A stretch of 64,000 bases of DNA from assembly GCA_002633005.1 (NCBI GenBank), contig NMRA01000091.1:615979-679978 (forward strand), in the 5' to 3' direction. The notes below the pieces were generated by a model that was given only the letters and a program-made list of their open reading frames with translations, had not been told where the DNA came from and ran no database searches. Every line of letters begins with the position of its first letter. The first letter of the stretch is position 1. The stretch is from Phoronis australis. Its lineage: Eukaryota > Animalia > Phoronida. This document shows positions 1 through 64,000 of this stretch, one piece after another. Made by a program: the position numbers and the translations under genes.

Positions 1-301
1 TTCATCCCGGGCGATAAGCACTGATAAGCTTTAGGGACATCGCACATGACAAGAGAATATATCTAACTTTCTGGCAAGAACATAGGACGGAATTTTGTGG
101 ATCTTCATATTCAAATTCTGTTAAGTTAATTTTCTTCAGGGTCTCATGGTATGACTCGTTGCGCTGCTTCGTTTGATGTTATTCGTTGCATTTTGCAATA
201 AATAATTGCTAAGTTCTAGCGCCTGTGCTTGGCAAACTCACTGCAGATACTTCAAAGAAACTGTATGCCAAGTCTAATTTAACTTTGTTTTATTTCCTCA
301 G

Positions 302-334
302 GTTGCAGAATTCAAGGAGAAGAGTAAACAAGAG
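302..334 (+). CDS. PSME3: Proteasome activator PA28-gamma, first exon visible in window (VAEFKEKSKQE); start exon lies upstream
   Basis: cag acceptor, gtgata donor, 33 nt, phase 0-0; joins in frame to downstream PA28 exons. Confidence 0.85.
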
Positions 335-1696
335 GTGATATTCATTGATTGTGTTCTGAGGTGGCAATACTGCTTTATTTTTCGTTGACTTGGATTCATA
401 TTTTTAACACATAATATTGTGACGCAGCATTTTTATGATGGTACAGAATGAATGAGTTTGTGTCCCACCTGTAGGGGGTTGTTGATAAGGATTGATTCCT
501 GCTCATCACCCTCACACCTCTTCCAAGTCCAGGGGTCCATTTCACAAAAAGATACTTGAGACTTAAAATGCGTTTTGACCTATAGACAGAAATAATTAAC
601 AATGACTCCTTTCCAGCTCTCAACAAAACAAAATTTTGTAACCTCGCCAACCCTCAGAGGTTTGGACCAAGTTTGAAACTCTTAAGAATGTCTCCTAAAT
701 GGGAAAGGGTGACCTGTGTTTTTGGATGAATAACACGAAAACTGTTGGGAAAGAATGTCCATCAAAAACGTACCCATCCTTTAACATTGTTAGTGTTCTT
801 CATTGAATCATGCTTTTGTCACTCAAAAAGTATAGCAAGGAGTAAGGGGACCCATTGAGGATTGGTTGAAATCACCAAAACAGGGTTTAGCATCCAGAAA
901 TTTTGGTTCTATGTTCCACACAATTATTTCTGAATGGTAATCTAATCTCACTTTGAATACAAAATGTCCGAGCATATAGCCGAAACTGCTAGTTAGTGAG
1001 ACAATTTGTATCAGTTATGTCTGTGATGTGCCAATGAATTCGCGCGTAAACTTTTGTACAGTAATTGTAAAGTGGGAGTGCAATATCAAATTCCTTAATT
1101 AAGTCTTAAGTCACTTTTCTTGGATCCTTACTTAAGTCCTAAGTCACTTTTCTTGAAACAGACTCATGGGGTTAGCTTCGTGAAAAGTTACTGAAGATTT
1201 AAAAGACTTAGTCAGAAATTTCGTCTTGTATTTCTCACAACTGCTTCTTTTGAAAAAAATAAGTTAATCTCACCTCGGCAAAGTAGAAGGTCTCGCAAAG
1301 TATTCCCATGATTGTTGGTTTTTTTTAGAATAATTTCCATGGATTCTTTCTAAAATGTGATGTGCTAACAATTGCGTGGCAAAAATTTTATTCAGTGATC
1401 GTAAAATGTGAGCATAAATCTAAATTTGCGACTTAATAAGTCTGATGTTAGTTTTTAGAAATAACAGACTCTAGAAATGTTAACTCAGAATCAATCGTCA
1501 CTATTGGAAACGCCAGAGTTACCATGAATAATCATTCTTCTTGAAGCAAAACATAACGTGATACAGTATCACTTAATGCATGCAAAACACATCATTCTTT
1601 TGACGAAAGTTGTTTCAATTTGTGGGTTTCACCATTTGAGAGCATTCAGTACTTTGAAGGAGTTTAAGTGTTTAAAGTCTGTATTGCCTGTTTTAG

Positions 1697-1759
1697 GCTG
1701 AGCGCATTGTATCAGAGATCTTCCCAAAGAAAGTGTTGGAACTGGATGACTTACTCAAG
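1697..1759 (+). CDS. PSME3: PA28-gamma exon (AERIVSEIFPKKVLELDDLLK)
   Basis: ttttag acceptor; non-canonical aag|GCAAGT donor; matches PA28 helix-1 motif FPKK..ELD. Confidence 0.92.
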
Positions 1760-1967
1760 GCAAGTTGCTGTCAGAGTTTCCACTCACTTTAAAGCAGATC
1801 GCTTTTGTCTAGCTTATCGAATACCTTATGTGAGTTTGTATGATTGTGTGGGTGGATGGGTGTCTGTATATGAGTAGAGCTGCTTAACCACAATGAGGCA
1901 TTTGCCTATTTGTAAAACACTAGAATAAAATCAAGAAGCAATTTCTAAAAGCTTGAGTGAATCTTCA

Positions 1968-3802
1968 CAGGGCTCGACATAACGAGCTGCAGGTCAAAAT
2001 TCGACATGAAGTTTGGAAATGCGAGCTGAGATTTTTGTCAGCTCGTATCAAGTCGCTAAATGGGACCTGGAATTTCCAACGTATGCGAGCTGAGTTTTTA
2101 CACTTCTCGGAAGAAACGTGCCTCCCGTTCAGTAACACTAGGACCTCTCTAAAAAGTAAGACTTTGCGAGTTTACGTGAGATATTGCCGTGCATTTTAAA
2201 TTAGAACGCGTGACTTTGACTAGGTTTTAACTAGGTCCTAGCGTAGGTCCTAGTGTCTACTGAACGCACGCCTGGCAAATGTAAAGCAACTCTTGTTAAT
2301 CCGACCATTATTTGGTTGTTTCCAAATCCAAATTCAAAAGAACGCCAACCGAGAACAGCCCTCCCGATGACTTGTACATGTCAGCAAGTCGCATGAACAT
2401 GGGATATGCAGAATCGATCTTTGACGCGTTTCATGTGCTAACACTTTCGGCAAGTTTTGCAAGTTTCCGGATTCGGGCCGGAAAGTTTCGGGCCACTGCA
2501 TAAAACGTGATAAAATGTCACAACACGGCGGTGTTTCCACTAATTCTTAAGCGATCAACTTATCAAACTTTGTGGTGGACAAATATGTTTATTTTTTGCG
2601 TAAGATGCCCTTATTACATGTACCAAATATCCACGACAACATCCCTGATATTGCCGGCACTGCGGCACTGTTCGGTCCCGTTGTTAGCGCGCAAGCGGTC
2701 CCGGCAGAAAATCGTGACTTAGAGACGTGCGTCTCGTTTTTTATTGCCTATGACAGCCTAAGTCAGGGGCGGATCCAGGATTTTTATTTAGGGGGGAGGC
2801 CAGGGCAGAGTATTAGCCAGGATTTTGCCCGTCAGAAGGCGCACCTCCGAACTGCCAAATGGAATCTGGGAGAGTTTTAGGGGGGACATGGCCCCCCNNN
2901 NNNNNNNNNNNNNNNNNNNNNNNNNNNNNNNNNNNNNNNNNNNNNNNNNNNNNNNNNNNNNNNNNNNNNNNNNNNNNNNNNNNNNNNNNNNNNNNNNNNN
3001 NNNNNNNNNNNNNNNNNNNNNNNNNNNNNNNNNNNNNNNNNNNNNNNNNNNNNNNNNNNNNNNNNNNNNNNNNNNNNNNNNNNNNNNNNNNNNNNNNNNN
3101 NNNNNNNNNNNNNNNNNNNNNNNNNNNNNNNNNNNNNNNNNNNNNNNNNNNNNNNNNNNNNNNNNNNNNNNNNNNNNNNNNNNNNNNNNNNNNNNNNNNN
3201 NNNNNNNNNNNNNNNNNNNNNNNNNNNNNNNNNNNNNNNNNNNNNNNNNNNNNNNNNNNNNNNNNNNNNNNNNNNNNNNNNNNNNNNNNNNNNNNNNNNN
3301 NNNNNNNNNNNNNNNNNNNNNNNNNNNNNNNNNNNNNNNNNNNNNNNNNNNNNNNNNNNNNNNNNNNNNNNNNNNNNNNNNNNNNNNNNNNNNNNNNNNN
3401 NNNNNNNNNNNNNNNNNNNNNNNNNNNNNNNNNNNNNNNNNNNNNNNNNNNNNNNNNNNNNNNNNNNNNNNNNNNNNNNNNNNNNNNNNNNNNNNNNNNN
3501 NNNNNNNNNNNNNNNNNNNNNNNNNNNNNNNNNNNNNNNNNNNNNNNNNNNNNNNNNNNNNNNNNNNNNNNNNNNNNNNNNNNNNNNNNNNNNNNNNNNN
3601 NNNNNNNNNNNNNNNNNNNNNNNNNNNNNNNNNNNNNNNNNNNNNNNNNNNNNNNNNAAAAAATCGATTTTGGAGCGTAAAAATGGCGGGAAATTTTTGC
3701 GACCTGGCATTTATGAATGCGAGCTGGATTTTGAAAATACGACCTGGGATTTTGGCTAGGTCGCAAAATGCGATCTGGCGATTTGAATAGCGTCGAGCCC
3801 TG
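1968..3802. mobile_element. Non-autonomous hAT-like DNA transposon with 5-bp TSD, containing nested MITEs and an N gap
   Basis: TIR CAGGGCTCGAC ... GTCGAGCCCTG, flanked on both sides by CTTCA; subterminal GCGAGCTG/GCGACCTG repeats. Confidence 0.75.
2119..2275 (-). mobile_element. About 155-bp MITE family (other copies 40362-40518, 63025-63180)
   Basis: Three homologous copies sharing gctaggacctacgctaggacct and subterminal IR gttcagtaac/gttactgaac. Confidence 0.75.
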
Positions 3803-4930
3803 CTTCACTAATCTATTTATCATGATCTAATTAATAATTAAAGGAATTAGGAATGGACGTAACTCCCTGTTAAGATATTCACATATGCAAGACATAGCCA
3901 CCTGCACCTATTGACGCTCTGATGGACCTGCGTTTACCGATTTGCATAATGGTCACTTAAAAGTACAAAAATTGAAGAAACACGCTTTATGACAATTTCA
4001 GATATTGAAGTATAAGCCGAAATTGGCATATCTACTGTCAACAATGTGGTTAGAAACAGTATCATGGTACTGCCTTTAAATTCCAGCCCTGATCCTGTAA
4101 TACCGATCCAGGGACCAGCAGACACTCAACTGATGGTACTTCAATTAATGCTAGAACCCACTGTTAACTTCTTTTTTACTGCATGTATGTATGATGGACC
4201 TGTGAAAAGACCAGGTTGTCCAAAAGTTAGTAGACTGACATGGGAACTCGGCTCTCCTCTGCCTGCTGTTGACTCTTAAAATGATAGGTGTTGGTATTTT
4301 TCAAGAAGCAAGGTGGTTGTGGCGTGTACTGTAAAATCTCACATTATGACGGACACCGAACACGTGAAACTTTCATTTTCTTATTTTTTTCATAAAAGGT
4401 ATGCAGCATCATATTAAGGCTTTCCCATGTTCGAGGTCCGTACAGTAGCTGCCATTAGAAAATATTTTGAAAATTTGTGATCCTCTGCAACAGAGTTAGA
4501 AGACCTTGAAAAATGATTAAAAGGGTGTGTTTGTCTGAAATTGATGACGCTTTACTGTATATCACTATTCTTTTGACATGAGGTTAAGTCTGCAAGGAGG
4601 ATATCGTAGTCAACTGAGCAGTAGTTTTCAGAAGGAAGTCCCAAATAGTCAGCTCATCCGATAACTGACTATTAATGTTTTAGACCAGTGATTTTACTCA
4701 ATTCTGTAATGGTATGCAATTAATTTGCTTGTGATTTTCCTTCATAGATTGTGTGCCACTAATTCAAAATACCAGATGATGTGACATTACCTAAGCCTTC
4801 CCTTAGTGGTCTTGTTTTGTGTTTATTCGTTACTCATTTGAAGTTTGCTGTGCTGTTTTGTAAGTACGGTCTAGATTTGTATTTGTCCCGCTGCTTTTGT
4901 TGATGTGGTATTTCTCTTACTGTTTTGCAG

Positions 4931-5020
4931 ACGGAGCCTTTCAACATCAAACGTATATCAGGTATAGGGGCTGATCTGAATATACCTGTCCCAGATCCAA
5001 TATGTTTAACTCCAGATGGT
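4931..5020 (+). CDS. PSME3: PA28-gamma exon (TEPFNIKRISGIGADLNIPVPDPICLTPDG)
   Basis: ttttgcag / gtaagt; conserved DLNIPVPDP motif. Confidence 0.95.
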
Positions 5021-5077
5021 GTAAGTAACTCAGGCTGTACTGTGACTTTTTGATGGCGGGGTTTAGGTGGATGTTAT

Positions 5078-5420
5078 AAAGTGGAACTTGCTCGCTAATT
5101 CATTATCTCTGTGATTGCTTGGTTAAATTAGTTATAAACACATGTAGCAACGATGTGAATATTTATGAAGTAGGTTGAAAATTGACAAGTGTTTTTAAGA
5201 ACGAGTTTTGTGGCGAAAATGATCCGGCGCAAGTCACTGAACCATGTCCAGTAAGTATCATGACGCGATGCTGGGGAATAACACAGCGTGATGTGGGCGA
5301 TGTAAGCCCACGAGGTACGTCATTAGGGCAAAGGTCACGTATTTGCAGTATTTTTTGTTTTCTTATTTTAATTACAAGTTGTCAATCAATACAACTGCAC
5401 TTTGTTTATTGTAGATCCTG
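5078..5420 (+). repeat. Dispersed repeat, second copy at about 9516-9835 (both in PSME3 introns)
   Basis: Shared tggaacttgc..ctaatt..ttatctctgtgattgcttgg and colinear similarity over about 320 bp; boundaries approximate. Confidence 0.75.
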
Positions 5421-6582
5421 TTAAAATAGTATTGTTGTTTAGCTCCTGCTATACATTAGCTTAGTTATAGCATGCAAATACACCATTACACATGAAATGC
5501 CAGGGGTTCAATGCAACACCTATAAGATGTGTAATACTGGCCTAATTCTCCTAAGTGCTGTTAGTTTCTAAAAAGTTCACTTTTGCATGATGGACTACAA
5601 TCTATAAATAGGACTTGTATGAAAGAATTGAAAATTGTATAAAGTGAAAACAGAATGATAATTTAAGAAAGTAACAGCACTTTTGGTATTTCATCATGAG
5701 CATCTGTGTCCCATGAAATTTAGGCGTGTTATTGATTCCGTTGTTTTGCTGTGGATGTACTTTTTATTTTTAGTTAAATTTTGCTAGAAAGACACCGTTA
5801 CTTGACTATTAATGGTAAATTGGTTTGAAATTGAAAGTTTAATTCTTACTACAAGCTTTCTACTTTCAGAAAATATATACTTCAGTCTACTGAGATAATT
5901 TCAAAACTTTTGTAGATATTTGCCTAAATGCGCGGACTTGTTAAGGTCCTGCACAACCTCAATGAAACGGGCTGAGGGGAAAATGGGCCTTGATTGCAAC
6001 ACTGTGTATGGGGTTCTTACTCAGAGTGTAAAAATTTTTTTCCCAAGTTTATTCGTTTCCCACTCGATTATTTGCTCTTCGTATCAAGTTTCATCTGACA
6101 GAACGTATTGAGAACCAACTGTTTGTTTGACAGCACCCATAGTTGCATTTGTAATTTAGTTCTAGATACTAGTCATGTTGGCTAAAAGCAATAGACCGTT
6201 ATGAGATGAGAAACAAATTGGATTTTTGTCCCATCACCCTTGGCGTCATGGTGCTAACATGTAGCCATACTGCACAGCGGGAATTTGCCTGAGGTTTTTC
6301 AGGCCTCCTGCTTGTTTTTCCCATGCGTGGCGCTATACACCATGTGCAAACTTATACAACAAGATTGAAGTTCGTCCCTTGTTCTGCTGGTGTTTTATTG
6401 ATAGTAAAATAGACATTGGGTATTGTAACATTAAAGTATTTAAAGGTTAAAATAAGCATTTTATATATTAATTTTGTGTTTTCAAGTTTTTCTTGTGAAT
6501 CGAACCAGCCTGAATTTATTAGAGGATTGTTCAGATGGAATGCAGTATATTCTTAATGTATGCCTCTATAACTTGTTTGCAG

Positions 6583-6643
6583 CCTCAATCGAAGAAGCGA
6601 AAGCTGGAAGCTGTAGCCAATAACCTCAGTCTAGACATACCAG
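6583..6643 (+). CDS. PSME3: PA28-gamma exon with KKRKL NLS-like insert
   Basis: tttgcag / gtaaaa; PQSKKRKLE corresponds to the basic NLS of the gamma-type homolog-specific insert. Confidence 0.93.
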
Positions 6644-7463
6644 GTAAAACTGCTCATACATTCCATGCTCTAGTCTTCATAACTTCGCCTGTTTCTCAAC
6701 AGGCATTCACAAGAGCTGCAGTTCTAAAGAACTTCATCTCTGTGAGCGAGTTTCAGTGTCTCGCGATATTCTTCCTTTCATGTTCGAAGTAAAACAACAT
6801 TTCAGAAAAGCGTCTTTAATGTACGATATTTTCAAAATAAACTAAAAAAACTTCGTTTGAACTCGGATTCTTCTAATCTTTCATGAACGTATTGTTAGAG
6901 ATATTTGTTCACCTTTTATCGCTACAAAAAAATATTTGCCAAGCTTTAAAGTCAGAGCTAAATGTTCAGTTGCACCCAAATGCTAATTGTTTATTCATGA
7001 AAGTACGTACACAAAGTATGTGGAGTAGCACCTGTCGAGATACAGCCACAATTGAAATGGGTTCTAGTAGTTGAAAAGAAATGGAGACTTTGTCGAGGTT
7101 TAGTGTGTTGAAGCTTTGTCAAATTTCAACATGTCCACTTTATTTCGAAAACTACTGTGGACTGCAGGTTGGCATATACGCGTGTTGTCACTGACAATGG
7201 GCTGCACATGTATAACATCACGATTGCGTAAATGGAAAGTGTAACTGCTCAATATTGACCTATCGCTAGCTCTTTCCTCATGTGAAATGTCGACAAACAA
7301 ACAACAAGGTTTACACGGTAACATGTTGTTTGTCGGGTAAAATGGTGTCTTGGATACGAAGGTGTGTTAAGATTGCTGCGTTCTAATTGGTCAGTTAAGC
7401 TGTCACTCAAAAAATCTTGTCGATAGTTCAATTACAAGAACGCTCTTCTCGTTTCATCTATAG

Positions 7464-7576
7464 GCTCCAAAGTAATGGTTCTTCCAAATGGTTCATGTCC
7501 ATCCAACAAACACATCTTGGAATTAATAGATACACTCAAGCCCCAAATTGTGGAGTTAATGGAACATGCCAACAAG
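7464..7576 (+). CDS. PSME3: PA28-gamma exon (GSKVMVLPNGSCPSNKHILELIDTLKPQIVELMEHANK)
   Basis: tatag / gtgagt; phase 1-0; resembles PSME3 GTKVFVMPNG. Confidence 0.95.
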
Positions 7577-7935
7577 GTGAGTCTAGAAATATTCACTTTA
7601 TGCATTAAGTAATTACTCTATTTTGAGGACATCTACTCATCCCAGGTGCGATGTAACAGTAAACTTAGTGCATGAACTTATGCAAACCAGGTAACACAGT
7701 TTATTGTATCGCAATAATGTTGCTCAAGTTTGGTTAAACTTTTGTGTGCTTAAAAAATTATGCAGGCACAATTTGCCTCCACAGAGTCATTAGTTACTTG
7801 ACAAATGATTTTGTCTTAAAAATATTGACTTGATTTCAAGCGAATATAACCTGTTGAAGTGGTTTTTCCATATCCAGTCAGAATCAACCTGGTTTCAAGT
7901 AAAAATAGCCTGCTGAATTATTTTTCTGTTTCCAG

Positions 7936-8004
7936 ATTAAAATGTGGATCAGCTACCTCATACCCAGGATAGAGGACGGCAATAACTTTGGTGTGTCTAT
8001 ACAA
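7936..8004 (+). CDS. PSME3: PA28-gamma exon with activation loop (IKMWISYLIPRIEDGNNFGVSIQ)
   Basis: ttccag / gtgagt; invariant IPRIEDGNNFGV motif of PA28. Confidence 0.97.
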
Positions 8005-8116
8005 GTGAGTTTTTTCTATCTTCAATTTCCTCCAGAATGAAGGTGGTGTGCTTCAAATTTTGCTTCAAAAATTAAAGCGACATTCTCTGTGAGCAAAATA
8101 TTTTTACACAAATTAA

Positions 8117-8184
8117 CAGGAGTGCAGAATCTAACCCACTACCTTGGTAATAGCAGCCGAATGTTCTGCCACTGAGCCAAATCC
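8117..8184 (-). repeat. tRNA-derived SINE head fragment
   Basis: Reverse strand has A-box TGGCTCAGTGG and degenerate B-box GGTTAGATTC; no intact cloverleaf. Confidence 0.45.
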
Positions 8185-8261
8185 CATGCATAGAAAAGCT
8201 AGTATTTGAAGTGTTGGGACACCATACTTGATTTTCAGCGAATGCTGTGCATCAAACTAAG

Positions 8262-8884
8262 GATTTTTAATAAAACCTAAAAAAATAATGGATTTTGTTG
8301 TTTTAAAGCTGTGATCAAATCTAATAACTTCAAGAAGTCTGTCTACTGTGAGGAACACTTGTTGTTGCTCTCTGAAAAGTATCCCTTTTAGTTGTTTCTC
8401 ATGCAATCTGAATTCCTTTAGTATACAACCAGAAGGTGTGAAGTCTNACAGGCTACTTTAATTTTTGACAACATTGGACAAGACAACTAGTTCTTGTCTG
8501 TCAATCATCTAAGTTCTTAACAGGTCCTCCTGGAGGCAATTTGTTTGCAAGTGCTGGATTTTATGTTTTAACCTATTAAAAATAATTAAAAAATTATGGG
8601 TCATGGGTTGGAGAAATAAATGAAAAATATGGGCGGTGGGTACGAAATAAAAGTGCCTTCCCCCCCCTCCCATACAGATTTTGCTGGAACAGCCCTAAAG
8701 ATTTTTAATAAAACCTAAAAAAATAATGGATTTTGTTGTTTTAAAGCTGTGATCAAATCTAATAACTTCAAGAAGTCTGTCTACTGTGAGGAACACTTGT
8801 TGTTGCTCTCTGAAAAGTATCCCTTTTAGTTGTTTCTCATGCAATCTGAATTCCTTTAGTATACAACCAGAAGGTGTGAAGTCT
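8262..8884 (+). repeat. 185-bp identical direct duplication (8262-8446, 8700-8884) separated by an N and a Harbinger-like MITE end
   Basis: Copies identical; single n at 8447; intervening DNA ends TGGAACAGCCC-TAA. Confidence 0.85.
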
Positions 8885-9128
8885 GCGTAGAAAATCTGCT
8901 CAATTTCATGAAATAATTACTGGCTATGTTCTCTTCTTGTATGTTGCCGAATATTGTCTTACTTTTGTTCAGTTCCTGCTGTCTAGTTTACAGCTGATCT
9001 CTTGCTCTGTCCACTTGAGTCAAACCCGAGTACTTTGCAGCTAGTTTGCTTCTATTTTTTTCATCAAATTTCACATTGATTAGAAGGAAGCAAGACACCT
9101 AAAAGATTTCCATCGCACTTCATTTCAG

Positions 9129-9251
9129 GAAGATACTTTAGCTGAAGCACGCCAGGTTGAAAGTGAGGCTGCCACATTTGTGGAACAAATTTCACGCTAC
9201 TTCCTGCTCAGAGGCAAGCTGGTCTCCAAAGTCGCCAAATATCCCCATGTG
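9129..9251 (+). CDS. PSME3: PA28-gamma exon (EDTLAEARQVESEAA...VAKYPHV)
   Basis: tttcag / gtgtgt; conserved KLVSKVAKYPHV. Confidence 0.96.
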
Positions 9252-10381
9252 GTGTGTAAGACAGGAAACTGCTGTTCACAACTAAAGTTTTATCACAACT
9301 TTTCTTGAACGTGGAAAATGTATATACTGATGTGTTGTGATAACTTTTCAGGGCTTGGAACAATCTGACAGTTTGTTATTGCTTGACACCATGCTCAACT
9401 CACAAAATGACCTGCTGTGATGAGCCATTAAGTTGTAGAGCCTGGTACTAAGCAACAGCAAATTGTCATCTCTTTCCAAGCCAAGAAATAACACCTAATT
9501 TGGCTAACGAACAATTTAAATTGGAACTTGCATGCTAATTCCTTATCTCTGTGATTGCTTGGTAAATTTAGTTAGAAACACAACATATAGGGACGATTTG
9601 AATATGAAGTGGGTTGAAAATTGCCAAAAATTTTTAAGAACGAGTTTTCTGACAAAAGTATTCTGCCGCAAATCACTCAATTGTGTCCAGTTAGTATCGT
9701 GACGTGGTGTTGGGGAATAACACTGCATGATGTGGGTTATGTGAGCCCCCAAGTGCAAAGGTCACCTATTTGCAGAATTTCTTGTTTTCACATTAAAGTT
9801 TTCAATGAATGCAACTGCAGTTTGTTTAGCACAGATGATGTTCAAATGCATTGTCGTTTAGGGGGTTTATTTTCCCTGTAACTTCATTTATATTTTCAAT
9901 TTTAATTACTAATTAATAGAAGCCAAAAGTACTCCTACAAAATGAGCTACAATTCCCTATCGTGATAAATTGACCCACAATGCCCTGTCACGACAACTGG
10001 TCAGAAGCCAAATTCGCTGTCATAGTAGTCTAACCTCATGACCGAGAATGAAGGGTAGTAACTGTTATAATAACAAGTAAATTAGTAAGGTGACCAAGCC
10101 ATTCTGTAATTAGAATTTTTCTTCCCTGATGGTTATTACCGGTAGTTTTTGCTGTTAACAGAATGCCATCATGATGAGGAAATGGTATTTTGTCCAGTTT
10201 GTTTTGTACGGTGTAAAATTTGTTTTGAAGTATTTCCTTTTTTGCTGAATTGGTAAATGTTACTGGTCATAGGTATTCCAACTGTTTCATAATCAATATA
10301 AACCTTGTAGTAGAGAAAGTGATTTGTCACATTTACGGTCAGCCTTATTTGATTTAAGTCCTATGTGTTTTCCAAATGCAG

Positions 10382-10468
10382 GACGACTATCGACGGGCTG
10401 TTCAAGAGCTTGATGAGAAGGAGTTCATCACACTTCGCCTTACCTGCTGTGAACTAAGGAATCAATAT
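10382..10468 (+). CDS. PSME3: PA28-gamma exon (DDYRRAVQELDEKEFITLRLTCCELRNQY)
   Basis: atgcag / gtaagt; conserved DYRR..ELDEKE..ELRNQY. Confidence 0.96.
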
Positions 10469-12010
10469 GTAAGTTCATAAATAAATAAAATAGATGCTGG
10501 AATGCCGTGCAGTTACCGACGAATAGGAATATAAAATAGTAAAGGTAAAATGACGAGCGTTGGTACTAAAATTTATTAAAATATTCCACACCTTTCAAGC
10601 GGTAAGGGCATGGCACAGGCTCTGGGTCAGAGTGATACATACATATGGTGGCTAATCCCATGCTATAAACCTTTTTTGAGATAAAAGTTACACAGCCTAC
10701 AAGTTGTGCTCAGCATCTGTCGACTCGTGTAGAAGTCATTGATTCGCGTGCTGGGCAGTCATTGGTATTCTGGTCTAATTTTATGAAAAAATCCCCTTCA
10801 ATATTACTGGATCAGCTATTCCAAGGGGTAGTAGCAGGGTATTTAAAAGATGTTTGTCCAAAATATTTCATCCGAGGAGTTACAGAGAACTTGAGCTTCT
10901 ACGAGTGCATTAATAATGTACATCTCTTGTGTGCTTAATATCAGTTGAAAGGTTAAGGGTCATAAGAAACATTGAACATGTGGCTGAGTTTATGTTCCAC
11001 ATGGTGATCGATTGGGAGAAGTCTAACCTGTGCAAACTGGGCTCTGCCAATGTGAGAGCACGGTCTGAGGCCATGGATGAAACAAATGGTTTTAATTTTG
11101 AGTTATTTGCAATTGTGCCTAAATTTGCGCCAAGCTGTATATGTGCTTCTAAGAAGAAAATGACCGCTCCTATCCAGTTTTAGATGGATCTGGCCTTTTT
11201 GCACCCCTAGTGGCCATTTTTATTATTTTCAAGACTGCTTTTGGCATCTGCCTCCGTATCCACAAAACGCTTGAAGAATCGTTTGAAAGCTGGCAAATCT
11301 GCTCCGTACTAGGTGAACATGGCACCTTGAGACTGTTCTAATATACCGCCTTTCGTTTTCTTTGCGTATGTCTCAATAACTATAAGTTCTGTGACAGAGC
11401 TGGCTGGCACTGGTTTTTGGATGGATCCGACTACTGTGGAGCACCCTGGTGACAAATTGTCGCTGTGTCTGCTTTGATATCTTTAGTTTGTCTTTGGATC
11501 TTTATGAAGTTCATCCTATGTCCTTCTAATAAGGAGAGCCTACACAACTGATGTTGATTTTTGGATAAATCCAACTCTACGAAAATAGTTTTTAAAAATT
11601 AGCACCCCTTATGTCTTTAGCGTTTCCGTGCACATGGTAATCGTATATCAGTGCTCTCTGCTGCTCTTGCTATATAGTACAATTATAGTTTATGACATCA
11701 CCTAAGTCAACAAAAAATGCCTCCCAAAATGGCCTCAAAAGTGGTTTTATAAACCCTAGATGAGAAGTGCATCTATGCGAAAACTCTATAAGTTATGCTT
11801 AGGTTTACCTCAATGGTTTTTGTGGAGAATTTGGTTGTCTGAATTCGATCACGTCTGCTGCGCGTTTGAGATAATGCGAACTTAGGATTCCGGTTTAACG
11901 TTGACTAACACCGTTTGTGTGGTGTTGCTGCTTTACCTGCCTTAAGATTGACATTGGGAATGGGTTCAGATTTCACCATCTACAATGTCTTTCAATTCTT
12001 CATCTTTCAG

Positions 12011-12094
12011 GCTGGTCTCCATGATGTAGTTACAAAAAATCTTGAAAAGATCCGCAAGCCGCGAACAGTCAACGGTCATGACTCCATGTACTAA
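12011..12094 (+). CDS. PSME3: PA28-gamma last coding exon (AGLHDVVTKNLEKIRKPRTVNGHDSMY*)
   Basis: tttcag acceptor; C-terminal KN.EKI..PR...Y-stop typical of PA28; candidate AATAAA near 13743 and 14809. Confidence 0.96.
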   Translation, partial: AGLHDVVTKNLEKIRKPRTVNGHDSMY

Positions 12095-15000
12095 AAATCA
12101 TCTCTTGTGTCTTCTCCAGTTGTTACATATCTTCCCATGGAAAGGTCGCGGCAAAGTCGCACCAAACTTAAAAGTGGAAAGAAAGTGTTTTTGAAGTTAT
12201 GTTAAGTAAAAAATAGAGATACCTCTTGTTATCGTATAGAGACAGTTTTTTGTGCTCTTTGCTGTTACCCAGGTGAGTTTGTAGTATCTATAGAACACTA
12301 GAAAAGGATGTTGATGGCACGGCAACTGGCCCGTACCTTGGTTTTGAGGCAACACAATGTCGTATTTCCTGCCAAACACAGTCTGTGTGGGTCATTTGTG
12401 TTTTCATCACTTTCTAATGTTTCATCATTAGTAAATATTCACCTAGGGAACAGTAGCTGTCGAGGAAAGTTGTCTCTTCAAGATAATTAAGGAGTTGTTG
12501 CATTTTTACTAAAAGGTAACACCAGGAACGGTTGCTATCCACTTTCAGAATAGAATTATGGCACGCACAGAAATATGTGCAAAGTTGTAACTTTGTTTAA
12601 GGTTGGAATTCTATTTGCAAAAGGCACGAGCATGCTTTGATATTAGCACTGTATCCCATCAAAACTGCATTGAACAGTTTTAACATGTGGGACATGGGTA
12701 TTAAGCATCTATTTCTGCTGAGACTCGATATTTTGTTTGTCAAAATTTGCTGGTAAGGTTAAGAAAGCCTCGAGGTACTATTAGATGGTAATTGCTCACT
12801 GAACGCCAGGTGAAACAAAAGCATCTGTGGTGTAGTCACCGTGGCTGAAAGTGTACCTGTCACGTGACTCATTCCCCATACAATCAAACCGTGTCAAAAT
12901 TTGCCTAGCTCATGTTAACTCATTTGTAATGATCCATTCCACAAGAACTGGGCCAACTGTACTGTTTGCAAGTTGGTTTTGTTTTAGTGAACCACTTTTA
13001 TGATGAACATTTTAGAAATTAAAGTCCCTATAGGTTTATTGTAAGGCAGTCCTTCTGCATGTAGTCTGTTGTAGATTTTTGTCCAGCTAGTCTTCTTTGT
13101 TACTGCATACCAGTTGTAAATTTCAGACGAATTTTCTTGTGGTAGGATTTCACTTAACTAGAATGTGAATTTGCAATGCCAAGTTATGTATTGTATGCCT
13201 ATATTGACTTGGTATATGGTCATTTGTATCAAAAATGGGTCTCGCACAATAATCTCTGTGTGTCCATATAAATTCAGATGTGGATTGCACTAGCCAACAT
13301 TCAGGTTGTATTTTGTGGAACCGTGAATGAATCTGGAAAGGGGATCTAAGGAGAACACCTCTCCTTCTGCTGAGCTACTTTTGAGTGCTTTAATGGAAAA
13401 TATCAAGTGCCCACTACGTCACTCCATTGTGAGGCCATGATCTTGGATTCTGGATCTTTGCCTCGTGTGGAATTGTTGTTTAATTTACATGCGTAGCAAA
13501 TCATTAGCTCCCAGAATTATGTTGAATCGTGTGTACTTTACATGTTTTCCCCACAGTAGGTTTTTGTGGTCTTCGGTACTTTGTGTGAAATGACTGAACA
13601 GCTGACCTGTGTAGCGCTCGTAGTCTTTTGTGCTGATGGCCGTCTGTGTGTCTGGCTGGCTGGGTGTATATTCTCATGCAGGTTGCAATTCTAATCAAGA
13701 TTGAAATATTGATACAAGTTTAATAATGTATATTTAAATATGAATAAATTCACTGAAGCGACAGTTACTGGAAAATTACGAGAGTGCTGTGACACTTGTC
13801 TCGCTTAACTTTATGGTTACTCCATGCAATGAAATGATTGAGCTTGTTTAAGTCCAGTGCTGTTACTTGAGTGTAGGTTCACTGTTGGCAAGAGCATTAC
13901 ATTGACTGCCACCTTTAGGACTTCTAAGAGCTGTAATGTGTGTTTGGAACTCCAGGAATACCTTTTTATTTGCATGAAAATGATTCGAGTTTGTTCTGTT
14001 GTCGGTATACAGGTATTTGTTGGTTTTTGCAATTAAGGCACTCTGCCACTGTTTAGCTGTCAAATGTTGAAATCTTAAAGCAAGCGGTATGTTTAAAAAC
14101 ATCAGCAAGCTCATCTGATCTTGGATGGTTGCCGAATGAGCTTCCATTGTGTACACGTGCCATATTCCTATCGGCAAGTTTAGGGTAGACCTAGGGTCTA
14201 ATAAACTTTGAATTGTTTTCTTGAGTCGCTGATGGAAGTTATGGGTGTTTCGGTGTTTTTGCAACTTTAACAAAAATTGAAGCACTGGATGAAACATTAA
14301 GTTGTAATTCTCTTACTGTGAATTCCTGTCACTTTCATTTGGTGAAGATTTTGAAACTTAAAGAGTAGCGGTCTGTGTCCTGTTGTAATTCTCATTGCCA
14401 ATGGAGTAGACAGACTTTCACCTTGCTCTAGATTTCTAGACTGTAGTGCTGTACTGGGTAGATCCATGCACTGTCATTAGACCAAACAATGATTTGACTT
14501 GATTCGGACTGTTAAGTCCAATGACCAGGCAACGATTACATAAAAGGTTGGGGATTTTGATTTGTCGCTCTGTGTTATGTGCCTGTCCTGTAATTCTGCT
14601 GATTGGCCCAGGCAGTTACTGTAGGTGTTCTTCATCCTGAGACCGTCGTGATTTTGTATGTTCACTCCAGTTCAGTTGGGTTGTGCAGTATATTGTCACT
14701 TAATAGTCGATGTGTGCCAGAGTAAACGTCACAAGTCACACCGGAAAGTTTTCGTAGTATAGGAAAATTATTTTGTTTTCAAATGGACGTATGTTGATTA
14801 TGAGACCAAATAAAACTATTTCTTTTACAGTGGCCTTTCATTTTACTTTACCCTGACGTGTGTTGTGTTTGTTTGTCATGGTCTTCTACATCATATTCAA
14901 TAGTGCCCCACTTTTTTCCGTGCCACGCCGCACTTGGTCTATAGGCGGTGCACCACTGGGGGGCTGAGGGGGCTTTAGCCCCCACTTTTTTCAGTGCTGC

Positions 15001-17498
15001 GCCGCCCATGCCCTGACTGAACACTGATCAGGATCGAGTTCAATATATGGCACTAGTGCCTCGCTAAAAAAACAAAATCTCGCATTTATATGTCGCTCGT
15101 AAATTGCCTTGTGTCTTATCACTGAGAGTACGTGGCCTCACTGCGTAAATTTTCTCGCCGCGAGACAGCTATTGAACTCTATCCAGATCTGACTGACTTT
15201 ACCATTTGACTGTCTCGTATAGTCGAGCTCGGCAGTGTTGTCTGCGTTTGTCATGGAGTTTTTATTCGCAGGCTGGTTTCCATGACGAAGTTGTGAAAAA
15301 CATGGAAAAGATACTGAAACCTCGTTCAGAAAACGCGGAGCATATGTTCTAGTCGGACCATGCATTCCAAGAGGAGACCTCTTGCTCCACAGATTTCTCT
15401 GACTAACTGTAGTGTACATATATAGGCACAGATTATGGTTGGAACAATATTGTTATAGCGTGTGGCATAGTTGTTTGTTCTGGTAATTCTTTATAATATA
15501 ACCCGATACTAGTCAAGTTTATAGTATTACTCATTAATTGTCAAATATGATTACGACAGATTATCATCAACTCATCCCCATGATCCGAACCACAAATATT
15601 ATAGGCGGAGTCAAGAAGAAGTAGATAAAAGTTCTTACAGACCGATCTTCCTCAGTAAATTGGTTCGGATTTTTCTCCAGGGACCCCTCTGTAACAAAGA
15701 GTATGGTGTTTTGTAGCTCTCTTTTTCCGTTTTATTTTTACTTGAAATGCATTTGTAACCCGACGAAGAGGTGCGCTGATGATAGCATGAATTGCTGCCG
15801 ATTTCCTGTTTTAAAATTCGTCCTTTCATATTTTGGGATCACAGTCAATTAAAGGGAACTCTTTGATACATGTCAACCCTTTTCCTGTTTTAGTTCGTAT
15901 CCTTTCTCGCTCACGGAGAGGGGGTGCTGACCCCGGCAACGGTGGCTCCCTCTTCCTGTTTTTGAGAAATCACACAATATGTAAGGATGGTCACTAGCTG
16001 TCTCTGTCGTTTTTGTTATGATATATAACTGTCATATTAAGGCGTCCCTTTCACACATGGGTCCCCATTGGAGGGGCGGTCTAAAGTAGGCCTAGTTGCC
16101 TAGCTTTTATTCCCCACCTTTAAATGTGGCACTGTGAATTGTTCAGGGAGGGAAGAAGATAAAATTTCCAAATGGCCGGGAAAACCAAATAACATTTTCA
16201 TGTGAAACACAACAGCGCCAAGACAAGCTGCTCAAACACGGCAACGATGTAAGGTTGTCTTTTAAAAACCCAATAGCAGTGGAAGGAAGAAATCCAGTTA
16301 AAGAACATGGAGAATAGTATTTGTAAATTACACAAAAACAATGTTCCCGGTTTTTTAACGATCGCTGAATATTTTTTTCCCAAAGAATTCCTTGACCAGG
16401 GATCGGATCTTTTTACTGGAAATTAAACTCGAAATTATTTTGTTCATTTTTTCGTTCTACTTTGGTATGAGCTCATGATAGTAGTCTGTGCTCGAGCACA
16501 TTATGGTTTGCGGGGATAACTGTGTAATGGTCTTTAGCACTTAGCGATCCCAGCATTAAACATTCGAGTTCAGAACGATTTCGTAGTCTTACTTGAAATA
16601 TCGAGTTGTTTACGCGAGTTTGTAGATCGATTCTAGAGGCCGTCACTAAATGCGAATTACACAGTAGTTCGCGTACTTAAGCACAGAATAATAAATAATT
16701 TCAATTGGATTAAAGGAGAACGGAAAATGTCAAATATTCAGATGATAACGTTCCACGGCAGTAAATGACACAATTTGGACTCGGAAATAAAAATAGACAT
16801 GCCGTTACACTTGGTCCAAAACGTCACAAACATTCCAATATTTTCGAGTTTGATTTTGAGTAAAAACATTAGATCCTTGGCCATGGAATGATTTTTTGGT
16901 TTGAAGTTCGTTATCAGGAAAGCATTGCACGCAGTTGATGAAGAGGGGAGTTGCTTGTAGGAGAATTCTACTTGGATCAGAGGGAGGTACGAGTTATGAT
17001 GACCGGGTGCGGTGTACATGTCTGTCAGAAAAGGGTGCCTCTTTCGTTTTTGGAGTGCAAGTTGAACTCATAAACCGTAACTGGCTACCTCTGTAATGAA
17101 CCAGAGAAATAATGTCAACACGATTTAATTCTGAAAATGTCTTGATTTCTTGGAGGAAGGCCCCAAACCCCCGTGACATTGCGTAAAATTTTATGCAGTA
17201 AATGGTGGATTTAAAAAAAGTGTTGGAACTTATATGCTTTTAAAAATCACAATCCAGGCCAATCAAAGCACGGGCAACCGCGGCCAGCAGTCGATCAGCT
17301 GTCAAACGGCAGAACACCCGCAAATTCTATCTGACGATATGTTAATTAGCTAGTTTAGAGTTACGGGCATTTTTGGTCGATATATACTACGTAAAATCGG
17401 GACAACTAATCGCAGCACTATTCATCCTCCATTGTGTTTATTTTGAAAAGTCGTCATACTGTACGACCGTGCTGCTTTGTTTTTCCAAGGTTCATAGT

Positions 17499-17669
17499 CA
17501 GTGGCGGATTTAGAGGGGGGGGGGGGGCAAGGGGGCCANCCACGCCCCCCCCCCTAAAATTGTCTCAGATTCCATTTGGGAGTTCGGGAGTGCGAATTTC
17601 TGACAGGCAAAATCATGGCTAATACTCTGCCCTGGTCCCCTCTAACTCAAAATCCTGGATACGCCCCTG
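17499..17669. mobile_element. GC-rich hAT-like MITE with 5-bp TSD (related copies at 2764 running into the gap, and about 17955-18106)
   Basis: CAGTGGCGGAT ... ATACGCCCCTG termini; ATAGT on both flanks. Confidence 0.8.
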
Positions 17670-20600
17670 ATAGTATTGTAAGAAACGGTGAGGCGTTGCA
17701 TTTGCGGGGGTTGTTATAACTAATTTGATCACACTGTGACTCTTTTTGACTTTCCCGTGGGACATGGAGAAGCGCGGATAATATACCAGTTTTTATGAGA
17801 AACTCGCGTGTTCAGTGGTGGACATGACATACTGGCGCTGAGCCTGGTACGTTCATGTGTCACACCAGGCTCGTTGGAATGCAAAAATTATTGGTGGCGG
17901 GGCCGGGGCACAANATTTGTACCGAATCTCCCACGTCTTAGGTGGGGGTCGGCACAAAGGCGGACTTAGGGGTGGCCAAGGGGCCATGGCCCCCTAAAAT
18001 TCTTCCAGATTCCATTTGGCAGTTCGGGGTGCGAATTTTTGACGGGTAAAACCCTGGCTAATGACTTTACTCTGCCCCTTAACTCAAAATCCTGGATCCG
18101 CCCCTAGGACAATCTCGAGGATGAAACCATTAAGAGTTGAGTAACCGTGAACCAACACGGAGAGTAAGAATGGGTATAGGACCAGTACACTGACCGGTAG
18201 CGAGGAGCTGCCTCAAGTAGCTATGGCTGAGATCTAACAGCCAGTGTGAAAATATTAAATTCCCGATGAACTAACACTAGTTGCTGGTCAGCTTAGCAGT
18301 GATTCACTTGAGACAGGCAGCTCGTACCAGCCGTCTGCGCTTGCTCTAAGGTCAATATTCGTTTTATTGTGATCCAGTTTCGGGAAAAGTTTATTTTATT
18401 ATGGTCATTCATTGAAGTAGTTTTTTGAAAAGGTGGGGTCCCGAAGTCCCTGGTATAGTATTTTTAGTGCTGTTTCAAAATGCGTACATGTAGTTGAAAC
18501 AAGACCGGTAGTCCAGTTTCTGGCGGCTGGATAAAAAATAGTGTGCCCCAAAAATGTACACACTTCCTGAACACCTGGAGTTTAAATTCAGTTCCCATGG
18601 ATCACTGAGATTCTGCGCGGGCCTACTGCATGGTTACATTATATTTTTAACGTAGGTACGTCAGTCATAACGTGCACGCGAATCGGGACAAGCAATCAAT
18701 TCAGTTTTGAAGAACAAAAACTCATTGCTTAATACTACTGTATACTAAAAACACCAAAGAAGTGCAAAAACAACCTTTCCAAGCAACGAGTTTAATTTCA
18801 TTTATTTAAGGATATTTAGAACGTTTTTTCCATCTACGGTTTGTGAGTCCGAATTTTATCAATGTCTTTGAGAGTTATTTTAGATATGCAAAAATCGTCT
18901 AAGTGTACTTTGGGGATCGGATTATAGGGTTTTTCCAACTTCAGGCTGCAATTAAATTCACGGAGACATCACCAACTCTTACAAAATTAGCTTCTAATTG
19001 TCGAAAATCATCTATGAATCTATCGATTTTAGTAGTCGCATAAACATGTTAATCAGAAGCCAACGAATTTGATTCTCAAAACGAAATATAATGAGCAATT
19101 TCCGCATGCATGCTTGCACTCTTGACGGGTAGCCGGGGGAATATGGGAAACGGGGCATTTGTATTAAGATGTATTTTTTCTCATTTCAAAGGTATCTGTA
19201 AGGGTTAGGAGGTTAACTTGAACTCCGCTGACAAAAAAATTTGAAATATTTGTTTAAGATTGCGAGAGTTCTTTTTGAGTACCCCCTTTCGACATGTACA
19301 CGGTCATCACAAATAGTAGCCAGCAGTGTTTTCCACACGTGGGAATTCCTTACAAACAACTCATAGTAACCATCTTTAAAGAAGATACTATTCTTGTGAT
19401 ACTACGGGAAACAGTAGCATTATTTTATAACTAACCATCGGAAATAGTCCTTTTGTGTGATTCACAAATAGTGGTCTTCACGTTCTTCAGAATTCCACCC
19501 TTTTAATGGCGGCAATCCTACTGTATTTTTTCACATTTTTGGTTATTTGGGTCGCCAAAACGCATGTGCTGTGCACGAATTTTTTTTTTGATGAATTTGG
19601 AATCTCAACTTCCATCGTGGATACTTGGCAGTATCTAATTACATGTGTAGAAGGACAAAGGGACATTTCTTCCGAACTGCTCCACATAGAGAGGGTACCG
19701 TCTGAAATGGGACACCTTATAATGAAAGGCTCATTAAGCTTGGAAAAAAGAGTGACGGTGCATGCTTTCCACCGTCGTGTGGTCCCAAAACGATGCAGGG
19801 CGGAGTGACCTCCTTCAACTGAAAGCCGGTTGTACGATTTCACAAAAACTGGAAATAGAGGTAATCGATTTCAACATTGGGCCCTCTCTCCGTGAGCGGG
19901 CCCCTTAAGAATTTGTCAATAAAAACACAAAAAGAGTGGTCCGGACACTTGAATGTCATCAATGGCGTCCTTCAAGAGCGGGGCCCCTAAAGATGAAGCT
20001 TTTATATCCATATTTTCAAATACCAGGAAATGCGCAGCAATTGATGTTACCTGTCAGGACATCAATTTTTCTCAAATGATATACAGTTTCGAGAAAAAAA
20101 TAAGGCGAAAGTTGTCTCCGTTATCCCTCATAGCCAGAGAGGGGCATCTGGAAAAATATGGTTTGGCATTCGCAAAACTAATTTAAAAATCCAGTAAATT
20201 TGAGTACGCTCCGCAAAAGCTTCGCTTTACAATTTTTCTCGATTTTTCGAAATACTTTGAATGATTGATTTCGTGCACAACGGTTTTCAAGTGGGTTTAG
20301 ACGCCGGACCCGGTGTGCTGCAAAAGCGGAGACCCTAACGACAATGTCCTGGCCAGCCCTCAACGAAAAGGCGGTAAACCATGCAGCTGACGTAGAGTTG
20401 TTAAATGTTCTCTTAAAATTTCTCTTATCCGTATTTCACAGTCTTTCTTAGTTCGACTGTCCCCGGCCCACGCCTGGGCCCGGTCTCTAGTAATCTTTGT
20501 ACTCAGTCGAAACGAACTCGCCGGAAACTATTTTTGGCAATTTCTTTGCTCCTTTTGAGCGAACTTAAGATAATTGGTTATCAGACTGTGCTCGAATACA

Positions 20601-21099
20601 CTATAGTTTATGCATAGGAGTTTCTAGTTCAAGTTTACCCTTGAAGACCCTTATATTCGTGTTACAAACTCGAGTAAAAACTCGAAATTTCGTTCAAACT
20701 CGAACTTATTGCTTTAATATTGGGTCTGTGAACTAAGGGCAATAAATTATCTACGTAAGTTATTGTGTACCCGAGCATAGAATACTAGACACTTGTCTTG
20801 AGTTCGCCCAAAAGTAGAGTAGAAAATGCCAAACCTAATTTTGAGTTCCATTTCGAGTAAAAAGATTGGAGACCGGGCCCTGGTTGCCACGATGGCCTGA
20901 CGCCTGCCGACAGTGAAATTTTTTTGGCCGGGGGGGGTCCGTCCCCGGCTCTCCGCCGCTTCCTACGATCCTGCACACTCTTGTCCGTGGAGCAAAGATC
21001 CTTTCAATTGAAGTCAAATATATTTTTGAAAATTTTGTATTCATATTAGATGAGACTTGTACTCTATCGCTGATGAGCCCGAGCTCCTCTGTGCATGTC

Positions 21100-21241
21100 T
21101 AGTGTTGCAGTGCGCCCTCGTGTGGCAATAGCTACCGCGCATGTCATATGTAAAAAACGGAAGTTTACGACGAAGCAGAAGAGAAACATAGAAGACGAGA
21201 ACTGGACGTTTTCACAATAAGTCTGTTGCTCGACGATCACG
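21100..21241 (+). promoter_or_regulatory. Putative CIR1 proximal promoter/5' UTR
   Basis: CpG-containing stretch directly before the ATG with a CTCF-like GCGCCCTCGTGTGG near 21112 and an ETS-like CGGAAGT near 21158; motif matches only. Confidence 0.4.
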
Positions 21242-21313
21242 ATGGGGAAAGGTTATCACAATTACATGACGAAGAAATTCTTCCACCCTGGAAGTAAAGA
21301 AAATCTTAAGAGG
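21242..21313 (+). CDS. CIR1: Corepressor interacting with RBPJ 1, exon 1 (MGKGYHNYMTKKFFHPGSKENLKR)
   Basis: ATG at 21242, gtatgt donor; Cir_N motif KK.FHP.S..N.K. Confidence 0.95.
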
Positions 21314-21545
21314 GTATGTTAAAATTGTGGAATGCTGTAGTAATACGAAATAGTTATCGCCTAGACTAGAGAGTTGAGTCGCATACTGAGACAGTAGAGA
21401 TATTCTTTTACTCTATTTTTAGGCAGTTTACGCACTTACAATACTTAGTACCAGTAGTAGACTTTAGGAGACAGTCGTTGTCTTTAATTTATCACGTTAC
21501 TGTATTATACGCAGGTTCTCATACGGCCTTACCTGAATACATTGT

Positions 21546-21690
21546 TGGGTAAAAATGGAGTAAATTGGTCCCTCTTCAAAATGTCTACCGAGAACAAGTT
21601 TTCACTGAATAACGGCAATGTCCGTCATTCATTGAAACTGGGTCCCGGTAGACATTTTGAAGAGGGACCCGTTTACTCCATTTTTATCCA
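21546..21690. repeat. Near-palindromic fold-back MITE in CIR1 intron 1
   Basis: About 70-bp arms: ggtaaaaatggagtaaa..ggtccctcttcaaaatgtctaccg versus its reverse complement. Confidence 0.8.
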
Positions 21691-22471
21691 TTGTAGTCTG
21701 TAACCTCGTAGGAGGAGCACGCAAAGACATCGTGCTGTGAGCAGGACCAGATGACAGAGAGACACAATTCCTAGTCACGTGATGACTTCCCGCAACTCCG
21801 CAAGATACTTAAATGTCAATACATGCCATCTTACAGTCATACAGAAAACCAATCCGATCCACACAAACAGAGTAAATCTGCAGTAATACATATAGTTGCA
21901 GTTACCAGTCTCACTATTTAGTTTTCAAGGTACTTGTAATTTTGATACTTAAGCATTAGTTTTTATTTCAGTATTCGGTATAATTAATACCGGAACTGGT
22001 AACTGGTGCCCAACCCTGACGAAGTAGCGAACCAAGGCCTCCCATTACTACTGTTCTTGCTCAGTACCTGTCTGTAGTAGTTGCAATAAACCAAGCAATA
22101 TCCTGTTCTTCACATCAAGACTGTAAAACATGGTTGAGACGTGTTGTCTTATTACTTACTGCGCTTGCCATCTGTACTATTTCAGAAGGTGCTATGCCAT
22201 AGGCCCATGACCATCTGTGTCAAGGTTTTCGGCAAATTACACTCAACCCTAGCTAAACCATCAAATACCTCTCAAGTGGAGGTTCATGGGATAGAATGAA
22301 GACTTCCGTGATACATTACAAGTATCCCATGTGTCTTCACTGAAAAATGTCTCCCCAATGATGAAGTCCACATATGCCTGTGTTTGCCTTTCTGGAGGGG
22401 CTCCTCCATGTTGTTTCCCTTTAGACTGAACTCTGGATGCAATACTTAATAAATTGGCTGCGCTATTGTAG

Positions 22472-22640
22472 GTGTGGATGGCTCAACAGAAGCACGAGTT
22501 TGAGACAAAGAAACAGGAAGAGCTACAGGCACAATATGAACGTGAGCAGGAGATTATCGGCAACCGTGCCCTGCTGGGCGATGAGAAGGCCAAGGTTGGC
22601 CTCAGCTTCATGTATGATGCACCGCCTGGTGCTAAACAAG
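22472..22640 (+). CDS. CIR1: CIR1 exon 2 (VWMAQQK...[14 protein letters not shown])
   Basis: ttgtag / gtactg; conserved VWMA.QK and GL.FMY.APPG. Confidence 0.96.
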
Positions 22641-24258
22641 GTACTGGCTCTAGGCAATCGCTTTTATCTGTGGTGAAATTCGGTGCGAGTATCTGGGCAC
22701 TGGTGCAATTTCGTTCCAGTTGTGCTGTCTTCTAGAGATGTATGAGCAGATATTTGTGTTTTTCATGGAGTTAAATTTTGATTTAGTATCATGTTTGGGA
22801 AAGCTAGTTAGTTGGCAGGGATGACACTAGGCTGCGGCTTTGTGGCACTGCAGCACAAACTCAGTCTCGTAAGTAATGTGGCATTGCACATTTGTCTGGA
22901 ATCGAGAATTATCAATGCAACGCAACGAAAACAACAGTGGAATATAGATCATCTGACTGATAAAAGTATCATCAACATGTAACTTTCAAAGTTTGATAAA
23001 TATGCACATAAATCACAATAGCTAGATATTACTTCATATGCTTGCTGCCACTGACAAATCATTTGAATTACCAACCATGTTTTGTATTCAAACGTCACCA
23101 GGATGTGAATTCTCAAATCCTCCACCAGAATGTCTACCTGGAAATTTGGTAGTAAAATTTTTGAAAGGGACAATATATTGTTAATTTTGAAATGTTTTTA
23201 ATTCACAAGTCTGTGTCCTCTGAGTTATGATTTTTTGTCAAAGTTTGACTTGATATTTTATTTGGTAATGGAGCACTGATGTGTGTTGTTAGTATGTGCT
23301 TTAGTCACAAGTTTGGTTTTGGGGAACAGCTGCTCAAGAGGTGTTGGTATTTTTACCAGTAATATCGGCAACTCGTGTTGGCAGGAAGTTGACGGTAGGA
23401 GTTATGTGGGTACTGAGAATGTGTGCATATTTTGACCATTGACAACGACTAATCTTGATTGAATTAGATTGTCAAATCGCTGTGTACTTTTAACATGCTA
23501 TGTCATGAAGTGCTGATCTGAAATGGAGCTTGTGTGGCCAACATTACTATCATTACTTTTGGGTTGGGGGAACACATGCTGAATTTTTTGAAAGAGCCAG
23601 TAGATGTAAGTTTTGTTTTTTCGAATGCTGTAATTAAACCAGAATCTTTCATTATTACTGGACTATTACAACTTGCAGTGGATGTTACGGGTAGCTACCT
23701 TGTATTTATATATGCCGTAAACAGAGTACCATTTGAAATGCTTTACAGGACATTCGGCAACATCGAAGACGACTTTGTGACGTAAAGTGACAGAAAACAA
23801 CACTTGCGTGCACCAGAATTGAAAGCAGAGGTCGTCTGCACCATGCATTTTGATGCGAGTAGGACATAGCAACCACCATTGAGAAATAAAAGATTGAAAA
23901 CAAACCTCAAATTGAATCGAATAATTACATAGATCAGTAATTTTAAGTCTTTAGCGCAAAGCGTTCTCTGCCAACTGATGATGCTGAAGTCAAATTCCAC
24001 CAATTTGTAAATGTGTCCACAAGTTTTCTGTGATGTCACTATATGTTTACGAGATGATTATCATCCCACAATGCGTTTGGCAGAAGATAGCAGCGCTGTA
24101 GATGAAATCACCAAATTCTTTTGCAGCCTGTTCAAACCTTCTGACTGCTTGACATAAATATTGAATGCTCCAACATCACACTTTGCTGTCAGGTAAGTAT
24201 AACCTTTGGTTGTCAAGTCTAGTAGTCATGAATACTAGTTTGCCATTTGTTGTTGTAG

Positions 24259-24331
24259 CTCACGAAAAGGAAGAAGATGAACCGGAATACAAGTTTGAAT
24301 GGCAGAGAAAATACAATGCTCCTAGAGAAGC
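24259..24331 (+). CDS. CIR1: CIR1 exon 3 (HEKEEDEPEYKFEWQRKYNAPRE)
   Basis: ttgtag / gtaagt; EYKFEWQ..APRE motif; phase 1-2. Confidence 0.95.
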
Positions 24332-25735
24332 GTAAGTCAATGGTTTAGGCCCCTGTGTGCAGTGTTTTGATGTCCTGCTTCGTGTATTCACTTACCCAAT
24401 GTTGTCAGTGAAGGGCTTCAGGTTGAGCGCATGGCATTTTTGTAATTTTTGACAACCTCAGTTGAGGAATTTATTCAGTTTCTGTTTTCCACTGTACCAA
24501 GTTGTGCATGCATCAGGATTAGCAAACAATTCCCTTCAACACACATGCTTACTGAAAAAGTCTAGCTATCTTAGAAATATTGACATGCCATTGTCTTACC
24601 TCTGGATTATGCCCTACAAATACAAATATTTGATCATGTGTTACATTGTATGTGGGTATTTTAGCATTGCATCTAATCCGAAATGATGCACTTTATTTTC
24701 AAAAAAGTTTATTCAAATATTTTGAATAGAGGCGCATGTCAAAGCTTAATTTCTAGGTGCAAGTGGGTGTCCTTTGCACAGGTGCATAATTACCTTGTGG
24801 TGGATACAGCCACTGTGACGCACACATTAGCCAGGAGAAAAGTACTTAACCTTGCCCATGTAAAACATGTTTACGCTAGTTGGTTTGACAGTGCATCTCG
24901 TAGGTTATAACTCAGATAAGGTAACACTGTGTTAGGCTCACTCGTGACATTTTATGTTACGAAGAGGAATAACAATTAACAGTGCAGTTCGGTGACTTAT
25001 TGTTGTAAAGTGTCTTTCATGTTCATTAACGCATGTTTTGTTAAACACGACGTTCTATTTGGAGATGGTTATATCTAGCATTTGGTGTCAGTGTGTACAA
25101 CAACTGGCCTGAGCTCGTGCCTTAAGAAAAACATGCTGGCCAAAGGATGAACAAAACTAGCGCGTTATTAATTGAAGAAGACCTGAATATAATCATGTTT
25201 AGAAAGAAATGTTTGATTGACTTGAGCCATTTACTTAATCTTCCTACTAAAACCCGGTGAAAATGCCTACAGTTTTCAAAGGAAAAACAAAGTGCTTAAA
25301 ATTAGGTTACTTGAACCAAATTTTCTGTCTACGCCGAATATTATGTGAGCCCAGAATATCATTCACAAGGTTCTTCACTATATTACTCAAGCCAAATAGC
25401 ACAGAATATTTAAAAAAATAAATGGATGTCCCTATATCTATTGCATCATTTTCAAGCATGATTATTTAAATCAAATGTTTCTCGTATAAATGCACGCTCC
25501 TAATTCATTATAGAAGCACAGCTTCAAATGTAAGTGCATGGGACTAAATATTCGCATATACTCTAGTAAATAAGTATTCGATACTCTGATATTTCTTAGA
25601 AATTTAGCTGGTCATAGAAGCTTATGCTTTTTGTTTGGGATATATAATTCCTCACATTGTTACCTTATTACCTCTAATGCCGTGTTGTGCCAGTTGACAG
25701 TACCGTGGTATGATGGTGTCTTTTTCTCTCCACAG

Positions 25736-25887
25736 CTATGCCAAAAACGACGAGACCATTCGCGATCAGCCATTCGGCATTGAAGTTCGTAACGTGCGCT
25801 GCCTCAAATGCCATAAGTGGGGTCATGTGAACACTGACAGAATTTGCCCGCTGTTTGGAAAGTCCATCACTGTTGAACCACCAGAGC
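25736..25887 (+). CDS. CIR1: CIR1 exon 4 with zinc knuckle ([34 protein letters not shown])
   Basis: ccacag / gtatgt; near-invariant CIR1 CxxCxxxGHxxxxxxC. Confidence 0.97.
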
Positions 25888-26140
25888 GTATGTGTCGAAT
25901 GTTTCTTGTCGTCACATTTCATGAATTGGTTTATGTGCAATTTGGTTCGTGGCCTGGAGATTTTACATTACTCCAGAGTATTAACAAAGCGTTATTGTGA
26001 ACGAAAATATTGACGTGAAATTTAAAGTTTCTGTCTCCTTAATGAACTTGTTTAATAATAAATTGCAGCTTAGTTTCTCGTTGAAAATATTACAAAATAA
26101 TGCAAAAATGTCCGTAACACTGTCCATCTTATGTTTCCAG

Positions 26141-26244
26141 CTGGTATGAATCCATCGCGTCTTATGGACGATATGAGACAAGACGGCTTGGCTTTCACAA
26201 AGAAGGTTCTTAGTAAACAAGTGGACACACACGATGAAAAGAAT
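26141..26244 (+). CDS. CIR1: CIR1 exon 5
   Basis: ttccag / gtaagg; phase 1-0 keeps frame. Confidence 0.92.
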
Positions 26245-26694
26245 GTAAGGGTTTATGGTGACATGGGTATTTTTCTTTTTGACATCATAATAGTTCAAGG
26301 TGGCACTTCTGCCTAAAACACCATTTTTTGGAATTGGAATTGATAGCGCGCTAGTCTGTTTTATGTTGCTTTAGAAGTCTTGTGTAAAATATTTGGAAGT
26401 TGTGGCAGATTGAAAACCAATGCGATCATTTTAGCTGAGGTGTATTGATTTTTGATGAATTTCCCATGAATTCCGTAATTTTTCGTCAGTTTTGGATATA
26501 CTGTTAGGCATTAGGCATATCTTATGCTAACAGGATTTGCACGCAAGTGAACAAGAAATCATGCACTGTTTACCCCAGAGTATCAAGCAAAGTCCTTGGC
26601 ACATCAAAGGTTTGATGGCGCCTTTACGGATTGAAGTGAGCTAGTCGCCATTCATGGACTTGGCTGAATGTGCTGGATGAGATAAATTGCAATC

Positions 26695-26955
26695 GTAAAT
26701 CAACACGCCTGTTTAGCGTACTAGTTTCAAAGTAGAAAATGAACAACGAAGTAAGGCAAACTACCAACATGACCTTTTAAAGTTGAAAAGTAAATAGTGG
26801 CCATCTTTGAATTTTTTAAAATCAACGCATAATAAGAGAAATTAGCAAATATGTTTTCCTCAGCATCACGGCTCGGCCAGGGGCATTAATTTGTGAATCA
26901 ATTAGGACGGGCTAGTCACAGTCTGGCTTAGGCTTGCTTAGGTGTTGCGGTTACA
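26695..26955 (+). mobile_element. MITE, second copy 62822-63225 (that copy carries a nested 155-bp MITE)
   Basis: Shared cgtaaa.caacacgcctgtttag start, ttttcctcagcatc core and ggtgttg.ggttac end. Confidence 0.7.
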
Positions 26956-27684
26956 AAACTTCAAATGTTGGCGTATTACTTGTCTCATAGGTTAACATTT
27001 GTTTTGGAAAATTTCTCAGATTCCTGTTGATGTTGCTTAGAGTGGTTTTAGAAGATTGCACGCAGTTTTGCACGAGCCTTACTGTAGTGTTGAATATCTG
27101 ATGTAACTTTTGACCAGACATTAATCCATGGAGTAATGCACAATCGTTGACATAATCAACAGTAAAACACATAAATTCAACATCAATATATTGGTTCTGG
27201 ATCTTCAAGCAATTGTTCATTTTCAAGAGCAAAATGATATAAAAGCATGGGAAAACAATTCTCCAGTATCATCTAAGCACGTGTGTTAACAATTAAAATA
27301 TCAAAGAGTTAGGAGATAGGGTGTCATCTGGTGGCATTTGCAGAAATTAACTAAGAAGTTAATGTTTTGAAAATATGAGTAAGAAGTCGCTGTACAGATA
27401 CAGGTTGTTAGTGGGACATGACGGCTTTTTTGCATTCTAGCAGTTTTCTCGTACAAGATGTCTTAGTGTCAAAATTGTTTTCTGTTGCTTATCCTTAAAA
27501 AGCTAAACAAGTTTGGCTTTTGCAGTGGGACATACTAAAGTTTTGCTTATAAATACAACTGAAAGAGATGAACTCACAGGAGGGTTCACTTTCAATCAGT
27601 GAGCTTATCCATCACTGTGGTGGTTTGAAAATTAATTTATATGGTATGATGTTTCCAGATGGTAAATTCTATTCATGTTTGCAG

Positions 27685-27764
27685 CAACTGGTTAATGACG
27701 ATGAAGACCCCGAGGTGGAGTTCCTCAAGTCACTGTCAAGTAAACAAAAGAAGAAGTTGTTAAA
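27685..27764 (+). CDS. CIR1: CIR1 exon 6 (EDPEVEFLKSLSSKQKKKLL)
   Basis: ttgcag / gtgagt; conserved EDPEVEFLKSL. Confidence 0.95.
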
Positions 27765-27875
27765 GTGAGTGTGTGTGCGTAGCTTATTCTGACTGGTATG
27801 CCATGTTTTGAGATGTTAAATACCATGCTGTGTGCCTCACAAAGTTTTTTTGTAGTAATCGTAAGTCATCACAAA

Positions 27876-28175
27876 CATTTTTAAGTCTGGTCAGCTCGCC
27901 ACCTGTGGCCACATCACGTAACCGAATGACTATAAATCTGAAAAGATTTCTTCCCCAACCGGGACTCCAGTCTGGAACCTTCTGCTAACCTTGTAGACGC
28001 TCTAGTCCACTGAAACACAGAAACCCAATTAGACTAGTAGTGGGCATCTTGCCATTGAACTCCTGAGTGTATATCGATATATAATGCCGGGTTGGGGCAA
28101 AAATCTTTTCAGACTTATATTTATTAGGACACATGATGTGGCCTACAGGTGGTGTGCTGACCAGACTTAAAAATG
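27876..28175. mobile_element. Fold-back element with about 88-bp inverted arms and tRNA-like loop, CIR1 intron 6
   Basis: catttttaagtctggtcagc... and ...gctgaccagacttaaaaatg are reverse complements; partial related arm at about 45025-45075. Confidence 0.75.
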
Positions 28176-28179
28176 GTAA

Positions 28180-29875
28180 AGGAGAATGCCACCCAATTTA
28201 ATTAGTCTTTTTTGCCGTCTTAATCGGTCTATATCCACATACGGTGACCTTACCTTGCCAAGAGGTGTCGCATTAACCTGTGAGGAAGGGGAGAAACGAC
28301 GCTAGCGACATGAGTGGTTCATATGCAGAGTGAATGCCGCCATGTTGCGGTGCATCGTTCCCGCTTGTCCGAACTAAGCAGCTGCGAGGAAAGCGGGTAT
28401 ATCGTTTTTTTGTTACTTCCTCGAGAGTCCGACATGCTTAGGAAGTGGCTCATAGTAGTGAAGAATGAAATGTATGCTGTAAATAGCAAGTATGAGGCCG
28501 TGCCGAAACATAAACGTGTCTGTGGCCTGCAGACGTCGACAGTGCCTGACGAAGGCCGGCTTACCAAATAACACCATACGTTCCGTTGTCCGAGCTTGTT
28601 CATGGCGCCTCTCTAGTATTTCTTCATCACTGTATTCCTGTTCGAATTGGTAGCCTGTAAAATGTAAAGATCCACCTGCGAAATCGGACTGATGAGCTCT
28701 AGCTCGTCCTAAGTCGGGATTGCGAGTGGGCCATGTTGGCGTTATTCAGTATTACTGAGCGCTCTGTTTCAAAATGAATTATTCTCACCCTAACCAATAC
28801 TTATATAAAATTGAAACAATGTCTGACTCATTAGTCGCAAATTGTAATGCCTTTGGAGCGTTCGTGAGTGCAAATGATTTGAGAAGCCAGCAATGAATAA
28901 ATCACTGCGTTACCGGCTTTAGGTGCAAGTAAACCTAATTGACGCCGGGACACCTAGGCCGTGTGAGCTCATGCTAATTTAGTGTTTGCTGCCAGAAACT
29001 GTTGTGAAACAACTTGATTTCCATCCCACGGCCAGGTGTTAGGGGAATCTTTATTTACATTTACATTACTCAAATAATGATTGTCAATGTACAACTTCTG
29101 CCCTGACCGTCCGGGTGCTGTGGCCAAAGCGGAACCTGAATTCGCGGCCCCCGACGAGTAAGTAGATTTTCAGTTTCGTGGCTAATTCACCAACATAATC
29201 AGGTGCACATTACTTTGGCTCACTAGTATAGTATTTTCTTGAGTGGAAGTTTAGTTTCCACTGAACTTTTGCTGGTTTATGTTCGTAATGTCTGACCAGT
29301 TTCTGAGCCACTGGCGCCGGGGCGGGGATAACGAGTCAATCCGGCCGGCCGTGACGGGCCTGATCGGGCTCCGAGCCACTGGCCAGGATAACAAGCGTTT
29401 TGTTTTTAGAACTCAAAAAATCACAAGTCTAAACAACACAGATCTAGGTTCTCCTGTCTGTATCTGACGGAAAATACTTCGAAATTATTTCCGAACAGAC
29501 CCCAAACTCCTGCTACGGACCTTATTGGCCTGCCGAACTTTGTATGCTACGGTGTGTCCAAATACCAATAAATCGGTAAGAGCGAAATAAAACAACACGT
29601 TTTTATAAGAACTCGGTGTATTTTTAAGGGTTTTACATCGAAGTTTGATGATTTATTGGTGTTAAACGATGACTTCAAGCGATATGCTGACACCAGTAAC
29701 CCGTGTTGTGGACTGCTGAACAGACTGCGTGTGAAACCGATGACATCATTGGATAATTTCAACACCTCCGGCTGCCGTCAGGTGTCAGGTACCGCAACCG
29801 TACGTGTCGTTATGGAGTAGAAATACTCGATCTAAATTAATACAAATGAGGTTGTTTTTTGGGTGGCATGCTCCT
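28180..29875 (+). mobile_element. Degenerate Kolobok-like DNA transposon with decayed THAP domain, CIR1 intron 6
   Basis: TIR AGGAGAATGCCACCCAA / TTGGGTGGCATGCTCCT, flanks GTAA / TTAA; frameshifted CIVPACPN ... LRKWLIVVK ... RVCG at 28335-28570. Confidence 0.7.
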
Positions 29876-30083
29876 TTAAATTTCCACGCTGGTTTAAGAA
29901 TTACATATTTCTATGATTGTAACAGCTGTTGTTACTCTGTGTGCTTGTTTAGGAGGTAACTGTTGGTATCTAAGAAACAAATGAATAATATTATTATTAT
30001 GCATTACAAGGTTAACATGAGTTTTGGTGCATTTTGTTGGAATCAAGATTTCTTCCTTTCTGATAACTTTTTTCAATTAATAG

Positions 30084-30175
30084 GAAATTAGAAAAGCTAG
30101 ACAGAAAAGACAAGAAAAAGAAGAAAAGCAAGAAAACGAGCAAGAAAAAAGAGGAACAGAGTAGCTCAGAGAGTG
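30084..30175 (+). CDS. CIR1: CIR1 exon 7, Lys/Ser-rich
   Basis: taatag / gtaaga; phase 2-1; KLEKLDRKDKKKKK. Confidence 0.9.
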
Positions 30176-32717
30176 GTAAGAACTGTCAATGTTAGACTTG
30201 AAGCTAGCCAAGGTTTTAAAATAACTCTTTTACTGCTAATCAAATTCTATTGTACTTCCCAGCACCAATTGACTGATTGACATTTTGCATACGAACTCTG
30301 TAATGTTCAAGTTGGAAATAGTGCATTTTTGTGTAGCCTGTAGTTTATGGAGTCACTATGGTGTTGTTCAATAGTAGTGTGAGACCTCAGAGTATTGTTG
30401 TGGTATACCTTCGACCTGTAAGCACCTTCTCAGTACTACAAAAGAATACATTTCATATTGTCGTCGTACAAAGCATTGTTCGCTTACATTTCCAAACACC
30501 GGGTTCACTGGATCCATCTTCCATTTTCGGAGGTTAATTTGAATTTCGTGGGGTCCGTGAAACAGTCCATCAGTTATAGTATAGAGCTGCACACAATGTT
30601 AAGGTGGGAAGTCTTCTGCTTCTTGTATCAATGAGAAATACTGGAAGGTAATCGAGAAATGGAATCATTTCTTTGGTTTTATTTCTGACATGCATCTTAT
30701 CAAAGTCACATCCAAGGTGACGCACCCATCAACTCGATCTGCGTCTTGTTAACGTAATTGTGTCAATTGACACTAAAAGGCAGCCTGAGGCAAACAAGGA
30801 AAATTGACACTACTTTGTAAATGTATAAATCGCCATTTATTTCATGCCTTTATTGACAAAGGCATCTCTATGTTCAGTTACTTGATATATGAACATAATT
30901 GTAGAGGACCTGACAGAAGATAGTAAATGTCTATTACGTGGCAATGATATAATACTCAGCAATGCAGTCCTGCTATTTTTCAAGAAATTCAGTTATGTAA
31001 CATGTCAGTTTGACAAGTGCATTCCTGTTAACTTGATAACAGATGGACGGATCTGTTAGGGAGGTGGTAACACTTTTCCATTTTCGGACTGGTCTGGCAT
31101 TCTGTGACATCTAGCGGCCATTCTTATAGTGCTGATCAACACCGCTAGATACATAACGTTTTGGGGTGCTGTCGTGGACGTATTTCAATTCTCCTTGTTC
31201 CTCTTGTACTAAAGGTCAGTGTTGATCAGTCCACATTTTTATCAGTTGGGGTTCATTTCATGAAAATTTACTTAATGCTTAAGTTTTGAGGTTTCTTTTC
31301 AGTGGAACCCTGCTGTTTTTGATATTAATTATATTTATTGAAAATTCTGGTTCCTGAATAGAGATGCATTTTTGTGTGGTAATTGCTGTGCCTCGTTCGT
31401 GGACTTTTTATCTATGGAACTACAGAAAAGGATGTGATTGGACCACCAATAGGTTGGCGTCTTGCTTCTGCATTATCTTTCGTTGAGCAAGCACATTTGT
31501 CCTACTCACTGTTGAACACAGTCTGTGTTGGTCATTTTTGCATGCTCATTGAAAGTGAATGCAGAGTCAAGATGTGAGCCTTTTTCATCTCGTTCTATTT
31601 TAACAGTTCAGTGGATAGTAAATGAACCCCAAGGGAGAAATCATTACTTTAAAAAATGTCTCTCACCAGGGGTTGGTGTCATATGACTTTATGACTTAAG
31701 ACAGAAATTTGTACTTTAACTCCCAGTTCACAGTTGACTTGACTTAATCTTTATTTAACAACTGTGAAGTGGAAGCATAGCACCAAATTTCCATCTTTCA
31801 TCAAACAGACCCCAGGTATTTATATTTTTACCAGAGCTAAAACTAAAATGGTTGCTTTCCTTTTCAGTTTGGACCAAAATTCGTGATATTTTAAATGGAT
31901 ACTAAACCCTGTTTTGTTAATTTCAAACAATCCTTGTTCTGTATATGAATATGTCAATCTCAATACGGTGCGGAATATATGTTGCAAACATTTAAGTCTT
32001 GTCAGCACGCCATCTGTTGGCCACATCACGTGACCTTTTTCTGTCACCTGCTAATTTCTAATGCATCACTGGCATCCCACTCGAGTGATAAAAGCAGGAT
32101 TCAACTGAAAACTCATACTTTCTGTGTGGCAGAATGGACATTATGGTTCTTGGTGTCTAGTTTTTCCCTGCAGTTGTGTTGTATTCGCCTGAAGTGAAGG
32201 CCATGGCTGCCCATTTACCAGATTTCTAAGGAGTTTTCAAATTTGCCTCCGAATTTTTTCGAGTTTTTGAGGGTTACAAAGAGCTGAGTGTGAAAATTGG
32301 TTTCAGTATGATTGTGTTAATAGACCTAAAGTGGGATGTGGTGTCCTTTTAAGATAGGACATGGTCTCCAGTGGCCATTTTAATGGGCTCTGTGCCCGGT
32401 TTTAATTTTGGTGATTGAATTCACTTCTTTATTATGCAGCCACATGTATGTGTTGGTGCATATTTCCATCATCTCTGTCTGGGCATCCAGTGACTACTAC
32501 TGTATCTCCAAAACACAGTCTTAACAAATTTCATGAAACCTGTCTAAAACAAATTTGCTTTAAGCTAGCTTGATTTTGGTCTTGGCTAAACAAATTTCAT
32601 AAAATAGGCCCTGGTGTAATAATTTCATTGTCAGGTAGCTGAACTAGTTTTCAAGAAAGTCAACACACCTCATTTGAGGAAAATTAGTACAATGCATCAG
32701 ATTTTCTTTTGTTGCAG

Positions 32718-33100
32718 AAATGGAAACAAATTCACCAGTTCGTCTGAAGAAAAGACCAGAGCGACAAAGAAGCCAGTCACCAATGGAACGAAATCATCAC
32801 CGTGATGATCATAAGCGCAGAAAAGAGACAAGAAAAGGCGATATTTCACGACACAGATCGAGAAGTGAATCACCACCAAAACACCAACGCCGTGGTGGTA
32901 ATGGGAAAGATCAGCGTTCAACCGAAAAGAGTGGCAAGTATGAAGTTAGCCCCAAAAGTTACAGAGTTGACAGGTACAAAAGCCATAAAGATAGAACTGA
33001 TGAAAGGGACAATAGACACATGAGCAGTTCAGGGAGCCGTGAAGTGTCAAGGTCAAAAACCAGGCATCGTCACAGATCATCCAGTTTGGGTGACCGTTAA
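32718..33100 (+). CDS. CIR1: CIR1 last exon, RS/basic low-complexity tail
   Basis: ttgcag acceptor, phase 1, open to TAA at 33100; joined CDS 1125 nt = 374 aa. Confidence 0.9.
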
Positions 33101-34055
33101 GATTTTTTGATTGTCAAACGTTCAGAGTTGAAACTTTATAAGCGTCACTTGGTCATTGAAACCCACTTGTGAATGTACAGTACTAAGGCGAACGTTCATG
33201 AACTCTAAAGTGTTGCCTTCAAGGAATGGACAAATGTGCTTTTGATCCTGTTCCAAGTTTTATGAATGTGGGACAAAGTTTGGCAGTGTCCATGAGGTGC
33301 TGCATCTGATTTTCATTGCTAACATATGTATGTTTTCCTGATGAGTCCAGTGTGAATGAAGCACTGACATTGTACAAATAACCCCACCTGAATATCATAT
33401 GATTGAATGAATTATAGACTTATCTGTTATACAGTTTTGATCGACTGCCTCATTCAGTAAGTATGCAAGATATTGATAGAGGGGCTCACGATCGTTGTGC
33501 CCAATGAAACAACAGGTATTGCTATCTCAAAGAGTAAGTATGTACCTAGGCTTGGTATACACTGCTGACTCAATGGACAAGACAAAGACATGGCTGATAA
33601 GTGTATAGATCTGAGCTGAACGAGTTGTTTTCAAAGCAAAACCATTTACAATCTACCTACAAGTGATATTAAACAATCAGCAGTGACTTTTGTGGACTCT
33701 TAACTTTCTCTATGCTGCCACTGACAGCCCAGTCAGGGCTGCCCACTACCCATTGCAGACCTGTGGCAAGAGCTCTGGTTAACATTGAGGTGGACGACCG
33801 GAAAAATCAGGTGTATGTGGTTGTCAATGCAAGAACACCGTTAATTCATCAGTACCCATCAGTGGTACCCGTGGTACATTGGTCATGTGAAGTGCCAAGT
33901 CAAAACCTCCCATTAAGAGTTCTCGTAGAAACATCACCCAGTCAGATTCGCAATCCGGTGATGCTAGCCCGTGTTTCTACAGTGAATATGTAAAATTGGC
34001 GGAAAATCGTTCACTTCGTGCGATACCTGAGTATTACTGATACTGGTAGTTCAAG

Positions 34056-34274
34056 GGTATGCACTCGAAGGAACCCCTCCCCCATTTGGCGAAGTGGGCA
34101 AAAAGGTCCGCCTTTGAGAAACGAATGAGACAAAAGTCCATTAAACAAGCACAAACGCGCAATTCACAGTGGTGGCCCCGTTTTTTTTTTCTTTAGTCCG
34201 CCCGTATTTTGTTACTGAAAGGTCCACAACTTCAGGAATTCGAGCCCCCCATATTGAAGGCGGGGTGCGCGCAT
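34056..34274. mobile_element. About 220-bp MITE family (other copies 39048-39283 inverted, 60138-60356)
   Basis: Shared cccatttggc.aagtgggcaaaaaggtccgcc and gaattcgagcccccc; ATGCGCGCACCC-type termini. Confidence 0.75.
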
Positions 34275-35820
34275 GCTTACGTACAGCTTGTTCAGTATGC
34301 TCGTTCTCCTTTTCGCCTTTGAAACCCACAGATATTTATATTTATAAAATATCTTATCACAGCTCAAACTGGTTTTCACGGCAACGAAGAACAAGCTGCT
34401 CGTACTTGCGTGGCGACAGGTCACAGATTTGAGCATTCAGATTTATGGAGTCGGTGGTCCAAGTAATACGGTTTCTAACCAGAACTGGACGTCCCTTCAT
34501 TTTCAAAGAACTTTCTTGTACAGTCTGAAATTTTGACTGCAAATACACGTCTTTCAAGTAAATTCAAATTGGAAAAAATCTGGTTGGTAAGCGACATATT
34601 TTAATTAAAATTTCTGGAGTCTGGAGGGCAAGAGTATTTGGAGTCTTGTCTCTGCTCAAGGACCGGGGTATTCGTGAGTTTGGGATTTGGGCCGGGGAGA
34701 AAAATCACAACATTCATTGGCATTTTGACGAATTGTGGCATCTCCTTTTTCCGGGAATCGATGCAAGGCGAGAGATTCTTCATCCAGCACAACCGAGTGA
34801 TTTCACAGCGTATTCACGTTCCTTTTTCAGGCACGTTGATACTCAATAAGAGTGTTAAAGGTTTTTGTTGAATCAGTTGCATGGTAATTGCCGTGAGACC
34901 AAGCACTTAATTTGATCCGTGGTCTTTGCCAGAGTTTAATGTGTTTACTGAAATCGAAAGTAATTTGACATGTTCCTTGCCATTTTAGCATGGGAAATCA
35001 TGATAAATATCTGTTATTCTGTGCTCCAATATGATGGTTTAAAAGGAGACTAAACGCTATACTTTGATGATTGCCACCAATTCTCGTCACTCGGTCACCT
35101 GCTAATGCATCATTGGCGTCAATCTTGCAAGTTAAAGGCAGGAATTAACTAAGAACTCATAATCCCATCTCACAAATTCGATATGATGATCCTTTGTAGC
35201 TTGTCTTTTCCCTTTCCCACTGAATCCGTGTAATTCGCTAAAAGCGTAGGTCACGCTTGCCTAATTAGTTGACTTTGAAAGGAGTTTTCAAATTTTTGTC
35301 CAAACTTTTGAGACTTGTAGAGGGTCACAGAGCATAATTTTGTTTCAGAGAACTGCCGAACCTGCTTTTAATATCTGTTGGTTGGCGAAAACCGGGTTTG
35401 GCATTCTTTTAAACACACGGGTGTCTCAAGTTTCCACTTGACGACCCTTCTATTCGTGCTACAAACACGAATGAAAACTCCGAGCTAAAATTAACGGTTT
35501 AGACTCGATCTTCCAGCTTCAAAGCTGGGTCCATCAAGTGTAAACTAGGATTGATAGTCATATACGTATTTAAAAATAAACCAGTGTACAAGGTCGAGCA
35601 CACAATTACCGACACGTTTGAATTTGCACAGAAGAAGAACAGAAATTTGTCAAAAAATTCGAGTGCAAATATTAGACCCCATTCCATTATGCGCCTTGTG
35701 ACGAAAGTGTGACGACATAATGACATGAGTCGCACACCACGTTCACCTTCTCTGTCGATCATCTAACAGTAGACCGTGGAGAAATTGTAATGTGTCGTTT
35801 AATCGAGTTTTGATCAAAGC

Positions 35821-36547
35821 ATGTGGTGGACGTTCCGATGTATGACATCGTTTACTTTTGCCACGGTACTAGTTATTGACATATATAGTTCATATACATC
35901 GGGTTGGGAGTTGCCAGTGTTTCGTCGTATGTGTCCTCAACAGGATCTGGTCGTTTATTTCATGGAAGGCAAATACCACTATTCTCAGGAGTCCGGTTAT
36001 CAAATGATTGGAACATTTCTGCAAATGTTGGCTCAATATATTTATCAATCGTGCAACAGCACTATGGCTGCTTTTGCGTACGACTTCAGTTACGTGAATA
36101 GAAGTTCTCCTATTCGAAACCACCATCCCTACGGCTCTTGTCAATATGAGCAATGCGCCGTTAAAAATTTCTATCGCCTTACAACAGCTAAGGAGAGTGA
36201 ACTTACTGAGAAAAGGGCGATTTTGGTCAACGCTGTTAAGCATGCCCGAAAGGAGGTTTTACCAAGTTTTAAATCGAGAGTAAAGACGGTAATGTTCGTA
36301 TCAAATGTCATTCCTAAGCCCGCACAGCGTAGGAGAGCCAAATATCAGTTTAAACTCATGAAGAAGGAGTTTAGAGGCGTACGATTGTATTACATTCACG
36401 TCAACGATAAGGCGGTTGACACCAACAACGTTTTGAGAGACTTTGGAGTAGATTATTTCGACATAAGACATGTATGGCTTGACATAGTGAATAGTATTAG
36501 CCACTTGATAAAGGCTTTGAACGACTACTGTTGTCAACAGAACTTCA
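35821..36547 (+). CDS. Large first coding exon of an uncharacterised gene: putative signal peptide plus divergent VWA-like domain
   Basis: Uninterrupted 244-codon ORF; VWA-like pattern C..DLVVYFMEG / KTVMFVSN / GVRLYYIHVN; perfect ca|GTAAGT phase-1 donor at 36548 just before the ORF stop (unspliced form would end at 36555). Confidence 0.8.
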
Positions 36548-37039
36548 GTAAGTAGGTTTCAGTATTTTATTTTCACCACTAAAAGTATTATTGGCTATTA
36601 CAACATGCAATTTGAAAGAGATAATATTGCATAGCACCAAAAACGTTAAACCTCTACACAAACCAATATAAATGTACAGTTTTGGATCGGTCGAAATAAA
36701 AAATGAAAAATGACAAAATACATGTTAAATGAATTGTTTCCGTTATTGTGTCGCTAATTTTGTGGATCATTTTCGTGCTGTGTTTTCTCCGTGAGAGTGT
36801 TCTCTCCTGTGCCATTAGAGGTGGAATTATGGAGGTCTCTGGGAACTCCATGAAACGAATGATTATGTAAAGTGTGTAACCAAAACTTAATTGAATACGA
36901 AATTCATTTTATTATCGTTTGCACCAGATACAATTGTTGAAGAACGTAGTTTCCAAGTGAATGCTCCCCTTTAGACTTGTTTATAAATTATTCGGAGCTC
37001 TTGCAAGATTTTTAGTTAGGGCACTTTAGATTGTTGCAG

Positions 37040-37057
37040 AAACTGCGTATATTGGGT
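37040..37057 (+). CDS. Micro-exon 1 (18 nt, KTAYIG)
   Basis: ttgttgcag|aaactgcgtatattgggt|gtaagc; symmetric phase 1. Confidence 0.65.
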
Positions 37058-37820
37058 GTAAGCGTTTCTGTATTTCTTGGTATTCAGGTGACTTCTAAGC
37101 CTAAGAGTCTGGGAATGTGTTGCATGTGAAGCTTATTTGTTTTTGTATTGTATTCTGCGACGCATCCATGCCACTATAATTAATAAATTTACATCTTTAT
37201 TATGGCATGCAATTCGAAGGAGAAAATCTGGCATAACACCAAAAACGCTATAAAAACCTTAATACAAACCAATATAACTGTACGGCTTTGGATCGGTCTA
37301 GGTAAAAAAATGAAAAAATGATAAAATATGTCATTAAATGAAAATTACGCTCTTTCTTAGGAAACTAAATCTTTGCCGCCACTGAAGTCGCATTGTTTCC
37401 GTTATTGTGCTGCTACTGGTTCGTTTTCATGTTGTTTCTCCGTGAGTGTGTTCTATCTCGCATATCCTTCTCTCTTTGTTGAAAATCTCTGGTCCCTAAC
37501 TCCACCGCTGGCTTCCAACACCAAGAAAATCAACGATATTTGTCCGCTCTAAGCGTCTTATTCATCGAGTAAACTGATATTAAAATATTGCCGTTACATA
37601 GGGTATCCCAAATGTAACGACAGCCTAGTTTGAATGTCCACGCATTGTATTTGGGCTCAGAAACAACTCTTCATGAGCCATTTCTGAGCAACTATAAAAA
37701 TATCTCAAAAACGTAATTTCCGTGAACTTTAGGACATGGCCATTCATAAGTGCTTTGTCCATTCATTTCTCTCCCTGGAAAGTGTAAGGAATGTCGTTTG
37801 ATTTGATAATGGAAATAAAT

Positions 37821-38660
37821 ATAGATTATTACATGGCGAAGTCGTTATATCCGTAACTCCAGAGCCCGAGACGATTTTGGAGAATTATCTCCAAAATCCA
37901 CGAGGGCTCTAGATAAGGGGGATAAAGACTGAGAACATGTAATGATCTATTTATACTACTTACTGAACGATGAACATTGCAATGAACCGATCTACCTTTC
38001 TCGACTCGCCTCGGCTTTTGTGACTACTTTCTATGTCAGAGGCCTGGGGTCGGAGGTCGTGACCTTTTAAAAAATGGCGAGATTTTCTTGTTAAAATGAT
38101 GTTTTTACTTAAAACCAAATAAAATTGAAACAAAATAGAAATAAAGTGAATCTGTAAAATAATTTTTAAGCAACTAGTCTAGCTTACTTCGCATCGCTTT
38201 ATGCTAAGCTTCCACCGTGAAAGTATCGTCTGCAAAAGTAGGTTACCAATGGTTACTGAGTATAATGTCCAATTTAAAAGATCCCGACGACACGTTACTC
38301 GCATTCAAACTGGAGATCGAAGATTTACAAGTGAGAGAATATGTCATATGAATTTTACTGAATTAAAGATGTCGTTTATTGAAATTATGCGTCTTATTTT
38401 TCATAGCGTATAAATGTCGGTAAAATGCCGTTTGCTGAACATGCGATTGTTGCACGTGCTCATTTAAGTATTCCATTTTCACATTCGATGACGTCAGCTG
38501 CTGCGTGGTGCAGTGGTAAAGTCGACGACTCGAAACTCTTGCGGAGAAGGCTCGAAACCGGCCTCGGTTTCCCGCCAAAATGTTATTTAACGCCGTTAAA
38601 TAACCAAATGGGTTATTTAACGGTTCTATTGGCCATTCGAGGCTGATATTATGGTATAAT
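37821..38660 (+). mobile_element. About 840-bp non-autonomous element with internal tRNA-like cassette; second copy 58482-59277
   Basis: Two colinear copies with the same ends (ATAGATTATT ... GGTATAAT) in different flanks. Confidence 0.85.
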
Positions 38661-38833
38661 TGAAAGTATGGGCGAAGACGAACATTACCTTTATTTTAAC
38701 TCCTTCATAGCAGTAAAACATAAATTTGTGTTATCAAATTTTACTCAAAAGATATCCGCCTCCGACAGGAACACATTCCATTCCTCGGTATCGCATGTGG
38801 ATAACCTCGTTCCTAATGTCTTGTTCTTCTCAG

Positions 38834-38848
38834 GTCCTCGATGTCTCG
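38834..38848 (+). CDS. Micro-exon 2 (15 nt, CPRCL)
   Basis: ttgttcttctcag|gtcctcgatgtctcg|gtgaat; symmetric phase 1. Confidence 0.6.
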
Positions 38849-40663
38849 GTGAATTCTTTGGATTAGCTCGATCATGGCAGCTGGGGAGTCTGATATACTC
38901 TACATTACAGGAAACCCAACATTCACCAAACAGCCGGAGTGACGCTGTTTGTCTAATGTACATGTGCATGATTTAGGAAATGACGTACGTATTCAGCAAG
39001 TTCAGATTGTAGGGGTACCGGAACCAGTGAGATCCAACCACACTATCTATGCGCGCACCCAGCATAAAATGTAGGGGGGCTCGAATTTTTCGGTATGCGG
39101 ACCTTTTACTGAAAGAAATCAACGAGGACTAAAAAAAAAAAAACGCGACCACTAGGTTCAGGCCCGCGGTTTGTGCAACCGCGTCGACTTCCCCGTGAAT
39201 TTTGTGGACTTTCGTCGTTTACTCGGACTTTTTGTTTCACTGACGTGGACTCACTCGAGCTCCCCCCTGGGGGTGCGCCCATGTTGCTCAGCCTTTCGTT
39301 GGATGATCCGTCTGTGGTGACGATTTGGACGCGCGTTGTTGCCAGTAGCAGACTGGCTCTGGTTTATGCGTTTTATTTGGCTACTCTATTTGTTTATTAG
39401 GAGACAGCACTTGATTGACATGACCTATGAGGACAGGCCAATGACGACATTGTTCCCAATAGAATACTAGAGAACATTTTCGTAGATTCCAGTATATAGT
39501 GATTCATACAGGACATTCTGGAGCCTAGCACATGTTTGTAAAATGACCTGATAGATTTGGGAAAGTTGTAGAATGTACTTGAATTGGTGAAACGTTCAAC
39601 GTACACATAAATTAACGAGTGTTGAAGTGGTTCGAAGTTACTCAGCAGTTCATCACAATTCAAGGCTTCGCAGCACTGGCCAGAGCATAAAACATACAGC
39701 CAGTGCCAGCTGATCCACGTGGTAAAATGCGATAGTTTCTTTAACATGACCTGGCGTTCCATTGGTTTGAAGTACCATTCAGTGCTTAAATTGTTTCAAC
39801 ATCAATGAGACCACAGTGAACAAGGTGGCCATGCTATGTTAAAAGTACCAGTGGCTGTAGTTGAGTTGTCTCCGTAGATCTCCAGCCAAAATTTCCTAAT
39901 GGACACACTCTACAGGGATGCAGTCCAAAGTCAAGTTATTCGACTGCGACAGATTGGTAGAGTGCGACGTATTTTCTTCTGCTGATTGCTGTACTGTGTT
40001 TGGATTTTATTTGAACGTTTTCACGTGCGTGGGCAACCTGATTTAGCCTCGTTGCCCACAGATAGGATTTTTTTGAATTGGGTAAACATACTCTATCTGG
40101 TCTTGGCACTCGGAGTCAGAGTTAGGTATCTGGCTGGCAGCCTTCTGTACCTAGCTCTGCGCAATACCTCAGTTTCCTCTCATTCTTTCTTCCGTGTGTC
40201 CCTGTGGATCTAAACTGTCTTCAGCATATCTTGTGGCGCTTTTGCATTGCCCACCAAAGATTATTAATTTTGTACATATTTTATCTTATTTTCATCCCTA
40301 TTCTTTGTATTTGTTTCCGACCCTGTTGCGCGTGCGCGATATTGACACCGGCACACACGGACCAGGCAGGTGTTCAGTAACGCTAGGACCTACGCTAGGA
40401 CCTGGTAAAAATCTGGCCAAAGTCACGTGTTCTCATTTGAAATACACGGCAATATCTCACGTAATCTCGTGAAGTCTTGCCTTTTAGCGAGGTTCTAGCG
40501 TTACTGAACGGTAGGCAGTATTTTCTATTTTATTCTGGTTATCCGTCGGAGCATAAATTGGGTGTAATTTCATTGCGCCGAGTCTGTTTGCATCACTAAA
40601 GGGCCTGGCTTAAGTTATCTGGAGCCTTATTTAGAGACCTTCATTCTACCTCGTATATCAAAA

Positions 40664-40960
40664 TAGGCTATGTCAACTAGTAAAAGTACACATATTCTGA
40701 AAGGAAAAAGATCAGAGATTATAAGAAATATGTTTTATATCTATGTGCCTCTATCATTATTACGTTACCTCCTTTTTAAGTCAGAATTTCATTTTAAGGA
40801 AGGTACGTTCATAGCCAAATAATCCCTTGTTCGATTTTAATGGAACTCTTTTTTAAATGAAAACTTCACAATTTACCTCAAAAACACTGTAAGGAATTTT
40901 CCATTACTCATTCAATTTTGTTCCTATTTCAAATTAACTCGCAAAACGTATGTGTGAGGT
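40664..40960 (+). repeat. Dispersed DNA-transposon-like repeat, second copy about 63656-63890
   Basis: aggct.tgtcaac.agtaaa.gta...ctgaaag and colinear similarity; boundaries approximate. Confidence 0.6.
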
Positions 40961-42291
40961 ATTTTTCTGAAAAATAGCAGTCGTATTCGTCTATCTTACG
41001 TTTGGCAAAAACTAGTCGTTTACAAGGAAAATCCACAAGTGGTGAATAAATATTAAAATGGAAAGTTTCTGTGAAATTCACCGAGCCGTTTTCGAGAACT
41101 CGTGTTCCTAAGCTCAAATTAAATCATTTTGCCGAAGCCGAGGGAGTCATGATATCAAGAAACTAAGTGCGAAATGGACAACAGGTTTAGCAATTTGCTG
41201 TGTTAGAACACAAAATCACAGAGGCTGTGGTGCAGCAACTCCGATGACTTTCTCAACGGTCGTATGCATGCAGTCGCACAACTCCCTCAGAATACAAACT
41301 ACATTATTCTTCGTTTTGCGCGGCATCTTTCTATGCTACAGTATGTACACCTCATTCACTATAATATGACGAAACGGTGAATGAATAGGACGGAGGGTAC
41401 ACGGAACTGGCGGTGGATGATTTGTTTTGAGTGACAGCCCTGTAATCTTTGACCTTGGATAAGTAGTAAACATGAATTTCCACGCTGTTGAAGGTGGTTT
41501 CACTAAATCTTTTTTCTCGTTATATGCATGGTACATATTTCGTATTAGAAATAACCCCGAGAATGAAAATGAGGTATTTTCTTGGCATAAGTGAAATATA
41601 GTAAAAGTGGCCAATTTTTGTGAATAAGGTTTGAGATATCGTTTAATGGTCTGATTCATGGTCCAGGGCCATGCCTCTCTTGACTATGAACACCGGCACA
41701 TTTTCGCGGGAACAAGTCGGTTATCAATCCGCTGTAAAAGGAGTCAAGTGGCATTGCAGCATCGGGGAAATTGTTGTACAGTGAGGTTCAGGTGTTGCGA
41801 CTAAACATTTTTCGCATCTAGTTATCCACCTTTACGAATGGTCATGATCTTCATCTAATGTTTTACTTTGATTTCTATAATTCTCTATCCTGTCCCAACT
41901 TAACTTTTGCACAAACATGCTCAATTCCTTCAATAGAGGTCGCTTTCGTCGAGGTGTTTTTGTTGTTTCTCTTGAATTAACTCGCATATTTTAAGAGGAA
42001 AATTGATGCACTTAGTAAAAACAACAAAAATATAAAATGTTAAATAACCGGAGCCATAATTTTTACATTACCAGAATAAACAATTACCAGTTGTTTGTAT
42101 ATTTTGCAGTAACTTTGTATTGTATAAGAGTCCAGTGGTCTCACTGAGGACGGAATTCCATATTAAATATAACAGCACATAAACGACCTGTCAACTTTCT
42201 GGGCATTTCAGTTTACCGCGTTCTACTTTGACACATATAACATTGGTAATTGTCTGCACGTGTAATCAATTTACTTTTTGTGAAATTGCAG

Positions 42292-42306
42292 ATAGGCCTG
42301 ATAAAG
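42292..42306 (+). CDS. Micro-exon 3 (15 nt, DRPDK)
   Basis: aattgcag|ataggcctgataaag|gtaaga. Confidence 0.65.
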
Positions 42307-42841
42307 GTAAGAGTTATTTACTTGAGTTTATTTACAAAATCACATGCACACATGTTATGCTATCATGAATTTCCAAAAGAGCCATCGCCAAGAAAGAACA
42401 CCCATGGGGTCTATTTTAGGAAGAAGGTTTGAAAAGCCCAGATGGTCTCTTCTGGAATCATTTTGTATGCCGCGTTTATCAGAAATCTAACTTTTAAAAA
42501 ATCCGCTCGGGTCCTGCGCAAAGGTTCTCCCAAGAGTTCCGTAAATTGCATTTGATGTACAAGTGAAGTTTTAGTTCAATTTAACACCTTGGTCCAGTTG
42601 CATAAAAGTTATACGCCGTATAGCAACAATGACCTCGCATTATCACGCGTCACGTTGCTATTGTTGAACAATGCACCTGACGTCATGCAACAATCAAACT
42701 TATCCAGCGGATAATTTTTGAAGCTTTATGCAACTCAGCCCTGACGACCACTAAATTGAAGTTACAAACTCAAGTAAAACACACAATTTCGAGTTCATAT
42801 ATGAACTTACAGTAACCACAGATGTGTTTTGTGTTTTACAG

Positions 42842-42856
42842 ATGCTCTTCGTTGTG
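42842..42856 (+). CDS. Micro-exon 4 (15 nt, DALRC)
   Basis: gttttacag|atgctcttcgttgtg|gtatgt. Confidence 0.65.
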
Positions 42857-43283
42857 GTATGTTATATGGTACTAAGTCAATTTATATGCGTTACTGCACT
42901 TCAACTTTACGAACGATCAGTTTTGGCTGTGATCTCCATGACTACAAAATTGACTATCGGTTTTGGTTTATTTTCGGATTTGCGGTTAGAAATACCAATG
43001 CTATCCAATGAAGTAATGTGTACTTGACATGTCGAAAAAGTGAAATCATCTTAGTAACAAGACTGTGCGAAATGAGGTGAGCGTGCGAAATATTAAGAAT
43101 ATTACTGTACTTAGCTGAAACGAGTTGTGCTATGGGTATGTAGCAACGATTCCGTATGACGTGACGGCGACAATTTGTAAAAGGTGGAGCCATTAACATT
43201 GTTGCGAAATTATTAAAAAAAATTAGTTTTGATGAAATCTGCACAACATTATGTTTGTAAATGGCTTGAATTTTATATTTCAG

Positions 43284-43304
43284 ATAAGTACGGGAAGCCA
43301 CTAT
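43284..43304 (+). CDS. Micro-exon 5 (21 nt, DKYGKPL)
   Basis: tatttcag|ataagtacgggaagccactat|gtaagc. Confidence 0.65.
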
Positions 43305-43486
43305 GTAAGCTAATCAGAACATTTACCTGGCTAATTCAGCCCATACGCCTAAATCATATTCTTGATCACATACAAATGTTTCCTTTGTAAGCGTATGTAT
43401 TGCTGCACTCGGCACATTGTGGCTCGGGTGGCTGCATATGCCTACATATAGCGCAAAAACATGTGACACAACACTTATTTATACAG

Positions 43487-43501
43487 GCACCTATCCTCTG
43501 T
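43487..43501 (+). CDS. Micro-exon 6 (15 nt, CTYPL)
   Basis: tttatacag|gcacctatcctctgt|gtaagt. Confidence 0.65.
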
Positions 43502-43673
43502 GTAAGTGCATGTCTTAACTGCGTGTTTGTCCATTCTTAATAATTTTTTGTTCAGACAGTCGCCAGGTATCAATCGAAGTACATGTATGTTCATTTACCA
43601 ATCGGATGGAGATTTGTGATAAAGATATGGCTACTAGAAACCATTTTCCTAAAGCATTTTTTGTGAAAGACAG

Positions 43674-43858
43674 ATGAGAGTGTCGATGGATTTCGAGTTA
43701 AAATGTTTGTCAACGGAAACTGTGTAAATATGAACACAAGTATTCTAACCGTTCAACTGAGCGAGCAGAATTTATTCCATTCCCAAATCTGGCAAACGTC
43801 AAGAAATATCGAAGAAAAATGGGCCCGGGAGTGCCGGAGATTATACGACCAGTGCTGA
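43674..43858 (+). CDS. Possible alternative terminal exon (..ESVDGFRVKMFVNGNC...ECRRLYDQC*)
   Basis: cag acceptor in phase 1 (or aag acceptor at 43669 after a 29-nt exon 43556-43584); about 62 open codons, AATAAA at 43946. Confidence 0.35.
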
Positions 43859-44362
43859 ACGTGAATCGTGTCAGTGGTAAAGTGTCAGCTGTATGCTTAT
43901 ATAAAAATACTCAGCAGGCTCAGATGTCATTTTTTATAAATTTCCAATAAAAGGCAGGAATAGCAAAATTGTACGCAGAATAGCCTGAGGGGACATAGTT
44001 AATGCTCGCTCAGGAGTAATCCAGGGTCGGTTACTTCACCAGTGGCAAGGCCTGCATCTTTTACCTCTTCTTTATGTGGTAACTTTTCCTGTTGCCTTTC
44101 CATTCCAACCTGTCTGAAAGCTCAAAATTGACCCAATTCCTGCAAATTCAATCTATCTGTGACCTACCTAGTTTAAGGAGTTCATTCAGGGCTGAGTTAC
44201 ATCAACAGAAAGGCGTTAGTTTGTCTTTGTGGAGAGAAATCTTGGCTTATGGAACAAAAATGAACCCAGTCCCACAATTCGACACCCCAATCTCCACTTA
44301 AGTGGCCGACATTTTACTGGAATAGGCAGGTAACTTGAGATCCAGAATATACAACCCAAACC

Positions 44363-44832
44363 ACCCGTTCCAATCGCCGTAACACCATTCAAGAGTCTAT
44401 TAAATGCAAGCCGTTACATGCTTGCAGCTCACTGTATTATATTACTACAATACATTACACACCATAACACTCTTCAACGAGTCCTACATTCGTTTTTCAG
44501 TGAGCTCCAGGATCAAGTCTATGTTTACTCTTGTTGCCAAGATTTTCGCTTATGTTCAGGTTCGAGACTAGCAGCAAACTGTATTTCGGGCCGAATTTAC
44601 AAAATGGCAGCCTCAGATGAAAGTACCGCTATCCCAGAGCTCTTATGTCTCGCGACTTCAAACTTTTTTTCTTTGCTCAAAGAAAAGGCCGTCTCATTGT
44701 GGGCACTGTGGCACTCGTTGAAGAGTGTTACGGTGTATAATGTATTATAGTAATATATTACAGTGAGCTGCAAGTATGTAACGTCTTGCATTTTGTAGGG
44801 TCTTGAATGCTGTTACGGCGTTTGGAACGGGT
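44363..44832. mobile_element. MITE with about 120-bp imperfect TIRs
   Basis: ACCCGTTCCAA.CGCCGTAACA...CTCTTCAACGAG and its reverse complement at 44712-44832; CC on both flanks (possible 2-bp TSD). Confidence 0.8.
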
Positions 44833-47489
44833 CCAACAGTCGCGTTTCATTCGCGTGACTGGCGATGTCGTGCGAGATCTTCATTTCTTTATGTGGGTGA
44901 TCCTTTATGAATCCCCAATATTCCTCAACTGCTCGTGAATTTTCCAAAACATTTCGCTGAAAGAATTGAAACCAACCTGTGAAAGGTTCGTTGAATTATT
45001 ATGAACTTTCAAGACATTGTTACAGCGTGTGATGTGATGTAGCCACAGGTGGCTTGCTGACATGACTAAAGGTTTGCGATAAGCAATTTTCCTTATAAAT
45101 TTGTTTGTAATTCTCTCTGGCTTCGAAACCCAACATTTTTCTTCAAAAAGCCTTTCAGCTTTAAATGTTCAACAAAATTTACTGAACAGTCGTCTTCGTT
45201 GTATTGGCAATGACGGCTTATAGAACCAAAATTATTTAAATTGCCCACGATTTTGTATAGATACAGCTAATTTCTTGAGTCCGCTATCACTGAAGAGGCC
45301 ACCCTCATTTTAAATATCATAATAATAATAATAATAATTTATCAGCCCAAAGTTCGCATTGATGATTTGTTAGCAGCTATAAATCCTTTACACTTCATAT
45401 CTTGAATACTATATATAATACGTAAACGGATCGTGGACCCGTTTTATGAAAGAAATGAAGTCCGTTCACGGCACATCACTATCAATGTTTGTTGTTTATG
45501 CCAAATGTTGATTCTGTCTTAAACATGACCGTAATCTTATGAAAATAGAAGTACCACCTTGGTGAACCGCTTTACTGAATTATTTGCCAATAAAATTTGA
45601 AAAAAAGACCGTCTTAGCTACGACCAGACTTCCCATCTCCGATAAAACGTGTCCCTTGTGTTTTGTGCTTGATTGCCCTTGTGTCGAGATTACATTTTCT
45701 GATATTAACACTGTTTCAAAATGCTTCCAGCCGTACAACGACCTCTTGAGCCACTTCACCATTTGTCCACACAAGGTTTGTATTGCAAGATTTAAATCTG
45801 AATATTTGAAATTTCATCGAATTTGCTAGCGTAATAAATTGGGCGGGTTACGCTCTGTGTTTACGTCGTCAACCACTCATTTTACTAACACCCTTTAACT
45901 GCTAGAGAATTTAGACAAATTCTCTGATATTGGGTATTTTCTTGTGCTTCAGTGACCAATAGTAGGACTGTAGAAGATTTTGATTTGCTTTTCTATCGGT
46001 AACCGCCTGCGGTTGAGTCTGTTATTAGTGCTAAAAGATGGAGGTAGAATGGTGAATTCCGTGACACGACGAAGACCTGTGTTTTGTAATCTCCGTAACC
46101 TGTTGACTTGGTCCCGGCTCTTATAATGCATTACTAGATACCTCTCTTCCAATTTCTGTGCAGCAGCTCTCACAGCATTTGTAGGTGCGAATGTCGCCCT
46201 GTACATGAGTCATCGGTAGATGCAACTCATGTGTGCCAAGATGTTGCGCAAAATGATTAGTGGGGATTCCAAGGTTGGCTTTATTCGATTTCCCACGTGC
46301 TTGTCTGCACTGAAATCACGAATCCAACGAGTAACTCACCGTGTCGCTTTATGCAAGCGTGCTAAAGAAGGCAAACCTGAAAAGTCAAAACCTTATGACG
46401 TAAGACACAGGTGTGGAGCGATAGAGGAGTATTTTAAAAAATCAGTGTGGTTCTACCTTACCAAACTCATACAATGTATTTAGATAAATTGACCTATTGC
46501 CAGGCTTATGACTGACGGCTTAACCAACCAATCAAAACGCAGCATTCTCGATACACCTTCGTCTGCGTTTCCAAGCCGCCATTTTACCCGACAAACAATG
46601 TCGTTGTCGGTAAAACTTATTTTAGTCTATAGATAAAAAAATGTTTGACAAAATGGTGAAACGGTGTTGATATGGCGTGTGTAGTTCTGATTGCCGTTAT
46701 ACACCTAGAGAAGAATATCCCGTCATTTTTTTGGGCATTCCCTAAGCCGAAAAGTGTCGACTGTGAAAACGATGGATCAAACTGTGAACGGCCAGACGAC
46801 ACACGAGCAGCTAAACATAACAATGTTGCTGGATTACTCGAAGGGTAAACACATATACATTTGTTCCAAGATACGTACTTTTCAGTTTGGTGGCTATACT
46901 GTAGGCCTATCTGATTTTGACTCCGGAGTTTCAATCGTGTGAGGGCCTCTGTCTCGGCATCAGCTGGATCCCAGCACAAGTCTAGCAGTAGTCCCCGGAA
47001 AGTTGTTTTTAAGGACATTTTTATTGTTTTTCATTTATTTCTACCTATAATGGACACCGTTCTGTGTCGTAGCACAGGTACAGTTTTTGTTATTCATATA
47101 CCCGTTGGCTGGTGTTCAACTGAACTTCTCACCAAAATTGATGGATTCGATGGCACATGCTGGGAGGGCACTAAAGTACTGAAATCAAAGCATCGTTCGA
47201 GCTGTTGTCACGAAAAAATAAACAGTTGAATTACTTTTTGATAAGAACTTATAGTATACACTACGCCTGTAGCTATAAGGAGAGCTCCTTTTGTTGTTGT
47301 TCAAACACGATACGTGGATTTATGAAGCTTTAAAAAGCAATTTTAGTTATTTTTGTAAATGGACACTTTTTTCCACTACACCAGACTCGTCATCTTTTGT
47401 TACCATACCACAGCTTTGTGATCATGCTACGTTTAAAATTAAATGCGAAATACCTTTATGCAATGAAACTACAAAATTTATGAAGCCTA

Positions 47490-47840
47490 GCTTAAATGTC
47501 CACATCTTCGGGGTCTGTTAGCTAAGCTGAGAACTGTTTGTTCAAACCACTCCATGTACAAGTTGGCAAAGACTGGTGATAGTGGCGAACCCATTGTCAT
47601 TCTTTGTGTCTGCTCGTAGAACTTGTCTCGGTACTGGAAGTAGGTGGTATTGACACAGAATGTCACTAATTCCAGAATGGAGCCTGTTGGGATGTTTACA
47701 TCCTCTGATGGCTTGTGGTCATGTTCTAATTTTGATCTGAGTAATGGGAGGATCTCTGATGTTGGTACACTTGTGAATAGGATTTCGACATCAAAGCTCA
47801 CCATGGTGTCATCTGGTGTAATGCTGACTGAAGACAACAT
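47490..47840 (-). mobile_element. Penelope-like retroelement reverse transcriptase fragment
   Basis: VSFDVEILFTSVP, TYFQYRDKFYEQ and MGSPLSPVFANLYME are typical PLE RT motifs; truncated before the YxDD motif. Confidence 0.9.
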
Positions 47841-47957
47841 GACACGAAGTGCTTCGGGTCCTTTACGTACTAGGCAGTTTTCCCAACTAGTGGGGATATG
47901 ATGTTGTGGAGGAATCTAGCATTTCTGTATATTAACATTCATTGAAAATATTTTCAG

Positions 47958-47978
47958 CTTTAAGCCGGTACAGAAAAG
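47958..47978 (+). CDS. Micro-exon 7 (21 nt, SLSRYRK)
   Basis: attttcag|ctttaagccggtacagaaaag|gtaagt; phase 0 excluded by TAA. Confidence 0.7.
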
Positions 47979-48962
47979 GTAAGTCCGAACAACCGAACGC
48001 TCACTCTTACAAGATTTGATAATCTTTAGATTAAACCGTACCTATGTAGAAAATATCTTCGGATCTTTCAAGTCATGTAGAATGTACCAAAATAAAACAG
48101 GTTTCATAGTGTTCCTTACTGGAAGGATGTTTGGTTTGAAGTGTTGTACTGCAGTATGCGCGTTGGGAATGGCTGAGTAAATGGTCAGTTTATATTTAGA
48201 GTAACGTATATCCAGCCATGATTCATACTCTTTCAATGAACTGTAGAGGACTCTGCGATACTTTCAAAAGAAAAAGAAAGTTACATGTATGTAAACAGTC
48301 AAAAATATTCGATTAACTGTCTCCAAGACACAATTTCTGTGGACAGTAACTTAAAACGCCCGTCTGTCAAAAGTGGTAAGAAAAATTGTATCGCAGGAAC
48401 TTTACAAGTATGAAGATATCCTATTAAAATGTCTTCACGCTTATGATGTTATTGATTGACTAATATCCAATGACCAAAATAGTTAGGAGACCACATATAC
48501 TGTTCTTGAATATATCATGTCATGCTTATTTTCCTTGTTTTTATTGTTTTCAACGTTTTGATAGATGAATGATGGTATAAAACTCCGCGCTATCATTTCT
48601 TGTCAAATACTTTGGAGTCGCCAGTTAAAGGCGAAGGCAACCTTTTTCCATGTCATTTTGAGCTAAAATAAGGTTGGTTGGTTATCCTAGACATATTTTT
48701 CACTTAATTACAGCTTTTCGTAATTTTATTAATTACTCGTCCGCTTTTCCGGAAGTGACGTTTTAGGAGGCAAGCGCTTCCCGCCACTTGGTTTTGCGTT
48801 GAGCTTACTGTGCGAATCTGTTCTATTCTACTTTTGTTTTGTGCTATTTTTCACCAATTGTCGCCACCACTTTCCATCGGCGAGTATTCTGCGGCAAGAT
48901 AGGTTAGTAGAGAACTCAACTGCGTTGGATTTAGGGATTGTTTAGTGTGTTGTAAGCTGAAA

Positions 48963-49236
48963 ATGGCTGGAGTCGGTGACCCGTATCACAGTGACAGTAG
49001 TGTGAGTGACGGAGACCTTGTTCACAGCAGTGGTGACGAGGAATTTTTTCACGGACATTCAGTGGGTGGGTACATGTTTGAGCCCGAGTACAACGAGGCA
49101 GAGTACACACAGGCACAGGCAGCTGTTGAGAGAAACGAGGCGGCTACTGAAGACAGACGTGGTGACACATCTTGGTGCAAATGCACTGTGTGCGTTGTTA
49201 TGCCTACCTCAATTGAATGCTTGTGCTGTTCCGAGT
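48963..49236 (+). pseudogene. KolX accessory protein fragment (P2X7 ballast-like Cys cluster)
   Basis: YMFEPEY followed by WCKCTVCVVMPTSIECLCCSE, the motif shared by KolX and the P2X7 C-terminal domain; cut at the deletion junction. Confidence 0.85.
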
Positions 49237-50304
49237 TCCACATCAATTATCTTTTTGGTCTCTTCCTCCATTAGAGTGTATGTGGTATACTTGGCGGACC
49301 GCCCTGGTGAGTCAGACAAGTTCTCCTTCTCCATGAATTCCGCCACCAACTCGAGATGTTGTGACATGTATGCGTCATTGACAACTGGTATTAAATAGGA
49401 ATTCTGAATGTTGTTGAATGTTGTTTTCGAAAAAAAACTTGACTTTTCCAAAGTCCATCATTGTCTTCACCGACTGAAACGTGTTTCCAGTGAAGAGCAC
49501 ACCACTGGACATGGTTAAGTGGACCTCCGGCATACCACGGACAGAGGAACAACTGTCCCACTTGCCAGAGTGTCCCGTGACACACTCCCACTGGATGGTG
49601 ACCTGAGCACCCAAACTGCTTACATTGTGTCGTGTGACTCCCTCGCCACACACCTGGCACCTTCTAAATAGCTCCAACACTTTAGACAAGTCCACAATAA
49701 ACTTATCAAAGTTTGGCTCACCGATCTGTTCACTGGACGACGAACTGTCCTCTTCACTGGGTGTCGAACTGGGCCTGTAATCACTCCCACTACTCAATAT
49801 CGCTGCAGGGCTGCTTAGAGGCTCTGGGCTGGAGAAAACAGCACAGGGCGAATCACTACTGGTTCCAGGAATTGCACGCTCTGGGGTACGTTCGGAGGCA
49901 CGGGTGACAGTAGATGAAGTGCCTCCACTGGCTCCAGTCACTGTACTGGCCACAGCTCGCGAGGCTTCTCGCTTCAAAAACGCACTTCTCGGGGGTGGCG
50001 ACGGGGCACTGCCGGGAATCAACACAGACGGAATGGCATCCTTCTTCAAGCGTTGTTTCGCGGGGACCTTCATCAGTTCAGCGTACAAATCCCTTTCGTA
50101 ATCGGACGGCAGAAAGTGCTTGCCACACACACGGTAATTCTCCACTGCTTTGTACGTTGCGTGGACGGGTAACGCTGCGTTCTTCACACGAACGAGCCAA
50201 GTACGGCGAAGTGTGTCATCCATCGGAAAGCGATGCAAAGGCACTCCCAAAGCGCGCGTGAGCCGATAATTACTACATCCCGGTACGCAGCAACAGTGTG
50301 GCAT
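49235..50304 (-). pseudogene. Kolobok THAP transposase, frameshifted and 3'-truncated
   Basis: THAP C2CH (CCVPGC..W..VCGKHF..AIPS), CQVC..WEC..GH zinc motif, frameshift in the A-run near 49435, then DSPGRSAKY..YTLM motif. Confidence 0.88.
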
Positions 50305-51043
50305 GTTGACTGACTAGTAAATGAAAGCGAACGACGACGGAACTTAACACAACCGAGGTAGAACAATGACTGACTCGGCAGCTCTCACAGTCAGACTATG
50401 TGAAAAGAAATTGGCGGGAAGCGCTTGCCTCCTAAAACGTCACTTCCGGAAAAGCGGACGAATAATTAATAAAGTTACGAAAAGCTGTAATTAAGTGAAA
50501 AATATGTCTAGGATAACCAACCAACCTTATTTTAGCTCAAAATGACATGGAAAAAGGTTGCCTTCGCCTTTAAGACCTTGTCACACTATGACGAATAGCC
50601 TCAGTGCACGCGAATTTTTTTAGATTTTTTGTGATTTCTGAAGTCATGTACCACCGTAAACTCTTGTTATTTTATGGAGTTGCGACGGTCGCAACAACCT
50701 AAAATGACGACAGTTAATTCCTAACTGTCAAACGGAATTCGCCGTTTTCCTAAAAACATTAAAAAATTGCTGTAGGCATACGCTGGGCATACACCGAGCA
50801 TACGCTGGACCAATTCGCCACAATGTAACGAGCCTTAAAGTTTCGGGGAGCGGGGAGTACAAACGGAGAATGGATGTTAGCGTAGACCACAGGAGATCTT
50901 TTGTGATTAACAGGCCGCGGTACTATCGTGACCCTTTGTGTCTCTCGTATCTGCGCATACACTACAGAAGTACATGTATTAGTGTCTCACGCCACCTCAG
51001 TATTGTCCAGTTGTTGGCGATAGTAAGTGACGCATGTGCCGAA

Positions 51044-51186
51044 TATTTGCGAGGGAACGTAAAAAAGCGAGGGAACGCAAAAAAGTACGAGGGTAAACAA
51101 AATTTTTGCAATGGAATGCAAAATATTTGCGAGGGAACGCAAAGTATTTGCGAGAGAACGCAAAAATTATGCGAGAACGTAAAAAT
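51044..51186 (+). repeat. Degenerate minisatellite, about 7 units of about 21 bp (TTTGCGAGGGAACGCAAAA..)
   Basis: Visible tandem units; accounts for the repetitive tail of ORF 50870-51226. Confidence 0.8.
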
Positions 51187-51831
51187 CTTGATTTTTTCTC
51201 ATCATGCCCCTTTGAGATCTCGGTAAAAGTGTCCTAATTTAACCGACAAGATCGACCAGCCAATGCGCTCCATAATTGATCATGGGTGGTTTTCAGGCTA
51301 AAACGAGTTGGTGACAATCCAGGGTGTATTCGAAATGGCATGAATGCAGCATAGTGATGATCCGTTCGTTTTCTTTCGAAAATTATCAGTTTCCATAGAA
51401 CCCACTCTCCTGTCCGTTTGTAAACTTTTTGAATCGATTTGACTACTAAGTACTCTACCAAAATTAAATATCCAATATGCTGGACGTAACAGCAGAAACG
51501 CGTATTCAAGAAATGCGCAGACGAGAATGATAATTTTCACACATCCTTTACGGAAGAATTTGTTGGCTGGACTGAAATGGTATCTTTAATTTATTTTCCC
51601 TTGTTTTATCGCATTCATCACTTCCATAGTAATTCAAGAATAGATCTTGCGCCCGAGTACATGTACTAGTGAGTGTAGTTTGGAGGTTGACATTTCTGAA
51701 CTCGAATAAGCACAGTTTGTTGTGAAAGTCTCTAAATAATTTAAGAGTCTGAGTAAGCCCGTTAAGGGCCACTGGTCAGTTGTCAAAATTTGCAGTTCTG
51801 TATATTTAACAATCCTTGTAATTATTTTCAG

Positions 51832-51852
51832 CCCGGGCCGCGTATATGCAAT
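51832..51852 (+). CDS. Micro-exon 8 (21 nt, ARAAYMQ)
   Basis: attttcag|cccgggccgcgtatatgcaat|gtaagt; flanks homologous to those of micro-exon 7. Confidence 0.7.
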
Positions 51853-52181
51853 GTAAGTCGGAACAACTCTTGACAATCTTTAGATTTAACCACGTCTTGT
51901 GTAGAAATCAACTTTTGATATGTTGGGTCTTGTAGAATCTTAGGAAACTGGTGTTCAGAAGAACTGTTAGTTCACTGTCTCCTCCTCAGCGGGTTAGTTT
52001 TAGCCTCCAAAATAATATGTTTGTCATGGAAACCCCATGCATTTTGTTGTATGCAAATTTAATTTAAATGTCAAGAAAATTGTTCCTGACACTAGTGCCC
52101 GCTTGCATGAAACAGTCCCAACAGCGAATCAACTGTGTTTCCAAAGCTGCCTGCCCATTTGTGGATTTTGTGCAAATACAG

Positions 52182-52216
52182 ATTGTCTTCATTGTTGGAT
52201 CAATTCCGTAGCGTGA
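52182..52216 (+). CDS. Putative terminal coding exon of the micro-exon gene (YCLHCWINSVA*)
   Basis: aatacag acceptor, phase 1, TGA at 52214-52216, AATAAA at 52251. Confidence 0.55.
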
Positions 52217-53455
52217 GTAATCCCTACTTTAAATCCGAAATAGTATTGGAAATAAACGTTGACCATTTCATTCAACGTCACTCCCTAATTTGTGGACCTA
52301 GTTCTTATTCATTTCCTTGAAATAAGAGTCCAGTAATTACGTTATCTTACATATAATATAGGGGCTCATAATAAATATCAATTGTTAGAAAAATGTAACA
52401 TTAGTGAACAAACGTAATCTTTATACGTTGAAATTGGGGGAATCAAATTGAATGCCTATTGGGCAACCGGCTACAGGTCATAGCTTACAGCGATTATAAG
52501 TATTTGAGATTGCAATAATGTTTACGTATAGATTCCATTTTTACAAGATTGTCGCCGTTAACTTTTGTTTGTTTCCTTTTGATGCCCACATTTTACGAAA
52601 TAAGAAAACAATGGATTGATCTCCGAATTCATTCTCACCATTTTAGCTCAAGTGACGTCACATCAAAATACGCAACTTGACCTGATCAGAAGTGTGCTAT
52701 TTCACAAACACAATTTTTCCCGTTGCATTTCACCAATGGCGATTACGTTATTTGTCGTGACAGCGCAATGAGTAGATACTTGATGCGAACAATCTAAAAT
52801 AAGAAGATTCCTGTTTAATAAATTCAAAAGTCTCTGAACAGTTACATCAAACAATCCCAATACTGACTCAACTATGTTTCCTAAAATTTCAGAGCCTCGG
52901 TGGACTTCGTGTAAAAGTTATTGTATCGTTTCTGATATCTCATCTTCATTGCTACCCCAAGTTTTAGCTTTGGCACAGAGCGAGACTAAACTTCACGTTG
53001 ATTTCTTATTATTATTGAAATAAACGAGAACTTTTTCATGCAACGTCGCTAACTTAGGACTTATTTCTTATATGTTTCTATTGAAGTAAAAACTCAATTT
53101 TCGGGGCCATTTTTAGAAAATGTCACAAGTAAGAGATGGCTCGAACTTAAGGAAAATGCACCACACAAGTGAATAAAAAAGTCAAAAAATGAAACTGTAA
53201 CATGCAACCGGCCACTGATGTCTAAATTTGAGTTTACCTGTTTTTATTATGACGCAAATGCTCTATCATTAAACCAGAAGAGAACAAAACACAATGCAGA
53301 ATCAACGTTTTTAAAATTATCTGTAATTTGAATATTAAATATATTCAAATGATTTTTATGTTAGTCAATGTCGTGCAACAACGACTGCTTCCAGGCTCTT
53401 TGGCAAGGTGTGTCCAACCTCTGTAATATAGATTTTTGCATAGCTTTTGCTTAAA

Positions 53456-56400
53456 GTACTCTTGAGTCACGCGCCATCCGATCACGCTGAAGTTAAATCT
53501 CAATACCGAAAACGCAGATTATCAATCAAATTAAACCTCCACAGTTTATCTGTCATATCAGCGGCAACCGTCTCACAATGCATTTGAAAAACGACAGCAG
53601 CGTAGTAAATGACAGACGTGTAGCTCGAGGTAAAATGAATGAAGGGTGAAATTTAGTAAAGGAAACCAAGGATGCCCTATCTAGAGTCACTTTTCGTGCT
53701 TTATAGTGGAACCCTTTCTTTCTATTGGTAAATACGGCGAGCTAACGTTCGATAAAATGGAAATTCAACGCAAAGGTTCACAGTCACTAATTTATTCCAA
53801 TTTGCTGTTAACGATTTGACCTGACCAAATACATGTAAAAGGTACCCGCTAGGATATGCCCACCGGTAATACAGTTGCAAAGACTAAACAAGTAGGCAGA
53901 TTGGAAGATTTTACCCATGAGGAATCCAATGATGTCGTATCTCCAATAGTCATAATCATGTGATCAGTGTAATGGGCCCGGCTTTGTGGCCTAAATACGC
54001 CTGATGTACCGCAAAAGGCATCAGGCCAACTGTACTATTTTTTAAGTATATGGGGGAAGTCTTGCAAGTGTACTGCAGTATTCGGACTACCTCGTGTATT
54101 TCGCAGCCTCGTATTTCCCCTCGGAGGTGTGTTATATAAGCACGCAAGCATCACAGCAAAAGATTAGATCGTGGTCTCAAATGTCAAAAGTCTTATTCGA
54201 AGTTATTCTGCATCCTGCAGAGGTCTGTTTCAAGAAAAGTGACTTAATACCTTAAATAAAAAAATATCTAATCTAAGACCAAAATTCGGATGACGGAAAT
54301 TCAGGAAAGACCGTTTCTTGAACCTAGCTTGAACACAAGGTATTCTTCGTTCGTTTGTTTGTTCTTGATCAAAAACGAATAGATAGGAAGACTAACAACC
54401 AGATTGGCCGCACCCTTGCTTTCCTGGATGGTGGCGACACCTAGTGGGTGTGTATGACGAGGAAGTACGACAGACGTTGCCAATCATGTTCGATTTTATT
54501 TTGCCAAAATACTGAGAGTACGAAATATGAGCAGTGCATTGGAAAAATACACACATAGGCGAAAGCTTGAGTAAATCGAAGCCAATCAGACAACGAAGCC
54601 AAAGAAAATTGAGGGAAATTCATCATAGCAAGAGGGTAACTAATCTGCGGTGACTGGGTGGAAAAGGGCGACTAGAGTATGGGCAGGTACAAATCCTGCA
54701 GAATTTTGTCCTGGGAAAGGTCTGGGAAATAATAAACATAGAGCAGACCTACTTAAGGCACCAGCTAAACCGGTACATTTCTTTCCAAAGTGCCCTCTTA
54801 CGACATCTGAATAGGGGTACCCTTTTCGCAAAATTCCCAACTTACGACACCCCACACTCAAGCAGGGCTCATGGATACCCTGGATACTAGCCTGGTGGGA
54901 TCTAAAATGAGTAGTGGTTGGGGTGGAGGTGGTCAGTCAAATTGGGTACCACCGGCAGAGTGGCTGAAAATCGGTAGTGAGATGGAATTCCTGTAGGTAT
55001 AGATCTGAGCCTGAGTCAAGTCAGAGTTCAGAGATAAGACCCTCGATGTATGGCTTAATATCCAGCAAACGTGTTTCCATGTTTGTTCTCTGTAAATCGT
55101 TGATTGATCTGCAGTGCAAGTGTACAAAACTCACTTTAAAATTACACGTTCCTGTCTGCTTTCCTAAACAAGTAATGTTTGTACTTAAAGACGTGGGAAA
55201 ATTGCGTGACTGCATGCTTTTGCCGGTGCTCTGAGGCTCAATAGACATGTCGGAACTACGTATTAGCTCTGAATGGGGCATTTTACGTTCTTCTTTCTAT
55301 ACGTTAAACTTTAACTTGTTGAAGAAACAGAACAAGATTGGGCATTTCCAAAAGTCAAAATGCCGGCTATTGCAAACTGTTGCAGCACACTGTAGAATAA
55401 AACAATTAGATGAGGTGACATTGAAACACCATGTTCGCGCAAGCTTAACCTTATGCTTTAGTTGAGTTTCACGACAATAATCCACCCGTTAATAACCATG
55501 ATATCCACTCTGTGGCAGAGTTAGGTAAATCCTATTTGTATAACCCAAATGTTGCATTAGCAGGGGACAGAACGAGGGTTAGTTCAAATCACCTCTTGGC
55601 TCCTTCGTAAACTAGAATCTCAGTTGCTAACCCCTAGGTCTGTAGGGTGTGCCAAGAAAGTTCGCAGCTCATAGTTGAGACGCTAGAATCTTGCCTAAAC
55701 TTGTGTTTAACGGAACGTGCACTTAATTCCTCAAAAGATAAANNNNNNNNNNNNNNNNNNNNNNNNNNNNNNNNNNNNNNNNNNNNNNNNNNNNNNNNNN
55801 NNNNNNNNNNNNNNNNNNNNNNNNNNNNNNNNNNNNNNNNNNNNNNNNNNNNNNNNNNNNNNNNNNNNNNNNNNNNNNNNNNNNNNNNNNNNNNNNNNNN
55901 NNNNNNNNNNNNNNNNNNNNNNNNNNNNNNNNNNNNNNNNNNNNNNNNNNNNNNNNNNNNNNNNNNNNNNNNNNNNNNNNNNNNNNNNNNNNNNNNNNNN
56001 NNNNNNNNNNNNNNNNNNGTACTCTTGAGTCACGCGCCATCCGATCACGCTGATGTTAAATCTCAATACCGAAAACGCAGATTATCAATCAAATTAAACG
56101 TCCACAGTTTATCTGTCATATCAGCGGCAACCGTCTCACAATGCATTTGAAAAATGACAGCAGCGTAGTAAATGACAGACGTGTAGCTCGAGGTAAAAAT
56201 GAATAAAGGGTGAAATTTAGTAAAGGAAACCAAAGATGCCCTATATAGAGTCACTTTTCGTGCTTTATAGTGGAACCCTCTCTTTCTATTGGTAAATACG
56301 GCAAGCTAACGTTCGATAAAATCATGGAAATTCAACGCAAAGGTTCACAGTCACTAATTAATTCCAATTTGCTGTTAACGATTTGACCTGACCAAATAAA

Positions 56401-58305
56401 TGGTACCCGCTAGGATGTGCCCACCGGTAATACAGTTGCAAAGACTAAACAAGTAGGCAGATTGGAAGATTTTACCCATGAGGAATCCAATGATGTCGTA
56501 TCCTCAATAGTCATAATCATGTGATCAGTGTAATGGACCCGGCCTTGTGACCTAAATATGCCTGATGTACCGCAAAAGGCATCAGGACAACTGTACTATT
56601 TTTTAAGTATACATGTATGGGGGAAGTCTTGCAAGTGCACTGCAGTATTCGGACTACCTCGTGTATTTCGCAGCCTCGTGTTTCCCCTCGGAGGTGTGTT
56701 ATATATGCACACAAGCATCACAGCAAAAGGTTAGATCGTGGTCTCAAATGTCAAAAGTCTTACTCGAAGTCATTCTGCATCCTGCAGAGGCCTGTTTCAA
56801 GAAAAGTGACTTAATACCTTAAATAAAAAAATATCTAATCTAAGACTAAAATTCGGATGACGAAAATCCAGGAAAGACCGTTTCTTGAACACAAAGTATT
56901 TTTCGTTTGTTTGTTTGTTCTTAATCAAAAACGAATAGATAGGAAGACTAACCACCAGATTGGCCACACCCTTGCTTTCCTGGATGGTGGCGACACCTAG
57001 TGGGTGTGTATGACGAGGAGGTATGACAGACGTTGCCAATCATGTTCGATTTTATTTTGCCAAAACACTGAGAGTACGAAATATGAGCAGTGCATTGGAA
57101 AAATACACACACACAGGCGAAAGCTTGAGTAAATCGAAACCAATCAGACAACGAAGCCAAAGAAAATTGAGGGAAATTCACCATAGCAAGGGGGTAACTA
57201 ATCTGCGGTGACTGGGTGGAAAAGGGCGACTGGAGTATGGGCAGGTACAAATCCTGCAGAATTTTGTCCCGGGAAAGGTCTGGGAAATAATAAACATAGA
57301 ACAGGCCTACTTAAGGCACCAGCTAAACCGGTACATTTCTTTCCAAAGTGCCTCTTACGACATCTGAATAGGGGTCCCTTTTTCGCAAAATTCACAAGTT
57401 ACGACACCCCACACTCAAGCAGGGCTCATGGATACCCTGGATACTAGCCTGGTGGGATCTAAAATGAGTAGAGGTTGGGGTGGAGGTGGTCAGTCAAATT
57501 GGGTGTCACGGGCAGAGTGGCTGAAAATCGGTTGTGAGATGGAATTCCTGTCTGTGTAGGTATAGGTCTGAGCCTGAGTCAAGTCTGAGTTCAGAGATAA
57601 GACTCTGGATGTATGGCTTAATATCCAGCAAACGTGTTTCCATGTTTGTTCTCTGTAAATCGTTGATTGATCTGCAGTGCAAGTGTACAAAGCTCACTTT
57701 AAAATTACACGTACCTGTCTGCTTTCCTAAACAAGTAATGGTTGTACTTAAAGACGTAGGAAAATTGCGTGACTGCATGCTTTTGCCGATGCTCTGGGGT
57801 TCAATAGACATGACGGAACTATGTATTAGCTCTGAATGGGGCATTTTACGTTCTTCTTTCTATGCGTTAAACTTTAACTTGTTGAAGAAACAGAACAAGA
57901 TTGGGCATTTCCAAAAGTCAAAATGCCGGCTATTGCAAACTGTTGCAGCACACTGTAGAATAAAACAATTAGATGAGGTGACATTGAAACACCCTGTTCG
58001 CGCAAGCTTAACCTTATGCTTTAGTTGAGTTTCACGACAATAATCCACCCGTTAATAACCATGATATCCACTCTGTGGCAGAGTTAGGTAAATCCTATTT
58101 GTATAACCCAAATGTTGCATTAGCAGGGGACAGAACGAGGATTAGTTCAAATCACCTCTTGGCTCCTTCGTAAACTAGAATCTCAGTTGCTAACCCCTAG
58201 GTCTGTAGGGTGTGCCAAGAAAGTTCGCAGCTCATAGTTGAGACGCTAGAATCTTGCCTAAACTTGTGTTTAACGGAACGTGCACTTAATTCCTCAAAAG
58301 ATAAA
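53456..58305 (+). repeat. 2.29-kb direct duplication (53456-55742, 56019-58305) either side of an N gap
   Basis: Highly similar copies with scattered SNPs and indels; both abut the gap exactly. Confidence 0.92.
54990..55610 (-). mobile_element. Decayed CR1/L2-like LINE fragment (APE endonuclease N-terminus), duplicated at about 57560-58190
   Basis: KVSFVHLHCRSI...KPYIEGLISE(L) resembles the APE N(C/I)RS..DII.ISETW motifs; heavily frameshifted. Confidence 0.5.
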
Positions 58306-59284
58306 TTAAATTTTGTCGTTGAAAATTGCGAACTGCATAGAAATATCATGGGCTAGTAGCATATTGAAATTCAACACGTTAGCGGATCATGGAATAAGTG
58401 ATTTTCGCCATGTTGAAATTCACCCCGCCAGATGGCGCATGCACTGCGGATGGGAGCCCATGAACAGCGTGAAAGATGCATATAGATTATTATATGGAGA
58501 AGTCGTTATCTCCGTTATCTAGAGCCCGAGTGGGTTTTGGAGAATTATCGCCCTCGGGGCGTTAATACCACATACTGAACGAGAAACATTGCAATGAATC
58601 GATCTACCTCTCTCGACTCGCCTCGGCTTTGTAACTACTTTCAGTCAGAGGCCCGGGGTCGGAGGTCGTGACCTTTTAAGAAAAGCCGAGCTATTTTTGT
58701 CAAATAATGCATTTACTCAAAACGAATTGGAAATTTAAATGAGATAGAAATAAAGTGAATCTATAAATTAAAGTTTAGCAACTATTATAGCTTAGTACAC
58801 ATTTTATCACGCTAAGCTTCGTCCGGGAAAATATCGTCTGCTAAAGTAGGTTACCGCTAGTAACTGAGTATAATTCTCAAGTGAAAGGATCCCGACGACA
58901 CGATACCCGCGTTCAAATTGGAGATCGGTGATTTACAAGTGAGAGAACACGAGAGAAAAATTTCACTGAATTAAAATATCGTTTTTATGAAACTCGATTA
59001 TGCGGCTTATTTTTCATAGCGTATAAATGTCGGTGCAATGCCCTTTGCTGAACATGCGATTGTTGCACGTGGTCATTTAAGTATTCTATTTTCACGATTG
59101 ATGACGTCAACCGCTGAGTGGTGCAGTGGTAAAGTCGGCGACTCGAAACTCTTGAGGCCCGGGTTCGAAACCGGTCTTCAATTGGCTTCCCGCCAAAATG
59201 TTATCTCACTAGTGAGATAACTAAATGGGTTATTACACGGTTGTATTTGCCATTCGACGCTAATATTGTGGTATAATATATAAC

Positions 59285-61820
59285 CAGGGAGTGTACTAGT
59301 ACAGGAGAGTTCACTCCGCCATTTTACCATTCGCCGCAATGGTTACCGGTCGAAACACTAGCGCTCCAAGCGGTGAATAATCAACACTTAGTTAGGAGCG
59401 CAGTCCGAACAATGTAAGCACTGATGAATTCATACTTTAATGACATTCAACGTGCAATAAAATTACTGTGTGATTGAAAATGGTTAGAATACGTAAACTA
59501 ACATCCACTTATAATCGAATGAGAATGAAAATGTGTATTTTAATCAATATTAAAGTGTATTTGTTTTTATTCTCTTGAAGATCCCTTCAAAATCTATCAC
59601 GGTTTTGTTTCATGTTTGAGTTCTTAACAAGGCAAATTATCTTTCCTTATAATAGTTCATACCTCCATGTACAACAAAATTTGAATGATTGCTCCTGGGG
59701 TTCAGAGGGTAATTCCCCCCAGGTGACAGCTAAGGGGGTACCAGGCAAAAACCAGGCGGGCGCCAAATGGGTGTTGACCACCTCACAGTTGGGTTACATG
59801 GGAGGAGTGCTAAACAGGTAAAAACTAATGGGGTATGCCACTTGTGTGTTGAGCCCCTCCCATCGTCACAAATTTTGGTTGCTCCCCTGACCATTGACAA
59901 ACATGTTGCTCCCAGCTCACTGCTGCCAGGTTTCACCTCCACCCAACAATTTCGCATGTGTTCCCTATTCAATGCACCAGGATACTAGCAATGCGAACAA
60001 TTGTTTGGTGTAGTGGGTGTTACACATGTAAGAAGAAGAAAGCAATTCATCACTACCACAATATCGTAATTTAATTTTTTGAACATCCCATTATTTCTTA
60101 GACATGCCAGCATAGGGTAAACTCGATCGCACTCTCCCACGCGCGCACCCACGAGCTCGGGGAGCCCCCCATTTGGCAAAGTGGGCAAAAAGGTCCGCCC
60201 CCGAGAGACAAACAGTCCGAGAAAATGGGACAAAAGTCCACTAAAGAAATGCAAACACGCAATTCACAGTGGTGGTCCCGTTTTTTTTTTTAGTGCACCC
60301 ACTCATTTGTTAGCAAAGGGTCTACATCGTGAGGAATTCGAGCCCCCCATATTGAGTATATCACCACTCATAACTAGTCCAAGTTCAAAATGTCAAGACA
60401 AAAAGTTAAGAGGTACTGAACAGCAATCAAAATATTGACTAGCCACACAACCTCATACAAAACTGAATTAAAAAGACTTGGATGACAAAACTAAAATTTT
60501 GTTTTCTATACCCACTGTTCAAATTATCAATAACAGTATTTCAAGTGATCTAAAGCTAGACCACAAGATCATATTTGTTACCTAGCCACAACTGGGGCTT
60601 AAATTAATCACTCCACAATCTCCAAAAACGTACAAAATAGGCAACACATGCATCAATACAACAAGAAAATCTAACCAACCTTCTAGTAAACAACAGCTCT
60701 TTTTGCCAAGGAAATGCGTTGAAGCTGATAACTAATTTACTCACAGAGGTGTTTGTCATTGAGAAGCAAAATGATACGGATAGCTTGAGTTTAACAAAAT
60801 GCCAGCCCACCATTCAGACTCTAAAAGACCCATCAGTTTCACTTTGGCTCTCTTCAAATCACAGGCTAACCATTCATAAAATGTTTCAATCTGATCAACC
60901 TTAGCAAAATACGAAAACCAGATTTGACTAACTGTCCTTTCTACACGTGATGTTCCAGTACTTGCTTTGTGAGATGATAATCAGAAATGCAAAAAAGCCT
61001 ATTCCACAGCTGTAACATAATTTCCGGAGAACTTTTTGACATCTTCATTTTTGGTGGATTCGGGACATCAAATACTGCTCGGGCAGTGCATTCAATACCA
61101 GCTTGTTCTTCATTCATGAACATGGACTCCTCGAAGTGATAAGAGCATAAGTTGCAGTTCTTGGACAAGTAGGTTGCATCTCTATTCATAAGGTCGGCTC
61201 CCAGTGCTAGGACTCAAATGTCGATCCACGGATATTTTAAGGGTGGCACAACTTTTCACCGAGACCCACAGATTCTCTAACTTGACTAATGGAAGACTTG
61301 AGGCCCTGTGGCTGTGATTGTGCCATGGCCGTGTCATCACGATTCATATTCATCCATGGCCATGGGTATGTTTTCCTAAAATTATCCCTGCGATCGTTAG
61401 AGTGACATTTTGATTTGGAGTGCATGGACTGCAAGTATCCAAAAAGCTGACGATCACATCGTACGTTAATCATAGTCCTTCCGCCGGCTGCCCAGTAGGC
61501 CTAGCCTACACTGCAGACAACAGACAAGTGGCACCGGGACTGCGATCGACTTGCCTAACAACCGTGAACAGAACACACAAAATGAAAGACAATGTATCAT
61601 ATTATTGAATAATAATACTTACCTTTCCGGATACTTAGAAAACCTAAAAAACGACACGTCTGGGGTTGAATTCATGCAACTTATCGCACTGCAAAATGCG
61701 TCCTTCCCCATTGTTTTGGCGCTTCCTGGTTGACCGTTGCTTGTTCACCACTTGGCGGCGCTCGTTGTCGCGGTAACAGCGAACTCACAAGTGAACTCTC
61801 CTATACTACTACACTCCTTG
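59285..61820 (-). mobile_element. P-superfamily DNA transposon relic with decayed THAP domain
   Basis: 31-bp TIRs (28/31 match) starting CA, 7-bp TSD ATATAAC on both sides, subterminal IRs, LCSYHFEESMF..AVFDVPNPP THAP remnant at 60941-61189. Confidence 0.85.
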
Positions 61821-64000
61821 ATATAACTATAAAATCTTTGACAGAGTTTTATCACCTCTCTTGCCGACAAATTTCCACTGCTGTGCGGCTGGGTGTACTA
61901 TTGGCTTGCGAAAAAAGCAAACCTCTTGAAATATCCATGGATGAAGGACATCATGTTCCGTAAAATTTCTGCTGCGAAGAATAATGTGCGGCTTCGAAAT
62001 TAGTCTGACTGCGACTGATAAAGCAGCAGAATTTCGATCCCAGCCGATGTCAAAAAGCAAACATAAATTAATGATCTCAATTGTATCAAACCATCAGAGG
62101 GGCTGGAAGTGGAATTCATTCCCCTGTTTTTAAATCAATGAACCACTAAAGCGCAGTAATTGAATTTTTGTCAACTGAATCTTAGTCGGGATCAAGCGAA
62201 TTCGAAGTAGTTTTCGCGTGATCTTAAATCTGACCGTGAAAATAAAGCCAATAAAAATATGCTTCCACGGATAACACGTGTCAGAGTATTTTTGTAGTGT
62301 TTCCAGAGACTGAAAAAATAATGAAATTGCAGAGGATTTAAAATGAGTTAGATGGAGTTTAGAATTACAATAATTTTGTATCTTATTTGGAAAAATGATG
62401 TCACGTTTAATGAAAATCTGTCACTGAGAATACATTTTAATTAGGCTAGCTTGCGAACAGTGTAGATATAATTGTATTTGTTTTGGCTTGAACTATTAAA
62501 ACAACATATAGATGTAAGAATAAAATCTGAATAACATAAATGAACTGGTACTACGCGAAAGAGGATTTGACTCCGTGCTTTTCGCAGCAAGTCTAACCAT
62601 TTCAGCACATGCCATTCAGAGGCCAAAATCCCTCGATTTTGGGGTCCAATATCGACCCCATTCCTCTCTGAAAAATATTCAATAATTACGCTAACATAAT
62701 TCTCACGCCAGTGGACGAAAAGCGTGCACTGTTTACTCGAAGGCGGTGTCACGGACTGAAATGCGCTAGTCACTTTTTTGGGCTTGGCTAAACGTGTTGG
62801 ATGTTGGATGAGATAATTACGATCGTAAACCAACACGCCTGTTTAGTGTACAAGTTTTTCAAGTCAAAAAAACGAACAATAAGTGAGACAACCGATCAAC
62901 ATGGCTGTTTTAAAAATTGAAAAGTAAATAGTAGTGGTCTTAAAATTTTTAAAATCGTTCCAATATATCATAAATTAGAGAAAAGGTTTTCCTCAGCATC
63001 GCGGCTCATCAACGAGCATTTGGACAGGCGTGCGTCAAGTAGCTCTAGGACCTACCCTAGGACCTAGCTAAAATCTAGCCAAAGTCACATGTTCTCGTTC
63101 ACAATACACGGCAATATCTCACGTACGCACGCGAAGTCTTGCTTTTTAGCGAGGTCCTGGCGTTAGTTAACAGGAGGCAGATTAGTCACATTCTGTCTTA
63201 GGCTCGCTCAGGCGTTGGGGTAACAGATAAAAACCCAAAAGTTAACGTAAGAGTTGCCTCATCGAAATTTCCCTCGTGATGCCCAAAAATTCCACTCAAG
63301 TGATTGAAGAATTCCCCTCGAGGTTTGAATCACTTGTAACTTACACAGGTGACGATTGGAAAGAACACAATGTTAGTGAGTCAGGACCTAGCTACAGTGT
63401 ACAGTATGTGGGCTTCCAAAAGGGTGGGACCGCTATTGACGATGATTAGAAGGTAGAATTTTGCCCTCGCCCCGAAATATTCCCCTCTCAGAAAGCACTG
63501 GCAACTTCCCTCGGATGAACGAGTGCTTTGTTGTTGGCCGGTAAGGTACATCAGCGCGAGCCCACCGTAAAACTTTTTAGTTGTTCGATATGATGTTTAC
63601 ATCGATAGATAACAGACCAAAGCTCTTTAAGGTTATCAATGACTAGAAACAACTATAGGCTGTGTCAACCAGTAAAGGTATAAATTTCCTGAAAGAAGAA
63701 AGGTCAGGGATTACAAAATGAACTTTCTACTCACCTGTCCCTGTTATTATTACGTGGCCACTAGTTAAGTTTTCATTTTTAAGTCGATTTTAATGAAACC
63801 TTCTTTAAATGAAAGTTTGCCAATAACTCTAAAGAACACTGTTAGGAATTTTCGAAGTAGTTGTTTCTACGCCAAATAAACTCGCAAAACTTAAGGCATT
63901 TTGCATAAAACACTGAGCGGTACAGTACAATAAAACTAGGACTTTAAGAATGACCCCTAACATCCTTTTTGAGATCGATAAATAGATATTAAAATTGGAA

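What the first reader, a model, noticed from the sequence alone, without database searches (positions are those of the whole stretch)
35821..52216. Candidate micro-exon gene: secreted VWA-like domain plus a Cys-rich tail built from eight symmetric 15-21 nt exons
Seen: the 244-aa ORF has a perfect GTAAGT donor at 36548 (phase 1), two codons before its stop. Downstream lie eight AG/GT-bounded segments, all multiples of 3: 37040-37057 (18 nt), 38834-38848 (15), 42292-42306 (15), 42842-42856 (15), 43284-43304 (21), 43487-43501 (15), 47958-47978 (21) and 51832-51852 (21). A phase-1 exon at 52182 then ends in TGA with AATAAA 35 nt later. Joined CDS is 903 nt (300 aa) with no stop, ending ..DYCCQQNF-KTAYIG-CPRCL-DRPDK-DALRC-DKYGKPL-CTYPL-SLSRYRK-ARAAYMQ-YCLHCWINSVA* (8 Cys). 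Known: tandem symmetric micro-exons in secreted proteins define the schistosome micro-exon genes (MEGs), where exon skipping generates variants. Inference: this is a MEG-like diversification system attached to an adhesion/recognition-type fold, with up to 256 in-frame skip combinations, which ORF finders would miss. A role in gamete, immune or matrix recognition is speculation.
Basis: partly seen in the sequence, partly recalled or inferred. Interest (0 to 1): 0.9.

Follow-up and report, generated by a model that had tools for sequence, protein, structure and literature searches.

The report
Orphan gene with micro-exon-built protein tail
This invertebrate gene is transcribed and joins one large exon to a chain of tiny 15-45-base exons; it likely makes a secreted, adhesion-domain-like protein whose short tail would vary by exon skipping, a layout we found described only in parasitic flatworms.

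Summary
The micro-exons are real. All eight segments are AG/GT-bounded and 3n, and they are the only 15/18/21-nt hits in the gene's introns, against 1 in about 107 kb of background. Stranded RNA reads from 2 of 3 raw-read runs carry five of them (42292, 42842, 43284, 47958, 51832) and a missed 45-nt exon, 45731-45775. The 300-aa join is not the observed product: the only listed joint leaving exon 1 (15 and 16 reads) skips 37040 and 38834. Exon 43487 and the last exon are unresolved. No ladder of skip isoforms was seen, but the joint table was cut and a second lay could not be had. Exon 1 has no sequence relative. A language model places it near VWA domains (0.93); the metal-binding motif looks lost. 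Micro-exons give about 15% of the coding sequence, so it fails the MEG definition. It resembles schistosome SmVAL6 (a domain plus a micro-exon tail), most likely by convergence in a non-flatworm invertebrate, with the tail grown by local cassette duplication. '256 variants' is not supported.

The parts
35747..36547 (+). Exon 1: 5' end near 35747, ATG at 35821, predicted signal peptide (hydrophobic residues 11-21) and VWA-like domain; phase-1 donor at 36548
   Evidence: stranded depth 11-14 per bin in X1 and X2, 0 in X3; 6 molecules end at 35747 in X1; hydropathy. VWA features 0.93
37040..37057 (+). Candidate 18-nt micro-exon; skipped in the listed joint; inclusion not shown
   Evidence: score 7.5; 181 bases of depth in its bin in X1, 0 in X2, source not resolved
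38834..38848 (+). Candidate 15-nt micro-exon, weak donor; skipped in the listed joint; inclusion not shown
   Evidence: score 6.5
42292..42306 (+). 15-nt micro-exon, in RNA
   Evidence: table 5c: its letters follow 36547 in 14 reads of X1 and 16 of X2
42842..42856 (+). 15-nt micro-exon, in RNA
   Evidence: table 5c, same reads
43284..43304 (+). 21-nt micro-exon, in RNA
   Evidence: joints 36547->43283 (15, 16 reads) and 43304->45731 (32, 28 reads)
43487..43501 (+). Candidate 15-nt micro-exon; unresolved
   Evidence: score 7.1; the joint across it is flagged 'between: not known'
43556..43584 (+). 29-nt AG/GT-bounded segment; possible frame-shifting exon; unresolved
   Evidence: score 6.2; 936 and 799 bases of stranded depth in bin 43438-44004; no joint from 43584 is listed
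45731..45775 (+).
   Evidence: joints in (32, 28 reads, GT..AG) and out (31, 22 reads); scores
47958..47978 (+). 21-nt micro-exon, in RNA as two versions differing at two bases, both silent in the phase-1 frame
   Evidence: table 5c (X1 18 and 13 reads); frame test
51832..51852 (+). 21-nt micro-exon, in RNA; its flanks are a duplicate of the 47958 cassette
   Evidence: joints to 51830; (z 21.8; blastn E 1e-6 and 5e-4)
52182..52256 (+). Candidate last exon with stop at 52214-52216 and AATAAA at 52251; weak acceptor; the stop lies inside a GTGAGT donor-like site
   Evidence: stranded depth 1,099 bases in X1 and 61 in X2 in bin 51943-52500; no joint listed
52893..53024 (+). Duplicate of the last-exon block with a stronger acceptor; candidate alternative last exon (joined to 51852 it gives an immediate stop); outside the stretch that was laid
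   Evidence: E 0.002, 0.006; acceptor 3.7 against 0.0

Best explanation
This is a transcribed, spliced gene in which one large exon is joined to at least six short phase-1 exons, and it likely encodes a secreted, degenerate VWA-like protein whose short basic tail is likely varied by regulated skipping of a few exons around one dominant form. Shown: the splicing of six internal exons (15, 15, 21, 45, 21, 21 nt), expression in 2 of 3 raw-read runs, skipping of two genomic candidates, and duplication of exon-plus-flank cassettes. Inferred: secretion; the VWA fold; loss of the metal-ion adhesion site; use of 37040, 38834 and 43487 in other tissues, stages or alleles; growth of the tail by tandem cassette duplication, tolerated because same-phase 3n exons keep the frame. 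Because the junction codons are split, skipping would also change the residue at each joint (Asp to Asn at 42292; some cysteines exist only with particular neighbours). The most likely role is extracellular: the domain as a metal-independent binding or oligomer scaffold and the tail as a tunable, disulfide-capable contact. That role is untested.
For: (boundaries, frame). (8 of 15 intronic hits against 1 in about 107 kb). (joints with 15-32 reads from 8-23 start places in X1; all on one strand; none in X3). Two differences in exon 47958 are both silent only in phase 1. Exon-1 joint lacks 37040 and 38834 although they score like the used exons (7.5 and 6.5 against 6.2-10.2). The joint 43304->45731 has no row of letters in table 5c although rows with 12-18 reads are shown, which fits mixed inserts. 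Last-exon bin differs 18-fold between runs (1,099 against 61 bases). Cassette duplication. VWA: (0.93; 10 of 10 best named hits in the VWA clan; recognition 2754); strand/helix order.
Against: No exon was seen both included and skipped in listed reads, so alternative splicing is inferred, not shown; 59 joints and 85 letter rows were not displayed. Under the Markov null (mean 0.58) one or two of the three unverified candidates could be chance. Pfam finds no VWA; shared features 139-149 of 256 are below the 170 typical of same-family hits; both structure models are poor (pLDDT 35.6 and 43.5). No signal-peptide predictor was run. The runs are of the same species label but probably other individuals, so skipped exons could be absent or broken in their alleles.
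Confidence: 0.5

Rival explanations
1. A true MEG-type diversifier: every micro-exon is skipped more or less freely, giving tens to hundreds of tail variants for immune, allo- or gamete recognition.
For: All RNA-shown internal exons are symmetric and phase 1. Two candidates are skipped; the middle joint looks mixed; the last exon differs between runs; expression is on or off by run. The exon-1 protein has no relative among 1.84 billion representatives, as expected of a fast-evolving gene.
Against: At the exon-1 donor 30 of 31 listed reads carry the same two exons, and the listed joints from 45731 all go through 47958 to 51832. No ladder is among the listed joints. The tail is only about 60-70 residues, 15% of the coding sequence from micro-exons.
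Confidence: 0.2
2. A constitutively spliced micro-exon tail with no regulated diversity; 37040, 38834 and perhaps 43487 are decayed duplicates, allele-specific pieces or chance sites.
For: One form dominates where letters are shown. Inclusion of 37040 and 38834 is not shown; 38834 has a weak donor (0.6). The introns are full of repeats and local duplications. Markov null allows up to 2 chance hits.
Against: Empirical background predicts about 0.15 chance hits in these introns (my arithmetic), so two or three stop-free, 3n, well-scoring decoys are unlikely. Run-to-run differences at the 3' end and the unresolved middle joint need another explanation.
Confidence: 0.2
3. An asymmetric 29-nt exon (43556-43584) is included after 43487, the frame shifts, the protein ends at 290 aa inside exon 47958, and the distal small exons are untranslated.
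For: The segment is AG/GT-bounded. Depth in its bin equals 29 bases times 32 and 28 reads, the counts of the joint that spans it. The shifted frame is open through 45731-45775, and both versions of exon 47958 keep the stop.
Against: No joint from 43584 is listed although it would be among the best supported. Both differences in 47958 are silent in phase 1, and the three distal exons are all 3n. My read-count bookkeeping (about 37 and 33 reads on exon 43284 against joint sums of 47 and 44) needs about 10 reads per run to show both joints, which fits an insert of 0-15 bases better than 44; this rests on assumptions about the tool.
Confidence: 0.1

Closest known systems
Schistosoma mansoni SmVAL6 (SCP/TAPS domain plus alternatively spliced micro-exon tail)
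   Same: A folded domain on conventional exons followed by a C-terminal region with no known relatives, built from very small exons. [quoted passage not shown]
   Different: SmVAL6 has 34 tail exons, 17 under 20 bp, documented extensive splicing, an SCP/TAPS domain and no signal peptide. Here there are 6 shown and up to 9 or 10 candidate exons, a VWA-like domain on a single 727-nt coding exon, a predicted signal peptide, and skipping is only inferred. No homology is implied.
Flatworm micro-exon genes (MEGs) of schistosomes and tapeworms
   Same: Consecutive symmetric exons, mostly 15-21 nt; introns of 0.18-3.9 kb, short at both ends (compare PMC10526429); predicted signal peptide; no sequence relatives; transposons in and around the gene and exon duplication (PMC4350168).
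   Different: In MEGs most of the coding region (up to 75%, PMC4015677) is micro-exons and the products lack known domains; here it is about 15%. MEGs are reported as restricted to platyhelminths (PMC4350168); this host's PSME3 is most like chiton, annelid, gastropod and brachiopod proteins (63-69% over 158 aa), with no flatworm name among the 120 listed hits.
Secreted single-VWA proteins (matrilin / collagen VI-type VWA, PF00092 clan)
   Same: Language-model features (0.91-0.93); alternating strand/helix order; cysteines at both ends of the domain (C38, C237/238), as recalled for VWA domains.
   Different: No Pfam or sequence match. The position of the recalled DxSxS metal motif reads E-G-K-Y-H (residues 49-53), so metal-ion adhesion is unlikely. 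The tail is made of micro-exons, not EGF, coiled-coil or collagen modules.

Membership tests
Micro-exon genes (MEG), classical definition | Most of the coding region is in very small symmetric exons (PMC4350168; up to 75% in PMC4015677) | tested here: not met
Micro-exon genes (MEG), classical definition | Micro-exons are symmetric (3n, same phase) | tested here: met
   6 of 6 RNA-shown internal exons are 3n and phase 1; a 29-nt segment at 43556 is unresolved
Micro-exon genes (MEG), classical definition | Signal peptide; secreted or membrane-anchored product | tested here: inconclusive
   One hydrophobic stretch at residues 11-21, mean hydropathy 2.15; no predictor or proteomics available
Micro-exon genes (MEG), classical definition | A pool of isoforms made by exon skipping | tested here: inconclusive
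   Two candidates skipped, one dominant form at exon 1, middle joint and 3' end unresolved; 59 joints not displayed
Micro-exon genes (MEG), classical definition | Platyhelminth host / homology to a MEG family | tested here: inconclusive
   PSME3 exons are closest to spiralian and other slowly evolving bilaterian proteins; no flatworm sequence was among the named hits to compare with, and the phylum is not resolved. No relative of exon 1 found
MEG, operational filter of bioRxiv 10.1101/2020.04.08.031872 | At least 7 exons, at least half of them under 70 nt and divisible by 3 | tested here: met
   Exon 1, six RNA-shown micro-exons and a last exon: 6 of at least 8 (definition)
MEG, operational filter of bioRxiv 10.1101/2020.04.08.031872 | A run of at least 4 consecutive micro-exons | tested here: inconclusive
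   Run of 6-7 if nothing or only 43487 lies between 43304 and 45731; broken into shorter runs if the 29-nt segment is an exon
VWA domain (PF00092 clan) | Profile match to VWA families | tested here: not met
   No VWA hit at E <= 1 for 244 aa or at E <= 10 for the 207-aa domain
VWA domain (PF00092 clan) | Rossmann-type alpha/beta VWA fold | tested here: inconclusive
   Atlas features 0.93 to VWA clusters in two searches that count as one source; single-sequence models of pLDDT 35.6 and 43.5 are too poor for fold search
VWA domain (PF00092 clan) | MIDAS motif DxSxS...T...D (motif recalled; absent in many VWA domains) | tested here: not met
   By eye, residues 49-53 after the first predicted strand read E-G-K-Y-H (sequence); the placement is not from an alignment

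The most novel reading that the evidence does not exclude
An independently evolved MEG-type diversifier outside the flatworms: a free-living invertebrate has bolted a duplicating, skippable micro-exon cassette and alternative last exons onto an orphan secreted VWA-like domain, so that tissues or individuals display different tail repertoires in self/non-self, gamete or microbe recognition.
Probability: 0.27. Interest if true: 0.85.

Novelty: new variant of a known kind. Interest (0 to 1): 0.62.

Why it matters
Tandem symmetric micro-exon genes are described as a flatworm-parasite device for varying secreted proteins, and their origin and purpose are open questions. An RNA-confirmed case on a different domain, in what looks like a non-flatworm invertebrate, suggests that the layout can arise by plain exon-cassette duplication without a vertebrate host. 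The duplicated flanks are still visible here, so the birth of such arrays can be studied directly. The gene is absent from all protein collections searched, which shows how such genes escape annotation. If skipping proves narrow, it remains a well-supported orphan gene with an unusual structure rather than a diversification system.

Tried and rejected
No whole genome is held, so paralogues and gene-family size could not be examined; within the window tblastn finds no second copy of exon 1. No RNA holder was listed by the word index; the four runs came by species label. Only one read lay is available, so the hidden joints remain unseen. Homologue searches with exon 1 were all empty: 0 of 76 candidates, 0 of 362 longer candidates at E <= 1, 0 of 1.84 billion representatives at E <= 0.001, best PDB sequence E 0.079, 0 of 148 metagenome stretches. 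Fold searches with poor models gave nothing usable: no Foldseek match at E <= 0.001; best Z 5.6, none at 8 or more, no VWA chain among the 50 rows shown; this does not exclude the fold. The bacterial promoter scan does not apply to an animal gene and was ignored. The top self-similarity pair (43487 with 43556, z 31.6) was dropped as an artefact of overlapping windows. The idea that exon 37040 is a duplicate of the end of exon 1 was rejected: the downstream introns share a block (79%) but the donors do not align. The read-through form that stops at 36555 is not dominant: depth after the donor is 181 bases in X1 and 0 in X2; an AATAAA at 36695 leaves a minor form possible. Host placement from PSME3 did not resolve a phylum. 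Three look-ups of earlier findings returned nothing. The original MEG paper (DeMarco 2010) is not held.
Full report
Observation. I scored acceptor and donor strength with recalled metazoan weights. The PSME3/CIR1 region gives 1 such segment among 10 hits in 32,337 bases, the stretch 52213-64000 gives none, and the whole minus strand gives 0 among 11 hits; 60 Markov simulations gave a mean of 0.58 and at most 2 (first pass). The threshold and length class were set after seeing the candidates, so this is a strong contrast, not a formal P value.

RNA. The run index listed no holder and offered four runs by species label. About 18-19% of each of three raw-read runs and all contigs of X4 were laid on 35500-52500. 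Exon 1 is covered in X1 and X2 on one strand only (first mate on minus, so the RNA is most likely plus), and not at all in X3 or X4. Six molecules end at 35747 in X1, the likely 5' end. Listed joints: 36547 to 43283 in 15 and 16 reads, with the letters of exons 42292 and 42842 between them in 14 and 16; 43304 to 45731 in 32 and 28 reads (GT..AG); 45775 or 45779 to 51830 in 18+13 and 17+5 reads, with the letters of exon 47958 between. So five of the eight micro-exons are spliced at the predicted boundaries, and a sixth exon, 45731-45775, was missed; it has a weak donor and is open in phase 1. Exon 47958 is read in two versions that differ at two bases; both changes are silent in phase 1 and not in the other frames, which supports coding in that frame.

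What the reads do not show. The listed joint from exon 1 skips 37040 and 38834; their inclusion is not shown (181 bases of depth in the 37040 bin of X1, none in X2). The joint across 43487 is flagged 'between: not known' and has no row of letters, although rows with 12-18 reads are displayed, so 43487 alone is not the recorded majority. Stranded depth of 936 and 799 bases in 43438-44004 is unexplained; a 29-nt AG/GT segment at 43556-43584 lies there and would shift the frame. No joint into 52182 is listed; that bin holds 1,099 bases in X1 and 61 in X2. The block 52100-52400 is duplicated at 52840-53170, and the second copy has the stronger acceptor (3.7 against 0.0) but lies beyond the stretch laid. 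One search left 59 joints, 85 letter rows and 1,412 loose ends undisplayed, and no further lay was obtained. Hence the 300-aa model is not the observed product, models consistent with the reads run from about 288 to 320 aa, and alternative splicing is likely but was not seen as include-and-skip of one exon.

The protein. Exon 1 has one hydrophobic stretch (residues 11-21), two N-glycosylation sequons (79, 93) and cysteines at 38 and 237/238. Pfam finds nothing significant and five sequence searches found no relative. The protein atlas places it, whole or as residues 34-240, beside VWA clusters at 0.93, with 10 of 10 best named hits in that clan but only 139-149 of 256 shared features, as for a distant relative or a chance hit. 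Single-sequence models are poor yet give the alternating strand/helix order expected of a VWA domain (recalled); fold searches with them are uninformative. At the place of the recalled DxSxS motif the sequence reads E-G-K-Y-H, so I infer a degenerate, metal-independent domain. The tail with all candidate exons is 73 residues, basic (12 K+R, 5 D+E) with 6 cysteines; the form seen at exon 1 lacks two of them.

Origin of the tail. The 47958 and 51832 cassettes share their flanking intron sequence (z 21.8; blastn E 1e-6 and 5e-4), the acceptor of 45731 resembles that of 47958 (z 5.4), the first two introns share a block (79%), and the last-exon block is doubled. The array therefore grew at least partly by local duplication of exon-plus-flank units. 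Inference: same-phase 3n units are tolerated, diverge quickly and are then open to skipping.

Host. Five PSME3 exons (158 aa) are at most 72% identical to any of the 120 listed proteins; the best named ones are chiton, annelid, gastropod, brachiopod and sea urchin at 66-69%. This is a bilaterian invertebrate without a close relative in the collection, leaning spiralian; no flatworm name was among the hits, so a flatworm host is unlikely but not excluded by a direct test.

Comparison with what is known. I read part 1 of 5 of PMC10526429 and passages of bioRxiv 10.1101/2020.04.08.031872, PMC4350168, PMC3435950 and PMC4015677; DeMarco 2010 was not available, and no supplements were read, so lists of MEG-like genes there could bear on novelty. 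The gene passes the exon-count part of the tapeworm paper's filter but fails the classical criterion that micro-exons make most of the coding region (15%). The closest layout is SmVAL6, a domain with a micro-exon tail. Nine searches of the open-access library (listings and abstract starts only) showed no VWA protein with such a tail and no MEG-type animal gene outside flatworms; subscription journals are not covered.

Verdict. A real, expressed micro-exon gene that works, in layout, like SmVAL6 and the MEGs but is not a member of the MEG family. The best reading is a secreted degenerate VWA-like protein with a duplication-built tail and limited, regulated skipping (0.5); free combinatorial diversification (0.2), a constitutive tail with dead candidates (0.2) and a frame-shifted shorter product (0.1) remain. 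Interest 0.62.

Noticed in passing
window 48625-50573: DNA-transposon-like element inside the intron between exons 47958 and 51832: 171-bp terminal inverted repeats at 97%, a THAP-domain ORF on minus (49378-50313, E 4e-15) and a P2RX7_C-like ORF on plus (48903-49271, E 6e-5). It draws the deepest read cover of the stretch in X1-X3 on both strands, probably from many copies.
   Followed up: partly
window 47490-47915 (minus): Reverse-transcriptase fragment (RVT_1, E 2.7e-4, below the curated cut-off) ending about 40 bases before the acceptor of exon 47958.
   Followed up: no
window 44363-44832: 126-bp inverted repeats at 89% enclosing about 470 bases; MITE-like.
   Followed up: no
window 45346-45600: AG acceptor after a TAA microsatellite, an in-frame stop after four codons and AATAAA at 45589; stranded depth 1,605 (X1) and 448 (X2) bases in this bin and reads 'cut' at 45307-45347. 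Possible minor alternative last exon or retained intron.
   Followed up: partly
window 43284-51852 against 36067-36547: The tail exons carry roughly twice the read depth of the 3' half of exon 1 (about 37-50 against 16 in X1; my arithmetic). Could be coverage bias, a strongly diverged second allele of exon 1, or another first exon.
   Followed up: partly
window 35790-35813: A 7-codon upstream ORF, out of frame, between the 5' end at 35747 and the main ATG.
   Followed up: no
window 52147: A weaker acceptor 35 bases upstream of 52182 would give a 21-residue hydrophobic end (possible membrane or GPI anchor signal) instead of the cysteine-containing end. No read evidence either way.
   Followed up: partly
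window 53456-55740 and 56019-58300: About 2.5-kb tandem duplication at 92-98% on either side of an assembly gap; possibly two haplotypes assembled in tandem.
   Followed up: no
window 37950-38660 and 58562-59277; 40363-40518 and 63025-63180: Dispersed repeats at 79-90% shared between the gene's introns and the downstream region.
   Followed up: no
The orphan gene starts about 2.6 kb after the latter's stop.
   Followed up: partly
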